From Longimicrobiales bacterium (GTDB lineage: Bacteria > Gemmatimonadota > Gemmatimonadetes > Longimicrobiales > Gaopeijiaceae): a stretch of 64,000 nucleotides of DNA. Where the stretch lies: NCBI GenBank assembly GCA_965238005.1, contig OZ250165.1:3264001-3328000 (forward strand), in the 5' to 3' direction. Shown piece by piece: positions 1 through 64,000 of the stretch. The translations under genes and the position numbers were made by a program. The notes below the pieces were generated by a model. It saw only the letters and a list, made by a program, of their open reading frames with translations. It was not told where the DNA came from and did no database searches. Each line of letters begins with the position of its first letter. Within the stretch, counting starts at the first letter, position 1.

Positions 1-547
1 GCAGGAGGACGTCGTGGACGACGAGGTCGTGCGTGCCCACGATGTGTCCGATGGCCGTCTCGTTGGCACCGTAACCCCCCACGAAGATCAGAGCGTCCCC
101 CACCCCGAAGAGGGATGCCATCCTGGCCTCCAGCCGCCGGTGCAGCTCCCGATCCCCGGAGGCGATGCGGCTGGCCCCCACAGAGGTGCCCAGGTACTCG
201 ATGGCTTCCTGGGCCGCGCGGTTCACCCTGGGATGTCCGGAGAGCCCCAGATAGTTGTAGGATCCGTAGTTGATGACCTCCCGGCCCTCAATCCGACTCG
301 TGGGCAGCGGGGAGCCGTCAATCGAGCGGAAGAACGGGTTGTCCTCCCCCATCTCCGCCAACCACTCCTTCTGGCGCCTCAGCTCGGCCATCCCCTCCTG
401 CAGGGATGGGTTCGCCGTGGGGCCGGGATGGGGATGATCGCCCGTGGATCCCGCGGCCGATCCTCTCTTCTTCTTCAGAAGCTCCGCGAGGATCTGTCGT
501 TTCTGGGCCGCCGAGTGGGCGTCGGGTTCGATATCGTCGGTCGGCAC
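1..547 (-). CDS. PLP-dependent alpha-oxoamine synthase (serine palmitoyltransferase / 8-amino-7-oxononanoate synthase family), 3' end outside window
   Basis: Not in the ORF track. Manual translation from GTG 547: MPTDDIEPDAHSAAQKRQILAELLKKKR...NPFF...EVINYGSYNYLGLSGHPRV...GTSVGASRIASG...HRRLE...ALIFVGGYGANETAIGHIVGTHDLVVHD. The SYNYLGL, GASR and GY-AN motifs are typical of the family. Starts 8 bp after the PKS stop. Confidence 0.92.
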   Translation of the reverse strand, partial: MPTDDIEPDAHSAAQKRQILAELLKKKRGSAAGSTGDHPHPGPTANPSLQEGMAELRRQKEWLAEMGEDNPFFRSIDGSPLPTSRIEGREVINYGSYNYLGLSGHPRVNRAAQEAIEYLGTSVGASRIASGDRELHRRLEARMASLFGVGDALIFVGGYGANETAIGHIVGTHDLVVHDVLL

Positions 548-555
548 GCGTGGTC

Positions 556-3500
556 CTACTCCCGCGCCGGCGCCGGCGGATCGTCCAGGAGCTCCTTCAA
601 CAGGGTGTCCACCTCACTGTCACTGAGGGCGTCCAAGTCCACGTCCGTGCCCGCCGCCTCCGAGGCGGTGGCGGGCGCTTCGCTCATCTGCTGGACCACG
701 CGGGTGGAGAGCCCGCCCAGGCTCTCCTGGATGTTGAGCTGAACGAGCGGGCTCCCGGCACCCAGGCCGGCCTCCAGGGCCAGCTCGAGGTCCACGCTCA
801 TGAGGGAGTCCACCCCCATCTCCAGGAGTGTGGTCTCGAGGGAGACCTTCTCGAGGTCCAGGTTCAGAAGCCGACCCAGCGTCTCCTTGAGGAAGTCCTG
901 GGTGACGAGGATGCGGTCCCCGGGGTCGGCCTCGGTGAAGCGCTCCACGAAGCTGCCCGGGCCAGAGGCGGAGTCCTGTCGGTCCACCATGGATGCGGAG
1001 GGGTCGTGATCGTCTAGGACCACCGTCTCTGCCCAGCGGTCCCATCGCACGTCGAAGGCGCCCACGGCCGGCGGCGCGCCGGCAAGGATCTCGCCGAAGC
1101 ACCGGAAGGCCCGGGCCAGAGGCAGTGCCTGGATGCCCCTTGCGGCCAAGTAGTGCCCTACGGCCTCGTCCCGGGCCACCATGCCCGCCTCCGCTATGGC
1201 ACCCCAAGCGATGCTCGTGGCGGGCAGCCCCTGCGCCCGCCGGTACTCCGCGAGGGAGTCCAGGTACACGTTGGCCGCGGCGTAGTTGGCCTGGCCGGCA
1301 TTGCCCAGCATGCCACTCACGGACGAGAAGAGCACGAAGTGATCCAGGGGCAGGCCCAGGCGCATGCTCGACCGGTGGAGGTTCAGGGCACCCAGGGCCT
1401 TGGCGTGGAACGCTGTGGCGAAGGTTTCCTCGGTCTGAAGGTCGACGGGGGCATCTGCCAGGACGGCCGCCGAGTGGAAGATGCCCCGGATGGGCGGCGC
1501 CAGCGCCCTCATCTCCTCCAGGAGAGCGTCGAGGGCCTCGGCATCGCCCACATCACAGGCGCGGCTCCACACGTCGCCGCCGCGCATGCGCGCCTCCTTC
1601 GACAGCGTGTCCAGCGCCGGGCTCTCCGGCGCGCTTCGGGACACGACGACGAGGTGGGTGGCGCCATGGACCGCCAGCCACTTGGCGGTCTCGAGGCCCA
1701 GCCCTCCGTGTCCACCGGTGACGACGTAGGTGGCATTCGCCCGCACCGCGGGTTCATGCACCCGGCGGGGGAGCGCCCACCGGGGTCCTGGGGACAGCTC
1801 CAGGGAGCGCTTGCCGATGTGGGTTCCCTCGGCGAGCCCCCGGAAAACCTCCACCACGTCGTCCGCCGGCCGGCTCTCCACCGGAATCGCGTGGTAATCG
1901 CCCCTCCCGAAGGCCTCCTTGACCTCCTGGGCGACGGCGTAGAAGAGGTCCCGCCGGATGGCCAACATCTGGTCGATGTCCACGGCACCGAAGGTGAGGT
2001 TCCGCTCGAAGTCGGCGAGGGGCAGGCCCTTGTTGGCGCCGATGTCCGCCTTGCCGATCTCCACCAGGCGCCCGAAAGGCGCCAGGACGCGGAGGCTGGC
2101 GTGGAGCAGGGCGTCGGGGAGAAAGTTCAGGACCACGTCCACGCCCCGGCCGTCGGTGGCCTCCAGGACCAGATCCTCGAAGTCGAGGGACCGGGAGTCG
2201 AAGACCGCCTCCACACCCATGTTCTCCAGATAGGCACGCTTTTTCTCCGTGCCAGCGGTGGCGAGGATGCGGGCAGCCGTCGCGCGAGCCACCTGCATGG
2301 CGGCGTGGCCCACACCCTCCGTGGCGGAGTGGAGGAGTACCCACTCGCTCTCCTTCAGACGCCCCACGTGCTTGAGTCCGTAATGGGCCGTGATGAAGGA
2401 GATGGGCAGGACCGCCGACTGCGCCGCGGACAGGGGAAGATCGCCCCAGCTGAGAATGAAGGCGTCTTCGGGCGAGAATGTGGCGTGGCTGCGGACGCCG
2501 CCGCTGCGCAGGCCAACGATGACTCGCTCTCCAACCTCGAAGTCGCTGTCGGGTCCCACGCGCACCACGGTCCCGGCACTTTCCATCCCCAGGGCGCAAT
2601 GGAAGAAGGTGCCGCGCAGGGACTGCTCGGCGATGCGCCCCATGGCCTTGAGCACGTCCTTGAAGTTCAGGGACGCTGCCTCGAAGCGGATCTCTAGTTC
2701 GTCGCCCACGGGCTCGCGCCGGAGGTGTACCCGGTACCGGAGCCCGTCGAGGCTGGGCCGGCGAGGAAGCTCCAGCGCAGCCGAGGCGTCGGCGGGCACG
2801 CTGATGGGGACCTCGTCCAGGGACGCGGCTCCGGTGGATGTCGCCGTGAGCTCGCGGGCAAAGATCTGCCCGTCGCGGACGGCCAGCTCGCCACCGCGGG
2901 GGAGGAGGAGGAGTCCGGCTCCCAGGCGGGCGAGACTCTCCGGGCATCCGTCCACGTCGACGCACGTCACACCCAGCTTCGGCTTCTCCCGCCGGAGGGT
3001 CCGGGCGACGCCCCACAAGGCGGCCTGACCCGGCACGCCGGTGTCCGTCGGCGTGACGCGCCACGCTCCTTGGGTCACGAGCACCAGCCGGGACGCCTTG
3101 CCCCGCCTCTCCAGCTCGCGGGCCGCCCGGATGAACTCCATGGCCGCCCGCGGATCGGGCTGGACGCTCGCGGTGCTCATGAATATGCCGAGAACGGGGC
3201 CGGACGGATCTTCGCCCGCCCCCACGACCGCCTCGGCGAGCGCCTTCAGGCCGGGTGCATCGTCGCCGAAGGCGAGGAACTCGCCAGCCGCTGCGGGGCG
3301 GACTTCCCCGAGGACGTCCCCGCGGAAGTCCCTCCACTCGAAGGCGTGATAGGGAATCCCCACCCGGGCGTCGTCATGAGGTGCCCGCGGAATCCGCTGC
3401 ATCCGGACGCCCTGGAGCTCGAGGAGGGGCGAGCCCTGCTCGTCGAGGAAGACGATGCGTCCGGTCTCCGATCCATCGAACTCGCCTTCCACCCGAATGG

Positions 3501-6500
3501 TGCCGGCCAGAGCGGCCTTGAACCAGGTCACGCGGCCCACGGAGACCGGGACGGGGGGCGCTTCGGTATCCGCGCACGCCAGAGCGAGCAGCTGCAGCCC
3601 GCCGTCCACCAGGGGCGGAGGACAGCGCAGCCCGGGGCCCAGTGTGTGCCCCTCCGGAAGGCACAACACGCCTTGCACCCGGGTCCCGGAGACGCGGGCG
3701 GACTCGATGGTCCGGAAAGACCCCCGATAGTCCAGGCCCATTCCCGCCAGGAGGGAGTACACCTCCTCGCCGGTGTACGAAGTGTGGTCGGTGCCGTCCA
3801 CGGGGGTCAGCCTCCCCACCGAAGACCGGCTCTGACGCACCATCCGGGCCCGGGCGTACAGACGCCATTCCTCGTCATTGGCCAGGTTCCGGGCGTGCAA
3901 CGTCAGTTCGTCACCCGTGGAGGTCGTCCGCAAGGCGAACGTCCCTGTCTCCCCCAAGGGCAGGAGACTCTCGAAATGCACGTCGGAGACGCCGAATCCG
4001 GCCTGGGGATGGAGACTCTCCACAGCGGCGAGGAAGGTCTCCACGTACGCGGCCGCCGGGAAGATGGGTCGCCCGTCCACGACGTGATCCCGGAGGGTGG
4101 ATAGCTCCGCGCTCCCCAGACTCGTCTCCCAGGAGGGCAGCGGGTCGGGGGTCCGGAGCCCCAGGTAGGGATGCTCTCTCTTTCCCCGACGGGCCATCAT
4201 GGACGCGCGGCTTTCCCGCCACAGGTGCTGACGCTGCCAGGGATACGCTGGAAGGTCCGTGCGCCGTCCGGGGAGAAGGTCGTCCCAGCGGCCGGACCGC
4301 CCCCCGCACCAGAGGGCCCCGGCCGTGCGCAGGAGCGAGTCCCTTTCGCCGGAGGGACGGACGAGCGAGGCGTGCACGGCAACTGGATGTCCGGCCCTCC
4401 CGAAGGTTTGCTCGATGGCACCGGAGAGGACCGGATGCGGTCCTATCTCCACGAAGGTCCGGTGTCCCGCGGCGGCCAGGGCGTGCAGAGTATCGTGGAA
4501 GAGCACCGGCTGCCGGACGTTCCGCCACCAATAGCCGGGGTCGTGTACGGCGCCTTCCACTCGGCCTCCCAGGACCGAGGAAAAGAGGTCCACCTCGGGT
4601 GCTGACGGCACTAGTCCGCCCAGGCACTCCAGGAGCTCGGCCTCCAGCCCGTCCATCTGGTGGCTGTGGTACGCCACCTCCCCGAGAACGAGCGTGCTGA
4701 AGATGCCCTGTCCCTCGAGCTCTCGTGCCACCTCGGTCAGCGTCGCCTCATCGCCCGCCAGGACCGTGGAGACGTGGCTGTTGACCGCGCCTACGGAGAT
4801 CTGGCCTGCATAGAGGTCCGCGAGTTCCCGGGCGGTGTCCAGGTCCAGCCCCGTGGCCAGCATCCGTCCCTGTCCGGCCCGGGTCTGCTGGAGGCGGCTC
4901 CTGTGGAAGGCCACGAGGGCCGCGTCCTCCAGGCTGAGGGCGCCGGCGGCCAGGGCCGCACCCACTTCACCCACGCTGTGTCCAACCACGGCGGACGGGA
5001 CGATGCCCCAGTGGCGCAGCAGTGTGGTGAGCCCGTGCTGCAGGACGAAGTTCGCCGGCTGGGCCACTGCGTTGGTCGCCATCCGGGAGGATGCCTCGTC
5101 CTCGAGCATCTCCTCGAGGACCGACCAGCCCGAATGGGATCCAAAGGCGACGTCGGCGGCTTCCAGTGCCTCCCGGAAGACCGGCTCGGAGTCGTGGAGC
5201 TCGCGGCCCATCCCCCACCACTGGGGTCCTATTCCCGTGAAGACGAATACGGGATCCTCCTCCGAGGCGGACCCATCGGCGACGAGCAATGCGGGGTGGG
5301 GGTGCTCGAGAGCCAGAGCCTCCAGGGCGGCGCACGCCGTGTCGCGGTCGGGCGCGACGACGGCGGCCCGGTGGCTCAGGAAGTCCCGGTGACACGCCAG
5401 GGTGTGAGCGATGTCGGCCAGACTCTCGGGACCGCCCAGGGCGGACACCGCCTCCTGGAGATCCAGGGCCCGCTGCCCCAGCGCGCTTCCGCCCTTGGCC
5501 GACAGAAGGAGGAGTGTGGGGCTCGCGACCGCTTCCGCGGGTTCGCATCGGTGTCCCGCGGGGGCCGCCAACGAGTCCGGTGACGGTCCCTGGTGTCGTC
5601 CCAACACCGCGTGGGCGTTGGAACCGCCGAAGCCGAAGGAGTTTACGCAGGCCAATGGGTCGCCGCGGGCCGACGGCAGCGGCGCGGGCGCTCGGGGCAC
5701 CTCCATGTCCCCTGCGCCCAAGGGGAGTCCGGGGTCGATATCGCCGAGGCTCGCCTGGGGCACCGCTTCACCGTGGTAGAGGCACAGCGCCGCCTTGATG
5801 AGGCCCGCCACGCCAGCGCCGGCTTCCTGATGGCCAGTGTTGCCCTTCACCGATCCGACGTACCGGATACCCCCGTCCTGCCTCCCCCCCAGCGTCTGAG
5901 CCAGAGCGGAGACCTCGGTGGGGTCGCCGATGGCCGTGCCCGTCCCGTGGGCCTCGATGAGAACTACGTCGTCCGCCGACTTCCCGCTCTCCGCGAGCAC
6001 AGTCTGGATGAGCTCGGCCTGGGCGTGGCCATCGGGGGACGCGATCCCCGCCGTGCGTCCGTCCTGATTCACCCCCGCCCCGTGCACCAGGGCATAGATG
6101 CGGTCGCGATCCCGGAGCGCCTGAGCGAACGGCCTGAGGATGACCATCCCCGCGCCCTCCCCCCGGGAGTAGCCGTCGGCAGTGACGTCGAAGGCCTTTG
6201 AGCGGGAGTCGGGGGAGAGGAAACCACCCTTGGACATGGCCACGGGCACGGTGGGGTAGAGAAGCACGTTGACGCCGCCCACCAGGGCCGCGTCGGTCCT
6301 ACCACTCCAGAGGTCCTGACAGGCGTAGTGGAAGGCTACCAGGGACGAGGAGCAAGCCGTGTCGATGGTCAGCGACGGGCCCTTGAGGTCGAACACGTGG
6401 GAGAGGCGGTTGGAGAGCATGCCCAGCGTGCTGCTCGTCCCCGTGAACTGGTTCACCTGGTACTGGTTGAGGATGCCGGTCTGGATGATGTAGTTGTCCA

Positions 6501-6975
6501 GGGTGAAGCCCCCGACGTACACGCCCACCCGGCCCTTCTCCCAGGCCGTCACCGGGATGCCCGCGTCCTCGAACGCTTCCCACCCGACCTCGAGGAGGAG
6601 CCGCTGCTGGGGGTCTAGGCTCTCCGCCTCGCGAGGGGAGAAGCCGAAGAACTGCGCGTCGAAGTCCTCCAGTCGGACGCCGGTGAGGAAAGCCGCCTGC
6701 CTGGGTCTCGCCCGACCCTGGACCGAGCCGTCGTCGTCGGTGAAGCGTTCGGCGTCCCAGCGGTCGGCGGGCACATCCGTGAATCCGTCGTCTCCCCGCG
6801 CCAGGAAGTGCCAGAACTTCGAGGGTGACCGAACACCACCAGGGTACCGGCACCCTATGCCGACGATGGCTAGGGCTTCGCGGGGTCCGTGTGTGTTCAG
6901 TCTATCCATGGAGCGCGCGGCAACGACCTGATGGAGGGTCGACGGTGACGGTACGGGTTGCTCTGTGGCACTCAC
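556..6975 (-). CDS. Single-module reducing type I polyketide synthase KS-AT-DH-ER-KR-ACP (no MT, no TE)
   Basis: KS DTACSSSL/HGTGT/GHQE; AT GHSVG...VAYHSH; DH HVVDGRPIFP; ER LNFKD...HSATEGVG; KR TGGHGGLG...LAD...GQANYAAAN; ACP GVDSLM. Start is either GTG 6975 (GTGA overlap with the upstream stop) or ATG 6909. Confidence 0.96.
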   Translation of the reverse strand: MSATEQPVPSPSTLHQVVAARSMDRLNTHGPREALAIVGIGCRYPGGVRSPSKFWHFLARGDDGFTDVPADRWDAERFTDDDGSVQGRARPRQAAFLTGVRLEDFDAQFFGFSPREAESLDPQQRLLLEVGWEAFEDAGIPVTAWEKGRVGVYVGGFTLDNYIIQTGILNQYQVNQFTGTSSTLGMLSNRLSHVFDLKGPSLTIDTACSSSLVAFHYACQDLWSGRTDAALVGGVNVLLYPTVPVAMSKGGFLSPDSRSKAFDVTADGYSRGEGAGMVILRPFAQALRDRDRIYALVHGAGVNQDGRTAGIASPDGHAQAELIQTVLAESGKSADDVVLIEAHGTGTAIGDPTEVSALAQTLGGRQDGGIRYVGSVKGNTGHQEAGAGVAGLIKAALCLYHGEAVPQASLGDIDPGLPLGAGDMEVPRAPAPLPSARGDPLACVNSFGFGGSNAHAVLGRHQGPSPDSLAAPAGHRCEPAEAVASPTLLLLSAKGGSALGQRALDLQEAVSALGGPESLADIAHTLACHRDFLSHRAAVVAPDRDTACAALEALALEHPHPALLVADGSASEEDPVFVFTGIGPQWWGMGRELHDSEPVFREALEAADVAFGSHSGWSVLEEMLEDEASSRMATNAVAQPANFVLQHGLTTLLRHWGIVPSAVVGHSVGEVGAALAAGALSLEDAALVAFHRSRLQQTRAGQGRMLATGLDLDTARELADLYAGQISVGAVNSHVSTVLAGDEATLTEVARELEGQGIFSTLVLGEVAYHSHQMDGLEAELLECLGGLVPSAPEVDLFSSVLGGRVEGAVHDPGYWWRNVRQPVLFHDTLHALAAAGHRTFVEIGPHPVLSGAIEQTFGRAGHPVAVHASLVRPSGERDSLLRTAGALWCGGRSGRWDDLLPGRRTDLPAYPWQRQHLWRESRASMMARRGKREHPYLGLRTPDPLPSWETSLGSAELSTLRDHVVDGRPIFPAAAYVETFLAAVESLHPQAGFGVSDVHFESLLPLGETGTFALRTTSTGDELTLHARNLANDEEWRLYARARMVRQSRSSVGRLTPVDGTDHTSYTGEEVYSLLAGMGLDYRGSFRTIESARVSGTRVQGVLCLPEGHTLGPGLRCPPPLVDGGLQLLALACADTEAPPVPVSVGRVTWFKAALAGTIRVEGEFDGSETGRIVFLDEQGSPLLELQGVRMQRIPRAPHDDARVGIPYHAFEWRDFRGDVLGEVRPAAAGEFLAFGDDAPGLKALAEAVVGAGEDPSGPVLGIFMSTASVQPDPRAAMEFIRAARELERRGKASRLVLVTQGAWRVTPTDTGVPGQAALWGVARTLRREKPKLGVTCVDVDGCPESLARLGAGLLLLPRGGELAVRDGQIFARELTATSTGAASLDEVPISVPADASAALELPRRPSLDGLRYRVHLRREPVGDELEIRFEAASLNFKDVLKAMGRIAEQSLRGTFFHCALGMESAGTVVRVGPDSDFEVGERVIVGLRSGGVRSHATFSPEDAFILSWGDLPLSAAQSAVLPISFITAHYGLKHVGRLKESEWVLLHSATEGVGHAAMQVARATAARILATAGTEKKRAYLENMGVEAVFDSRSLDFEDLVLEATDGRGVDVVLNFLPDALLHASLRVLAPFGRLVEIGKADIGANKGLPLADFERNLTFGAVDIDQMLAIRRDLFYAVAQEVKEAFGRGDYHAIPVESRPADDVVEVFRGLAEGTHIGKRSLELSPGPRWALPRRVHEPAVRANATYVVTGGHGGLGLETAKWLAVHGATHLVVVSRSAPESPALDTLSKEARMRGGDVWSRACDVGDAEALDALLEEMRALAPPIRGIFHSAAVLADAPVDLQTEETFATAFHAKALGALNLHRSSMRLGLPLDHFVLFSSVSGMLGNAGQANYAAANVYLDSLAEYRRAQGLPATSIAWGAIAEAGMVARDEAVGHYLAARGIQALPLARAFRCFGEILAGAPPAVGAFDVRWDRWAETVVLDDHDPSASMVDRQDSASGPGSFVERFTEADPGDRILVTQDFLKETLGRLLNLDLEKVSLETTLLEMGVDSLMSVDLELALEAGLGAGSPLVQLNIQESLGGLSTRVVQQMSEAPATASEAAGTDVDLDALSDSEVDTLLKELLDDPPAPARE

Positions 6976-8153
6976 AGCGCTCGCTCGTAGATCCGCCAGG
7001 ATCTGTACAGGCTGGCGCCGAAGTTGTCCAGTGCCAGGTTCGTTGCCTCGTTGTCCTCGAGGATCCACGAGAACTCAACGTCCTCCACCCCGAAGGTCGA
7101 GGCCCGGCGAACGGCCTCGTACAGGATCAAGGGAAGGACGCCCCCCCGTTGATACCGGGGGAGGATCCCGGTCAACATCGTCCGGACCCAAGGCGTGTGT
7201 CGGCGCGCCCTGAGAATCCTCAGCCAGTTCAGCGGTAGCAGGCGTCCGCTACGCGCCTTCAACATGGCCCGATTGTAGTCCGGAAGAAACAGCCCGAAGC
7301 CCACGAGCTCCCCGTTGGCCGTCGCCGCCACCATCCCGTCCTGCACCATGACGTCCTTCATCTCGTGCGCGATGAAGAGCCACTCGTCCACCTCGAGGGG
7401 CGTGAATCCCCAGTTCCCACTCCACGACTCGCAGTACACTTTCCAGCACTGGCGCATGGCCACTTCGAACTCCGACAGGTCCAGCGGTCCGAGCTCCAGG
7501 CCGAACTTTCCCATCACCCGACGGCTCAGCGTCTCGAACCGGCGGTGTAGATCGGGCACGGTCTCCCCGAGGTGGAGGTGCCACGCGAGGAGATCCTTGG
7601 CCTTCCGATACCCAGCTTCCTCCAGAATCTCCGGGTAGTACGGGGGATTCCACGAGGTCAAGAAGGTCTGGTTGTGCTCGAACCCACTCACCAGGATGCC
7701 GCCTTCGTAGTTGGTGGACGGGTTCCAGGGGCCCACCACAGAGTCGCACCCGTCTTCGCGGAGCCAGGCTTCGGTGACTTCCAGCAAGGCCCGCGCGGCG
7801 TCGGGCCGGTCGGCGCATTCGAAGAAGCCGAAGAAGCCCGGGCGATCGTCTCGGACCTCGTTGCTCCATCCGTTGCGGATGGCCGCCACGCGCCCCAGGG
7901 GGCGCCCTTCCTCCACCGCCAGGAAGAGCGCCCGCTCGGCGTTCCTGAAGAACGGGTTCTTCTTCGGGCTCAGGAGGGCCTTCACGCTCATGCGGAGCGG
8001 CGGGATCCACTGGGGATAAGCGTCGGCGTCGAGAATCTTCCAAGGCGCGTCCACGAAGCGCCGGAGACCGGAAGGCCCGGAGAGGCGGAGGACTTCCATC
8101 AGGTGGATGCGTTCAAGTGGAGGACTCTGGTCCGACGGGGGTTGAGCAGGCAT
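6972..8153 (-). CDS. YghO-like GNAT N-acyltransferase, similar to bacterial ceramide synthase (bCerS)
   Basis: ~390 aa with WIPPL...KNPFF...GRVAAI...GFFGFFE...GPWNPSTNYEGGILVSGF...NPPYYP...SWILEDN, the YghO/bCerS family pattern. Start may be 8153 or 8099. Confidence 0.8.
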   Translation of the reverse strand: MPAQPPSDQSPPLERIHLMEVLRLSGPSGLRRFVDAPWKILDADAYPQWIPPLRMSVKALLSPKKNPFFRNAERALFLAVEEGRPLGRVAAIRNGWSNEVRDDRPGFFGFFECADRPDAARALLEVTEAWLREDGCDSVVGPWNPSTNYEGGILVSGFEHNQTFLTSWNPPYYPEILEEAGYRKAKDLLAWHLHLGETVPDLHRRFETLSRRVMGKFGLELGPLDLSEFEVAMRQCWKVYCESWSGNWGFTPLEVDEWLFIAHEMKDVMVQDGMVAATANGELVGFGLFLPDYNRAMLKARSGRLLPLNWLRILRARRHTPWVRTMLTGILPRYQRGGVLPLILYEAVRRASTFGVEDVEFSWILEDNEATNLALDNFGASLYRSWRIYERAL

Positions 8154-8331
8154 GAAACGGCGGTTGCAAGGTGTCTGCAAAGCTCGATTATTGCCTCTGC
8201 GCGCGGTCCGCGTGGCGGCTGCGCCCAAGTGACCCGCAGGACGGCCCGGCCCCTTCTCGGTCGGGTGCAGGCGGGGACACTTCCCCGCGACTCAGGCCCG
8301 AGGAACGACTCTGACGCGCCACCTACGCTCC

Positions 8332-9681
8332 ATGGCCGGCGGCTACCTGGCCCTTGCGCTCATCTCTGTCCTGCGCATCCCGATGACGGGGACGCTGCGT
8401 ATGGCCGGCGAGCCGGTCATGCTGGCGTGGGAGTTGGTGTGGCGGTTGTCGTTTGCGGCGGGCATGGGTTGGATCGCGTGGCATTGGTGGTCGGCTCTGC
8501 ACCGAGAGGGACGGCCGGAGGGGGGAGACCCGCGGTCTCTGATCGCCGGCACTCTCGGTGTGCATCTGGCAGCCGCGCTCGCCCTCCCGCTCACGTCCTC
8601 CGACCTCTATTCCAATCTCGCGTACGGACATCTGGGGTGGTTAGGCTTCGATGCGTATGCCGTGGGACCCGGCGCGCTCCCGGTGGGCGACCCGTTCCGG
8701 GCCCTGGTGCCGTCTCCGTGGCAGGGGGTGCCCAGCGCGTACGGCCCACTGTTGGACGGTTTCAACCGGTTGGTGACCCTCACCGGCTCCGTGCCCGTGT
8801 CGATGGCCGTGCACAAGCTGATATCCTTCTCCATCGTCGTCGTCTCGGTGATGGTGGCGGCTCGGATCACATCCCGCTTCCTCACCGGGGCTTCCCGCGA
8901 ACGGGCCTTCGTTCTCCTTGCGCTCAACCCCGTGTTCGTGTGGGAGATCAGCGGGCAGTCGCACAACGACGGCCTCATGGTGTTGGCGATCCTCCTCGGC
9001 GTGTACTTCTTGTTGCTGGATCGGACATGGGCGGCTCTCGGGGCTCTGGTGATAGGAGCGCTGGTGAAGGTCGCGACGATCCCCATCCTTGGGCTCTTGC
9101 TCTGCTTGGAGCTTCGTAGGAGGCCCTCTCACGGGATCAGAATGTTGGTCACGTTGATCGGCGCCGGAGCCGCGCTCTGGGGGCTGTGGCCCACGGTCCC
9201 GGCAACGCTGGCGGCTCTGGCGACCAACACCGAGGTGGATCCGTACCGGATAACGAATTCGATCGCTTGGCTGATCCACACCGCGGCCGGCTACGCCGGA
9301 TCCGAGATGCAGGCGGTGGCGTTCCGCACCTGGAGTGCAATCACTGGCCTCGTCCTGCTTCTCGTCGGGGTGCGCGCCGCGCTCCGTACGAGAACGCCGG
9401 AGGACCTGCTGAGAGAAGCGCTCGGCTTCCTGCTCGTTCTTCTTTTCCTAGCGCCTCAGTTCCAGCCCTGGTACATCGCCTGGATCCTCCCTCTCGCGAT
9501 GGTGTCGCGGGAGAGGGCCGTTCCCGGGTTCGTGGCTCTCGTATCGATCCTCTTCGTAGCGCAGTATCCGATCACGCACCGACTGGTGGGATCGGTCACC
9601 ATGGTGTTCGTCCTTTGGACCTACGTGCGGACACCGGGCGTCCCGGGCATACCACGGTGGGGCCAGCAGAAATCGGTGTGA
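8332..9681 (+). CDS. GT-C membrane glycosyltransferase, MptA/MptB-like polyprenol-phosphate-mannose-dependent mannosyltransferase
   Basis: Polytopic; SSDLYSNLAYG, SAYGPL, NP....ISGQSHNDGLM, and QPWY..W motifs. Confidence 0.75.
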   Translation: MAGGYLALALISVLRIPMTGTLRMAGEPVMLAWELVWRLSFAAGMGWIAWHWWSALHREGRPEGGDPRSLIAGTLGVHLAAALALPLTSSDLYSNLAYGHLGWLGFDAYAVGPGALPVGDPFRALVPSPWQGVPSAYGPLLDGFNRLVTLTGSVPVSMAVHKLISFSIVVVSVMVAARITSRFLTGASRERAFVLLALNPVFVWEISGQSHNDGLMVLAILLGVYFLLLDRTWAALGALVIGALVKVATIPILGLLLCLELRRRPSHGIRMLVTLIGAGAALWGLWPTVPATLAALATNTEVDPYRITNSIAWLIHTAAGYAGSEMQAVAFRTWSAITGLVLLLVGVRAALRTRTPEDLLREALGFLLVLLFLAPQFQPWYIAWILPLAMVSRERAVPGFVALVSILFVAQYPITHRLVGSVTMVFVLWTYVRTPGVPGIPRWGQQKSV

Positions 9682-9866
9682 GGCCACGCGGTCCATCATT
9701 GGATCCCCGCCTCCTTGGCACGTGCCGTTGGACCAGCCCCCTATCCCTTTCCCTATCCCTGAGGTGCCCGTTAGAGTGTGGGGATGCGGGTGCAGGGGCA
9801 CCCCCTTTCGGCGCAAAGCTAGCTTCGGGTCCGGTTTCCAACCAACCGAATGTGGAGTCCCCCAGC

Positions 9867-11447
9867 ATGCCGTCCAAGCTCCCTCGCCTGGCTCATCTCG
9901 TCCTGGCGATCCTTGTACCCACGGGGCTCTCCGCACAACAAGATCCCGCCCGGACCGGCTCACGAACGCTGCCGACCGACTCCTGGACCTACGAGGCGAT
10001 CGAGCGGCTACGGCACAGAGGCTTCTTGCCGGAGATCAGCCCGATCGCGCAGCCCTACCGTCGAATCGACGTCGCAGCCGGATTGGCAGGAGTAGATCCG
10101 CAAGCTCACCAGGAGCCTATCGCCGCATGGATCCGTATCCTCCGCGAGGAGCTCGCTCCCGAGTTGGCACGACTCGAGGGCACAGATGACGCTACCACGC
10201 GGATAGGTGCGGAGATCCGACTTGGTGGGACGGCGGCGGACAGCCGGCGGCGCGATCCCCTCGTGCCGTTCCGAAGCACGGAAGAGGAGACGATCGAGGA
10301 TCGGGTATGGCCGTTCAACGCGGAAAGCGTGTGGCTCGAAACACACGGCGCCGCCATCGTGCTCGACCTCTACGCCGACCATTGGCACTACGCGGACAGC
10401 GGAGACCCCGACGGCGTGTCACCCTCTGGGTTCCTGTTCCTGCTACGCCGGAGCGACAACGCCTATGTGACGGCCGCCTTCCCCTGGGGAAACGTGTGGC
10501 TGGGAAGGATGCGACGGAACTGGGGCCCCATCGGCCGAACCGGCCTGATGTTGTCCGGCAACCCAGTGGCCTACCCGCAGTTCGGCTTGGATATCGGTCG
10601 CGGAAGGGTCGCAGTCCGATTCATGACGGGCGAGCTCGAGGCGGTCGACGGTCGCACCCGGTACTTCATGGCGAACAGGGTCGACTACGGCACGCCCAAC
10701 TTCTGGATCTCCCTCGGCGAGGCGAAGATCTTCTCGGCGGAGCGCCACTCCGCGCTCCGGTTCCTGAACCCGGCGGAGCTGCTGATCTTCGATCACGACA
10801 GCGAGCCCACCGACGTCACCGGCAACCTGATGTTCAACGGGCTCCTTTGGATGCGCCTCGGCGAAAGCACGGTCTACGGTGAGCTGGTGATCGACGACTT
10901 CGACCTCGATCCGTTCCTGGGCGGAACCGACCGTGATTCCGAGCCGATCAACTTCCAGTTGAGCATGGGCGCCCGATACCACGGGGTGTCGCCAAGGGTC
11001 GAGCTGGGACTCGACTACCGTCGCGTGTCGGCGTGGTCGTACCGGTCCCCTCCGGTCGCCGAGCGGTGGAGCTATCTGGATCAAGGTCTCGCAGATCCCT
11101 GGGCCGACTACGATCGGCTGGAACTCAGAGGGGATCTTTATCTCAATGTGGTGGGGCTGCGCCTCACGCCGATCATCCAGTTCCAGCGCATGGGCGAGGG
11201 TGACTACCGGGAGCCTTTCCCTGCCGATTACCTGGGCCAGCCATCCAACTTCCTCGGCGTGATGGAGACGACGCGTCGAATCGCAATACAAGGGCGCTAC
11301 CAGCCGCGGCGACAGATCTTCATCGAGTGGGACGTCGGGAGGAGCTTCATCTCCAACGCCGACCATATGGACAGAGTGGACGAGAACCGGTTCTCGTATC
11401 TGGTCCGCCTGGGCATGACCTTCGACTTCCATGGAAGCCTTCGATGA
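9867..11447 (+). CDS. Capsule assembly Wzi-family outer membrane beta-barrel
   Basis: Signal peptide from ATG 9867 (MPSKLPRLAHLVLAILVPTGLSAQ); GRMRRNWGP...LMLSGN motif; alternating beta-strand pattern. Confidence 0.7.
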   Translation: MPSKLPRLAHLVLAILVPTGLSAQQDPARTGSRTLPTDSWTYEAIERLRHRGFLPEISPIAQPYRRIDVAAGLAGVDPQAHQEPIAAWIRILREELAPELARLEGTDDATTRIGAEIRLGGTAADSRRRDPLVPFRSTEEETIEDRVWPFNAESVWLETHGAAIVLDLYADHWHYADSGDPDGVSPSGFLFLLRRSDNAYVTAAFPWGNVWLGRMRRNWGPIGRTGLMLSGNPVAYPQFGLDIGRGRVAVRFMTGELEAVDGRTRYFMANRVDYGTPNFWISLGEAKIFSAERHSALRFLNPAELLIFDHDSEPTDVTGNLMFNGLLWMRLGESTVYGELVIDDFDLDPFLGGTDRDSEPINFQLSMGARYHGVSPRVELGLDYRRVSAWSYRSPPVAERWSYLDQGLADPWADYDRLELRGDLYLNVVGLRLTPIIQFQRMGEGDYREPFPADYLGQPSNFLGVMETTRRIAIQGRYQPRRQIFIEWDVGRSFISNADHMDRVDENRFSYLVRLGMTFDFHGSLR

Positions 11448-11453
11448 CGGCGC

Positions 11454-12092
11454 GTGACTGACTCCGACCACCGTCCGGCGGTTGTGACTCTCGCCGCCGG
11501 GAGCATCGCAACTTGCCTGCGCGCCGCTCTTGCAAGCACCGGGCTCATCCGCCCGGTCGATTTCTTCCGGCACGAGAAGTACTACGCTCTGGCCGAGCAC
11601 TACCGTGGGAGGATTCTCGATCTCGGCACCGGAACGGGCCACTACTCGGCGTTCCTCGGCTCACTGGGCCATTCCGTCGTGGCCATGGATGTTTCGGACA
11701 CCAGCGAGCACGAGCAGATTCGGCCTATCATCTTCGACGGCCACACGATTCCCTTCGAGGACGATACGTTCGACTTGGTGCTGTGCATGTTCGTCTTGCA
11801 TCACTTGGGGCATCAGGATGAGCTGCTCACCGAGATGCGACGCGTCACGCGTCGCTCCGTTATCGTCGCCGAGGATCTCCGCGAGAATGCCTGGGACGGA
11901 TTCTGGTCGGGCGCGCACACTCGGTTCACAGACTGGGGGCGAGCCCAGGGGAGCTTCCACTCGGACTCGGAGTGGAGGGAGCGGTTCCGCCGCCAAGGGC
12001 TCCCCGTACGGGAACGCCTGACGATTCCACGCTGGCGGCTCCCCTATTACCCGGTCCTCCGCGCGGTGTACGTGCTCGGCGTGGAGCAGTGA
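11454..12092 (+). CDS. Class I SAM-dependent methyltransferase
   Basis: ILDLGTGTG; IPFEDDTFDLV; VLHH. Confidence 0.88.
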   Translation: MTDSDHRPAVVTLAAGSIATCLRAALASTGLIRPVDFFRHEKYYALAEHYRGRILDLGTGTGHYSAFLGSLGHSVVAMDVSDTSEHEQIRPIIFDGHTIPFEDDTFDLVLCMFVLHHLGHQDELLTEMRRVTRRSVIVAEDLRENAWDGFWSGAHTRFTDWGRAQGSFHSDSEWRERFRRQGLPVRERLTIPRWRLPYYPVLRAVYVLGVEQ

Positions 12093-12096
12093 CCGT

Positions 12097-13932
12097 ATGA
12101 GCGTCGGCATGTTGGTGATCGCGGGCCTGTGGGGGCTCATCTTTCTCGTTTTCACTGGAGTGGGAGTCGGCCTCCTCAGGGGGATCGGCTCACGCCGATT
12201 CGACGCGCAGGAGGTCTTCCTCGGGTTCTGGCTCGGGTACGCGGCGGCGATTTCGTTTCTACAACTCTGGCACCTCGTAGCCCCGATCTCACCGGTCTGC
12301 TTCCAGGTATTGGGGGCCGGTGCCTTGATAGGATGGGCGTCCCGCGGCGTCCACGTCGGGGAGTGGTGGCGCGTGAACCGCCACCGGTCGCTGGACCGCC
12401 TGCCTCGACTGGCCCTATTGGCCTTGGCGTGGTCCCTTTTCGCGGTCTGGCTGTCTAACCGGGCGCTCGCTCCGATCACACCTCAAGACGCCGGGATCTA
12501 CCATCTGGGCTCGATCCGTTGGGCTCAGCAGTTCGCGATCGTCCCCGGCCTCGCCAACCTCCATGGCCGCTTCGGTTTCAATAGCTCGCATCTCTTGGTG
12601 CTGGCGATGCTCGACCTGGGGTCCTGGGCACCGAGCTTCCATCACCTGACGAGCGGGCTGCTGCTCCTCGTGTCCTCGACCCACGCCTGGTGGCTCCTCG
12701 GTCAGCTGATCCAAAGACAAGCCCTCGCCGGAGCCGAAACGCTAATAGGCGCCCTCCCTCTCGCCGGGCTTGCGCCGTATTACTTCCTGGAGGCGAGCGC
12801 GACCTCGACAGACCTGCCGGCCCTACTGCTCGGCCTCACGTTGGGTGTCTCGTTCTTTCGAGTTCTCTTCCCCCGCGAACCGGATCGGGTCCCCATCGAC
12901 GTCTTCGCCGTCGTGGTGCTCGCTGCCGCGGGCGTCTCGGTCAAGCTGTCCTTCGTCTTGCTTGGTCTCCCGGTGGCGACCGTGGCTGCGGTGGTCGCCG
13001 CGCACCGTCCGGGGGCGAAGATGTCGGGCGCGCGGAGCGTCCTGATGGTAGCGGCGGTCATGGCCGCCGTGACCCTGGGCACCTGGGCGACACGCGGGGT
13101 GATTCTCACGGGATACGTGGCCTACCCAGCGTCGTCCGCCCTGAGAACGGACGTGGCGTGGCGCGTCCCTGCCGATCAGGCGAGGTGGGAACGTGCATAC
13201 ATCGACGCATGGTCACGGACGCCGATGGATCCTCCAGCCGAGCAGTATCCGTACGACACCGCCGAGCGCCTGCAAGCGAGGGTGACTGGGGGGGGCTGGC
13301 TCGCGCCCTGGCTCGCCCGCACGCTCCTTCGGTTCGACCTGGTGACGGTGCCGCTGATCTTGTTCGGAGCGGGCCTTGCGGTGCGTGGACGCACCTGGGA
13401 CCGAGACCGAGAAGGCTGCGGGCGTGGCGCACTCTTCCTCGCCCCAGTTGGGATCGCCGTCGTCCTCTGGTTCTTGACCGCACCCGCGCCACGCTTCGCC
13501 GGCGCGACGTTCTGGCTTCTCGGAGCCGGAGCGTGTGCCCTCGCTTTCGAGGGAACACTCAACTCCACCCGCACAAGCCTGTCCCGGTGGGTGGCCGGAC
13601 TCGTCGTTCTTCTCTTCACGATCTCGATGACTGCGTCGTGGATCGTAGCCGCCCGTCGCTATCCCTGGAGCCTGTGGGTCACACCCGCCCCGGGCGGGGG
13701 TTTACATCCGATCCCGCAAGCGGAGGTGCGAACTGTTGTCTATCCGTCTGGCCTGGTCGCGCGCTGGGCGCCCGATACGCGGTGCTGGGACGCACCAATC
13801 CCTTGCGCGGGGAGTCGGCCGAATCCGAGCCTCCGATTGCGAACACCAGGAGAGCTGCAGAGCGGATTCGCACTCGAGCCCTACGAGGGCCGGGCCGAGG
13901 ACGCCATGCTACTATTCCGTCTCGATCCCTGA
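12097..13932 (+). CDS. Polytopic membrane protein (LIC_10190-like, probable GT-C-type fold)
   Basis: Many TM helices; DAGIYHLGSIRW...PGLANLHGRFGFNSS and WF..AP.PRF motifs. Confidence 0.6.
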   Translation: MSVGMLVIAGLWGLIFLVFTGVGVGLLRGIGSRRFDAQEVFLGFWLGYAAAISFLQLWHLVAPISPVCFQVLGAGALIGWASRGVHVGEWWRVNRHRSLDRLPRLALLALAWSLFAVWLSNRALAPITPQDAGIYHLGSIRWAQQFAIVPGLANLHGRFGFNSSHLLVLAMLDLGSWAPSFHHLTSGLLLLVSSTHAWWLLGQLIQRQALAGAETLIGALPLAGLAPYYFLEASATSTDLPALLLGLTLGVSFFRVLFPREPDRVPIDVFAVVVLAAAGVSVKLSFVLLGLPVATVAAVVAAHRPGAKMSGARSVLMVAAVMAAVTLGTWATRGVILTGYVAYPASSALRTDVAWRVPADQARWERAYIDAWSRTPMDPPAEQYPYDTAERLQARVTGGGWLAPWLARTLLRFDLVTVPLILFGAGLAVRGRTWDRDREGCGRGALFLAPVGIAVVLWFLTAPAPRFAGATFWLLGAGACALAFEGTLNSTRTSLSRWVAGLVVLLFTISMTASWIVAARRYPWSLWVTPAPGGGLHPIPQAEVRTVVYPSGLVARWAPDTRCWDAPIPCAGSRPNPSLRLRTPGELQSGFALEPYEGRAEDAMLLFRLDP

Positions 13933-14095
13933 GCCCGAACAGACCAGGCAGGCCAGCAGCCAGTGAACGCTCTGAACAACCTCGTGAAGACCGTCGTGGA
14001 AAGCCATTTCGCAACCGGCTCCGCTATCGGCCCGGGCGCAATCCCGAACGCCGGTGGAGTCCAGGGCATGGACGCGATGCAGGGCACAGGACGGA

Positions 14096-14473
14096 ATGTC
14101 TATGCATCTCCCCGGCAGCTTCGCCGACCACATGGTGCCGGGATCGCTCTTCCTCCCCCATCGGAGCCACGGTGTGATGCCGACCGCAATGCATCTCTTG
14201 ATCGTGTTCGAATTCTGGGCGCTGGGAGTAGCTGTAGCCCTCGAGGGACTGGGCGTGCCCCAGGCGGTCATGCTGTGGTTCCGGACCGGGCTCTTGCTCC
14301 TGCTTGCTACCTGGTTCGTTCAGGTCTCGTTCTCGTTGTACGTCGTCGGACTTCCGACGGACAGGACCGGGGCCGAGCGGTCGTTCGTCTTTTTCGCATG
14401 GCACGTACTCACGATCAGTGCTGCCCTCTTCGGGCTCCGTGCCCTGAAACCCCGGGGCACGGGCAACCAGTGA
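14096..14473 (+). CDS. Short TMEM45/DUF716-like membrane protein, apparently internally deleted
   Basis: GSFADHMVPGSLFL, RTGLLLLLATWFVQVSFSLY and FFAWH resemble TMEM45 motifs; only ~125 aa. Confidence 0.45.
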   Translation: MSMHLPGSFADHMVPGSLFLPHRSHGVMPTAMHLLIVFEFWALGVAVALEGLGVPQAVMLWFRTGLLLLLATWFVQVSFSLYVVGLPTDRTGAERSFVFFAWHVLTISAALFGLRALKPRGTGNQ

Positions 14474-14552
14474 CCGGGTGGGCTTCCACAGCGGTCCGCA
14501 TGCATATTCCTGCGTGGGAAGTCGCTCCTCCGCAGACCGTCGCCCTTCATCT

Positions 14553-15257
14553 ATGATCCCCCGCATCATCCATCAAACCTGGAAGGACCGTGACGTGCCC
14601 GCGCGGTTCCAGGAGGCACAAGCGAGTTGGTAAGAAGCACACCCGGATTGGGAGTATCGCTTGTGGACCGACCGGGACCTCGAGGGCCTGATTAATGAAC
14701 GGGCCCCGGAGCTGGCGCCGCTGTATGCCGCATACCCAGAGAACATCCAACGCGTAGACGCCGCCCGATATGTCATTCTCCGGGAGTTCGGTGGACTGTA
14801 TGCCGACCTGGACATACAGTGTCTCAAGCCCGTCGACGGTCTCCTCGATGCTCAGGTCGTTCTGCCGCGCACCACGCCGTTCGGCGTGTCGAACCAGCTC
14901 ATGCTATCCGTACCCGACCACGCACTCTTCCATCACGCGGTGGCGTCTTTGCCGGCGGCCTTCGCGAAGCACCGGCGCCTGTGGCCACGCCACGTCCGGA
15001 TCCTCTCGACGGCCGGCCCGTTGTTCCTGACGGATTGCCTTCGGACGTTCGGCGACGTCCAAGGGCTCCGGACCCTCACACTCGATGAGCACGGTCATGG
15101 GAAGCCACACCTCGCCTACGTACGCCACCTCCGGGGCAACACCTGGGCGGAATGGGATACGCATGTGATCAACTTCTTCCACGACCATTGGAAGGTCCTG
15201 GCGGCTGGAGCCGCCGGATCGGCCGCGGCTGCAATCCTCATCCGGGCCCTGCTTTGA
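14553..15257 (+). pseudogene. GT32 (SUR1/CSH1/Och1-like, DXD) mannosyltransferase with in-frame TAA at 14631-14633
   Basis: MIPRIIHQTWK...ASW*EAHPDWEYRLWTD...RVDAARY.IL..FGGLYADLD; the reading frame is the same on both sides of the stop. Confidence 0.85.
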
Positions 15258-16243
15258 GCAGCGCCGGTTCGCGCAAGCGGTGGTGGTGGCTGCTCGGGTG
15301 TCTTCTGCTCACCGTCTTCGTCGTGGTCACATTCCGGAATGTCGCCTGGCGGGAAGCCCTGAATCTCGCGCTCGGGGCGTCGTGGGAATGGCTCGCAATC
15401 GCGGTCTTCGCGAACGGCGGGATCCTGCTGTTCACGGCATGGCAGTGGATGGTATTCCTCCCCAGCTCGGGCTCGGTGGGCCTCGGAACGATGCTGTGGA
15501 TCACGGCGGTCACCTCCACCATCTCCAACGGGGGTCCGTTTCTCGCGGGGCACGCGACCGGAATCCATTTGCTCGCCACGCGGGGAGGGGTCGGATATGC
15601 GACGGCTGTCTCCGTGAAGGCGCTCGATCAGCTCGCCGAAGGAATCGCCAAGCTCATGCTGTTCGGCCTGACGATCGCCCTTTTCCCCCTTCCGGGCGCC
15701 GTTCGTGGCGGCGCAGTGAGCCTGCTCGGCCTGGTGGCGGCCTTCGGTGCTGCACTCCTACTTGCCGCCCACCGCGGGCACCACCTGGAACGGCTGGCCG
15801 ACCGTTGGCACGGGTGGCGTGGTCGCACCGTCGGGTTCCTGGGTACAGCCGCGTCGCAACTCGAGGCCCTGCGACAGCCGCGAGTGTTCTTCATGGCGAT
15901 CGGGCTCGGCGCTGCGCAGAAGGTCGTCGAAGGCCTCGCCATCGTCGCGGTGCTTATGGCACTCGGAGTCTCCTTGCCGTTCTGGGGTGTGCTCCTTGTT
16001 CTCTCGGCCGTGAGCCTCTCGACCATGGCGTCGTTCACTCCGGCGAATGTGGGGATCTACGAAGGGAGCGCGGTCGTCGCCTACGTGTTCTTGGGGATCG
16101 ACACCGAGGCCGCGATCGGGATCGCAGTGCTACAGCATGTGGCGTATCTGGTCCCCATGGCTGGAGCCGGGTGGGTGGTGCTGCTCGCCACCGGGAGCAG
16201 CCTCAGGACCGCAGCTGGCACGTCACGCGTGCAGAGTAAATAG
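15254..16243 (+). CDS. Lysylphosphatidylglycerol-synthase TM-domain (flippase-like) membrane protein
   Basis: ~8 TM helices; TPANVGIYEG motif; TTG start overlaps the GT32 stop. Confidence 0.8.
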   Translation: MSSAGSRKRWWWLLGCLLLTVFVVVTFRNVAWREALNLALGASWEWLAIAVFANGGILLFTAWQWMVFLPSSGSVGLGTMLWITAVTSTISNGGPFLAGHATGIHLLATRGGVGYATAVSVKALDQLAEGIAKLMLFGLTIALFPLPGAVRGGAVSLLGLVAAFGAALLLAAHRGHHLERLADRWHGWRGRTVGFLGTAASQLEALRQPRVFFMAIGLGAAQKVVEGLAIVAVLMALGVSLPFWGVLLVLSAVSLSTMASFTPANVGIYEGSAVVAYVFLGIDTEAAIGIAVLQHVAYLVPMAGAGWVVLLATGSSLRTAAGTSRVQSK

Positions 16244-16359
16244 TGAGCTCGGAATCGCGGCTGCCGGTGAAGGAGGGGAGATTATTGCGTTCAAGTTCGG
16301 GGGCAGCGAGGTTGCTGAACCGATCGACTGAACGAACAGGGATGCCGCAAGGGTCGACC

Positions 16360-17232
16360 ATGTCCATCAAACGACTCTCACTCTTGACGCTCTGGGCCGG
16401 ACTCGCGTCAGCAGGTGCTACATCCCTGGCGGCCGTTCCGATGCCCGTGGCGGCGCAGGCAGCCACCGTCAAGAACATGGATTCGGCATCGGCTCCTCAC
16501 GACCCGGCCATGACAAACGCTGCTTTTTCGGAAGCCGATCCGAGGGTCACCGAGGCGGACAGACTCTTTCGAGAGCACCGCGTCACCGAATCGCTGCAGA
16601 TGCTCGAGGACATCCTCGACGTGCAGCCCGAGAGCTACCAAGCGCTGCTGGCCGCGGCCCGCTCAGCCATCGCTCAGGGGCTCCTCGCCGAGGGGAGCGA
16701 CATACAGAACCAGTGGTACAGGATCGGGGAGTCCACCGCTCTTCGGGCCACCGAGGTCGTGCCAAAGGGTCTCGACGGGCTGTATTGGCTCATGACCGCG
16801 AAGGGTCTCCGAGCCGTCCAGTCGGGGGCCGCAGACGCCTCGGCGCTCGGTAGGGAGGTGTACGACCTGGCCCACCAGATCCTGGCGGTGGATTCCCTGC
16901 ATGCCGGCGCACACCACGCCCTCGGCGTTCTCAACTACGAGGTGCGGAAACTCTCGCGCATCAAGCGCTTTATCGCGAGATATTTCCTCGGAGGTGGCGT
17001 CATGGGTTTGACCAGTTGGGAGGACGCCGAGCGGTACCTCACGCGCGCCGTGGAGCTGAGGCCCAACTACATCCTCTTCCATCTGGACCTCGGGAGCATG
17101 TACCTGAACCGCGGCCGGAAGGAAGAGGCCCGAAGTCACTTTGAGCGAGCGTTGGAGCTCCCCGTCTTCGAACCGCCGGACGGCCGGTTTCAGGTGATGG
17201 CGGAGCGCCATCTTGCGGAGACGCTCGACTAG
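16360..17232 (+). CDS. Exported TPR-like helical repeat protein
   Basis: Signal peptide; TPR-like repeats (AHHALG, AERYLTRAVEL.P, ARSHFERALEL). Confidence 0.7.
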   Translation: MSIKRLSLLTLWAGLASAGATSLAAVPMPVAAQAATVKNMDSASAPHDPAMTNAAFSEADPRVTEADRLFREHRVTESLQMLEDILDVQPESYQALLAAARSAIAQGLLAEGSDIQNQWYRIGESTALRATEVVPKGLDGLYWLMTAKGLRAVQSGAADASALGREVYDLAHQILAVDSLHAGAHHALGVLNYEVRKLSRIKRFIARYFLGGGVMGLTSWEDAERYLTRAVELRPNYILFHLDLGSMYLNRGRKEEARSHFERALELPVFEPPDGRFQVMAERHLAETLD

Positions 17233-17317
17233 CTAGGTACTAGCCACCTCTTCCAGAGCAAGCCGCACCGCACGTGATCGTTTCCCACCGGCACCGGTTC
17301 GTTTTCCTGAGACTGTC

Positions 17318-18523
17318 GTGAATACCGTCAAGGAAATGAGTTTCCGTCTCCGAACGAAGGTCTCGTACTGGACTGCCATCCCGCCCCTGACGCTCATCCT
17401 TCTCTCCGGCTGCAGCCGTCCGGTGTTGATCGGCGCGACGAGTCTAGCGGTCGCGGCAATGGCCGTCGACGGGGGGGATGATCGCGAGTCGAGCGTCCCT
17501 GACGAAGGCCCTTTCTTCTATCGAGGTCGCGACTTCGGCACGGATGCCTATGCGGGTCCGTTCGACGTGATTCTCAACAAAGGGTTCGCCACGGCGCAGT
17601 GGGTGGAGTTCTGGGGGGACTTCGATCGGCGCCTGATCTTCTCAAACCCGTATGAGTGGAAGGGCGTGTGGCATTCCGTCCGACATCCAGGCGAAGCGGC
17701 GGACGGCGACGGGGGTTGGGGATGGCTTCTGAGGAACCAGGCGATCCCGTTCTCGACCAGTGACTGGAAGAGCTGGTCGTGGGCATCGAACTACACCGGT
17801 CACGTCCTCGAGGGAGGCATCGCGAATCGGCGGCTGACCAAGTGGTACGAAGCTCACGGAGTGCCAGCCGCGGCACTCCTCGCGGGCATTACCACGATGG
17901 GCGCTTCGGTGATCAACGAGGCATACGAGGGCGGGGGGAGCGGTCCGTCGGGGTCGACCATGCTCGACCTACTGGCGTTCGATCTCGGGGGCGTGCTCCT
18001 CTTTCAGAGCGACTGGGTGTCGCGCTTCTTCGCCCAGCGCGCGGGGGCGGCGATCTGGCCGACACAGGCCTCGATCACCGCACCGGATGCCCGGCTCATC
18101 AACAACGGGCACCATCTCGTTTTCAAGGTGCCCCTTCGTTTCTCCGAGTCCGCATCACTGTTCGTGAAGACTGGCTTGGGGCTCCAAGTCGGCCTCTCGT
18201 TCAAGCGCACGGACGGCACCAGCGTGAGCTTCGGCGTTGGGGGCGAGTCCAAATCCTATTTCATCGACCCGGACACGCACCAGGAAAGGGCTGAGTTCGG
18301 GCTCGCGGCGGGCCTTTGGTGGGATCGGGACAATACGCTCCTTGCCAGCCTACTCCTGGACGAGTCGTCGCACCGATTCCTCGCGCTCAACGTGTATCCC
18401 GGAGTCCGGAACATTGCGGACGGACAGCTGGGGCTGTGGTTCAGCTTGGACCAGGAGCGCAATCCGTATTTCGGCATCACTGGCCGAAAGAGCCTCGGTA
18501 TGGGATTGGGGTTCGGATTCTGA
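17318..18523 (+). CDS. Hypothetical exported/outer-membrane protein (possible lipoprotein)
   Basis: LLSGC lipobox-like sequence; beta-strand-rich C-terminal half ending in Phe. Confidence 0.55.
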   Translation: MNTVKEMSFRLRTKVSYWTAIPPLTLILLSGCSRPVLIGATSLAVAAMAVDGGDDRESSVPDEGPFFYRGRDFGTDAYAGPFDVILNKGFATAQWVEFWGDFDRRLIFSNPYEWKGVWHSVRHPGEAADGDGGWGWLLRNQAIPFSTSDWKSWSWASNYTGHVLEGGIANRRLTKWYEAHGVPAAALLAGITTMGASVINEAYEGGGSGPSGSTMLDLLAFDLGGVLLFQSDWVSRFFAQRAGAAIWPTQASITAPDARLINNGHHLVFKVPLRFSESASLFVKTGLGLQVGLSFKRTDGTSVSFGVGGESKSYFIDPDTHQERAEFGLAAGLWWDRDNTLLASLLLDESSHRFLALNVYPGVRNIADGQLGLWFSLDQERNPYFGITGRKSLGMGLGFGF

Positions 18524-18551
18524 TGGAGCGCCGCACTCAGTAAGCCTGGGC

Positions 18552-18830
18552 TCAGTCTGTCACGGGTTCCATTCGCTGTCGACGCAGCCGCATTGAGTCG
18601 GTCCGGAACGCCGGGATAAAAAGACCCAGCACATGCGCTCGCAGCAGATACCAGAGGAGTGACGGCTCGTTCAGGGATGGATCGATGCTGCGCTCGACCT
18701 CCCGGTGTGCGGCCGGCGCCAGGCTCCAATGCATGCCGGGCTTGAAGTGGTGCACGGTGTGAATCCCATTGTTGAACATCAGGAAATTCAGCAGCCACCC
18801 CGCAATAGACCGTGTGTGATTCCACTTCTG
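18552..18830 (-). pseudogene. C-terminal remnant of a membrane fatty-acid desaturase
   Basis: KWNHTRSIAGWLLNFLMFNNGIHTVHHFKPGMHWS contains the third His box (HxxHH); the upstream His boxes are absent. Confidence 0.75.
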
Positions 18831-18956
18831 CTGGTAACATCCACTGACGGCTGGGTGGCGATTAAAGTCAGCAAGCGGAGGCGGAGATGGGGGCGGCTAG
18901 CCAAGTGGCGAACCAGATCCGGGACAGAAAGGGGCCGAGGCCGGATAGGCCCTTCG

Positions 18957-20012
18957 TCATCCGCGGTACGCGCCGCTGGCGATGCGCTCGAGCCAGGTCT
19001 CGTTCCGGCCGTACCACGAGATCGTGTCGGCGAGACCCTCCTCGAAGTCCACCGTCGGCTCCCACTCCAGCTCCTCCTTGGCCTTGGACGAATCGACGGC
19101 GTAGCGCCGGTCGTGGCCCAGGCGATCCTCCACGAAGGTGATCAGCTCCGGGTGGGCCCCGGTCTGCTCTATAATGGACTCGACCACCTGGAGGTTGGTC
19201 CGCTCCGCGTCTCCCCCGAAGTTGTAGACCTCGCCGGAACGTCCCTTGCGGAGCGCTAGGTCCAGGCCCCGGCAGTGATCCCCCACCTGGATCCAGTCCC
19301 GGACGTTCAGCCCGTCGCCGTACACCGGAAGAGGCTCGCCTTTCATGGCGTTGGAGACCATGAGGGGAATCAGCTTCTCGGGAAACTGATACGGTCCGTA
19401 GTTGTTCGAGCAACGGGTGACCACCACGTCCAAGCCGTGGGTGCGGTGGTACGCCAACGCCAGCATGTCGCCGGCGGCCTTGGTGGCGGAGTACGGGGAG
19501 CGGGGAGCCAGTGGCGTGGTCTCCGTGAACCGGAGCGCATCGGGGTCGGCATCCGTATCGGAGTCCGTAGCGGGGTCGGGATCGGGGTCAGTATCGGGAT
19601 TGGCCGGGTCTCGCCAGGGAAGCTCTCCATAGACCTCGTCCGTAGAGACCTGGACGAAGCGGGGCGGGCTCGAGGCGGCCACGGCCGCGCTGAGCAGCGT
19701 GTGCGTTCCCGTAACGTTGGTTCGGACGAAGGGAGCGTCGTGCTCGATGGAGCGGTCCACGTGAGATTCGGCGGCCAGGTTCAGGACGGCGTCTACGTCA
19801 CCGACCAGCTCGCCCACGAGCTCGTCGTCGCAGATGTCGCCGTGCACGAACCGGTAGCGCGGATCCTCGTCCACGCCCCTCAGGTTGTCCGGATTCCCGG
19901 CGTACGTGAGGAGATCGAGGTTGATCACCTCCACGTTCGAGCGCTCCTCGAGGAAATACCGGATGAGGTTGGAGCCGATGAAGCCCGCTCCACCGGTGAC
20001 GAGCAGTCTCAC
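18957..20012 (-). CDS. rfbB: dTDP-glucose 4,6-dehydratase
   Basis: LVTGGAGFIGS, AAESHVDRS, STDEVYG, YSATK, NNYGPYQFPEKLIP; GTG start overlaps the rfbA stop. Confidence 0.96.
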   Translation of the reverse strand: MRLLVTGGAGFIGSNLIRYFLEERSNVEVINLDLLTYAGNPDNLRGVDEDPRYRFVHGDICDDELVGELVGDVDAVLNLAAESHVDRSIEHDAPFVRTNVTGTHTLLSAAVAASSPPRFVQVSTDEVYGELPWRDPANPDTDPDPDPATDSDTDADPDALRFTETTPLAPRSPYSATKAAGDMLALAYHRTHGLDVVVTRCSNNYGPYQFPEKLIPLMVSNAMKGEPLPVYGDGLNVRDWIQVGDHCRGLDLALRKGRSGEVYNFGGDAERTNLQVVESIIEQTGAHPELITFVEDRLGHDRRYAVDSSKAKEELEWEPTVDFEEGLADTISWYGRNETWLERIASGAYRG

Positions 20013-20785
20013 GGATCCGTCGACCGTCGGAGGGGAGAGGTGACCTCGGGAAGGTGTAGGACGGGTTCGTCCGCGGTGTCCGCGACGAGCCGTGTGGCGC
20101 GATACAAAGATCGGACGGTTCCGGCGTCCGTCCACCATCCGTCCACGACGTGGTGGCGCAGGGCTCCCCACTCCACGTAGCGGTTGTTCACGTCGGTGAT
20201 CTCCAGCTCTCCGCGGTCCGAGGGCGAGAGTCCCTGTACGATCTCGAAGACGCGCCGGTCGTAGAAGTAGCAGCCGGTGACCGCGAAGTTGCTCCGTGGC
20301 TCCGCGGGCTTCTCTTCGATCCCCACGACCCGGTCCCCGTCGAGCTCCGCCACGCCGAATCGGACCGGATCGTCCACCTCCTTGAGGAGCACCATGGCTC
20401 CCTCAGGTTCGGCTCGGTACGCATCGACGGCCGGCCGTATCGGCGAGCCGAAGATGTTGTCCCCCAGGATCACGCAAACGGGCCCGTCTTCCGCGAAATG
20501 CTCCGCCAGGCCCAGGGCCTCCGCGATCCCCCCTTCCCCTGCTTGGTAGGTATAGTCCAGGTGCCTGAGGCCGAAGTCCCTGCCGTTGCCGAGCAGTTGC
20601 AGGAAGTCCCCCGCACTGTTTCCGCCCGTCACGATCAGGATCTCGTCGATCCCCGCGTGCACGAGCTGCTGGATGGGGAAGTAGATCATGGGCCGGTCGA
20701 AGACCGGGAGGAGGTGCTTGTTGGTGACGCGCGTCATGGGCTGGAGCCGGCTCCCCAGGCCGCCGGCGAGGACGACGCCCTTCAT
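20009..20785 (-). CDS. rfbA: Glucose-1-phosphate thymidylyltransferase (short SpsI/RmlA type)
   Basis: LAGGLGSRL..TNKHLLPV; RGELEITD; WTDAGT. Confidence 0.92.
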   Translation of the reverse strand: MKGVVLAGGLGSRLQPMTRVTNKHLLPVFDRPMIYFPIQQLVHAGIDEILIVTGGNSAGDFLQLLGNGRDFGLRHLDYTYQAGEGGIAEALGLAEHFAEDGPVCVILGDNIFGSPIRPAVDAYRAEPEGAMVLLKEVDDPVRFGVAELDGDRVVGIEEKPAEPRSNFAVTGCYFYDRRVFEIVQGLSPSDRGELEITDVNNRYVEWGALRHHVVDGWWTDAGTVRSLYRATRLVADTADEPVLHLPEVTSPLRRSTDP

Positions 20786-20949
20786 CGGACCTCCCCTGTC
20801 ATCTGGTTCTCGCGGCGATCCATCCCAGGCGCGTCGTATGGGCGGTTCCCTGTCATCGCGACTCTTCCAGGTAGCTCGTCAGGGACTCGCGCCAGGGCGG
20901 CATGGATCGCCCTAGGAGACGCTCGTCCTCCGTGCAGTCGAGCACGGAA

Positions 20950-21058
20950 TAGCGGGGACGAGGTAATGTACCCTTCCTTCTCCAGGTGGAGAAAGACCTG
21001 GTGGCCACCTCCGATCCCGGTCTTGGCTCCCATGCCGCTATTCAAGCGCCCGCGCCAT
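20950..21058 (-). pseudogene. Possible degraded HicA-like toxin fragment
   Basis: MARALE*RHG in one frame and GGHQVFLHLEKEGYIT in another resemble the HicA pattern GSHxxFxHPxKxGxxT. Confidence 0.25.
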
Positions 21059-21106
21059 GCTCGCACCGTTCGTGAGCGTCGACCCGACCCTGGCTCGACC
21101 ACATCT

Positions 21107-21364
21107 ATGCCTGAAGTATCACGGTTCCTCGGCATCGTCGTCGGAATGTTCTACAATGAGCACGGGGACCCCACACTTCCACGCCGTGTACGGGGAACAC
21201 GAGATTTCCGTGAGGTAGAATTTACAGTTGTCCATGGATATTTCCCGCCACGAGCGAGGCGACACGTTCTCGAGTGGGCCGAACTCCACAAGGAGGAGCT
21301 CCTGGAGGACCGGGACCTGGCCCGGAAGGGCGAGCCGCTCAAGCGAATCGCGCCTCTCGAGTGA
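21107..21364 (+). pseudogene. DUF4160-family toxin with compensating frameshifts
   Basis: MPEVSRFLGIVVGMFYNEH...VLEWAELHKEEL...PLKRIAPLE; the conserved PHFHAVYGEHE segment lies in a shifted frame (about 21170-21210). Confidence 0.8.
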
Positions 21365-21419
21365 CCACATGGATTATCACGTACTGGATCTCCCAACTGC
21401 GTAAATCTGGGTGTCTCTT

Positions 21420-21677
21420 TACATCAGGGACCGGCGGCATGAATCGCCAGGCGGAGTCGTGAGCCCAATCGATCTGCGTTGCCAAGTCGTCGCGGCGGAC
21501 GATGGCCCGAATGAAGCCCGGCTGACTGAGCTGAAGGTCCAGGCTGTAGCCGGCCGCTTCGAGGAGGACGCTGTCCTCGGCAGACGCTGTGGCGACCCGC
21601 TCGGCTGAATCGTGGAAGAAGTCGAGATCCTGACTGTGCCGGACGGAGTTGGGAGCGAAGTACAGGGCCGCATTCAT
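21420..21677 (-). pseudogene. AbiEii-like nucleotidyltransferase toxin fragment
   Basis: AALYFAPNSVRHSQDLDFF...WAHDSAWRF; has the R.S.DLD motif but lacks the N-terminal GG motif and the C-terminal half. Confidence 0.65.
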
Positions 21678-22516
21678 TCGATCGCCTCCAGATGCGCCCG
21701 GAGAGACTCGCCCCATATGGGCATGGATCGGCCCAGAAGGGCCTCGGCCTTGGACGAGTCGAGCACGGAGTAGCGGGGCCGGTCGGCGGGCGCGCCCCAG
21801 GCCTCTGTGGTGGTGGCCTCCAGCTCTACGTCGAGGTGCGCGAGGATGGCGGCCCCCCTCGCGAGGTCCAGCCAGGTGGCTTTGCCCCGGTCGCAGAGGT
21901 GGTACGTTCCGATCGCGCCCCTCTCGGCCAGCTCCACCAACGCGGGGGCCAGACTGTCCGTCCACGTCGGGCACCCGATCTGGTCGTTCACGATCTTGAG
22001 GGGGCTGGAACGGTATCGAGCTCCGAGGATCACGTCGATGAAGTCCTGTCCGTCGGGTCCGTACAGCCAACTTGTGCGCACGACGGCCCAGCGGGCATCG
22101 GTCGTCTCGAGCACCTTCTCGCTGGCCAGCTTGCTCCGGCCGTAAGCGTTGACGGGGTGCGTCTCGTCCTCGGGCCGGTAGGGCCGATCCGACCGGCCGT
22201 CGAAGACGTAGTCCGTGCTGGGATAGACGAGACTCGCTCCGATCGCGGCGGCGGCGAGCGCCACGTTGCGGGTTCCGTCACGGTTGACCGCCGTGGCTCG
22301 ATCGGGCTCCTCCTCCGCGTCGTCCACCGCGGTGTAGCCGGCACAGTGCATCACGGCCTCGGGCGCCTCGTCCCGCAACCGGCTCTCCACCAACTCGAAG
22401 TCGGTGACGTCGAGCGCCGCCCGGTCCAGGGCGCTTACGTCGTGTCCCCTTCCCCGGGCGGCCCGGACGACGGCTCCCCCCAGGAGACCTCCGGACCCGG
22501 TGACGAGGATCTTCAA
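21674..22516 (-). CDS. rfbD: dTDP-4-dehydrorhamnose reductase
   Basis: LVTGSGGLLG, YTAVDDAE, STDYVFDG, YGRSK, DQIGCPT. Confidence 0.95.
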   Translation of the reverse strand: MKILVTGSGGLLGGAVVRAARGRGHDVSALDRAALDVTDFELVESRLRDEAPEAVMHCAGYTAVDDAEEEPDRATAVNRDGTRNVALAAAAIGASLVYPSTDYVFDGRSDRPYRPEDETHPVNAYGRSKLASEKVLETTDARWAVVRTSWLYGPDGQDFIDVILGARYRSSPLKIVNDQIGCPTWTDSLAPALVELAERGAIGTYHLCDRGKATWLDLARGAAILAHLDVELEATTTEAWGAPADRPRYSVLDSSKAEALLGRSMPIWGESLRAHLEAIE

Positions 22517-23646
22517 GTGTAGAACTCCCGGATGGCCTCCGCCACGGCCGTCACCCGATCCCCGCCGAGCTCTGGGAAGATCGGCAGGCTCAGCACCTCC
22601 TGACACAGCTTCTCGGAGACCGGCAGGTCCCCCTCCCGGTAGCCCAACTCCGAGAAGCAAGGCTGCAGGTGGAGGGCGAGCGGGTAGTAGACGGCGCTTC
22701 CGATGCCCTGCTCAATCAGGTAGTCTCGGAGCTCGTCGCGTCGGCGTGCCCGGATCGTGTACTGGTTGTAGACGTGCGTATTGCCGGGTGCGACGGCGGG
22801 GTTGATGACCTCTGCGATGTCTGTCAACAGCTCGTCGTAGAGCGCCGCGTTCCGCCGGCGTGCCTCGGACCATGACTCAAGGTGGGGCAGCTTGGCCGAG
22901 ACCACCGCGGCCTGGAGCGCGTCCAGGCGGCTGTTCGTGCCCACCATCTCGTGGTGGTACATCTTGAGGCCGCCGTGGACCCGGAGCTTCTTGAGCTTGT
23001 CGGCAAGCTCCGGGTCGTTCGTCGAGATGAGCCCGCCATCTCCGAATCCTCCGAGGTTCTTGGTCGGAAAGAAGCTGAACGCTCCGGCGTCGCCGGCGGC
23101 TCCGGCCTTGACACTTCCCACAGACCCGGCGCCGCCCGTACTGAGACACTGGGAGGCCCCAATAGCGTGCGCGGCGTCCTCCAAGACGAATCCGCCTCGC
23201 TCACGGGCCACCGCCCCGATCTCCTCCATGGGGGCCATCTGGCCGAAGAGATGTACGGGGATCACGCCCCGAGTCCGATCCGTCCACGCCGCCGCCACCG
23301 TCTCCGCGGTCACATTGAAGGTGACAGGATCGACGTCGCAGAAGACCGGCCGGTAGTCGGCGTTCCACACCGCGCCAGCGGTGGCGAAGAACGTGAAGGC
23401 CGGAATGACGACCGCATCTTCGGATTGCCTCCAGAATGCCCGTAGGGGCAGCAGAAGGGCATCCGTGCCGCTCGCGCATCCGGCCGTGTACCCCACCCCG
23501 ATCATGTCGGCGAGGCTCGTCTCGAGCCGTTCTACGGGCTCGCCCAGAATGAAGCGCTGAGACCGGATCACGGCCCGGACGGCTTCGTCCAACTCTCCGC
23601 TTATCGACTCGTACTGAGCCGTCAGATCGAGCAGTGGAATCTCCAT
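22513..23646 (-). CDS. DegT/DnrJ/EryC1/StrS sugar aminotransferase
   Basis: SGTDAL, EDAAHA, SFFPTKNLG..GDGG, NSRLD. Confidence 0.95.
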   Translation of the reverse strand: MEIPLLDLTAQYESISGELDEAVRAVIRSQRFILGEPVERLETSLADMIGVGYTAGCASGTDALLLPLRAFWRQSEDAVVIPAFTFFATAGAVWNADYRPVFCDVDPVTFNVTAETVAAAWTDRTRGVIPVHLFGQMAPMEEIGAVARERGGFVLEDAAHAIGASQCLSTGGAGSVGSVKAGAAGDAGAFSFFPTKNLGGFGDGGLISTNDPELADKLKKLRVHGGLKMYHHEMVGTNSRLDALQAAVVSAKLPHLESWSEARRRNAALYDELLTDIAEVINPAVAPGNTHVYNQYTIRARRRDELRDYLIEQGIGSAVYYPLALHLQPCFSELGYREGDLPVSEKLCQEVLSLPIFPELGGDRVTAVAEAIREFYT

Positions 23647-23764
23647 GATGTCCTCTAGCAATACACCTCAATCCCGGTTCCGGAGTAGCAGGTCGAGCAA
23701 TGGCCCAGATCGATACGAATGGACTATTGTATTAGGTCGCCATTCATGTTGAGAAGCGGGACTC

Positions 23765-24961
23765 TCATCGGCCCTCCCCAACGGTGACTCCGACCCGTCC
23801 AAGCGCTTCTGTGTACAGCCTCTCCATGTCTCCTGCCAGCCGCTCGGTCGAATACCGCTCCAGTACCGTCTCTCTGGCCCGGGTCCTCGTTGCTGCATCC
23901 GGCGGCGAGCGCAGGGTCTCCTCCAGGGCGTCGGCGAAGGCCTCGGGAGAAGCATGCCACACCAGGCGCCCGAGAGCCCTGTCCTCCAGGATCTCCGGCA
24001 CGCCCCCCACGGCCCGTGACACCACGGGCGTTCCGGCGGCCAGCGACTCCATGAGCGAAACCGGCGTTCCCTCGTCCAACGACGTGAGGGCCGTCACGCC
24101 GAACGCCGGATAGATCTCGGGCAGGTCCTGTCGCCACCCCAGCCAGTGGACGAGCCGATCCAGGCCCTTCTCGGCGCCATATCTCCTCAGGACCCCTTCC
24201 CTCTCCCCCGACCCCACCACCACGACATGCGGCTCCGGGTCCATCCGCTCCCGCAGTACCGCCACCGCGTCGAAGAGCAGCTCGTGGTTCTTGACCGGCA
24301 CCATCCTCCCCACGATCCCGATCACCGGGCGGTCCTCCTCGATCCCCAGGCTCTCTCTCAGGCGAGTTCGCGCCTCGGACCGATCCACCTCTGCGAAGGC
24401 CTGAAGGTCCAGCCCCAGCGGAATCACGGCGAAGCGCTCGGCGGGCGCCACGCCGAGATCCTCTGCCATCTCCCGGGCCTGTCGATGGGTCAGCACCACG
24501 AGCCGGTCCGTAGCCCGGGCGAGCTGTCGCTCGATCTCCAGGAAGAAGCGCGTCCTAAGCCGTGAAAAGTAGAGGCCGCCAAGCACGTGCCCGTGGAACG
24601 TGTGCACGATGACCGGCACACCGGCTGCCAGAGCGGCCAGACGGCCCACCGTGCCGGCCTTCGCCGTGTGCGTGTGCACGATGGCCGGCCGCTCGCGGCG
24701 GAAGATGCGGAAGAGCGTGAGTAGAGTCCGAACGTCTTTCCACGGCGATAGGGGGTGGGACATGCCGGCGATCTCGATCACGTCCACACCCCGATCGAGA
24801 GCGTAGTAGGTCATGTCGCCCTCATCCTCGGTGATCCGGCCGGTGATCAGCCGTGTCTCGAAAACGCGCGGGTCGAGGCCCTCGGCCAGATGGACCACGT
24901 GCATGGCGGGCCCACCCGTGTTCAGGCGGGCGATGACGCGGTGGACTAGGATGGGGGTCAT
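23765..24961 (-). CDS. GT4 glycosyltransferase
   Basis: RLNTGGP, HTHTAKAG, EGTPVSLME. Confidence 0.92.
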   Translation of the reverse strand: MTPILVHRVIARLNTGGPAMHVVHLAEGLDPRVFETRLITGRITEDEGDMTYYALDRGVDVIEIAGMSHPLSPWKDVRTLLTLFRIFRRERPAIVHTHTAKAGTVGRLAALAAGVPVIVHTFHGHVLGGLYFSRLRTRFFLEIERQLARATDRLVVLTHRQAREMAEDLGVAPAERFAVIPLGLDLQAFAEVDRSEARTRLRESLGIEEDRPVIGIVGRMVPVKNHELLFDAVAVLRERMDPEPHVVVVGSGEREGVLRRYGAEKGLDRLVHWLGWRQDLPEIYPAFGVTALTSLDEGTPVSLMESLAAGTPVVSRAVGGVPEILEDRALGRLVWHASPEAFADALEETLRSPPDAATRTRARETVLERYSTERLAGDMERLYTEALGRVGVTVGEGR

Positions 24962-24986
24962 GGGACGGGCGGGCGTGCCCCGGCCC

Positions 24987-26318
24987 TCAGCCAGCCCCAC
25001 CCTTCACGATCCAAGCCCCTGCCCGTGTGCCATGCTCGTTCAGGAGAGGCGCCGTGACGTTGCGGGCGTCCACCACGACACCGGCCAGCTCAAGCACACG
25101 CCCGTAGTCCACCTCCGAGTGGTCCGTGACGATGACGACCGCGTCGGTCCGGGAAAGAGCTTCGTCCGTCAGCGGAACCGAGGACAGCAGGGTCCCGTCT
25201 TCGGCAACCTCAGGCACCAGCGGGTCGTGATACTCCACCTGTGCCCCGTCGGCGGCGAGGAGTCTGATGATATCCAGGGCCGGTGACTCCCGGACGTCAT
25301 TGACGTCCCGCTTGTACGCCACACCCAGAACGAGGATGCGGGCGCCGTTTACGGCCTTCCTGCCCGCATTGAGGGCATCTCGTATCTTGTTCACCACGAA
25401 ACGGGGCATCGCGGCGTTGATCTCCGACGCCAGATCGATGAACCGGGTCCGGTAGTCCAGCGTGCGCATCTTCCACGCGAGGTAGTGGGGATCCACCGGA
25501 ATGCAGTGCCCTCCCAGACCCGGCCCCGGGGTGAACTTCATGAAGCCGAAGGGCTTGGTGGCGGCCGCTTCTATGACCTCCCAGACGTCCACCTTCAGGC
25601 GGTCGGCGATGAGGGCGACCTCGTTCACCATAGCGATGTTCACGGCCCGGAAGGTGTTCTCCAGGATCTTGACCATCTCGGCCGCCTCGGTGGAGGAAAC
25701 CTGGACCATCGTGTCGATGAAGCGCTCGTAGACGGCCAGGCCGGCTTCCGTGCAAGCGGGCGTGATCCCCCCGATGATCTTGGGCGTGTTCTTCGTCTTC
25801 CAGACCGCGTTCCCGGGGTCGACGCGCTCGGGAGAGAAGCACAGAAAGAAGTCCTTCCCGGCGTCTAGGCCCGTGCGCTCCAGGGTCGGCAGGAGAACCT
25901 CCCGGGTGGTCCCGGGATAGGTGGTCGATTCCAACACTACGAGCTGCCCGGGGCGCAACGCCGCAGCCACGGCCTCGGACGCGGCGATCACGAACGACAC
26001 GTCCGGGTCCTGTGTCTTCGAGAGCGGCGTTGGAACGGAGATCGAGATGGCGTCGCACTCGGCGAGCCTAGACATGTCGGTGGTGGCTTCGAGGCGCCCC
26101 GTCGCCAACACCTCCTGCAGCTCCTCGTCGGTGACGTCGTCGATGTGGCTCCGGCCGGCGTTCATGCCCTCCACCACCTCTGGGTCGACGTCAAAGCCTA
26201 CAGCCTGGAGTCCCGAGCGGGCGATCTCTACTGAGAGGGGGAGACCGACGTAGCCGAGACCGATAACGCCAACCGTGAGGTCGCCGTTGCCCAAGTGCTC
26301 GATAGAGGAGGCGGTCAT
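24987..26318 (-). CDS. UDP-N-acetylhexosamine 6-dehydrogenase (WbpA/WecC family)
   Basis: GLGYVGLP, LESTTYPGTT, SPERVDPG, GGHCIPVDP. Confidence 0.95.
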   Translation of the reverse strand: MTASSIEHLGNGDLTVGVIGLGYVGLPLSVEIARSGLQAVGFDVDPEVVEGMNAGRSHIDDVTDEELQEVLATGRLEATTDMSRLAECDAISISVPTPLSKTQDPDVSFVIAASEAVAAALRPGQLVVLESTTYPGTTREVLLPTLERTGLDAGKDFFLCFSPERVDPGNAVWKTKNTPKIIGGITPACTEAGLAVYERFIDTMVQVSSTEAAEMVKILENTFRAVNIAMVNEVALIADRLKVDVWEVIEAAATKPFGFMKFTPGPGLGGHCIPVDPHYLAWKMRTLDYRTRFIDLASEINAAMPRFVVNKIRDALNAGRKAVNGARILVLGVAYKRDVNDVRESPALDIIRLLAADGAQVEYHDPLVPEVAEDGTLLSSVPLTDEALSRTDAVVIVTDHSEVDYGRVLELAGVVVDARNVTAPLLNEHGTRAGAWIVKGGAG

Positions 26319-26405
26319 GGAGTCGGTGAGAGCATGTATGATCGGTGGATCGGCGGATCGCTAGCCGGAGTGGCCGCACCGGAATATGACGGCTGGAAAC
26401 AGGCG

Positions 26406-28286
26406 CTACAAGGCAGCGTCTCCGGCGGTTCTAGCTCCAGACCTCACCGACTCCAACGAGATTCTGAGCACATAGACGTCCAAAGAACCCGTCGTGGCGA
26501 GATACTCCTCCAAGAGCTTGTCGTGTGAGTCTGCCGCCCCTTCGCCCTTATCCACCACCACCACCGTATTGATCTCACAGTCGCGAACCGCCCGCGCGAT
26601 TGCGTCCGCACCCCCGAACAGCGGATAGCCCTGGAACCGCCCCTTCGCGCCCACCTGTGAGTGATCCACGACGGCAACGGGCCGGAACGTGGGCGCGCTG
26701 AGGGCCCGCGCGGCCCGGAAAGCCAGGTCGGCGTCTTCGATGGGTCCGACGAACGCCATGGGCACGCCCTCCACCGACCAACGCCCCGTGGCGTCTTCCA
26801 GCATGCGGAACGAGAAGCGTCCCACCACCGTGAGGATAGTACAGACGAGGAAATCCACCACCAGCACCCCACGGGACAATCCGCTGCGGGCGACCAGGAG
26901 CAGAACCGACGCGGTAAGTAGCGTGCCGAGCAGGTTCGCTCGAACCATGACCATAGCGTCGGCGATGCTGTAGTGGCGCCAACGAGGCGCGTACGCCGCC
27001 GTACCGGCAAAGGCCATCAGCTTCAGAGCGACCACGAAGACCAGCGTCCGCTGGAAATAGTCCAACTCCGCAGGGAGCTGACTCGAGTCCCAGCGGATGA
27101 GGTAGGCGGCATAATAGGCCAGCCCCACCACGAAGATGTCCATGCCGAACACAAGGAACGGAACTCGCCGGTGCAATGCTCCCAAGCGCTCGAGCAGAGT
27201 GGGGTCACTTTCTGCGGTCTTGTCGGCCTCCAATCGGTCGAGGCGACCCGTCAGCAGATACGACCCGAGAAGCGCCAACGCTGCGAGAAGAATTCCACCC
27301 AGCATGTACGCAAAGGTCCGGCCTGCCGTCCGCACCAAGAGCCCCACACCACCACCGAGGATAGCCAAGCCCCATAGGATCCACAGGGCACGCTCCTCGG
27401 AGACACCGAGAGAGACCAATGCATGGGATGTGTGGTCCCGTCCTCCCTTCGAGACCGCCCTGCCCTCCAGGAGCCTGGTCACCGTCACGAACGTCGTGTC
27501 GAGAATCGGTATCGCGAGCACCACGAGTGGAACAGCCACTACCGCCGCCAAGCTGCGGGAGAGGCCGGGGCCCGGCGAGAGCGCAAGGCCGGCGAGGAAG
27601 AGACCGATAAACAAGGAGCCCGAGTCCCCCATGAAGATCCGTGCAGGCGGGTAGTTGTGTACCAGAAAGCCACCCAGGGCCGCAGCAAATGCAAAGGCGA
27701 GGATTGCCAGCTCTGACTGTCCACCCAGCAAGAAGTTGATGCCGAGAAAAGTCGCTGCGATGGCACCGATGCCTCCTGCCAACCCATCCATGTTGTCCAG
27801 GAGGTTCAGGGCGTTCGTGATGCCCACGAACCAGAAGAGCGATATGAGAACGTCCAGCACATAGGTCCCGGTCAGCCAGACGCCGATCCCCGTCATGATG
27901 AGTATCGAAGCCGCAGCGAGCTGACCCACCAGCTTCGTCGAGGGACGGAGCTGTCGAACGTCGTCCCATAGACCGAGGGCAGCTGCCAAGAGGGCCGCGA
28001 CGACCAGCCCAACGGGGGGAGTCAGGGGAACCACCGCCCGGGGCGCCACCTCGCCCACGGCCAAACCCGTCCCGAACAAGCCGACCTCGAGGGCCACCGC
28101 CAGGGCAAAGCCCCCCACAATTGCCAGCCCGCCGACGTTGGGGGTCGGACGCGTGTGCCACCGGTCCTCGGTAGCACCCGCCATCTGGCCGGCCCGCAGA
28201 GCAAGGGCGCGGACCATGGGAATCAGGGCTGCCGTCGCAGTAGCTGCCACGGCAGGCACGAGAAGGGCGAGCAGCACATAAGTCAT
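26406..28286 (-). CDS. WecA/TagO-like undecaprenyl-phosphate HexNAc-1-P transferase fused to a CapD/PglF-like membrane plus Rossmann-like domain
   Basis: NALNLLDNMDGL, IFMGDSGS, DHTSH; ~270 aa C-terminal extension (AYYAAYLIRW, WRHYSIAD, SRGVLVVD). Confidence 0.85.
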   Translation of the reverse strand: MTYVLLALLVPAVAATATAALIPMVRALALRAGQMAGATEDRWHTRPTPNVGGLAIVGGFALAVALEVGLFGTGLAVGEVAPRAVVPLTPPVGLVVAALLAAALGLWDDVRQLRPSTKLVGQLAAASILIMTGIGVWLTGTYVLDVLISLFWFVGITNALNLLDNMDGLAGGIGAIAATFLGINFLLGGQSELAILAFAFAAALGGFLVHNYPPARIFMGDSGSLFIGLFLAGLALSPGPGLSRSLAAVVAVPLVVLAIPILDTTFVTVTRLLEGRAVSKGGRDHTSHALVSLGVSEERALWILWGLAILGGGVGLLVRTAGRTFAYMLGGILLAALALLGSYLLTGRLDRLEADKTAESDPTLLERLGALHRRVPFLVFGMDIFVVGLAYYAAYLIRWDSSQLPAELDYFQRTLVFVVALKLMAFAGTAAYAPRWRHYSIADAMVMVRANLLGTLLTASVLLLVARSGLSRGVLVVDFLVCTILTVVGRFSFRMLEDATGRWSVEGVPMAFVGPIEDADLAFRAARALSAPTFRPVAVVDHSQVGAKGRFQGYPLFGGADAIARAVRDCEINTVVVVDKGEGAADSHDKLLEEYLATTGSLDVYVLRISLESVRSGARTAGDAAL

Positions 28287-28511
28287 GAAGCGAACCGCCC
28301 GCACCGAAGCCAGTCATGGGTCATGGTGCCGGGACACTAGACGTCGGGGTTCGAGGCTGTCAAACCATTCCGAGCCCGACTGCTCATGCGGGGTCGATTC
28401 GCCCGGATGCGCTCGAACCGGAATCTGTTCGGAAGGCCGGGGTGAATCCGTTACTATAGGGACGCCGGTGGTGGTCGCTGATCCGTGATAGTCGCGTGCG
28501 AGGAGGGTCTA

Positions 28512-29408
28512 TTGAGCGGAGGGGATCTGCCCTCGATATCCGTTGTGATTCCAGCCTACAACGCCGCGAGGTTTCTCCGCTCCACGCTGGAATCGGTGCT
28601 TGCTCAGTCGTATCCGGTCAGCGAATGCATCGTGATCGACGACGGATCGGTCGACTCCACCGCCGACATCGTGGCCGAGTTCGGCCACCCGGTGGTCTTG
28701 ATTTCTCAGACGAATCAGGGGGTGGCGGCGGCGAGGAACAGAGGCGTGTCGGAGGCCACGTCCGAGCTGATCGCCTTTTGTGATGCCGATGACGTATGGC
28801 GTCCCGACAAGCTGGCGCTCCAGGTTCAGGCGCTCGCCGAGAATAAGGATGCGTCTGCGGTGTTCTGTGGCGTGGTTATCGTCGATGCCGAGCTCGAGCC
28901 ACTCGACGAACCTCCGACCCCTGACTTCCCGTCGTTGGACCTCGCGTCACTGGTTCATCATCGGGCCGGCGATGTTCCCCCCGCGGTGGCTTCTACCCTC
29001 CTGGCGCGACGAGACACGCTGATGGCCGTAGGATTGTACGACGGCGCGTTCTCCGATGCCGCAGACCGGGACCTGGTGGTCCGCCTGAGAAAGGTGGGGC
29101 CCTTTGTCGGAACGACGGAGCGCGTGACGCTCTATCGGGACCATGGAGCCGCCATGAGCCGGCAGGTGCGGCTCCGCGCCGCCGACAACCGCCGACTCTT
29201 CGAGAAGTTCGCTCAGGACCCCGAGATCATCGGGAGCTTGGGCGAGGCTTTTCACCGAGCCCGCGCTTGGAATGCCATCGTGTCGGCGGCGGGTCTGATC
29301 AAGGGCGGAGTCGTTTTGGGGGGCGTCGCCTATCTCGCCCGCGAAATGTTTCGTAATCCCCTGGTCGTGACGCGCGTCCTCTACTCCTGGTTGAGGAGGC
29401 GCCGGTGA
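28512..29408 (+). CDS. GT2 glycosyltransferase
   Basis: SVVIPAYN, IDDGS.D, ARNRG, FCDADD; AGGAGG precedes TTG 28512. Confidence 0.93.
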   Translation: MSGGDLPSISVVIPAYNAARFLRSTLESVLAQSYPVSECIVIDDGSVDSTADIVAEFGHPVVLISQTNQGVAAARNRGVSEATSELIAFCDADDVWRPDKLALQVQALAENKDASAVFCGVVIVDAELEPLDEPPTPDFPSLDLASLVHHRAGDVPPAVASTLLARRDTLMAVGLYDGAFSDAADRDLVVRLRKVGPFVGTTERVTLYRDHGAAMSRQVRLRAADNRRLFEKFAQDPEIIGSLGEAFHRARAWNAIVSAAGLIKGGVVLGGVAYLAREMFRNPLVVTRVLYSWLRRRR

Positions 29409-30910
29409 CTGGAGGCCGAGTGGCCGTGGCCCTGGCTCTCACCTGGCTGGCGGTCGCACTCCTGCTGGCTCCGCGGCACGGCACTCTCCTCACCTGGGAC
29501 GAGGTGGACTACGCGCAGGCGGCCCGCCAGGGGTTCGTCGCCAATTGGCTGGAGGAGGGGGGCTTGTCTCTTCCCGCCTTTCTCGGCTTCGTACAGGCTC
29601 GTCTCGACGACGCCCCGGTGGTGTTTCCAGAGGGATACGACGAGGCCACGGACCCGCTGAACCTGCGGCATCTACATCCACCTCTCCTCGCGTACATGTT
29701 GGCGCCTTTCTCGGGAGCCCAGTCCGAGCGGGTGCTCCGGCTCGTCCTATTGGTGGGTGCCGCCCTGCTGCTCGTCGCCCTGTACACGGCCTGTCGGCCC
29801 GACGGAGGGCCCGACACCTGGAGCTTCGCTCTGATGCTCCTCATGGGGGCATGGGCCTGCCTGCACGGCTTCGCCGGCCTGCACATGCACGGCCTCATGG
29901 CCGTCACCACCTTGTTCGCAACGGTGGTGTTTCTGCGCTGGCTCGAGGAGCCCCGGCGAGGGTGGCCCGTTCTTCCGGCCCTCGGGCTGGCGCTGACCGG
30001 CCTGACCCTGGAGACAGCCGTCCTGATCTGGGGTGGGCTCTTGGCCTTGGCCCTCTTCCGGCCCCCACCGTCGGTAGGGGGGGCCGATCGCACGATAGGG
30101 ACCAGGCTTCGCTCAGTGCTTCCTCTTTTCGGGTTGGCGCTGGGCCTGGTCGCGGCCCTTTGGCTGGGTGGCTTCGTGAAGGCATCGCCACTGCGCACGG
30201 CGGTCAACTACGCGTATCGCATCTACCTGGGGGCCGAGTACGCGCCGGTTACCGCTCGTATACCGGGCATCGCACGGGCGGCCCTACCGTTCCTGCTGCT
30301 CGCCGGATTGGCGGTGGGCGCCCGCATCATCACGGGGATTCGTCTGTCGTGGAGGTCTCGGGCGTTTCTCGTCATCGGAGCGGTCTATGGGGTCGTGATG
30401 GTCCCTGTGGCGCTCTCGGAGACGTACCTGATCCCTGCAGCCGTGTTGCTCACGGTGCCATCGCTGGCGGCCCTCGCACACGTGAGGGGTAAGGCAGCTC
30501 GCGCTTCGATCCTCCTCGCCCTCGTCATCGCAGTGGCCGGCTCCTCACCGCCCGTCGGCGCTGGGGAGGCCGATGCCCTCCTCCGCGAGGACTATCAGTG
30601 GCTGTCGATGGGGGGCCGTCTCGAGGACAGGGTCATCTGGGCCGACGGGGGACACATCCTCGCCTGGTACTTTCCGGACGCCCAAGTACGGCCCATAACG
30701 GTCTCGTACGACGGAGCCTCGCTCACGGAGAGACGTCAGGGTCGCTACCGACCTCTCTCCCAAGTCGACATCGGGGGTGATCTGGTTCTCGTAGAAGGCA
30801 GCCGGGGCGGGCAATCCCTGGAACAGACCCAGGGACCGCTGATGGGGTGTGTACGCACGCCTCGACCGAGCTTCGTGCTCTACGACTGCGGCCGGCGGTC
30901 GGTCCGTTGA
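29405..30910 (+). CDS. GT-C/ArnT-like polytopic membrane glycosyltransferase
   Basis: WDEVDY after TM1, HPPL, many TM helices, soluble C-terminal domain. Confidence 0.6.
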   Translation: MTGGRVAVALALTWLAVALLLAPRHGTLLTWDEVDYAQAARQGFVANWLEEGGLSLPAFLGFVQARLDDAPVVFPEGYDEATDPLNLRHLHPPLLAYMLAPFSGAQSERVLRLVLLVGAALLLVALYTACRPDGGPDTWSFALMLLMGAWACLHGFAGLHMHGLMAVTTLFATVVFLRWLEEPRRGWPVLPALGLALTGLTLETAVLIWGGLLALALFRPPPSVGGADRTIGTRLRSVLPLFGLALGLVAALWLGGFVKASPLRTAVNYAYRIYLGAEYAPVTARIPGIARAALPFLLLAGLAVGARIITGIRLSWRSRAFLVIGAVYGVVMVPVALSETYLIPAAVLLTVPSLAALAHVRGKAARASILLALVIAVAGSSPPVGAGEADALLREDYQWLSMGGRLEDRVIWADGGHILAWYFPDAQVRPITVSYDGASLTERRQGRYRPLSQVDIGGDLVLVEGSRGGQSLEQTQGPLMGCVRTPRPSFVLYDCGRRSVR

Positions 30911-32154
30911 ACGTCCTCTACGTCTCGTATGACGGCGCTCTGGATCCGCTAGGGCGCTCCCAGGTCGTGCCCTACCTGGAGGGGCTCAGCTCAGAGGGCT
31001 TCCGATACGACCTCATCACCTTCGAGAAGACCGCTCGGTGGAACGACTTGGATGATAGGAGGTCCATGGAAGAGCGCCTGTCACGGGCCGACATCCGATG
31101 GCATCCGCTCCGCTACCGGCGACGTCCACCCGTCTTGGGCACCCTCCTGAACCTCGTGGAGGGGTACCGCCTCGCCCTTCGTCTCGACGGTGAACGGGCC
31201 TTCGATCTGGTCCATGCGCGCTCCTATCCGTCGTCCGTCGTCGCCCGCCGTCTGAAGACACGTCGAAGGATTCCCTTCATCTTCGACATGCGCGGCTTCT
31301 ACCCGGAGGAGCGCGTGGACGGCGGCCTCTGGAAGAAGGGCGGTGTCCTCTTCAAGGCCGCCAAGAGGGTCGAGCGGGACCTTTTCGGTATGGCGGACGG
31401 GATCGTGACTCTCACGCAGGCAAGCCTGCCCATCCTCTCGACGAGGATCGCCGCGGCCGGCGGAAGAGCCGTGCCCAGGGTCATCCCCACGTGCGTCGAT
31501 CTGGACCGGTTCAAGCCGGTGCCCACCGGCACACGGCCCGAGGAGTTCACGCTCGCCTACTTCGGCTCGTTGGGAACGTGGTATCGATTGGGGGACATGC
31601 TGCGCTTCGGACGATACGTCCTTGAAGCCGCCGGCGGAGGGCGCCTCCTCTTCCTCACCAACGACGACCCTTCGCCGGTGCAACGTCTCGCGGCGGAGGC
31701 GGGGATGCCCCCCGAAGTCCTCTCCGTGGGGAGTGTTCCCCACGAGGACGTGCCCGCAGCTCTCGCTGGGGCTCATGCGACCTTCTTCTTGATTCGAAGC
31801 GGTCCATCTCGGTTCGGATTCCATCAGACGAAGCTCGGGGAGTCTCTTGCATTGGGGCTTCCCGTGGCGGCCAACGCCGGCATTGGCGATACAGCGGAGA
31901 TCCTGGAGGGTAATCGAGTGGGGATCGTAATCGACGAGAGTGACGAGGACGGACTGAGACGAAGCGCCGCCGAGTTGGTTGCCCTCGCGGCAGACCCAAG
32001 CACGCCGGAACGCTGCCGTGGGGTCGGCGAGCGGGAATACGATCGCGCATTGGGTGTCAGGCGGTATGCGGCACTGTATCGGGACCTGGTGGACCGGGTG
32101 GACCGGGTGGACCGGGGGAGTGATGGCGATGAGTGTCGGGAGTCGCCGGCGTGA
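30907..32154 (+). CDS. GT4 glycosyltransferase
   Basis: LYVSYDG.LDPLG.SQV, HARSY, FDMRG, TKLGE.LA.GLP. Confidence 0.9.
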   Translation: MNVLYVSYDGALDPLGRSQVVPYLEGLSSEGFRYDLITFEKTARWNDLDDRRSMEERLSRADIRWHPLRYRRRPPVLGTLLNLVEGYRLALRLDGERAFDLVHARSYPSSVVARRLKTRRRIPFIFDMRGFYPEERVDGGLWKKGGVLFKAAKRVERDLFGMADGIVTLTQASLPILSTRIAAAGGRAVPRVIPTCVDLDRFKPVPTGTRPEEFTLAYFGSLGTWYRLGDMLRFGRYVLEAAGGGRLLFLTNDDPSPVQRLAAEAGMPPEVLSVGSVPHEDVPAALAGAHATFFLIRSGPSRFGFHQTKLGESLALGLPVAANAGIGDTAEILEGNRVGIVIDESDEDGLRRSAAELVALAADPSTPERCRGVGEREYDRALGVRRYAALYRDLVDRVDRVDRGSDGDECRESPA

Positions 32155-32579
32155 ACGCCATGCCGCCCCTCACCCCTGTCCGGCGCATCACGAGAGTGGC
32201 CGCCATGGTCACCCTTCCCACCATGGCGTCGTGCAAGGGAGTGGTCTCACGCTCCACGGTCCTCTCCTTCCTCGAGGCCGTGCAGAGGCCCTTCGACCTG
32301 CAGGACCAGACTTGGCTGGGCATCCCTGCGGCGCTGCCGGCGCACCTCATCGTCTCGGCCTTGCTCGCCGGTGCACTCGCCTGGCTCTGGCGGCCCAAGG
32401 CCGCGGGGATCCTCATCCTGATCCTGATCCTGGCCAAGGAAGCCGTGGATCTGATGATCATCGCACTCTACGAGCCGCTGACCTGGGCCTACGCTTCAGG
32501 CTCGGTGGCGGACGTCGTCGTCTCCATCGCCGGAGCGGGTCTGGGTTTGTGGGTCGGGACCCGGGCTCGGCGAAGATGA
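32151..32579 (+). CDS. Small membrane protein (YfiM/VanZ-like H...KE..D pattern)
   Basis: Three hydrophobic segments; overlaps both neighbours by 4 bp. Confidence 0.5.
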   Translation: MNAMPPLTPVRRITRVAAMVTLPTMASCKGVVSRSTVLSFLEAVQRPFDLQDQTWLGIPAALPAHLIVSALLAGALAWLWRPKAAGILILILILAKEAVDLMIIALYEPLTWAYASGSVADVVVSIAGAGLGLWVGTRARRR

Positions 32580-33688
32580 GACGCATCGTGTTTATCGCTT
32601 CGGGAGTAGATCGGGCGCAGACCTGGGAGTGGCTGATCGAGCACCTGCACGGACGAGTGGAGCTCCGCTTCATTCTGTTGAATGAGGGAGATTCCCATTT
32701 TGAGCGGGTCGCGCGGGAGCGGTGGTCGAACGTTGCGCGGGTGACGTATCGCGGCCCAAAGGATCTGCCCCGGGCCTTCTTCCAGGTCTGGCGGTTGCTG
32801 GTTAGGTGGGCGCCTGACGCGGTCCATGTTCACCTCAAGGTGGCGGGGCTGATCGCCCTACCCGCCGCCATGTTCGCAGGAGTCAAGGAGCGCATCTACA
32901 CCAGGCATCACTCCACCTATCACCATGACTACTTTCCGAAGGCCGTCAAGCAGGACCGGTTCATCAACCGGTGCGCGACCCGGATCGTGGCCATTTCCGC
33001 CGTGGTCGAAGAGGTGCTGACGAATCTGGAAGGGGTGGATCCGGGCCGCATACAGATCATTCACCACGGCTTCGATCTCGACCGTGCCCGGGAGGTCTCT
33101 TCTGAGGCCATCCAACGGATGACGGAGGCATACAACCCCTCAGGGAGATCACCCGTCGTCGGCGTGGTTTCCCGGTATGAAAGGTCTAAGGGGGTGGAGT
33201 ACACCGTCGAGGCCTTCAGGCGTCTCTTGGCCACCCACCCCAAGGCGCTGCTCGTGCTGGCCGGGGCGTACGGTCCCGACGAAGACGCGATCCGTGAGGT
33301 CGTGCGAACACTTCCCGAGAGCTCGTATGTGGAGGTGGAATTCGAGCCGGACGTCTTCGCGCTCTATCGGCTGTTCGATGTGTTCGTACACGTCCCCGTC
33401 GACCGGAAGATCGAGGCCTATGGCATGATCTACGTCGAGGCTCTGGCGGCAGGTGTCCCCAGCGTCGTGACCCTTTCGGGGGTGGCGACGGAGTTCATCG
33501 AGGCCGATTGCCAAGCTCTCGTGGTGCCGTACAGGGATGCGGGGGCCATCTATGAGGCCCTTGAGCGACTCTTGACCGACGAAGATCTACGTCGACGCCT
33601 GGCTCGCGAGGGGAGCATGGCCGTTGAACGCTTCGGACTGGAGCCGTTCGTCGAGGCACACGCCCGGCTCTACGGAGCCGACGACTAG
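32576..33688 (+). CDS. GT4 glycosyltransferase
   Basis: From ATG 32576; R..KG, EAYGMIYVEALAAG.P. Confidence 0.9.
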   Translation: MRRIVFIASGVDRAQTWEWLIEHLHGRVELRFILLNEGDSHFERVARERWSNVARVTYRGPKDLPRAFFQVWRLLVRWAPDAVHVHLKVAGLIALPAAMFAGVKERIYTRHHSTYHHDYFPKAVKQDRFINRCATRIVAISAVVEEVLTNLEGVDPGRIQIIHHGFDLDRAREVSSEAIQRMTEAYNPSGRSPVVGVVSRYERSKGVEYTVEAFRRLLATHPKALLVLAGAYGPDEDAIREVVRTLPESSYVEVEFEPDVFALYRLFDVFVHVPVDRKIEAYGMIYVEALAAGVPSVVTLSGVATEFIEADCQALVVPYRDAGAIYEALERLLTDEDLRRRLAREGSMAVERFGLEPFVEAHARLYGADD

Positions 33689-33939
33689 TGTGGTGTCCCA
33701 GAAGTTCGCGAGCCACCGAGAGTGCCGAGACGCCGGATCCGGGGTACCCGCGCCGTTAGGCGTGGGTCACGCGCGACGACGAGGAATATCAACGCTATTT
33801 TGAGGAGGAGGAACGCCGCAGGGCCGGATGCATCGGTGCTCGAGCCGAGCGACCTTCATGCTCGTCATGAGCGCGGAGTTGACCGCGAGACGATCGAGCG
33901 CAGCGAGATCAATGGCCGAGACACTTCCGGGACAACACA
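33689..33939. mobile_element. Non-autonomous MITE (251 bp) with imperfect terminal inverted repeats, flanked by CTAG
   Basis: Left end CTAG|TGTGGTGTCCCAGAAGT; right end ACTTCCGGGACAACACA|CTAG; no transposase inside. Confidence 0.8.
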
Positions 33940-35412
33940 CTAGGCTCGAGCAGATCCGACACCGAACCGGGCCGCGATGTCCCGAAGCTCTCGAACCTCC
34001 TCCCGCGCCAGCACGATCCCCAGGCCCACGTACGCCACGACACCCACCAGGATCCTGGCCCCCAGATCGATGCCCATGGGGACCTCTCCGAGCAGGGGGC
34101 GAACCGACCAGACCACCAACCCCATGGCCGCCGACGCTGCCAGCCCACCTCGCACGGCCCTGAGAAGGTCGAGGAGGCCAACGTCGAAGAGCCGTCGTGT
34201 CAGCCGATAGGCAAGTACGAGAAGAACGGCCTGGCTGGCCGCGAACGCCCACGCCACGGTGACAATGGATCCGGAGGGGAGGGCTCCACCCACGAAGAGT
34301 GCGACTACGACGAAGCGCACGACACCGAAGGAGAAGAGCGGACCCGTGGTGTTCTGGGACGTATGCAGCCAATAGGTCGCACCGATGGCACTGCTCAGCA
34401 GTGCTGCAAGGGTCATGGCCTGCACGACCGGGATCAGATCCATCCACTGGTCGCCCAGGACGAACGGGACCAGCGCGTCGGCCACCAGGGCCGTCCCGAC
34501 CATGGCGGGGGCGAGGACGAAGATCATGAGGGCCACCGCCCGGGAGAACGCTCTACGCACCCGCTCCAGATCGTCCTGGATCAACGAGAGAGCCGAGAGC
34601 ATCACCTGCCAGATCGTGTCTCCCAACAGCCGGACGGGGCCCAGTAGCAGCGAGAACCCGCGTGTATAGAATCCGACCGCCGTGCTACCGAGATACCGAC
34701 CGATGAGGAACGGGGCCAGTTGTCCTTCGAGCTGCGAGAACAGGTCGAAACCGGTCACGGGCAATCCATACGCCCACAGAGATGCAGCCGAGGCACGGGA
34801 CCATCGGAGCCGAGGATACCACCCGACGATCACCGCTCCGACCAGAGCGGTCACGGCGTGGGACACGACCAACTGGAAAACGAGGCTCAACGCTCCAGCA
34901 CCCCTGAAGGCGAGGATGACCGCGCCGCCCGACCCTATCACCAGCCCCGCCACCTCCGCCACCGAGGCGGCACCGAAGCGCATCTGCCTGCGAAGGATGG
35001 AGCGTGGGACGAGGTTCAGGTTTGCCGCCAGGGGATGCAGGGCCATCCACACGGTAAACCCGGCCAGTGTGGGCTGACGGTAGTACGACTCGATCGCGGG
35101 GGCTGCGAGCACCACCAAGCCCGCCACGAGGACCGAGATCGCGAGCACCGTCCAGAAGGCCGTGTCCAGCAACTCCGGTGAAGCCTCGGGTGCCTGCACG
35201 AGGGCCATGGAGAAGCCCAAGGAAGAGATGGCGGTCGCCAGCGCGGTAAAGACGATCACCATGGCCATGATCCCGAAGTCCTCCGGGGTCAGCAGGCGCA
35301 TCAGGGCGATGACCGCGACCGTCTGAATGAGCTGCGCGGCTACCCGTCCCACGCTGACCCAAGCGATGCCGCGAACGGTCGCGGCGCTCAGGTCGCTTTC
35401 TTCAGTGGGCAC
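33940..35412 (-). CDS. wzx: Wzx-type polysaccharide flippase (PST family)
   Basis: RLLTPEDFG, LG...VGFY, 12-14 TM helices. Confidence 0.9.
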   Translation of the reverse strand: MPTEESDLSAATVRGIAWVSVGRVAAQLIQTVAVIALMRLLTPEDFGIMAMVIVFTALATAISSLGFSMALVQAPEASPELLDTAFWTVLAISVLVAGLVVLAAPAIESYYRQPTLAGFTVWMALHPLAANLNLVPRSILRRQMRFGAASVAEVAGLVIGSGGAVILAFRGAGALSLVFQLVVSHAVTALVGAVIVGWYPRLRWSRASAASLWAYGLPVTGFDLFSQLEGQLAPFLIGRYLGSTAVGFYTRGFSLLLGPVRLLGDTIWQVMLSALSLIQDDLERVRRAFSRAVALMIFVLAPAMVGTALVADALVPFVLGDQWMDLIPVVQAMTLAALLSSAIGATYWLHTSQNTTGPLFSFGVVRFVVVALFVGGALPSGSIVTVAWAFAASQAVLLVLAYRLTRRLFDVGLLDLLRAVRGGLAASAAMGLVVWSVRPLLGEVPMGIDLGARILVGVVAYVGLGIVLAREEVRELRDIAARFGVGSARA

Positions 35413-35720
35413 GGGTGGGACTGGCGTTGTGGGGAGATCTCACCGGTTGGTTCCGTGGTCGGTGCTGCAGTCTAGTGTTCCCTTTCCGAAGTTCGCGAGC
35501 AACCAAGAGGGTCGGGGCGCCGTGGGATCAAGGCGGGACGACGCGGCGGACAAGGTGCCCCTCGACCTCCGCTCCATGCAACAACCGCAGCTGTACTGTC
35601 AGGCCGCGTCTCCTCTCGCTTGACACCCTCGGCGTCGGATCTCATGTCTTCCATCACCCTGACCCTGTCGCCTCGGCTCAGCCCCCTCATCCAGGACGCG
35701 ATTGCGAGGTCTCGTCTGCC

Positions 35721-36488
35721 ATGGTCGAAGAACGTCAGTCCATCGCGAACCAGAGTCCATGGTGGGGTGAGCACTTGTTCCGGTACCAGTGGGCGGAGCA
35801 GTACGTCCGAGCGCCCATGAAGGTTCTGGACCTGGCCTGCGGTACGGGATTCGGATCCGCTCTGCTGGCGCGCATCGTGGGGGTAACCGTGATCGCAGGA
35901 GACTTGGATCCTCCCTCACTGGCGGCGGCCGCCGCAGAGTTCGGCACCGAGTCGAGCCCCCACTTCGCCGCCATGGATGGGACCCGCCTCCCCTTTCCCG
36001 ACCGATCGCTGGACCTGGTCCTGTCGTATGAGACCGTCGAGCACATTGAAAAGTATCGAGACTTCGTGGGAGAACTGGCCCGGATACTCAAGAAGAGCGG
36101 CACGCTCCTGCTCTCGACACCTAATCGCCTCGTAACCAGCCCCGACGGCGTCATCCGTAATCCATTCCACACTCAGGAATTCGACATGCCGGGGCTCGGA
36201 CGGCTGCTTTCCGCTCATTTCTCGGAGGTGAGGGTGATGGGGCAGTATTATGCCCGGTTCGACGGGCTCCCCGGATTACGCGGCCGCCTCGGGAAGGCCG
36301 CGGAGTCCTTCTTTTATGTGAGAGGCGTTCGTAAGCTGCCGATGAGCCTGCAGGACGGTGTGATACGGTTTCTCATCGGGCATCCCCATTACCCCACGGC
36401 ATCAGACTATCGAGTCGTGTCGGAGCCCGCCCGCGCGGAGCGATGCGGGACCCTGATGGCCGTGGCCTCGGGCCCCAGGAGCGCTTGA
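35721..36488 (+). CDS. Class I SAM-dependent methyltransferase
   Basis: EH..RY, VLDLACGTGFG, ETVEH, STPN. Confidence 0.9.
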   Translation: MVEERQSIANQSPWWGEHLFRYQWAEQYVRAPMKVLDLACGTGFGSALLARIVGVTVIAGDLDPPSLAAAAAEFGTESSPHFAAMDGTRLPFPDRSLDLVLSYETVEHIEKYRDFVGELARILKKSGTLLLSTPNRLVTSPDGVIRNPFHTQEFDMPGLGRLLSAHFSEVRVMGQYYARFDGLPGLRGRLGKAAESFFYVRGVRKLPMSLQDGVIRFLIGHPHYPTASDYRVVSEPARAERCGTLMAVASGPRSA

Positions 36489-36537
36489 TGGTCGACTTCA
36501 GGTCACGCGCCGCACAAGGTGACGGAGATCGAGTTGC

Positions 36538-37446
36538 ATGAAGCCAAGCCGCTCACTGTCAGCCAAGACCCGAGTCTTCGACTTCTTCCGATCCGTGTTC
36601 AAGATCGGGTTTCTGGAGAGGGTACTACTCGCCGTCGTGAGGGGTGCCCCATACGGTAGCACGCTCACCAAGCTCATCCCGAACCCTCACCAATATGCGC
36701 CCAGGAGCTTCAGGAGGGTCGAGCGGGACGGGATCAAGTGGGAGTTGGACATCAGCTGCATGACGCAGTGGCCCATGTACTGGGGCCTCACCGAGGACGC
36801 CAGGAAGCGACTCTACTCTCTGATCCACAGGGGCAACACGGTATTCGATGTCGGTGCCAACATCGGAGAGACGACGTTGCACTTCGCCAGGCTGATCGGG
36901 CCGGAGGGCCAGGTATTCTCCTTCGAGCCCGACCCATACAACTACGAGAGGGCCAGGAGTAACATCTCCCTAAACGACTTCTCCAACATCACCCTCCTGC
37001 AGGTCGGGATCGCCGAAGAGGAAAAGGAAGTGCGTCTTTTCACGGTGGACCAGCACAATCTCGGCATGAACAGGATTTTCCCGGAGGGGTCGAGCTCCGG
37101 ATTCGATTCAGCACTTATCCGGTGCCGGACCCTGGACAGCATCGTCCAGGACGAGAACGTCTCGCACGTATCCCTGATCAAGATGGACATCGAGGGTTAC
37201 GAGATGAACGCCCTTCGCGGAGCCAGGGGCACGTTGGAGGGCTTTCGCCCGGCGCTCTTCATTGAGGTGGGCGACAGCATGCTGCGAGAGAACGGGTCCA
37301 GCGCCGCCGAGCTGATCCGGTTCCTGTTGGTGATGGGCTACCGCGTCTTTCTCGCTCCCAACGACCAGGAGATTGACGACACCTTCGCCTTCCCCACCGA
37401 CGAGGGCGAGTGCATCGACGTGTTCGCCCAGATGGGGTCCGGCTGA
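36538..37446 (+). CDS. FkbM-family methyltransferase
   Basis: FDVGANIG, FEP, IKMDIEGYE. Confidence 0.92.
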   Translation: MKPSRSLSAKTRVFDFFRSVFKIGFLERVLLAVVRGAPYGSTLTKLIPNPHQYAPRSFRRVERDGIKWELDISCMTQWPMYWGLTEDARKRLYSLIHRGNTVFDVGANIGETTLHFARLIGPEGQVFSFEPDPYNYERARSNISLNDFSNITLLQVGIAEEEKEVRLFTVDQHNLGMNRIFPEGSSSGFDSALIRCRTLDSIVQDENVSHVSLIKMDIEGYEMNALRGARGTLEGFRPALFIEVGDSMLRENGSSAAELIRFLLVMGYRVFLAPNDQEIDDTFAFPTDEGECIDVFAQMGSG

Positions 37447-37491
37447 GGAGGGCAATGAATTCTCGAACGAAGCGATGAGCCACATCGGATC

Positions 37492-38409
37492 CTAGGAGTG
37501 GGTTCGAAGCCAGACCGATAGCTGAAGCTCGCCGTGAGTCATCCTCATGAGCGGGCGCAGGACCGTGTCTGCGGCTCTGGGCAGGAACGTGCTCCCCAGT
37601 ATACGTGTGAGCTCCTCAACCTGGTAGCCCGCCCGCTGCCCATGCATCCGGAAGGCTCGCTCCGTGAACTCGAAGAGATGGAAAGGCGGATGCATGGGAC
37701 TCGTGTTGGTGACGAAGGACGTCCCGATCGCACGGTAATAGAGGTTCAGCAGACGGCCCATGAGCCAGTCTGCTGACGGCACCTCGGCCTGCATGAGACC
37801 CCCGGGCCGCAGCCACCGTGAGGCGCGCTCCAGAGCCGCCCCCGGGTCCGGGAGATGCTCCAGAACGGCGGAGAACGCCACGAAGTCGAATGAGGCCGCG
37901 GGATAGTCGGCCTCCTCCAGGGAGGAAAGGGCGAGCCGCCCTTCGGCGACCCCCATGGACTCCACCGCGAACCGCCTGAACGACGCCGATGGCTCCAGGC
38001 CGAAGACGTCGAACCCCTCCCTCTGGAGCGCCAGCATGCCCCCGCCGAGCCCCGCACCGACGTCCAGCGCTCTCAGGCCAGATCGGTCGTCAAGGAGCTC
38101 GCGCGCACGTGCCGCTTCGTGTCGGAACCGGGAAGCGGCTTGCTCGACATCCTCGCGGCTCCAGTAGTCCTCGGGCTCCATCTCGTAGTGCTGCGCGATG
38201 TCCAGGGGCAGGGGAAGAGGCTGGCACATGATCAGGCCACATCCCCTGCACCGTACGACGGTCGTGCAGGCGCCGGCCTGTCCGCGGGGTCGGAGCCCCT
38301 GGTGCCGATCCAGGCGCACGCCCTTCACGCGGAAGTCCGACGCGGGAGCTCCACACATGGTGCAGGCATCCCATCGATGGAGCCGATAGCCCGGTGCGCC
38401 ACGCTTCAC
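37492..38409 (-). CDS. Class I SAM methyltransferase with N-terminal CxxC..CxxC
   Basis: CTMCG...CRGCG; LDVGAG.G; VLEHL. Confidence 0.88.
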   Translation of the reverse strand: MKRGAPGYRLHRWDACTMCGAPASDFRVKGVRLDRHQGLRPRGQAGACTTVVRCRGCGLIMCQPLPLPLDIAQHYEMEPEDYWSREDVEQAASRFRHEAARARELLDDRSGLRALDVGAGLGGGMLALQREGFDVFGLEPSASFRRFAVESMGVAEGRLALSSLEEADYPAASFDFVAFSAVLEHLPDPGAALERASRWLRPGGLMQAEVPSADWLMGRLLNLYYRAIGTSFVTNTSPMHPPFHLFEFTERAFRMHGQRAGYQVEELTRILGSTFLPRAADTVLRPLMRMTHGELQLSVWLRTHS

Positions 38410-39527
38410 GCCCCCTCCTCGCGATCCGGACCCTTCTCTCGACGAAAAACCCCGTCCAGCACCTTCAAGTAGGCCTCCTGGTTGGCGCGCACGGAAAAGC
38501 GCTCGACCACCGTTCGGGCCGCCTCGAGTCCCACTCTCCTCCGTAACTCGGGGTCGGCTGCCAACTCGAGGATCGCGGCCTTCCATTCGCCGGGGTCGTT
38601 CACCAGGAAGCCGTTTACGCCGTCCCGGATGATCCGTGTGTTCGCGCCGATACGCGTGGCAACGGTCGGGATGCCGAGGGCCATGTATTGCAGGGCCTTG
38701 AGGCCGCTCTTTCCGAGAACCCAGTCATCGTCCGGTAGGGGATAGAGCCCGATATCGATGTCCTGAAGCTCCTCCACTTCGGTGGGCTCATGCCACGCGG
38801 TAGCGCTCACCTCCAGTCCCTCGATCTCGAAGTCGGGATCCCCGATGACCTTCAAGCGGAAGTCGATCTCCTCGTTCAGGTCCAAGAGCACCCGATCCAA
38901 GAGGTGGAGATACTTCGCCGTGCTGAGGCTCCCACTCCAACCCAGCGTCAGGAGACGGTCGTTCGTATACGGATTGGCGGGGAGAAACATATCCGTGTCG
39001 ATGGTGGAGGAGATGTCTGTCGTGCAATCGTTGTGTTTCCTGACGAACTCCTCGAGAGTGGGGGTGCAAACGATGACATGGTCTGCCTTTCGCATCAGGT
39101 AGACCATCTTCCGGCGACCTTTCAAGATCTTGACGAACCGGTTGGCGCTACTGGCGTGGCCGAGGAAAACCATGTCGTCGATATCGTAAACGAACCGCCT
39201 CAAGGCGAGGTCGAAGAGCCACTCGAAGACGGGCAATCCGAGGGGCGTGACCCAAAGGAAGATGTAGGCGCCGTCATAGAAGGGCGCTCGCAGCAGATCG
39301 CGAATGCGCCTGAGGTAACCCCACAGCGTCCAGAAGACCTTCTCGAGGAGCCTCCCCGGCTGGTATACGATCCTCTGAAAGCGCCGGCTCATGAAGGGCG
39401 AAACGGCTACCTCGTATCCGTGCGCCCGCCAATGACCGAAGTACTGCTCGTACTTCAGTCGCTGACCCGGAGCGACGTTTTCGGGATGTGGGCAGACGAC
39501 CAGAATGCGCTTGACGATCCGGCTCAT
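38406..39527 (-). CDS. GT4 glycosyltransferase
   Basis: YDIDD, GWSGS, GKSGLKALQYMA.G.P. Confidence 0.9.
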   Translation of the reverse strand: MSRIVKRILVVCPHPENVAPGQRLKYEQYFGHWRAHGYEVAVSPFMSRRFQRIVYQPGRLLEKVFWTLWGYLRRIRDLLRAPFYDGAYIFLWVTPLGLPVFEWLFDLALRRFVYDIDDMVFLGHASSANRFVKILKGRRKMVYLMRKADHVIVCTPTLEEFVRKHNDCTTDISSTIDTDMFLPANPYTNDRLLTLGWSGSLSTAKYLHLLDRVLLDLNEEIDFRLKVIGDPDFEIEGLEVSATAWHEPTEVEELQDIDIGLYPLPDDDWVLGKSGLKALQYMALGIPTVATRIGANTRIIRDGVNGFLVNDPGEWKAAILELAADPELRRRVGLEAARTVVERFSVRANQEAYLKVLDGVFRREKGPDREEGA

Positions 39528-39531
39528 ATCC

Positions 39532-40494
39532 TCAGGAATCGACCTTCCTGCCAACGGCGTGCCAGTAAGGCGCCGCTTCCGAGAACTTCACGTCATCGAG
39601 TCCGGCGTTCTTCATCATGTCGGAGATCGCCTCTCTCGTGAACCTATGCTCCACCGGAGTGCCGAACCGGTCGAGGGCGTCGTTGCGCATTACCCACCCG
39701 GACTTGTCCGCGTAGTAGTGGAGGGGAACCTTCTCGAACAGCCTCTCTCCAAAGACGGTCCTCACCACTCGGGCAAGTCCCGCCAGGGGAAAGTACACCA
39801 TCAGTGCGATGGCCTCGCACACCCACTCCTTCAACTTCCCCGGGAGCCTGGAAACCACGCGGCGGACCACATTCGAAATGTGGAACGCCAGCTTATAGCC
39901 CGGACCCCGGTTGTCGAGCGCATAATAGAGATAGAGCAGGAACAAGCCACCAGGCTTGAGCTTTCGCGTCGCGGTGGACAGGGCAGCCCCTGTATCCGGA
40001 AGGTGGTGTAACACCCCCAGGGAGAAGATGAAATCGAACGAATGATCCGCGAAGGGGATGCTGTTCACGCCCGCTCGCGTGACCCGAACGTTGTCTAGAT
40101 CACTGGTCAGGGCCTGAGCGGCCACAACTGCCTCACTGGGGTCTATGGCTTCGATGAATCCGACCCTGGGGGCCAGATAGCGTGACCAACGCCCCGATCC
40201 ACATCCCAGATCCAGCGCCACGGTCTCCGGGCTGAAATACTCCTCGTCCACGACGTCGAAGTACTCATCGCCGATCTGGGCGATCGCCTTCTCGGTAAAC
40301 GTGTTGAACTTCTTCCACTCACGCCCGAACGAAGCCACGGTCACGGCATCCAGGTTTGCGCTGTCGTCACGCGCGAAGTGAGCAATGCGTCCACCCTCGA
40401 CCTCCATCCAGGCGTCGGGATCCCCCGTGTACGGGATCGACCGGTCGGCCCCCGACGGGTTGGGCGCCTCTGGTACGCGTTCCTCGCTCATCAT
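39532..40494 (-). CDS. Class I SAM-dependent methyltransferase
   Basis: LDLGCGSGR, SLGVLHH. Confidence 0.9.
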   Translation of the reverse strand: MMSEERVPEAPNPSGADRSIPYTGDPDAWMEVEGGRIAHFARDDSANLDAVTVASFGREWKKFNTFTEKAIAQIGDEYFDVVDEEYFSPETVALDLGCGSGRWSRYLAPRVGFIEAIDPSEAVVAAQALTSDLDNVRVTRAGVNSIPFADHSFDFIFSLGVLHHLPDTGAALSTATRKLKPGGLFLLYLYYALDNRGPGYKLAFHISNVVRRVVSRLPGKLKEWVCEAIALMVYFPLAGLARVVRTVFGERLFEKVPLHYYADKSGWVMRNDALDRFGTPVEHRFTREAISDMMKNAGLDDVKFSEAAPYWHAVGRKVDS

Positions 40495-40498
40495 CTCG

Positions 40499-40525
40499 CG
40501 AGACACTTCAGTAACACCACACTAG
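40499..40525. repeat. Solo MITE end (CTAGTGTGGTGTTACTGAAGTGTCTC on the minus strand)
   Basis: Matches the terminal repeat of the 33689-33939 element. Confidence 0.6.
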
Positions 40526-40552
40526 CAGCCCGGTGGACGCCTCGCACGGCGA

Positions 40553-41479
40553 TCAAAGAGAAGTCCGGCCGACAAAGAAGTAACGATTGCCCCAGACGCG
40601 GGGTCGGAGGTGAGACACGATCCGTGACATCTTGCGGATCATGAACAGTCCCACGGCACGGGGATTCTTCGCGTCTTGGATCGTCAGGTGTGAAGGGGCC
40701 GGCCAATGCGTCTCTTCCATGACATATTCGACTGTTTCCAGGGCATGACCTGCGAACAGTGCCTTCTGACCCGTGGTCGTGGCCAGAGTCACGTGGTAGG
40801 GAGGCATCTCGACGTCCCGGTGGCGAAGCACGCTCCGAACGGACTTCAACATCCAGAGAAAAAAACACGGATTCGCTTCGAGCGGCCCGGCCGCGACCAG
40901 GAGGCCACCCGGCTTGATCAGGCGGATGATCTCGGGTAACTGGGACTCCAGGTCGGTAAGATGCTCGAGGACGTCACCTAGGAAGAGGACGTCGGCAAGG
41001 AGGCCCTCATTCATCCAGTCCACGGGCGGGTACGTGACTACACGTGCTCCGGTGAGCGTCGCTGTCTCGCGGGCCACGTCGGCACCGTATTCGATCCCGA
41101 CGGCGTCCCATCCGAGACTCCCTGCCAAAGAGAGAAGCTGGCCACGGCCACAACCGAAGTCCAGAAACGTGCCCTCCCGGACAGAGCCGAGCACCTCGGT
41201 GAGGCGCCGTGAGGCAGTTTCCAGTTCCGGAGTCGAATGACCTTCTTCGGCCAGGGAGCCCCCGAAGTAGCCGGCGCTGTACATCTGCGCCAACGTGTGA
41301 TCGTTCGGCATGGGACTGCAGCGAAGAGAGTGACAGGCGACGCACTCGATGTATTCAAACGTCAGGCCGGCGTAGCGTGTCTTCCCGAGCCAGGAGGATG
41401 TGCCGCCAACCTCCCCGCAGAGCGGGCAGGACTCGTCTTTCTTTGCAGTGGCAGTGATAGTGTTCACACCTGGGATCAC
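40553..41479 (-). CDS. Class I SAM methyltransferase with N-terminal CxxC..CxxC
   Basis: CPLCG...CVAC; LDFGCG.G; DVLEHL. Confidence 0.88.
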   Translation of the reverse strand: MIPGVNTITATAKKDESCPLCGEVGGTSSWLGKTRYAGLTFEYIECVACHSLRCSPMPNDHTLAQMYSAGYFGGSLAEEGHSTPELETASRRLTEVLGSVREGTFLDFGCGRGQLLSLAGSLGWDAVGIEYGADVARETATLTGARVVTYPPVDWMNEGLLADVLFLGDVLEHLTDLESQLPEIIRLIKPGGLLVAAGPLEANPCFFLWMLKSVRSVLRHRDVEMPPYHVTLATTTGQKALFAGHALETVEYVMEETHWPAPSHLTIQDAKNPRAVGLFMIRKMSRIVSHLRPRVWGNRYFFVGRTSL

Positions 41480-41524
41480 TCGATGTCATTCAACGGCGCG
41501 GAGGGCTGCGCGCTCTGCGGGAAT

Positions 41525-43414
41525 CTACGAGGGCATCGAGAACTTTCCCCTCCGCAACCACTTCTCGAGAGTCAGGAGCGCCCAAAGTTGATGCCCGTAG
41601 TCGGCCTCGTGGCGGAAGTGGGCTTCGGCCATGCTCCGCACCGGGCCTGGCTCGATCCAGTCCCTGATCCGCGCATCGTCGGCCAGCAGAAAGTCCTCGA
41701 CCAGCGGCCTCCAGTGGGTTCTGAACCATACCGGAAGCGGCACACCGAACCCCATCTTTCCACGACTTCGGATCTCGGCCGGAAGCAGGTCGTGAAACGC
41801 CTCCTTGAGAACGTGCTTCAAGGACCGTCCTCGGACCTTCAGGCGATCGGGGAGAGCCGCCGCGTACTCCATGAGCTCCCGGTCCAGGAAGGGGGCACGC
41901 AGCTCGAGGCCATGGGCCATGGAGCACCGGTCCGCCTTCACCAGGAGATCGTCCGGTAGGTACGTCTCGAAGTTCAGGGCCAGAGCCCGGGCCAAGGGGG
42001 AGAGATCCGCGCTCCTCTCCAAGGGCTCCCTGAAGCTCCTCGTTATCTCCGCACGCGACAGGAGATCCCTGAGCTCCGGCCTCAAGAGCTCGTCCAGTCG
42101 ATCGCCGAAGTAGCCGATCCAGCGCAGAGTCCTCTCTTCGGCCGGTAACGCGGCCGCTTCGAAGAAGCGTGTCGCCCTCCGCGACAGGCTTCGGAAGCTC
42201 GCGTTATGGGGAAGACGCCGCCCGATCGAGTAGCCGAGTCGGGCGATAGGCGGGGGGATGGACTCGGCGATTCTGGCTGCCAGAAAACGGAGGTACCCGG
42301 CGAACAGTTCGTCCCCTGCGTCACCGGTCAGTGCCACCGTGACGTGTTCTCGGGTGAGGCGTGATACGATGTACGTCGGGATCGCCGATGAGTCGCCGAA
42401 CGGCTCGTCATGATGGTGCACGAGGTCGTCCACGAGATCGATGGCGCCGGCCTCGACCACGAATTTGGTGTGATCCGTGCCGAAGCGCTTGGACGCCAGT
42501 TCAGCGAAGGCCGTCTCGTCATAGTCGGGATCGTCGGCAAAACCGATAGAGAAGGTCCGCACCGGCTCCTCCATCATCTGACTCATCAGCCCGACGACGA
42601 TCGTCGAATCGATGCCTCCGCTCAAGAAGGCACCCAGAGGCACGTCCGAGATCAGACGGCGCTCGACAGCTCGACGAGTGAGTTCCCGCACGCTCCGAGC
42701 CGCCTCGGCACCGGAGACAGAACGGGGAGTGAAGTCCAACCGCCAGTACCGTTCCCGTCGAGTCTCTCCGTCCCGACCCACTCGCAGACTGGTGCCGGGA
42801 GGGGCCTTCCGGATCGAGCGGTAGAAAGTCCCTGGGGTGGGGATGTATCCATACGTCAGGTAAAGCGGCACCGCCGCCGGATCGAGAGTGTCGTCCACGT
42901 CGCTTGCAGCGAGGATGGCCTTGATCTCGGATGCGAAGATTACCAGCCCGTCTTTCTCGTAGACGAAGAGGGGCTTCTGGCCGGCCCGATCCCTGGCGAG
43001 AAACAGCTCACCGCTAGCCTCGCTCCAGACAGCGAAGGCGAACATGCCCTCGAGCCGGCCGGGGAGCTCGGTGCCCCACTCCTCGTATCCGTGGGCCAGG
43101 ACCTCGGTGTCACTCTGGGTACGAAAGTGGTGTCCCAGACTCTCGAGCTCCCGACGGAGCTCTCGATGGTTATAGATCTCGCCGTTGAAGACGACCTGGA
43201 CGGAACCGTCTTCGTTGGGCATGGGCTGGTCACCGGTTTCGAGATCGATGACCTTGAGCCGTGTGTGACCCAGGGCGCAGCGTCCCGTCGGAGACCGATA
43301 GCAGGAACGACCGTCGGGCCCCCGGTGAGCCAGCGTGTCGGCCATGGGGGCAATTTCGTCGAGGGCCGGATGACCTCCCCCACGCATGTGTATCACTCCG
43401 ACGATTCCGCACAC
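41525..43414 (-). CDS. asnB: Asparagine synthase-like glutamine amidotransferase (glycan amidation)
   Basis: N-terminal MCGI, HRGPD, FNGEIYN, LSGGIDS, K.DR.SMA..LE.R.PFLD. Confidence 0.95.
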   Translation of the reverse strand: MCGIVGVIHMRGGGHPALDEIAPMADTLAHRGPDGRSCYRSPTGRCALGHTRLKVIDLETGDQPMPNEDGSVQVVFNGEIYNHRELRRELESLGHHFRTQSDTEVLAHGYEEWGTELPGRLEGMFAFAVWSEASGELFLARDRAGQKPLFVYEKDGLVIFASEIKAILAASDVDDTLDPAAVPLYLTYGYIPTPGTFYRSIRKAPPGTSLRVGRDGETRRERYWRLDFTPRSVSGAEAARSVRELTRRAVERRLISDVPLGAFLSGGIDSTIVVGLMSQMMEEPVRTFSIGFADDPDYDETAFAELASKRFGTDHTKFVVEAGAIDLVDDLVHHHDEPFGDSSAIPTYIVSRLTREHVTVALTGDAGDELFAGYLRFLAARIAESIPPPIARLGYSIGRRLPHNASFRSLSRRATRFFEAAALPAEERTLRWIGYFGDRLDELLRPELRDLLSRAEITRSFREPLERSADLSPLARALALNFETYLPDDLLVKADRCSMAHGLELRAPFLDRELMEYAAALPDRLKVRGRSLKHVLKEAFHDLLPAEIRSRGKMGFGVPLPVWFRTHWRPLVEDFLLADDARIRDWIEPGPVRSMAEAHFRHEADYGHQLWALLTLEKWLRRGKFSMPS

Positions 43415-43469
43415 AGATCAACAATCCGCCTGCCGGACGCCCGTGTCACGCCCCCTCACTCGATCCGCC

Positions 43470-44732
43470 TCATCGGCCCCTCGCCCGCATTAGCGGGGAT
43501 CGCACAGACCTGGCCTTCCACCATCCCGTCTGCATGATCACGCGCTCCTTCAACCAAGACAGCCCGACTCCGGTGAAGACGAAGAAGAGAGGCATGATCT
43601 GAGCCCGATGCCGATACGCCGTGCCGAAGTTTCCCTCTACCAGTCCGTAGCTGGAGACCACGATCACGAGCACGGACAGCACGATCATCACGTTGGTGAG
43701 ACCGCCCCGCATTGAGATCCTCAAGCCCTTGATGGCGAGGATGAAGAGCGGATACCAGAGCAGCGTCTCGGGCATGGCCGTGAGCTGGAGCGTTGTCTCG
43801 ATGGACCAAGGGAACGGAGCGAAGAGAAGGTAGGAGACCCCCAGGGGAAGATACCTCAGCGCGCCTCCAATGGTCTCGGTCTCGGCACCAAGACCGAAGG
43901 CGGATGTGGCGCCGGCCTGCAAGCCCATTCGTAGGATTTGAGCCGTCTCCAGCGCCGTCTCGGGCCGGACCGCGGAGAACAGCCCCACCTGGTCGGCGAG
44001 GTAGGTGAACGCGAGAGCCACCACGGTACCAAAGGCCATCGTGCCCACTATCCGGTCCGGCCGCAGCGCGGTGAAGCTCCCGATGGCGAGCCCGGCCACC
44101 ACGACGAAAGCCATGTAATCCCTCAGCAGCCCCAGACCCAGTAGCGCTCCGACGAAAATCCAGGCGCGAGACAGGCGGAACCGCTTGGTCAACCGGACAC
44201 CGGAGAGGACGAGCAGGACGATGAAGAACGTAGCCAGTGCGTCGCGGATGTTGAGGATCGACCAGAGGACTAGGGACGGGAAGAACCCGGTCAACAGGGC
44301 CGCAACCTTGGCAGACCGGACGGTCAGAACCTCCCGGGTGAGGTAGAAAGTCATGAGCGCAGTCCCGACCCCCGCAAACATGTTGAGCACCACGAGGGCG
44401 ATGCTGGATTCTCCGAAGATGAAGTGGAAGACCGCGTTCAGATGGTAATACCCTGGGCGCCAGCCTTCTCGGATCGCCTGAGGGGCCGGGCCCGCGCCGG
44501 ACCAGTAGTTGCTGATCGCCTCCCCAATCCGCTCGTAGGCCATGGCGTCGGGCGCAAAGAAGTAGGGAGAAATCTGGACGTGCACGATCAGCGCCAAGAC
44601 GATGCGCAACCCCAGCGCGGCCAAAACGAACCGGAAGAGCCATCCCTTGACGGCCACATCCGGCTCGCGAGACACGAGCACCAGAGTGAGGGCGAGCAGT
44701 ACGATCAGCTCGATCGTGAACGGGAGGGCCAC
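43470..44732 (-). CDS. Polytopic membrane protein (Wzy/GT-C-like); true start probably 44821 across a homopolymer frameshift
   Basis: APDAMAY, FFPSL..WS..NIRD, LFAPFPW, NFGTAYRHR. Confidence 0.65.
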   Translation of the reverse strand: MALPFTIELIVLLALTLVLVSREPDVAVKGWLFRFVLAALGLRIVLALIVHVQISPYFFAPDAMAYERIGEAISNYWSGAGPAPQAIREGWRPGYYHLNAVFHFIFGESSIALVVLNMFAGVGTALMTFYLTREVLTVRSAKVAALLTGFFPSLVLWSILNIRDALATFFIVLLVLSGVRLTKRFRLSRAWIFVGALLGLGLLRDYMAFVVVAGLAIGSFTALRPDRIVGTMAFGTVVALAFTYLADQVGLFSAVRPETALETAQILRMGLQAGATSAFGLGAETETIGGALRYLPLGVSYLLFAPFPWSIETTLQLTAMPETLLWYPLFILAIKGLRISMRGGLTNVMIVLSVLVIVVSSYGLVEGNFGTAYRHRAQIMPLFFVFTGVGLSWLKERVIMQTGWWKARSVRSPLMRARGR

Positions 44733-44817
44733 CCCCGGTTCTCGATCACCGCCAGCCCGAGCAGCGCCGACGCCACCACAACCATGACGATGGCGATGGC
44801 GCCGGCGTTGGAAGACC

Positions 44818-46238
44818 TCACGCGTTCTCGGTCCCGGACACTCGGAGGGTGAGCTCGGACTCGTCACCTCCCTGCCGCATTCCCCCCGCCTTCCACCATC
44901 GACCCTGAGCCCACTCTGGCATCCCGGCCAACCCCACCATACCCAGCAACGCCCAGACGTGTCTGAAGTCCTCGCTGGCCACGGCGACGCCGTGGACGGC
45001 GACGGCAATGAGCGCAAGCAGGAGAGCCGCGTTACGCCGCGTGGTACCGTCGCGGATCAGTGCCCGTACCAGAATCACCACCGCACCGCTGATCAGTGCG
45101 AACCCCGCAAGGCCGTATTGACCGAGGAGACTCAGATAGAGGTTGTGGGCGTCCCAGAGCGAGAGCGTGCTCGAGCCGCTGAGGGGGTCCATGGCCTCTG
45201 CCAGATAGGGGCTCGCGCCCACTCCTGCCAGAGGCGACTCCAGGACCGCCTGCCACGCAGAGGCCCAGATGCCCCACCGGATCCCGCTGGCCGAGATGGA
45301 CAGGCCACCGAGGTTGAAGCCCATGGGAAGGAGCAGCCCCATCAACGTCGTTGTGAAGATCGTCACGCCAGCCACCAGGAGAATCACCGGACCAGGCCGC
45401 TTCCGATCGAGTGAGACCCGGCCATGGCGCTGGCGCATCGTGAGGAGCCCGATGACCGCCAGCAGAACCCCCGCTCCGATCCACGCCGACGAGATCGTCA
45501 GGAAGAGGGTCACGCCCAAAACCCATGCACCTACCGTGGTCCAGACACCGAAGTCCTGGCGGAGGGGACGCCAGCGGGCCCAGAGAAGCGCTCCGGACAC
45601 CACCAGGTAGTCGCCGAACATGGTAGGGTGAAGGAACGGTCCTGACAGCCGGGGTGCTGGCAATCCACGGATCGAGCCGCCTCGGTAGAGCACTTGCTCA
45701 TGGAGGGGACCAGGTCCGACGAGCGCGAAGACCCACGTGACGACAAGACAGATCGCCGTGCCGAGGAGCCACGCGTCAGCCGCCTTGCCCCACTCCGCCC
45801 CGCACCAGATGATGGCCAAGGCGCCCAGTCCGAGGGCTGCGTACGCTACGCCCTTACCGTGTGAACGCCCCACGCACCCCCCAAGGCGCCCCACGCGCTG
45901 AATGCCATGAAGAACAGTGCTGCGACGTGGAACGCCCTATGCACAGGGAGGAGGGGCACGCCCTCTCTCCTGCGGCTCAGGAAGTGCGGGATCATCCGGC
46001 CGAGGTCGGCGATGCCGGCCAGAATGACGATGGCAAGGAAGACATCGCTCAGCGTGGCCATGGCGCCGTTCACCGGCATCACGAAGAGGTGGCCGATGGG
46101 CAAGACAACGAGATAGCCGAAGACAGCGTAGCGCAGGATCAGCGGATCCGGAATGGGCTGTGATGGCTCCGGTAGGTCCGGCCCGGACTCCGCGGCCACC
46201 CCGGCACCCGCGTCCAAGCCGGAGACTTCATCACTCAT
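44818..46238 (-). pseudogene. O-antigen ligase/polymerase (Wzy_C) split by a frameshift near 45860
   Basis: 130-aa N-terminal TM part (46238-45846) and a C-terminal part with R..IW...PL.GVG...AHNLYL in another frame. Confidence 0.75.
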
Positions 46239-47041
46239 GAGAGTCCTCCCGTATAGTGGCTCACCACAGCCCGCACCAACCCCGCAACCGTGAACTCCTC
46301 GGCCTCGACCACAACGTCGTAGCCGAGCTCCCGAGCGGCCGATGCCGTAACCGGGCCTATGACGGCGGCCCGAGCGATCGGCGGCCCTTCGACAAGCCGA
46401 TGAAAGCCCCGGACGGACGAGGGTGATGTGAAGGTAACCAGATCCACCCCCTTCTCGAGCTGGGCTAGCAAGTCGGGGGAAGCGTCGTCGACGGCCACCG
46501 TCCGGTATGTCGTGACGACGTCTACCACCGCACCCCGTCCCCGAAGCCCTGTCGGTAGAACGTCTCTGGCCCCGGCGGCCACCGGAAGGAGCACGCGCCG
46601 GCCGTCCAGGGGGCCGGCTGCCGCCAAGGCATCCAAGACCCCCTCGGCCACATGGGTCTCGGGCACCAGGTCAACGGAGAGACCGATGGCCTCCGCGGCC
46701 CGCGCGGTCGCGGGTCCGATGCAGCAGACTCGAACCGTGGCCAGGGCACCGGCCGTGTCGATCCCCGCCTCAGAAGCGGCCCGGGCGAAGGACTCCACGC
46801 CGTTGGTCGACGTGAACACCGCCCAGTCGTACTCGGCCGCGCCGCGAACGGCACGACGAAGGCGCTGGGGGTCGTCCGGAGGTGCGATACGAATGGTGGG
46901 AAAGCGGAGAACGCGGGCCCCTAGACCTTCAAGCGCCTCAGCCAGCTCTTCGGCTTGCGCCTTCGGCCTGGTAACCACCAGGGTCCGGTCGGTGAGGGGG
47001 GGGACACCAACCGACACTTCAAATGTTTCGGCAGTGTTCAT
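46235..47041 (-). CDS. hemD: Uroporphyrinogen-III synthase
   Basis: VVTRP, FTSTNGV, CIGPATA, FTSPSSV, IGPVTA. Confidence 0.92.
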   Translation of the reverse strand: MNTAETFEVSVGVPPLTDRTLVVTRPKAQAEELAEALEGLGARVLRFPTIRIAPPDDPQRLRRAVRGAAEYDWAVFTSTNGVESFARAASEAGIDTAGALATVRVCCIGPATARAAEAIGLSVDLVPETHVAEGVLDALAAAGPLDGRRVLLPVAAGARDVLPTGLRGRGAVVDVVTTYRTVAVDDASPDLLAQLEKGVDLVTFTSPSSVRGFHRLVEGPPIARAAVIGPVTASAARELGYDVVVEAEEFTVAGLVRAVVSHYTGGLS

Positions 47042-47064
47042 GGGCCCTAATATATCCCCCCTCC

Positions 47065-48897
47065 TCAGTCGAGGGCGAAGTCGCGTTTGCCAGGCCTCAG
47101 AAGGGCCGGATCCTGCTCTGCCTTCTCGACAAGGCAGTTCTCCACCACCAGGACGTCCAGCTCCGTTCCCATGAAGCACTTGAAGGCGTCTTCGGGCGTG
47201 CACACGATGGGCTCCCCGCGGACGTTGAAGCTCGTGTTGACCAGCACGGAGCAGCCCGTGCGACCCTTGAATCTACGGAGAAGCGCGTGGGTCCTGGGAT
47301 TGCTGTCCCGGGCGACCGTCTGAACTCGGGCCGAGAAGTCCACGTGGGTCACCGCGGGAATGTCACTTCGTGCTACCTTGAGCTGCTCCAGCCCCTCTGC
47401 CGGCGTGGACGGTAGATGCCGCCGACGCTCCTGGGCCACGCCGGCCACGAGGAGCATGTATGGGCTGGCCTCGTCCAGCTCGAACCAGTCCTGCACGTCC
47501 TCCTCGAGCACCATGGGCGCGAAGGGCCGGAAAGACTCCCGGTACTTGACCTGCAGATTGAGCTTCTTCTGCATCTCCGGCTGCCGGGGATCGGCCAGGA
47601 TGGACCGGTTACCGAGGGCGCGTGGCCCGAACTCCATGCGGCCCTGGAACCAGCCCACGGACCGCCCCTCGGCCAGGGCATCGGCGGTACGGTCCAGGAT
47701 CTCGTCGTCGGAGAGCGTGTGAATCCGCGCCCCGGCCCCCTCGAGTCGGGCGCGGGCGTCGTCCGGCTCGAAGCGGGGCCCCAGATAGGCCCCCGACATG
47801 GCGTCGGGCTCCTGGACGGACCTCGGCTCGCCGAGGAACCCATGGTACGTGGCTAGTGCGGCCCCCACCGCTCCACCTGCGTCAACGGCGGCTGGCTGGA
47901 TCCAGATCCGCTCGAAGCAGCCGTCTCGGAGGACCTCGCCGTTGGCCACACAGTTGAGAGCGACGCCGCCGGCCAGGCACAGGTTGGACAGTCCGGTCTC
48001 CGCGGCGATGGAGCGGGCGAGTCGTAGAACGACCTCTTCAGTCACCGCCTGGACGGAGGCCGCCAGGTCCATGTCCTCACGGCGAAGCTTCGACTCGGGG
48101 GGCCTCGGTGGGACTCCGAAGAGCTCGGTGAAGCGGTCGCTGGTCATGCGGAGTCCGGTGCAGTAGTCGAAGTACGACTGGTCGAGACGGAACGAGCCGT
48201 CGTCCTTCACGTCGATGATGTGGTCGAGAATGGTCTGCTTCCACCGGGGCGTCCCGTACGGTGCCAACCCCATGAGCTTGTACTCACCCGAGTTGACCCT
48301 GAACCCGGTCTGATAGGTGAACGCGGAGTAGAGGAGTCCAAGAGAGTGGGGAAAGTGAATCTCGCGGTGGATCTCGAGCTCCCGCCCTCGCCCTACGCCC
48401 CAGGCGGTAGGCGCCCATTCACCGACGCCGTCCAGCGAGAGGACGGCGGCTTCGGTGAACGGCGACGGGAAGAAGGCCGACGCCTGGTGGCTGATATGGT
48501 GCTCGGTGAACAGCAGAGGGGGCAGTCGCCCTGCCCGACCCTCAGGTGCCCACTCCTCGAGCGACTTCTCGAGAAGGCGCTTGAGAAACAGCTTCTCCCT
48601 GAGCCACACTGGAATGGCGGCTTGGAATGAGCGAAATCCGCGTGGAGCCAGAGCCAGGTAGGTCTCGACCAGCCGCTCGAACTTGATGAAGGGCTTGTCG
48701 TAGAACGTCACATAGTCGACGTCGGCCAGGGCTCCCGGGCACCTCTCGAGGCAGTAGGCCACGGCATTGCGGGGAAAGCGCGCGTCGTGCTTCCTGCGGG
48801 TGAAGCGCTCTTCCTGCGCCGCCGCCACGATGCGGCCGTCCTCCACCAACGCCGCAGCGCTGTCGTGGTAGAACGCCGACAGTCCGAGGATGCGCAC
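47065..48897 (-). CDS. O-carbamoyltransferase (NodU/CmcH/SxtI family)
   Basis: HDSAAA...QEERF.R.KH, EHH.SH, GEYKLMGLAPYG, GPRALG.RSIL, NTSFN. Confidence 0.95.
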   Translation of the reverse strand: MRILGLSAFYHDSAAALVEDGRIVAAAQEERFTRRKHDARFPRNAVAYCLERCPGALADVDYVTFYDKPFIKFERLVETYLALAPRGFRSFQAAIPVWLREKLFLKRLLEKSLEEWAPEGRAGRLPPLLFTEHHISHQASAFFPSPFTEAAVLSLDGVGEWAPTAWGVGRGRELEIHREIHFPHSLGLLYSAFTYQTGFRVNSGEYKLMGLAPYGTPRWKQTILDHIIDVKDDGSFRLDQSYFDYCTGLRMTSDRFTELFGVPPRPPESKLRREDMDLAASVQAVTEEVVLRLARSIAAETGLSNLCLAGGVALNCVANGEVLRDGCFERIWIQPAAVDAGGAVGAALATYHGFLGEPRSVQEPDAMSGAYLGPRFEPDDARARLEGAGARIHTLSDDEILDRTADALAEGRSVGWFQGRMEFGPRALGNRSILADPRQPEMQKKLNLQVKYRESFRPFAPMVLEEDVQDWFELDEASPYMLLVAGVAQERRRHLPSTPAEGLEQLKVARSDIPAVTHVDFSARVQTVARDSNPRTHALLRRFKGRTGCSVLVNTSFNVRGEPIVCTPEDAFKCFMGTELDVLVVENCLVEKAEQDPALLRPGKRDFALD

Positions 48898-48916
48898 GCC
48901 GGGCTACTGACCGGTG

Positions 48917-48957
48917 TAGTGTGGTGTCCCAGAAGTGTCTCGGCAACGGAACACTAG
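48917..48957. repeat. Collapsed copy of the CTAG MITE
   Basis: TAGTGTGGTGTCCCAGAAGTGTCTCGGC...ACACTAG. Confidence 0.7.
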
Positions 48958-49106
48958 AAGATCGCGTAAATGAAGGGAGCGACGGCGCTACCCTCGGCCA
49001 ATACGATCAAGAGCCCGAGCAGCATCATGAAGATCAGGAGGGGGGCGAGCCAGAACTTCTTTCGGGCCCTCAAGAAGGTCCAGAACTCGACGAGGAAATC
49101 GATCAT
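48954..49106 (-). CDS. DUF5989/SxtK-like 50-aa membrane protein (not in ORF track)
   Basis: MIDFLVEFWTFLRARKKFWLAPLLIFMMLLGLLIVLAEGSAVAPFIYAIF. Confidence 0.9.
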   Translation of the reverse strand: MIDFLVEFWTFLRARKKFWLAPLLIFMMLLGLLIVLAEGSAVAPFIYAIF

Positions 49107-49119
49107 CGGTTACAGGCCA

Positions 49120-49545
49120 CTAGAACTGGCGCTCCATGGTCTCCGGCTCCGGGCCCGGGGGATCGCGGTCGATCCAGTAGGTGGCGTCGCCCGGTGTGAA
49201 CTCGAGTCGGAGGGGCCGGAACCCGCGAAGCCGCAGCAGGAAGCCCAAGGGCACGAAGGCGAGAACGAAGAGGAGGAACAACACGACCGGCGTGATGACC
49301 CTTCCCAGGAGGATTCCCAGTCGCGTCCATGCGGAATTGAGGGGCCGAAGCACCTGAGGCACCAGCAGGGCCGTCACGCCGAATACGACGGCGAATCCCA
49401 CCATCCACCCGGCCACCTGAGCCCACTCCTCCGCCTTCCACCACGCCAGGGCCGTCAGGGCCAGGGCCATGACGATCCCGAAGCCCCGCTCCGACGAGCG
49501 AGCGGGTTCGAACCTGGATTGGAAGTCTTCGTGATGGGATGCCAT
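49120..49545 (-). CDS. SxtJ-family membrane protein
   Basis: SERGFG, L.PLN.AW..LG..LG, TYWI.R, MERQF. Confidence 0.88.
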   Translation of the reverse strand: MASHHEDFQSRFEPARSSERGFGIVMALALTALAWWKAEEWAQVAGWMVGFAVVFGVTALLVPQVLRPLNSAWTRLGILLGRVITPVVLFLLFVLAFVPLGFLLRLRGFRPLRLEFTPGDATYWIDRDPPGPEPETMERQF

Positions 49546-49580
49546 GCGAGCCTATTCGTATGGCTCGAGGGTGAGGCGGT

Positions 49581-49796
49581 CTAGACCTCGGCCAACTTGA
49601 CCGGAGGCGCCTTGGTGACTCTCCCGCCTTTGATGCAGGTCGTGCAGACCCGCACGCGACGCCGGTCGCCCTCCGGGGTCACGATCTTCACGGTCTGCAG
49701 GTTGGGAAGCCAACGCCGCTTCGTCTTGTTGTGGGCGTGACTCACGTTGTTCCCTGTCGCTGGCCGCTTGCCGCACATGTAACACACTCGAGCCAT
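49581..49796 (-). CDS. rpmB: 50S ribosomal protein L28
   Basis: [10 protein letters not shown]...[20 protein letters not shown]. Confidence 0.97.
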
Positions 49797-49824
49797 AGTT
49801 CTATATACCCTCGGGCTCAGCCCG

Positions 49825-50367
49825 TCAGTTATCTCCACCGCCGTCGCCGCCGCCGGCCATGACGACCACCGCCTCCAGGAACGACTGTGCGAAGGCCGCC
49901 AGAATCCTGTCGTCTTCCGTGATGGCACCGGTGGCCACCCAGTCGTCCGCCACACTATCGCTCATGGCGTAGACCCTGCCGACCACCGAAACCCGCGAGC
50001 CGCTCGGGACCGATACGCCGTCCTCCACGACCCGCGCTCCCATCTTGATGAGGTACTGACCCGGATGGTTGGGCATCGCCACGAAGAAGGCCTGGGAGCC
50101 CACTGCGCCCTCCACCGACAGGTCGTTGATGCGGACGACGCCGTTGCTGTGCGCCATGGGGTCGGACCCGAACACGGCCGCCTCCACCACGCGAGCCGAG
50201 TCGAGCGACTCCGAGTCGCCGGAGGTGTCCTCGACAACCGCGACTTCTATGTCCGCCGCCTTCATGTTCAGCCACGCCAGAAAGCCGCCCACGATGACGA
50301 AGGCCGATATCATCAGAACGAGAGGTCCTCTGTCAGAGGCGCCTTTTCGGGACCCGAACGATGCCAT
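49825..50367 (-). CDS. Hypothetical membrane-anchored protein
   Basis: One N-terminal TM helix and a soluble beta-rich domain; lies between rplQ and rpmB. Confidence 0.7.
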
Positions 50368-50422
50368 TCTGTGCTGTACTCCCAGCTCTTGGTCAATACG
50401 AGACATTCGAGGTCCCGCCAGT

Positions 50423-50776
50423 CTAATCGACCAACTCGATCAGCGCCATCTCTGCGGCGTCCCCACGACGACTCCCCAACTTGAGGATGCGGGTGTATCC
50501 GCCCGGCCGTTCGGTGAACCGCGGGCCGATGTCGTCGAAGAGCTTGCCGAGGACCGCACGGTCTGCGATCTGGCGACCGGCCAGACGGCGGGCGTGCAGG
50601 TCACCCCTCTTGCCCAGAGTGATGAGCCGCTCGGCGAAGGGACGGAGCTCCTTGGCCTTGGCTGTCGTCGTCTCGATTCGCTCGTGCTGGAAGAGGGACG
50701 TAGCCATGTTGCGGAGCGTCGCCTTCCTGTGACTCGCGGTCCGGGAGAGGGCCCGGCCCTTCTTCCGATGCCTCAT
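50423..50776 (-). CDS. rplQ: 50S ribosomal protein L17
   Basis: MRHRK..., RPGGYTRI. Confidence 0.98.
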
Positions 50777-50784
50777 GATGAGCC

Positions 50785-51843
50785 TTACTCCTCGCTGGCC
50801 TCGGCCGGCTCGACCAGATCCTCGTCCACGAGGAAGAGCTGGCCATCGTCGCCCTCCCTGAGGCTCATGCCGAACCGGAGGCCGTGCTCGTCCAGGAAGT
50901 CGGAGATCTCCTTGAGCGACTTCTTACCGAAGTTCTCGATCCCCAGCATCTCGTCCTCGGAGCGCTGAACGAGGTCGCCCAGAGTCCGGATGTTCTCCTT
51001 CTGCAATGAGTTACGGGACCGAACGCTGAGCTCGGCCAGATCCTCGATTGGCCGGTCGAACAGATCGCGCAGTCGGTCGGGGACCTCCACGGCGCCCGGA
51101 GGCGTCAGCTGTGGCATTCCACCCTCACCGAAGTAGAGCATGAATTCGAGGTGCTTCCGAACCAGCTCCGCAGCGTAACGAACGGCCCACTCCGGATCGA
51201 CCGATCCGTCGGTCTCGACGAAGAGCGTCAGCCGATCGAAGTCGGTGCGCTGCCCGACCCGCGTCTCCTCCACCGCGAAGTTGGCACGCAGGACCGGGTT
51301 GTAGATCGAGTCGATGCGAACCATGTCCACGGGCGCGCCCCAGGGCGGCTCGTGCTGGCTCGCGAGAACGAAGCCCCGCCCCTTGTTAACGTGCAGCTCG
51401 ATGTTGAGCTTGCGCTTGTCCTGCACGGTCATCAGGTGATGATCCGGATCGTAGATCGTCACTCCCGCCGCCGGCGTGATCTCGGCCGCCGTCACGGGAC
51501 CCGCCCCGGTCACGCGGATCGCGAGGGTCGCCTCGTCGATATCGTCGTCCAGTGTGACGACCAGGGCCTTGAGGTTCTGGATGACCTGGTGGACGTCTTC
51601 CACCACGCCCTGGATGGTCTGGTGCTCGTGCACCACACCGTCGATCCGGAACGCCCACACGGCCGCCCCACGTAGCGACGAGAGGAGCACCCTGCGAACC
51701 GAGTTGCCGAGGGTGTGTCCGAAGCCGCGCTCGAGAGGCTCGATCACGAACTCGGCCGAGTGCCCGTCCTCCGAGGTCCCGGCGACCTCGATCCGCTCGG
51801 GGAGTACCAATCCGGTTAGATCTATCTGCACTGAAGACTCCAT
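50785..51843 (-). CDS. rpoA: RNA polymerase alpha subunit
   Basis: [35 protein letters not shown]. Confidence 0.98.
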
Positions 51844-52478
51844 TACTTCGAGTAAAGCTCCACGATGAGCTGTTCCTGGACCGCCAGCGGAATGTCCTGA
51901 CGGGTGGGACGACGGGTGACGCGGCCGACGCGATTCTTCTCGTCCAGCGCGAGCCACTCCACGAGAGCGGGGCGGGTCCGGGCTTCGAGGCTCGCCTGTA
52001 CCGACGCCAGGTCCCTGGACTTGGGTCGTATGGCCACTTCGTCGCCGGAGCCTACCTGATAGGACGGAACGTCCACGACGCGCCCGTTCACCTCCACGTG
52101 GCGATGCCGGACGACCTGCCGGGCGGCGCTTCGGCTCGGTGCGAATCCCATCCGGAAGATCACGTTGTCCAGACGGGACTCGAGGGAGATGAGCATGTTC
52201 TCCCCCGTGATGCCATCACGGGCGGAGGCGCGCTCGAAGAGAGTCCGGAACGGGCGCTCGTGGAGCCCGTAGATCCTCTTGACCTTCTGCTTCTCACGGA
52301 GTTGGACGGCGTAGTCGGACTGCTTGCGCCGCCGTGCATGGGCCGGGCCGTGCTGACCCGGAGGGTACGCGCGCCGCTCTATGGCGCACTTCTCCGTGTA
52401 GCACTTCTGTCCCTTCAGAAAGAGCTTCTGCCCCTCACGCCTGCAGAGCTTGCAAACTGGTCCCGTGTATCGTGCCAT
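51843..52478 (-). CDS. rpsD: 30S ribosomal protein S4
   Basis: MARYTGPVCKLCRREG; LESRLDN. Confidence 0.98.
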   Translation of the reverse strand: MARYTGPVCKLCRREGQKLFLKGQKCYTEKCAIERRAYPPGQHGPAHARRRKQSDYAVQLREKQKVKRIYGLHERPFRTLFERASARDGITGENMLISLESRLDNVIFRMGFAPSRSAARQVVRHRHVEVNGRVVDVPSYQVGSGDEVAIRPKSRDLASVQASLEARTRPALVEWLALDEKNRVGRVTRRPTRQDIPLAVQEQLIVELYSK

Positions 52479-52489
52479 GCTGTTCTCTG

Positions 52490-52879
52490 CTAGACCCGGC
52501 GCTTCTTGGGCGGGCGGCATCCGTTGTGGGGAAGCGGGGTCACATCCTGAATGGCCTTGATCTGCAGTCCCGCGGCCGAAAGGGCCTGGATGGCCGACTC
52601 ACGCCCGGAGCCAGGCCCCTGCACTCGGACGTTCACGCGCTTCACCCCCATCGCCACCGCCTCGCGCCCGCACTGCTCGGCGGCCACCGTAGCGGCGAAG
52701 GGCGTCGACTTCTTGGAGCCCTTGAAGCCGGCCTTGCCGGCGCTGCCCCACACGATGGTGTTGCCTGCGTTGTCGGTGATCGTGACGAGCGTGTTGTTGA
52801 ACGTCGCTTTGATGTGGGCGACCCCCTCCGCCTCTACGATCTTCTTGCTGCGCCTACGCGGCGACGTTGCTTCGGCCAC
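52490..52879 (-). CDS. rpsK: 30S ribosomal protein S11
   Basis: FNNT, STPFAA, PHNGCRP. Confidence 0.98.
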
Positions 52880-52951
52880 TCGCTACCGTCCTTCGTGTCT
52901 TGATCGAACCCGTCTTGATCGAAAGCGTTTCTCTATTCTCGATGCGCTCGA

Positions 52952-53332
52952 CTACTTCTTCGGCGCCCTCTTCTTGCCTGCGATAGCCCGTCGCTGACCC
53001 TTGTGGGTCCGGGCGTTCGTGTGGGTGCGCTGTCCGCGTACCGGCAGGCCCCGGCGATGCCTGAGGCCCCGATAGCACCCGATGTCCATGAGCCGCTTGA
53101 TGTTCATGGAGACTTCGGTTCGGAGGGCACCCTCTACCTTGTAGTTGCCTTCGATCTCTCGACGCAGTTGGTTCACGTCGTCGTCGGTGAGATCGACGGT
53201 ACGGCGGTCCGGATCGACACCCGTATTATCGAGAATCACCTGCGACCGGGACGCCCCGATGCCGTAGATGTAGGTCAGCGCGACCTCTATCCTCTTGTTC
53301 TTCGGGAGATCAACACCTGCGATGCGTGCCAT
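52952..53332 (-). CDS. rpsM: 30S ribosomal protein S13
   Basis: [21 protein letters not shown]. Confidence 0.98.
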
Positions 53333-53453
53333 ACCACCGTCTCTTCAACTCGTGATCGGAAAGGTGCGCGACTGAGGCGTACTCACGGTACGCGCCGCAG
53401 GGAGCGCGCTCTGAAGCCCGACACCGCCTCGCGCCGCTATGGGCCGCACGAGG

Positions 53454-53570
53454 CTATCCTTGGCGTTGTTTGTGCTTGGGATTGCGCGAACAAATGATCC
53501 TCACCACACCCCGGCGACGGATCACTTTACAGTGCTCGCAAATCGGTTTTACGCTGCTACGGACCTTCAT
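53454..53570 (-). CDS. rpmJ: 50S ribosomal protein L36 (not in ORF track)
   Basis: [38 protein letters not shown]. Confidence 0.97.
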
Positions 53571-53608
53571 TTTTCATGCCTTTACGTGCGTTTCTAGCAG
53601 AGCTTATT

Positions 53609-53637
53609 ATAATAATGAAAGGCTCCCTGCCCTTCAA
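53609..53637 (-). promoter_or_regulatory. Putative sigma70 promoter for rpmJ and the alpha operon
   Basis: TTGAAG-17 nt-TATTAT in an AT-rich patch, ~40 bp upstream of rpmJ. Confidence 0.6.
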
Positions 53638-53672
53638 GGTATTCCAGGGGTCTTCGACGTCTCGTGTCACGC

Positions 53673-54443
53673 TCAGGCCGGCGTCTCCACGGGAGCCGCG
53701 GTCAGGATGCGCGGCCCGTTGGCCGTCACGGCTACGGTATGCTCGAAATGGGCCGACCTGGTTCCGTCCCGAGTCACGACGGTCCAGCGATCCTCGAGCG
53801 TCCTGATGTTCTCGGTTCCCAATGCGAGCATGGGCTCGATGGCGAGGACCATGCCCTCCCGGAGGAGAGGGCCCACACCCGGGCGTCCCAGGTTCGAGAC
53901 TTGAGGCTCTTCGTGGACTTCCCGGCCCACACCGTGGCCCACGAGATCCCGGATTATGTGCAGTCCCGTCCCCTCGACCCGCGCCATGACGGCAGCACCG
54001 ATGTCACCAACGTGGTTTTCCTTCACGGCTGCAGTGATGGCCACATGGAGAGCCTCTTCCGTCACGGCGAGGAGGTGACGGCCCTGCTCGTCCAGCTCTC
54101 CCACCGGGAAGGTCCAGGCCGAGTCGGAGCACCAGCCGTCCAGCTTCACCCCGACGTCGATAGAGACGATGTCACCCTCCGCCAGCATCCGGTTCGCCTT
54201 GGGGATTCCGTGAACCACCTCTTCGTTCAACGAGATGCAGACGCTCCCAGCGAAGCCGTAGAGCCCCTTGAACGCCGGCTCGGCACCGTCGTAGGAGCGG
54301 ATGAAGTCGTCGGCGAACACGTCCAGCTCCAGCGTCGATACACCGGGAACGATGCGAGGCTGTATCTCGACGAGGAAGTCGGCGATGATGGCCCCTCCGC
54401 GGGCGATCACCTCGATCTCTTCGGGGGTCTTGAGGTGGATCAT
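53673..54443 (-). CDS. map: Methionine aminopeptidase type I
   Basis: VVHGIP, GHGVG..HEEP, AIEPM, AHFEHT. Confidence 0.97.
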   Translation of the reverse strand: MIHLKTPEEIEVIARGGAIIADFLVEIQPRIVPGVSTLELDVFADDFIRSYDGAEPAFKGLYGFAGSVCISLNEEVVHGIPKANRMLAEGDIVSIDVGVKLDGWCSDSAWTFPVGELDEQGRHLLAVTEEALHVAITAAVKENHVGDIGAAVMARVEGTGLHIIRDLVGHGVGREVHEEPQVSNLGRPGVGPLLREGMVLAIEPMLALGTENIRTLEDRWTVVTRDGTRSAHFEHTVAVTANGPRILTAAPVETPA

Positions 54444-55093
54444 CGGGCCAGCCCCAAGGCGACGACCACGGCCGCGTGCACAGCCTCTACGCTCTGTTCA
54501 CCGTCCACGTGGTGCACCGGGGCGCCGCTGGCCTCGTAATATTCGATGAGGGGCGCGGTCTGACGCCGGTACACGTCCAGACGATTCTGGACGGTGTCGG
54601 GGTGATCGTCGGTCCGGTGCTGGAGGACAGCGCCATCGTTGTCGCACACGCCGTCCCTGGCAGGCGGGGCCAGGGAGATGTTGTAGACCGCGCCACACTC
54701 CGGGCACGACCGGCGGCCGGCAATCCTCTCGACAAGGGATGCATCCTCCGCCTCGAGCACCACGATGTGATCGATCTTCATGCCCAGCTCACTGAGCATC
54801 ATGCTGAGACCCGACGACTGAGAGCTGGTCCGGGGGAAGCCGTCGAAGACGACGCCCGTGTCGGCGGGCACGATTGCCAGCTTCTCCTTCACCATGGCTA
54901 TCATGACGTTATCCGGGACGAGCGCCCCCGCGTCCATGAAGCGCTGCGCCTCCCGGCCGAGGTCGGTTCCCTGGGCACGGGCCTGGCGGAGCAGGTCGCC
55001 GGTGACCACCCGCTCCCAACCTTGAGCCTCGGCAAGACGGACCCCCTGGGTGCCTTTTCCAACCCCCGGGGGTCCCAAGAAAATGACGTACAT
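54440..55093 (-). CDS. adk: Adenylate kinase
   Basis: GPPGVGKGTQ, DGFPR. Confidence 0.97.
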   Translation of the reverse strand: MYVIFLGPPGVGKGTQGVRLAEAQGWERVVTGDLLRQARAQGTDLGREAQRFMDAGALVPDNVMIAMVKEKLAIVPADTGVVFDGFPRTSSQSSGLSMMLSELGMKIDHIVVLEAEDASLVERIAGRRSCPECGAVYNISLAPPARDGVCDNDGAVLQHRTDDHPDTVQNRLDVYRRQTAPLIEYYEASGAPVHHVDGEQSVEAVHAAVVVALGLAR

Positions 55094-55119
55094 GAGCGTC
55101 GGTCGTCTCTCTGGCCGCG

Positions 55120-56433
55120 CTACAAGTATCGTGAACGACCGCGCATCTTCACACGGCCCTTCTTCATGAACCCGTCGTAGTGGCGGAGCAGCAGGTGCTG
55201 CTGCGCCTGCTGGACGGTGTCCAGTCCCACGCCCACGACGATCAGGAGGCCGGTTCCACCGAAGAAGAACGTCTGGATATTGAAGATGTCGAAGATCCAG
55301 AACGGCACCAGCGCGATCAGCGCCAGATAGATCGACCCCGGAAGCGTGACTCTCGTGAGCACGCGATCGATGTATTCGGCGGTACGGGCTCCCGGCTTCA
55401 CACCCGGTACGAAGGCTCCCTGCTTCTTCAGGTTCTCGGCCAGGTCCACAGGGTTGAAGATGATGGCCGTGTAGAAGTACGTGAAGAAGACGATCAGCAG
55501 CCCGTAAGTGATGTAGTAGACCGTCCCGGGCTGGAAGATGTCGGCGATGGTGTCGAGGAATCCGCCTGTCTGGCCGGCGAACTGGGCGATGGTGCCCGGC
55601 ACGACGATGAAGGACTGGGCGAAGATGATGGGCATGACGCCGGCCGAGTTGACGCGTAGCGGAACGAAGCTCTTCTGCCCCTCCCGGATGCGCCCGCGCC
55701 CCACCACCTTCCGTGGTATCTGAACCGGGATCTTCCTCGCGCCCATGGTCATGGCCACTACGGCCGCGGTGATCGAGATCAGCACCACGATGAGCATCAC
55801 GACCGCGAAGATCTTGATCTGCCCGGCGATGAACGACTCCCAGGTCCTGGCCACGGCCGCCGGGAAGCTCTCGATGATGGAGAAGAAGATCAGGAGCGAC
55901 ATGCCGTTTCCGATCCCGCGCTCCGTGATCTGCTCACCGAGCCACATGACGAAGATGGCGCCCACCGTGAGCGTCACCGTGGTGGTCATGTTGAACAGGA
56001 AGCCGGGGTCCCGGACCGCACCCGTGCTGTTGAGGAAGGCGGCGTAGCTGAACCCCTGGACGGCGCTCAGGACAACCGTAGTGTAACGGGTCCACTGCGT
56101 CAGCTTCTGCCGTCCGTCCTCGCCCTCCTTCTGCATCTTCTCGACGGTCGGGAAGACGGCGGCCAGCAGCTGGAACATGATGCTGGCGGAGATATAGGGC
56201 ATGATGCCCAGGGCAAGGATTGTGGCCCGGCTGAGACCGCCACCCACGAACATGTCGTAGATGCCGAGGATCCCGCCCTGGAGGGCGCCGAACTGCTGTC
56301 GGAGGATCCCCACGTCCACCCCCGGAACGGTGATGTGCGCACCGAACCGGAAGACAAGCATGATGAAGAGCGTAAAGAGGATCTTCTCTTTGAGCTCCGG
56401 AACCCGGAAAAGATTCGGAATCGGGTTAACCAT
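55120..56433 (-). CDS. secY: Preprotein translocase SecY
   Basis: LGIMPYISASI, GIGNG.SL, GGT.LLIVVGV. Confidence 0.98.
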   Translation of the reverse strand: MVNPIPNLFRVPELKEKILFTLFIMLVFRFGAHITVPGVDVGILRQQFGALQGGILGIYDMFVGGGLSRATILALGIMPYISASIMFQLLAAVFPTVEKMQKEGEDGRQKLTQWTRYTTVVLSAVQGFSYAAFLNSTGAVRDPGFLFNMTTTVTLTVGAIFVMWLGEQITERGIGNGMSLLIFFSIIESFPAAVARTWESFIAGQIKIFAVVMLIVVLISITAAVVAMTMGARKIPVQIPRKVVGRGRIREGQKSFVPLRVNSAGVMPIIFAQSFIVVPGTIAQFAGQTGGFLDTIADIFQPGTVYYITYGLLIVFFTYFYTAIIFNPVDLAENLKKQGAFVPGVKPGARTAEYIDRVLTRVTLPGSIYLALIALVPFWIFDIFNIQTFFFGGTGLLIVVGVGLDTVQQAQQHLLLRHYDGFMKKGRVKMRGRSRYL

Positions 56434-56962
56434 CGGTCTCCGCTTCGCCTTCAACATCCCCTGCGGCCGGCTCGTCGGTGGCGGGCTCGGATGCATCGGC
56501 CGCTCCATTGCCCCCGCCGCGAGTCAGGACCGTAGCCGAGCCTCCGGCCACTTCGATCTTGGTCACGGCTCCGCCGCTGAACTTGTGAGCCTCCACGGAG
56601 TAGGCCTGGTTCACCTCGCCCATGGCGAGAATCTTGATCAGCCCCTCTGCGGATCGGATCAACCCCGCTTGCTTCAACACCTCCGCGTTGACCGTGGTCC
56701 CCTCGACACGAGCGAGATCCCCCACATTCACGATCTGGTACACCGTGCGCTTGCGCGGCGTGAACCCCCGCTTCGGGATGCGCCTCTGCAAGGGCATCTG
56801 TCCACCCTCGAATCCCGGACGGACGGAGCCACCACTGCGGGACTTCTGGCCATTCTCTCCGCGACCGGCGGTCTTGCCCTTCCCGGAGCCGGGGCCTCGC
56901 CCCTTCCGCTTCGAGCGGCGATGAGAGCCGCGAGCGGGACGTAGTTCGTGTAGCTCAGCCAT
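56426..56962 (-). CDS. rplO: 50S ribosomal protein L15 (acidic C-terminal tail)
   Basis: GRGPGSGKGKT, FEGGQMPL.RR.PKRGF. Confidence 0.97.
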   Translation of the reverse strand: MAELHELRPARGSHRRSKRKGRGPGSGKGKTAGRGENGQKSRSGGSVRPGFEGGQMPLQRRIPKRGFTPRKRTVYQIVNVGDLARVEGTTVNAEVLKQAGLIRSAEGLIKILAMGEVNQAYSVEAHKFSGGAVTKIEVAGGSATVLTRGGGNGAADASEPATDEPAAGDVEGEAETDG

Positions 56963-56964
56963 TC

Positions 56965-57147
56965 TCAGATCTCTTCCACCTTTACCAGATGCCAAACTTG
57001 CTTCACCATCCCGCGGATGGCGGGTGTGTCGTCATGTACCACCGTCTGCTGGTGCTTCTTGAACCCCAAGGCCTCCAGCGTGCGCCGGTGCTTGAATTTC
57101 CGCCCGACCCCACTCCGGATCTGGACGATGGACAGCTTCTTAGCCAC
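56965..57147 (-). CDS. rpmD: 50S ribosomal protein L30
   Basis: Sequence and position in the spc operon. Confidence 0.96.
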
Positions 57148-57670
57148 GATCTCCTCCCAGGATGACCTCCACGGAAACGCCGCGCTCCCGTGCCGCCTGC
57201 TCGGGCGTGACCAGGTTCGTGAGTCCCTCCATGGTGGCTCTCACCACGTTGATCGGGTTGTTGCTCCCGAGGCTCTTGGTGAGGATGTCCTTGATGCCCA
57301 CGGCTTCCAGGACGGAGCGGACCGGCCCACCGGCGATCACGCCCGTTCCGGGCGCCGCAGGACGCAACATGACGCGCCCGGCACCCCAACGACCGATGAT
57401 CTCGTGGGGGATGGTCCCGTTCCGAACGGGGATCTCTACCATCTCTTTCTTGCCGCGCTCGAAGGCCTTGCGGATGGCTTCGGCCACCTCGTTGGCCTTG
57501 GCAAGCCCGATGCCGACACGACCCTTCTGGTCACCGACGGACACGAGTGCGGTGAAGGAGAACCGGCGGCCACCCTTCACGACCTTGGCCACGCGGTTGA
57601 TGTGGATCACGTTTTCGCTGAACTCGGACTCGCGCCCGCGACTCTCTCTACGTCTCTGGTCCCTGGCCAT
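57140..57670 (-). CDS. rpsE: 30S ribosomal protein S5
   Basis: [19 protein letters not shown]. Confidence 0.98.
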
Positions 57671-58050
57671 CAGAACTGCAGCCCTCCCTCCCGGGCGCCC
57701 TCGGCGAAGGCCTTAACACGGCCGTGATACTGGTATCCCCCGCGATCGAACACGACTGCCTCGACTCCCTTGGCCACCGCCCGCTCCCCGAGGAGCTTCC
57801 CGGCCGCCCTGGCGTGCTCGATCCGTGGGTTCGAGCCCTCGGCCTTGAAGCCGGCAAGATCGGGACTGAGCGTGGACAGACCCACCAGCGTGTTGCCGGC
57901 GTCGTCGTCTACGACCTGCCCCTCGAAATTCTTCAGGGAACGGAACACTACGAGCCTCGGACGCTCCGCCGTGCCCCAGATCTTCTTGCGGATCCGGGCG
58001 TGCCTTCGGGCTCGCTGTGTACCTCGAGCCTTGATGACTTTTCTGCTCAT
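57670..58050 (-). CDS. rplR: 50S ribosomal protein L18
   Basis: RPRL.VFRS, FDRGGY.YHGRV. Confidence 0.98.
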
Positions 58051-58064
58051 GATCTCGTTCGCTC

Positions 58065-58607
58065 TCAGACGGCGACAGCCGTCTTGCCGGCCTTGCGGCG
58101 GACGTGCTCGCCCTGGTAGCGGATACCCTTCCCCTTGTACGGCTCCGGGGGACGGAAGCCACGAATCTCGGCGGCCGCTTGGCCCACCTTCTGCTTGTCG
58201 ACCCCCGCCACCACGATGGTGGTCGGGTTCGGTACGTCGAGATCCACGCCGTCGGGCGCCGGATAGTCGATCGTGTGCGAGAATCCGAGGGTCAGGACGA
58301 TGCCCGATCCCTTCTTCTCCGCCTTGTATCCTATCCCCTGGATCTCGAGAGTCTTGCTGAACCCGTTGACCACGCCCTCGATCATGTTGGCGATGAGGGT
58401 GCGTGTCAGGCCGTGCAGCGCCCGGTGCCGCGGTTGATCCGAAGGACGTGTCACCCGGAGCGCCCCGTCATCCAGCGTGACCGTGATATCGGGGTGAACG
58501 TCGAAGGTGAGCTGCCCCTTTCCACCCTTCACCTCGATGTTCTGCCCGCTCACGGTCACGTCGACACCTTGCGGCACTTCGATAGGCATTTTACCAATCC
58601 GCGACAT
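58065..58607 (-). CDS. rplF: 50S ribosomal protein L6
   Basis: [14 protein letters not shown]. Confidence 0.98.
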
Positions 58608-58621
58608 CGATCTCTATCCCC

Positions 58622-59014
58622 TCACCAGACCAGAGCCATGAGCTCGCCACCCACGCCCTGCTTGCGAGCCACCCGGTCCGACATCAGTCCCTGGGAAGTG
58701 GAGAGGATGGCCATGCCCAGCCCGTTCCGGACCCGAGGAATGTCATCGACGGCCACGTAACGACGGCGACCCGGGCGTGACACCCGTTCCAGGTGCCGGA
58801 TGACGGGGCCCTCTTCGTGGTACTTGAGGTACACGCGGAGAACCCCGAACTTGCCGTCGTCCAAGACCTTGCAGTCGTAGATGAAGTGGTTGTCCTTCAG
58901 TAGGCGGGCCACCTCGGTCTTCAGCTTGGAGACCGGCATATCCACCCACTTGTGCCCCGCGGTTCCGGCGTTCCGGATGCGTGTGAGCATGTCCGCAATG
59001 GGATCCGTCATCAT
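58622..59014 (-). CDS. rpsH: 30S ribosomal protein S8
   Basis: DPIADMLTRIRN. Confidence 0.98.
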   Translation of the reverse strand: MMTDPIADMLTRIRNAGTAGHKWVDMPVSKLKTEVARLLKDNHFIYDCKVLDDGKFGVLRVYLKYHEEGPVIRHLERVSRPGRRRYVAVDDIPRVRNGLGMAILSTSQGLMSDRVARKQGVGGELMALVW

Positions 59015-59029
59015 AGCCGTTTCGATCCT

Positions 59030-59215
59030 TTACCAGCTTGATTTCCGGACGCCCGGGATCTCGCCCATGAGAGCCTTCTGACGGAAACAGATCCGGCAGA
59101 TCCCGAACTTCCGAATGTACGCACGAGGGCGCCCGCAGCGCTGACAGCGATTCCGATGTCGCCCCGGATACTTGGGTTTGCGGTTGTTCCTCTCGATCAA
59201 CGCCTTCCTGGCCAT
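59030..59215 (-). CDS. rpsN: 30S ribosomal protein S14 (type Z, zinc-binding)
   Basis: RCQRCGR...CRICFR. Confidence 0.97.
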
Positions 59216-59233
59216 CGAACTCCCCCGTCCGTG

Positions 59234-59809
59234 TTAGTTCGCGTGCTGCCCGATTATGACAGGAACCGCCCCTTGGAAGGGGAAGCCCATCTCGCGAAGC
59301 AGCGCAAGCGCCTCGTCGTCCTTATCCGTTGTCGTGACGACGGTAATGTTCATTCCGTGAATCTGACTGACCTGGTCGTAGTCGATCTCCGGAAAAATGA
59401 TCTGCTCCCGGACACCCATGGTGAAGTTCCCCCGGCCGTCGAAGGCCCGCGTCCGCAGCCCGCGGAAGTCCCTCACTCGCGGTATGACGATGCTCACAAG
59501 CCGATCCAGGAATTCGTACATCCGGCTCCGCCGAAGCGTGACCGACGCTCCGATGGGCATGCCCTCGCGGAGCTGGAAGTTCGAGATCGACTTCCGGGCC
59601 CGGGTGATGACGGCCTTCTGGCCGGTGATCACGCCCAGCTCGTCTGCCACAGAGGTCAGGAGCTTGGCGTTCTTCGACGCCTCGCCCGCCCCCACGTTCA
59701 GCACCACCTTCACGATCTTGGGGATCCGGTGGGGGTTCTCCCACTGGAACTGCTCCGCCAGCCGTGGGCGGGCGTGCTCCTTGTAATGCTTCAGCAGTCT
59801 CGGTTCCAT
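59234..59809 (-). CDS. rplE: 50S ribosomal protein L5
   Basis: PRVRDFRG, FDGRGN, FPEI. Confidence 0.98.
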   Translation of the reverse strand: MEPRLLKHYKEHARPRLAEQFQWENPHRIPKIVKVVLNVGAGEASKNAKLLTSVADELGVITGQKAVITRARKSISNFQLREGMPIGASVTLRRSRMYEFLDRLVSIVIPRVRDFRGLRTRAFDGRGNFTMGVREQIIFPEIDYDQVSQIHGMNITVVTTTDKDDEALALLREMGFPFQGAVPVIIGQHAN

Positions 59810-59873
59810 CTCTCTCTCAGTCCTCAAGTCGCGCCGCAGTGTACGTCGATCCGATGCGAGTCGACGGCTCCCG

Positions 59874-60212
59874 CTACGGCTTGGGGATCGGATTGCCGGT
59901 CTTCACGGCGATCCTCTCTTTGGTTCCATCGGCCTCGATCCGCATGCGGACCCGGCTCGCCTTATCCGAGGCCGGATCCACCAACATCACGTTGGAAATG
60001 TGGATCGGTGCCTCGAAGGTCATGATCCCACCTTCTGGATTCGCCTCCGACGGACGCTCGTGGCGCTTGCGCATGTTCACACCCTCCACCACGACACGCC
60101 TCGCGTCCCGGAGCACGCTGAGGACGGTGCCCTCCATGTCCCGGAAGTTGCCTCGGATCACCTTGACCCGGTCACCCTTCACGATCGTGAATCTCGACGC
60201 CTTGGTGGCCAT
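59874..60212 (-). CDS. rplX: 50S ribosomal protein L24
   Basis: KGDRV.VI.G, EAPIHISNV. Confidence 0.97.
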   Translation of the reverse strand: MATKASRFTIVKGDRVKVIRGNFRDMEGTVLSVLRDARRVVVEGVNMRKRHERPSEANPEGGIMTFEAPIHISNVMLVDPASDKASRVRMRIEADGTKERIAVKTGNPIPKP

Positions 60213-60580
60213 TACAGCACCTCCGGGGCCAGCGAAACGATTTTCATGTAGCGCTTCTCGCGCAGCTCACGTCCGACGGGACCGAAGATGCGGGTGCCTC
60301 GGGGCTCGCCCTGGGGGGTGATGAGCACCGCCGCATTGTCGTCGAAGCGGATGTAGGTGCCGTCCTTGCGCCGCACTTCCTTGGCCGTGCGTACGACGAC
60401 GGCCCGCACCACCTCCCCCTTCTTCACGGGAGAGTTGGGGATCGCGTCCTTGATGGTCGCGACGATGACGTCACCGACGCTGGCGTAGCGCCGCCGTGAT
60501 CCACCCAGGACCCGAATACACAGGGCGCTCTTGGCCCCCGAGTTGTCGGCAATCTTGAGGATCGATTCCTGCTGAATCAT
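60212..60580 (-). CDS. rplN: 50S ribosomal protein L14
   Basis: [20 protein letters not shown]. Confidence 0.98.
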
Positions 60581-60633
60581 CTCTGTGTCCTAAATCGTGT
60601 CGGCTTGTCGGTCGAATGACCGATTCTCAATGG

Positions 60634-60957
60634 TCATTCTTGTTCGGAGCGCTCGAGCAGCTCGATAACACGCCACCGCTTGGTCTTCGAAAAGGGTCTG
60701 GTCTCGGCGATCCTGACCACGTCTCCTTCCTTGTACTGATTCTCTTCGTCGTGGGCGTGGTATTTCTTGGTCTTCTTGACCTGCTTCCCGTAGAGGGGAT
60801 GGGCGAACTGCCGCTCCACACGGACGGTCACGGTCTTGTCACCCTTGTGGCTGGTCACCACTCCGGTCCGGACCTTCCTCCGGTCCCGGGCGTCGCCGTC
60901 CTGGGGTGCCACGGCCTGCTCGACCTGCTCGACCTGCTCCGATGTGTTCTCTGTCAT
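60634..60957 (-). CDS. rpsQ: 30S ribosomal protein S17 (N-terminal extension)
   Basis: DKT..V.VE, HP.YGK, ETRP.SKTK.W. Confidence 0.97.
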
Positions 60958-60960
60958 GGG

Positions 60961-61197
60961 TTACTCGGTCGACTCGTCGGATTGCCCGGTTGGCTCCTCG
61001 GATTCCCCGGCCATCTCACGCTCCCGGAGAATCGTATGCAGGCGCGCAATGTCGCGCCGGATGTGTTGCAGCATCTTGGGATTCTCGAGCTGCATCGTCC
61101 CGGTCCGGAAGCGGAGGCGAAACTGCTCCTCCTTCAGCTCCCCGAGCCGGGCGAGAACCTCGACGTTGTCCCACTCGCGAATCTCTTCAGCCTTCAT
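60961..61197 (-). CDS. rpmC: 50S ribosomal protein L29
   Basis: F.LRF, RRDIAR..T. Confidence 0.96.
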   Translation of the reverse strand: MKAEEIREWDNVEVLARLGELKEEQFRLRFRTGTMQLENPKMLQHIRRDIARLHTILREREMAGESEEPTGQSDESTE

Positions 61198-61226
61198 CGT
61201 CTCTTCTCGTTATCGGTTGCAGGCCA

Positions 61227-61643
61227 CTAGAGCTGGTGCTCTCGAACGACGAAGCGCGTCGCGACAGAGAGCTTCGCGGCGGCCAGCTTCATGGCCTGCT
61301 TGGCGACCTCCTCCGTAACACCCTCCAGCTCGAACATCATGCGGCCCGGCTTCACGACGGCCACCCAACCCTCAGGGTTACCCTTACCCTTCCCCATACG
61401 GGTCTCGGCAGGCTTGGCCGTGATGGGCTTGTCCGGGAAAATCCGGATCCAGACCTTCCCACCACGCTTGACGTGGCGCGTCATGGCGACACGAGCGGCC
61501 TCGATCTGGCGGTTGGAGATCCAGCCGCACTCCGTCGTCTGAAGGCCGAACTCGCCGAACGAGACCTTGTTGCCGCGATACGACTTGCCGCGCATGCGGC
61601 CCTTATGCGTCTTGCGGTGTTTTACGCGCTTAGGTGCGAGCAT
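61227..61643 (-). CDS. rplP: 50S ribosomal protein L16
   Basis: RMGKGKG, QIEAAR. Confidence 0.98.
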
Positions 61644-61659
61644 CGTCTATTCCTCTCGG

Positions 61660-62319
61660 TCAGGCGCCGGTGGAGTACGTGCGGCCACGGCGCTCTTCGA
61701 TCACCTCGCCCCGGAAGATCCAGCACTTCACACCGACCATTCCGTAGGTCGTTCTGGCCGGAACCTGGGCGTAGTCGATGTCGGCCCGGAGCGTGTGGAG
61801 CGGCACGCGTCCCTCGTTGTACCCCTCCGTGCGCGCGATCTCGGCGCCGCCCAGCCGACCTGCACACTGAATCTTGATCCCTTCGGCGCCGCCCCTCCTG
61901 GCGGACTGAACGGCACGCTTCATAGCGCGACGGAACGAGATCCTCTGCCGGAGCTGGTGGGCTACATTCTCGGCCACGAGCCGGGCGTCGACCTCCGGTC
62001 GACGGATCTCCTCGACGTTCACGGAGATCTCTGCGTTGGCCAGAACCGCGAGCTCGTCCCGCAGCTTGTCGACCTCAGCTCCACGCTTTCCGATCACCAC
62101 GCCGGGGCGCGCCGTGAAGATCGTGACGACGATCTTCGAAGGCTTCCGCTCGATCTCCACCTTGGAGAGGGCGGCGTGCGCGAGGCGTCGATGGAGGTAC
62201 GACCGGATGGTCTCGTCCTCCTTGAGGAGGCGAGGGAAGTCACGGTCGGCGTACCAACGGGACTTCCAATCCTTGACGATCCCGAGACGGAACCCCAAAG
62301 GGTGAGTCTTCTGTCCCAT
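61660..62319 (-). CDS. rpsC: 30S ribosomal protein S3
   Basis: [23 protein letters not shown]. Confidence 0.98.
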
Positions 62320-62321
62320 TC

Positions 62322-62678
62322 TTATTCCTTCGTATCCACGACTACGGTGATGTGGCTGGTCCGCTTATTGATGCGGCCGGCGCGACCCATGGCCCGGGCC
62401 CTCCAACGCTTGAGGGTCGGGCCTTCGTCGACGTACGCCGTCGCGACCTTCAGCTCGTCCACGTCCAGAACATCGCCCAGGTCCTGAGCCTTGTTCTGAG
62501 CGTTCGCCACGGCGGAGCGCAGGGTCTTCCCCACGGGGTCCGCGGCGGCCTTCTTCGAGAACTGAAGGATTGCATACGCGTCGTTGACCGACTTCCCGCG
62601 GATCTGGTCCACAACCAGACGGACCTTTCGTGGGCTCATACGCACGTGACGAGCAATCGCCTTGGCTTGCATCTCCAT
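62322..62678 (-). CDS. rplV: 50S ribosomal protein L22
   Basis: [13 protein letters not shown]. Confidence 0.98.
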
Positions 62679-62685
62679 CGCTCGC

Positions 62686-62973
62686 TTACCTCACCTTGGA
62701 CCGCTTGTCGGCGAGCTTGCCGCCGTGACCCCTGAAGAGCCGCGTGGGAGAGAACTCGCCGAGCTTGTGGCCCACCATGTTTTCCGTGATGTACACGGGG
62801 ATGAACTTGTTGCCGTTGTGCACGGCGACCGTGTGTCCCACGAAGTCCGGAGAGATCGTGGACGCCCGTGCCCAGGTCTTGATGACCCTCTTCTCACCAC
62901 GGGAGTTCATGATCTCGATCTTCTGGAGAAGCTTGTCGTCGATGTACGGACCCTTCTTGACGCTGCGCGGCAT
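62686..62973 (-). CDS. rpsS: 30S ribosomal protein S19
   Basis: [12 protein letters not shown]. Confidence 0.98.
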
Positions 62974-63011
62974 ATGACCGACCTCTGCTCAACCGTTGCG
63001 GACTAGGGGCA

Positions 63012-63854
63012 TCACTGCGTGGCCTTGCCCCGCTTACGCCCGCGGATGATGTATTTGTTCGACTGCTTCTTCTTCTTTCGGGTCTTGGTCCCTTCGCGCT
63101 TGCCCCAGGGCGTCACCGGAGGACGGCCACCCGAGGCCCTTCCCTCTCCGCCGCCCAGCGGGTGGTCGACGGGATTCATCGCTACACCGCGGACCTTGGG
63201 CCGCCGACCACGCCAGCGATTGGCGCCGGCCTTTCCGATGGTCTGGAGGTTGTGCTCGATGTTCCCCACCTGGCCGATGGTGGCCATGCAGGTCTTGAGC
63301 ACCTGCCGGACCTCCGTGGAGGGCAGCCGCAGAGCGACGTACCTCCCTTCCTTGGCGACGATCTGCACGCCGGCTCCTGCCGAGCGGGCCATCTGGCCTC
63401 CCTTGCCCGGCTTGAGCTCGATGTTGTGAACCACGGTGCCCAGCGGGATCTTTCCCAGAGGTAGCGCGTTACCGACCCGGATATCCGCCTCGGGTCCCGA
63501 CATGATCGTGGTGCCCACCAGCAGGCCCCGCGGGTGCAGGATGTAGCGCTTGTCACCGTCCACGTAGTGGACCAACGCGATGTTCGAGCTCCGGTTCGGA
63601 TCGTACTCGATAGCAGCGACCTTCCCGGCGATCCCGATCTTGTTGCGTCGGAAGTCGATCCGGCGATAGCGGCGCTTGTGCCCACCGCCCCGCCGCCGCG
63701 AGGTGATCCTCCCGTGGTGGTTCCGCCCACCCGACTTCTTCAGCGGCTCCAGAAGCGACTTCTCCGGCGCCTTCTTCGTCAGAATGTCGGAATTGTCGAT
63801 AATGGAGCGAAAACGGGTCCCCGGGGTCACCGGCTTGAATTTCTTGATAGCCAT
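63012..63854 (-). CDS. rplB: 50S ribosomal protein L2
   Basis: [24 protein letters not shown]. Confidence 0.98.
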
Positions 63855-63859
63855 CGGCG

Positions 63860-64000
63860 TTATCCGACCTCGTAAAACTCGATGTGGTCGTCTTCGGCAA
63901 GCTGAACCACCGCCTTCTTGAAAGCGGGGCGCCGCCCGTATTTCGGATTCCGGGACATGCGGCCCAACAGGGCACGCTTGATCTTGCCGGGGTAGCGCAT
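63860..64000 (-). CDS. rplW: 50S ribosomal protein L23 (3' part)
   Basis: ...GKIKR...[25 protein letters not shown], directly upstream of rplB. Confidence 0.9.

Follow-up and report, generated by a model that had tools for sequence, protein, structure and literature searches.

The closest described systems are of two kinds. In Caulobacter and E. coli the ceramide genes are named cerS, cerR and spt (PMC11324152, excerpt). The Caulobacter pathway loci are Spt (CC_1162), bCerS/CerS (CC_1154), CerR (CC_1164) and AcpR/AasR (CC_1163/CC_1165), and in the available part of PMC9386255 ECD_02852 is paired with CC_1164 as 'epi', ECD_02854 with CC_1162 as spt and, in the legend to its Fig. 9, yghO/ECD_02850 with CC_1154, the ceramide N-acyltransferase, as 'aca'. 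The gene order seen in the intact E. coli cluster is yghO, followed by acyl-AMP ligase, epimerase, ACP and spt.

The second kind is known from Pseudomonas fluorescens MYb115, in which the type I polyketide synthase (PKS) PfSgaA, which works iteratively, and the alpha-oxoamine synthase (AOS) PfSgaB generate C24-C28 sphinganines (Peters et al., Nat Commun 2025, PMC12134224). PfSgaB showed serine palmitoyltransferase activity in vitro, with a strong preference for L-serine over L-alanine and glycine, and labelled serine was incorporated in vivo. The reported products were sphinganines together with phosphoglycerol derivatives that weigh 154 Da more, and the available text of that article mentions no N-acyl chain.

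The locus described here combines these two recently described pathways and is not a wholly new one. A reading made from the letters of the sequence only (the sequence-only reading) had named no known operon uniting a megasynthase with a bCerS-like enzyme. It had overlooked the PfSgaAB work and thus rated the novelty too highly. Sphingolipids made by PKS and AOS were published in 2025 (PMC12134224, in part available), while the union of a PKS-fed sphingoid base with bCerS and CerR seems to be unpublished.

Organization of the operon

The window, the whole stretch of 64 000 nucleotides that was analysed, begins within the AOS gene, and the remainder of the operon was recovered from the genome. 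The genes are as follows (window positions unless given as contig positions).

6972..8099, minus strand, YghO/bCerS-type GNAT N-acyltransferase, 375 aa with ATG at 8099 as start (another in-frame ATG upstream at 8153)
556..6975, minus strand, type I PKS, single-module, fully reducing, KS-AT-DH-ER-KR-ACP, no thioesterase, 2139 aa from GTG at 6975
1..547, minus strand, AOS, first 182 codons, GTG start at 547, gene cut by the window start
contig positions 3263222-3264547, minus strand, whole AOS gene, 441 aa
contig positions 3262190-3263176, CerR-type SDR, beyond the window, after the AOS
contig positions 3261776-3262036, free ACP, beyond the window, after the SDR
contig positions 3260533-3261765, FabF-like KS, beyond the window, after the ACP

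At full extent the three minus-strand ORFs span 6972..8228 (GNAT-like), 556..7068 (PKS) and 2..547 (AOS). Both junctions were read directly: the GNAT end (CTG TGA) and the PKS GTG at 6975 share a 4-base GTGA overlap, and the PKS end (GAG TAG, 556-558) is followed by 8 bases and the AOS GTG at 547, which is the tight coupling described in the sequence-only reading. That reading had extended the GNAT to 8153, an upstream in-frame ATG; as GNAT homologues measure 374-378 aa, the ATG at 8099 is favoured. In runs from two further studies, contigs span the junction of AOS and PKS (contig X2 record 14) and that of PKS and GNAT (contigs X2 record 16 and X4 record 24), each with at most 16 differing letters, and the gene order is therefore no assembly artefact. 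The stretch was absent from all RNA runs in the run search. The source is a soil/marine-type bacterium of the Gemmatimonadota.

The sequence-only reading had advised a search left of the window for two further genes. A CerR-like reductase was located directly there, 45 bp after the AOS, with the ACP and KS genes next in the operon, but no gene for a phosphopantetheinyl transferase (PPTase) was found within the locus. The GNAT, AOS and SDR genes are clustered, as they are in E. coli B. As judged from homology and gene order, the operon is, on balance, likely to serve the synthesis of a ceramide-type lipid, the long-chain base of which would come from a type I PKS dedicated to it, iterative and fully reducing. 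Ceramide enzymes and a fatty-acid-like megasynthase are joined in one tight operon, which suggests that the bacterium probably builds an unusual sphingolipid with a made-to-order long chain.

The polyketide synthase

A Pfam scan of the PKS identified ketoacyl-synt/Ketoacyl-synt_C, Acyl_transf_1, PKS_DH_N/PS-DH, ADH_N/ADH_zinc_N, KR and PP-binding, and no thioesterase family, confirming the six domains proposed previously. The domains are located as follows.

5749..6876, minus strand, KS domain, residues 65-440 (PF00109 1.8e-77, PF02801 1.4e-32)
4366..5250, minus strand, AT domain, residues 607-901 (PF00698 7.7e-67)
3379..4173, minus strand, DH domain, residues 966-1230 (PF21089 9.4e-15, PF14765 1.7e-15)
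1807..2703, minus strand, ER domain, residues 1456-1754 (PF08240, PF00107 7.9e-20, PF13602)
1192..1734, minus strand, KR domain, residues 1779-1959 (PF08659 3.9e-60)
703..894, minus strand, ACP domain, residues 2059-2122 (PF00550 3.8e-06; GVDSL serine motif by eye)
559..702, minus strand, acidic C-terminal tail after the ACP, with likeness to the tail at locus L138

The motifs DTACSSS, EAHGTGT, GHSVGE, HVVDGRPIFP, GGHGGLG and GVDSL were spotted by eye in the translation, and we take them to have their customary meanings. The ER nucleotide motif reads HSATEGVG by eye; its usual form is GGVG. The tail (..DLDALSDSEVDTLLKELL..) is similar to that of the PKS at L138, a second PKS-AOS-GNAT locus (..NVDEISDGDVDQILKTLL..), and is a possible docking helix.

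A single-module, fully reducing PKS without a thioesterase and with an AOS immediately next to it is a layout common to this operon and loci L234, L235 and L236. PfSgaABC and, by architecture, rkpA/rkpG/rkpH of S. meliloti and wcbR/wcbT of Burkholderiaceae likewise consist of an iterative KS-AT-DH-ER-KR-ACP PKS without thioesterase followed by an N-terminally extended AOS, and all share the logic of chain release by decarboxylative condensation. SgaAB is likened to the present operon by architecture. The PKSs of a Pseudomonas plasmid, S. meliloti (RkpA) and Caballeronia are 32-37% identical to the PKS here but are longer (~2500 aa), their DH and ER being separated by ~330 residues more. Mono-modular KS-AT-DH-ER-KR-ACP PKSs of uncultured marine bacteria also occur in sponge symbionts, as part of the swf clusters (SwfA PKS, SwfB reductase-sulfotransferase, SwfC radical SAM). 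According to the accessible part of that report (PMC3908369), these clusters differ in employing thioester-reductase release and in having neither AOS nor GNAT, and SwfA is without DPQQR and HGTGT, both of which are kept in the KS here.

Placement and probable substrate of the AOS

The AOS fragment in the window matched the SPT/BioF/KBL models, as expected of the alpha-oxoamine synthase that it had been called, and the full 441 aa protein was 35% identical to E. coli Spt (E 7e-60). In a tree of 34 rows (careful IQ-TREE), it fell in a clade with 100/100 support together with S. meliloti RkpG, PKS-adjacent AOSs and ACP- or FAAL-ACP-AOSs. This clade also takes in the PKS-adjacent AOS of the Pseudomonas plasmid, the Caballeronia AOS, a Streptomyces PKS-AOS fusion, a Bacillus ACP-AOS and the FAAL-ACP-AOS fusions adjoining a YghO-type GNAT and a CerR-type SDR (L026, L050, L155, L168 and L042); the position of PfSgaB in the tree was assumed from its cluster architecture. 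The rkp/wcb-type PKS-adjacent AOSs are 45-47% identical to the AOS here. An N-terminal extension of ~45-95 aa with a basic helix was present in 5/5 PKS-adjacent AOSs and 0/3 canonical Spt, and by both clade and extension the AOS here is of the RkpG/WcbT type. It lies outside the canonical Spt clade (99/97), which holds the E. coli, Roseomonas and Parabacteroides Spt and 14 GNAT-linked AOSs, and it missed all three NCBIfam SPT cut-offs (330 bits against a cut-off of 640).

It is extremely improbable that this gene encodes a BioF or Kbl with a housekeeping role and lies beside the PKS by chance. TIGR00858 bioF nominally heads its NCBIfam list, but with 343 bits, under the cut-off of 426; E. coli BioF and Kbl and the paralogues from the same genome (L084, L086) branch outside the AOS clade, no bio or tdh genes are found in the vicinity and the gap to the PKS is merely 8 bp. 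Of the families against which the sequence-only reading had proposed to compare the AOS, BioF and KBL were thus excluded, while the AOS grouped not with canonical SPT but with the RkpG/WcbT type.

The missed SPT cut-offs and the nominal bioF match also bear on the amino acid used. Were it glycine, alanine or cysteate in place of serine, the product would be a 1-deoxy-type or sulfono-type lipid and no true sphingolipid, and a cysteate-C-fatty acyltransferase is indeed among the PDB matches (1.5e-50), with a bifunctional sulfate adenylyltransferase/APS kinase encoded 573 bp downstream of the KS. This appears improbable, as the best PDB matches are to Sphingobacterium SPT (1.6e-69), no cysteate synthase was noticed among the scanned ORFs, and the sulfotransferase families PF13469 and PF00685 were not found in the genome (a search with PF03567 matched in no control genome and carries no weight). 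Furthermore, PfSgaB, the characterized AOS of such clusters, strongly prefers L-serine (PMC12134224, available part).

The N-acyltransferase and the reductase

The GNAT, encoded by the only YghO-type gene in the genome, was homologous to E. coli K-12 YghO over its full length (29% identity, 375/375 aa, E 4e-46), in agreement with its earlier designation as YghO-type; the Pfam match was weak (Acetyltransf_1, 23.3 bits). Through the equivalence of YghO and CC_1154 (PMC9386255, in the portion available), it belongs with the bCerS family, and the earlier concern that it might fall outside was not borne out. The SDR (PF01370, 8.7e-35) is of the CerR type, that is, NAD-dependent epimerase/dehydratase-like, and shared 29% identity over 319 aa with the E. 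coli cluster epimerase (E 1e-37). It is not a classical SDR of the KDSR/RkpH kind, and BLASTP at E 1e-3 matched it neither to RkpH nor to the SDRs of the Pseudomonas plasmid and L138.

The three enzyme types are common to the Caulobacter/E. coli B pathway, and each is homologous over its full length to an E. coli cluster protein; in both systems the AOS substrate is an acyl thioester on a carrier protein. The operon here differs in having neither an acyl-ACP synthetase nor a small AcpR before the AOS, with a 2139 aa PKS instead. Caulobacter CerR is also reported to be periplasmic (PMC11087976, excerpt), whereas the SDR here begins directly with the Rossmann motif. Other Gemmatimonadota and one gammaproteobacterial MAG have close relatives in their FAAL-ACP-AOS operons (the five loci named above), for which we found no description in the literature. 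Their AOSs (44-55% identical), GNATs (33-42%; 42% at L050 and 33% at L042, both adjoining AOS and CerR-type SDR genes) and SDRs (36-50%; 50% at L042) resemble those here, but there a fatty acyl-AMP ligase and ACP, fused to the AOS, take up the acyl chain, which no PKS makes.

An AOS was located inside 10 kb of GNAT homologues at 44/80 genome loci and 49/80 metagenome loci, and both AOS and SDR were nearby at 33/80 and 35/80, respectively. A weakly supported sister branch (support 83) of the clade that holds the GNAT here comprises Gemmatimonadales GNATs with ACP-KS and without an AOS in the locus (L006, L161, L192 and L193). Their KSs are 60-66% identical to the KS here, and the best AOS match in five genomes with AOS-less GNAT loci reached merely 36-39% identity. 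At L054 and L058, YghO-type GNATs of a separate clade stand directly before a different megasynthase of 2560-2695 aa, with no AOS nearby. The link of the sister branch to ACP-KS and not to AOS suggests that YghO-type GNATs need not all be ceramide synthases.

These loci would fit two pathways lying side by side, in which PKS, AOS and SDR yield a free sphinganine-like base, as SgaABC does, and the GNAT, working with the ACP-KS pair or drawing acyl groups directly from a megasynthase ACP, acylates a different amine acceptor to give another N-acyl lipid; the MYb115 products, for which the available text of PMC12134224 mentions no N-acyl chain, point the same way. We regard this arrangement as quite unlikely. 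The GTGA overlap of the GNAT stop and PKS start argues for co-translation with the PKS and AOS, the genome holds no second YghO-type gene, and AOS and SDR genes adjoin most relatives in the GNAT family.

The envelope-glycan neighbourhood

Downstream of the operon are genes for Sat/CysC, an epimerase/dehydratase, a CapD/PglF-like protein, a Bac_transf sugar-phosphate transferase and a GT2. Upstream, on the opposite strand, are an MptB-like membrane glycosyltransferase, a LIC_10190-family membrane protein, a methyltransferase, a Gly_transf_sug protein and a flippase-like domain protein. For rkpA/rkpG, of the Sinorhizobium K antigen, and wcbR/wcbT, of the Burkholderia capsule, a role in making a lipid anchor has long been suggested, and the same chemistry here could yield a lipid that anchors or primes a surface polysaccharide or glycolipid instead of a bulk membrane ceramide. 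The glycan genes on both sides, the clustering of the AOS with RkpG (~46% identity over 90% of the length) and the CapD and DegT genes that follow the GNAT at L050 are consistent with such a role. However, Pfam and NCBIfam scans of ORFs across ~38 kb found no Kps-type capsule biosynthesis/export genes, whereas the annotation of the rkp and Pseudomonas loci includes KpsF and capsule biosynthesis genes, and the rkp/wcb-type loci compared here have no YghO-type GNAT and carry a classical SDR without detectable similarity to the CerR-type SDR here. A 573-bp gap with a weak terminator-like hairpin sets the FabF-like KS apart from Sat/CysC, and a DDE transposase is located among the sugar genes. The anchor role is rather unlikely.

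Proposed pathway and its occurrence

For the favoured ceramide-type product, a pathway can be proposed in which every step is drawn from homology and gene order. The PKS ACP would be activated by a PPTase encoded elsewhere, and a starter and malonyl units would be built into a long saturated acyl-S-ACP. Lacking a thioesterase, the PKS could not release its own chain; the AOS, a PLP enzyme of the RkpG/WcbT/SgaB type, would dock on it and join the acyl thioester to an amino acid, most likely L-serine, the condensation freeing a 3-keto long-chain base. The GNAT would N-acylate this base, possibly with an acyl group from the ACP-KS pair at the operon end, and the CerR-type SDR would reduce the 3-keto group. 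The PKS would thereby substitute for the acyl-ACP supply provided by AasR and AcpR in Caulobacter and E. coli B and by the AOS-fused FAAL-ACP in other Gemmatimonadota. The order of PKS synthesis, AOS release and N-acylation by the GNAT had been suggested in the sequence-only reading, and the adjacent CerR-like SDR, the non-BioF AOS, the YghO-type GNAT and L138 lend it support at the level of sequence. Points that weigh against the ceramide reading are the position of the AOS outside the canonical Spt clade, the AOS-less sister branch of the GNAT clade, the rarity of the union with a PKS and the departure of the ER motif from its usual form.

More speculatively, and on present evidence unlikely, the operon may be a complete ceramide assembly line with a dedicated carrier for each of the two chains. 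The AOS would use the PKS chain to give a very-long-chain base, and the GNAT would obtain the N-acyl group not from acyl-CoA but from a carrier protein (the PKS ACP, or the free ACP with a chain extended by the FabF-like KS). Products of the sugar and PAPS genes nearby would then contribute to a glycosylated, perhaps sulfated, outer-membrane sphingolipid, and the off-loading of ACP-bound chains by N-acyl transfer would be a general function of YghO-type GNATs. If true, this would also account for their pairing with other megasynthases at L054 and L058.

The union of a PKS with the bCerS-type pathway is rare. The DH, ER and KR domains of this PKS gave no match in 160 GNAT loci (80 genome and 80 metagenome), and an AOS and GNAT were present at only 1/20 PKS loci picked from 401 Gemmatimonadota genomes. 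The trio, the conservation of which had been questioned, recurs once: L138, from another Gemmatimonadota family, has the arrangement PKS-AOS-SDR-GNAT, an independent union that speaks against two pathways lying side by side.

Gene content of the operon

The source genome (G000) is a single contig of 4.84 Mb and is 95.85% complete. Window positions 1-8228 contained three minus-strand open reading frames, for a GNAT-like protein, a type I PKS of 2139-2170 aa and an alpha-oxoamine synthase (AOS) cut by the window's edge after 182 codons; the remainder of the AOS was found in 18 kb read to the left of the window (L002), together with further genes of the operon.

6972-8099, minus strand: YghO-type GNAT
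556-6975, minus strand: type I PKS
from 547 across the left edge of the window, minus strand: AOS, 441 aa in full
left of the window, 45 bp after the AOS: CerR-type SDR of the NAD-dependent epimerase/dehydratase type, 328 aa
left of the window, after the SDR: free ACP, 86 aa, with an LGLDSL motif, confirmed by ACP models
L002 14533-16036 (G000:C1:3260533-3262036), end of the operon after the SDR: the ACP and a FabF-like KS

Both junctions within the window were read directly: the CTG-TGA end of the GNAT gene and the PKS GTG overlapped as GTGA (6975-6972), and the PKS TAG was followed by 8 bases and the AOS GTG at 547. Pfam assigned KS, AT, DH, ER, KR and ACP domains to the PKS and gave no thioesterase match. 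The usual active-site strings were visible in its translation, and we take these to carry their customary meaning. The AOS-PKS junction was bridged by a contig from public run X2 (record 14, 6752 nt, 16 differing letters) and the PKS-GNAT junction by X2 record 16 and X4 record 24, the bridging contigs coming from public runs that belong to two other studies. A 17.7-kb contig from run X1, possibly the sample from which the genome came, extended from the SDR through the GNAT with zero differences. Reading frames, junctions, Pfam domains and bridging contigs together confirmed the GNAT-PKS-AOS arrangement noticed in the sequence-only reading.

A second KS, at 1.84 Mb and probably the housekeeping copy, makes the operon KS an extra one; the two are 41% identical. 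A PPTase was also among the genes that the sequence-only reading proposed to look for left of the window; both PPTases of the genome were located far from the operon, at 3.629 and 4.587 Mb. Promoter and terminator scans of the operon yielded nothing above chance worth leaning on, and no RNA run was listed as containing the stretch.

The GNAT and the reductase are related to ceramide enzymes

The operon GNAT aligned with E. coli K-12 YghO over its full length (375 aa, 29% identity, E 4e-46), and YghO served as the bCerS reference in place of the Caulobacter protein. In an E. coli strain whose locus is undisrupted, yghO is followed, in divergent orientation, by genes for an acyl-AMP ligase, a protein of the epimerase family and an ACP and by an annotated spt, with lptG and lptF paralogues next. 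The Fig. 9 legend of PMC9386255, the only source in the literature searched that linked yghO with ceramide, equates the E. coli B genes with aasR (CC_1165), 'epi' (CC_1164), acpR (CC_1163) and spt (CC_1162), and gives 'aca' (CC_1154) with 'yghO ECD_02850'; CC_1164 and CC_1154 are named cerR and cerS, respectively, in PMC11324152. The operon SDR was homologous to the epimerase of the E. coli cluster (29% full length, E 1e-37), and a CerR-like reductase, which the sequence-only reading proposed to look for left of the window, is therefore present as a homologue of 'epi', the CC_1164/cerR counterpart. According to PMC11087976, 3-ketosphinganine is acylated by bCerS first and CerR reduction comes after.

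The GNAT family comprised 1755 proteins at E <= 0.001 among 8000 candidates scored, with at least 594 loci in the genome and at least 578 in the metagenome contig collection. For each collection, the 80 best loci were searched for neighbouring genes by tblastn at 1e-10.

Genes found within the best 80 of at least 594 (genome) and best 80 of at least 578 (metagenome) GNAT loci
AOS: genome 44/80; metagenome 49/80
CerR-type SDR: genome 38/80; metagenome 38/80
AOS and SDR both: genome 33/80; metagenome 35/80
match to the DH, ER or KR domain of the operon PKS: genome 0/80; metagenome 0/80

Many of these 160 loci were short; among those with at least 5 kb on each side, an AOS was present in 30/47 (genome) and 13/15 (metagenome). 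Weak AT matches occurred in two genome loci, L058 and L068, that in L058 belonging to a quite different megasynthase.

In E. coli K-12 (L132 7044-9341) IS5 abuts yghO, at the position where other E. coli strains have acyl-AMP ligase-epimerase-ACP-spt, and yghO DNA was present in 4549/5426 complete E. coli genomes. Across the class of a Sulfitobacter MAG (G001), which was the centre of the search, a YghO-type GNAT was detected in 152/238 genomes. In L032 the AOS, GNAT and SDR genes lay back to back, so that roseobacter-type bacteria may be ceramide producers. The weaker matches opened (L127 and L129), more distant YghO-like paralogues, were placed after glycogen-phosphorylase-like genes and not in a ceramide locus.

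The AOS belongs to a carrier-linked clade

The AOS scored below every NCBIfam equivalog cut-off (343/426 bits for bioF; 330/640, 296/500 and 213/670 for the SPT models). Its best solved relatives were Sphingobacterium SPT (1.6e-69), it was 35% identical to E. coli Spt (E 7e-60), and AOSs from plasmid records were 45-51% identical by tblastn, with the N-terminal extension also covered.

Reference loci and proteins for the AOS comparison
S. meliloti rkp-1 type locus: 2502-aa PKS, 471-aa AOS and 267-aa SDR, with capsule and KpsF genes
Pseudomonas plasmid locus: PKS-AOS, with capsule genes
Caballeronia locus: PKS-LpxC-like-AOS
Streptomyces: PKS-AOS fusion
Bacillus: ACP-AOS
canonical Spt: Roseomonas (with ACP and LptF/G) and Parabacteroides

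The main tree was a careful one of 34 rows, with E. coli BioF and Kbl and two G000 paralogues at its base; the operon AOS was placed outside BioF and Kbl. One clade (99/97) united the E. coli, Roseomonas and Parabacteroides Spt with 14 GNAT-linked AOSs. Another (100/100) contained the operon AOS, RkpG, the Pseudomonas and Caballeronia AOSs, the Streptomyces and Bacillus fusions, five AOSs from GNAT loci and the AOS of a second Gemmatimonadota locus, L138. The latter clade was called 'carrier-linked', a label coined after the first tree was seen, and a 98-row tree, used as a quick version only, agreed with it (99 SH-aLRT). Throughout this clade the acyl donor is tethered, by a fused FAAL-ACP (FAAL, fatty acyl-AMP ligase), a fused ACP, a fused PKS or an adjacent PKS.

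Its five GNAT-linked members (L026, L042, L050, L155 and L168) are C-terminal domains of proteins of 1101-1215 aa. The Pfam order AMP-binding, PP-binding, aminotransferase, i.e. FAAL-ACP-AOS, was confirmed for L050 (1518-8995) and L042 (4753-10995) only. Each fusion has a CerR-type SDR gene before it and a YghO-type GNAT gene after it, and these loci resemble a self-loading form of the ceramide pathway. L042 also encodes a PAP2 phosphatase.

An N-terminal extension of roughly 45-95 residues, starting with a short basic amphipathic helix, was found in 5/5 PKS-adjacent AOSs aligned and was absent from 3/3 canonical Spt, while the fusions have an ACP and linker in its place. The operon and L138 PKSs have similar acidic C-terminal tails, and we infer that tail and extension may form a docking pair.

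Elsewhere in the genome an Spt-like AOS paralogue (G000:C1:409643-410635, L083) has a thymidine kinase gene on one side and a gene for a YegS/diacylglycerol-kinase-type lipid kinase on the other. It was sister (93/85) to the carrier-linked clade and may be the ordinary Spt of this genome.

The combination with a PKS is rare

Of 401 Gemmatimonadota genomes, G000 included, 89 contained a KS-AT match at least as strong as E 1e-60, the best match outside G000 being just 43% identical. Among 20 places fetched from the best-scoring, one, L138, had an AOS and a GNAT beside the PKS, and the remaining 19 were multi-PKS or unrelated clusters.

Genes of L138 (another Gemmatimonadota family)
PKS: 2549 aa, KS-AT-DH-methyltransferase-ER-KR-ACP
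AOS: 456 aa, 46% identical to the operon AOS
SDR: classical type, 35% to the S. meliloti SDR adjoining rkpG
YghO-type GNAT: 381 aa, 28% to the operon GNAT and 29% to YghO

PKS, AOS and GNAT genes thus occur together in a second locus. L138 and the operon differ in the order of their genes, the class of the reductase and the domains of the PKS, which would fit with the two loci having been assembled separately. Homologues in the protein database, of the PKS (97%, 81% (P0125), 59% (P0126), then <=51%) and of the GNAT (88, 83, 82, 65 and 63%), suggest that the operon may be shared by a small number of close relatives. A further GNAT homologue (P0012), 61% identical, carries a Longimicrobiales name, in keeping with a Gemmatimonadota host.

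PKS-fed sphingoid bases are already known from Pseudomonas. Peters et al. (2025; PMC12134224) reported C24-C28 sphinganines from PfSgaA and PfSgaB, with L-serine strongly preferred by PfSgaB over L-alanine and glycine, proposed a KDSR-like SDR as PfSgaC and counted 6101 homologous clusters, mostly in Burkholderia; bacterial ceramide synthase appears there as a background mention only. Among the literature searched, this article and its preprint were the sole papers to name both a polyketide synthase and bacterial ceramide synthase. The literature searched contained no account of a union of PKS and AOS with bCerS- and CerR-type enzymes, of a Gemmatimonadota host or of the ACP-KS appendage, and supplements (PMC12134224 Supplementary Data 4; Stankeviciute et al. 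2022) might list such loci. The swf clusters (PMC3908369) were also considered for comparison and were set aside, since release there depends on a different enzyme.

Possible alternative acceptors for the GNAT

In a FastTree phylogeny of 170 rows the operon GNAT and its close homologues formed a 100-supported clade inside a Gemmatimonadota-dominated clade, where AOS-linked GNATs from L026, L050, L155, L168 and further loci are also placed. GNATs with no AOS in the locus made up the sister branch (support 83); in its Gemmatimonadales-type members L006, L161, L192 and L193 a KS 60-66% identical to the operon KS lay a few kb from the GNAT, with an ACP beside it confirmed for L193. The best AOS match in five sister-branch genomes was just 36-39% identical, the level of the G000 paralogue at 409.6 kb.

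A separate GNAT clade, from Thermodesulfobacteriota, Nitrospirota and Aminicenantota MAGs, was followed by an NMO-KS-AT-ACP-KR-DH megasynthase of 2560-2695 aa. In L054 (8156-20526) and L058 (9920-19723), from Desulfobacca- and Desulfotignum-type MAGs, the megasynthase came directly after the YghO-type GNAT and had an NMO-type ER, KS, AT, KR and DH, an ACP domain being scored in L054 only. No AOS was found within 10 kb of these two loci; L054 additionally has B12-binding and radical-SAM genes, an APS kinase and a sulfotransferase, and L058 a PPTase. Loci of this type may represent an undescribed sulfated N-acyl lipid pathway.

In the ACP-KS-linked and megasynthase-linked loci, too, YghO-type GNATs recur in company with acyl chains bound to a carrier. 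This keeps alive the alternative that the operon GNAT acts on an acceptor other than the AOS product, and it raises the bolder idea that the acyl donor of the operon GNAT may be an ACP.

Homology, phylogeny and synteny supported the sequence-only reading, in which the PKS would build a chain, the AOS would release it with an amino acid and the GNAT would N-acylate the product. These data support a bacterial ceramide operon in which an iterative PKS of the RkpA/WcbR/SgaA type would have replaced the acyl-supply module. If so, the bacterial ceramide pathway can be PKS-fed and could yield sphingolipids with chain lengths or patterns beyond ordinary fatty-acid pools, and the bacterial Spt/bCerS/CerR route would be joined to the PKS-derived Pseudomonas sphinganines, both of them recent discoveries. 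Acyl supply would then be an exchangeable module (AasR and AcpR, a fused FAAL-ACP or a PKS), the rkpA/wcbR-type PKS genes, an old puzzle, would gain a testable chemical role and likely sphingolipid producers would extend to Gemmatimonadota. Surveys inferring producers by Spt phylogeny could easily miss a second AOS clade beside bCerS genes.

Flanking genes

Beyond the operon KS lies a block of sugar and polysaccharide genes. A 137-aa reading frame between the KS and the first of these was not counted as a gene, its translation being Arg/Pro-rich and lacking a family match.

L002 12232-13959 (G000:C1:3258232-3259959): bifunctional sulfate adenylyltransferase/APS kinase (Sat/CysC), 573 bp past the KS, first of the sugar-gene block
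after Sat/CysC: sugar-nucleotide epimerase/dehydratase, CapD/PglF-like protein, Bac_transf sugar-phosphate transferase, GT2, DDE transposase
L002 5560-6516 and 4581-4994: this DDE transposase and an HTH gene, end of the polysaccharide gene block

APS-kinase-like genes were also seen near the YghO-type GNATs of L054, L065 and L082. Sulfotransferase families PF13469 and PF00685, on which this negative rests because the PF03567 profile matched no control genome, were not found anywhere in G000 (95.85% complete). Reading frames for two more large type I PKSs, of 2093 and 2390 aa, were located at G000:C1:3611035-3618092, ~11 kb from the PPTase at 3628887-3629210.

Upstream of the operon and divergent from it, window positions 8332-18523 on the plus strand form an envelope-glycan neighbourhood.

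8332-9681, plus strand: MptB-like membrane glycosyltransferase
about 9930-11447, plus strand: secreted 505-aa protein with no family
11454-12092, plus strand: methyltransferase
12097-13932, plus strand: LIC_10190-family membrane protein
15152-16243, plus strand: flippase-like LPG_synthase_TM protein
within 8332-18523, plus strand: Gly_transf_sug protein and TPR protein
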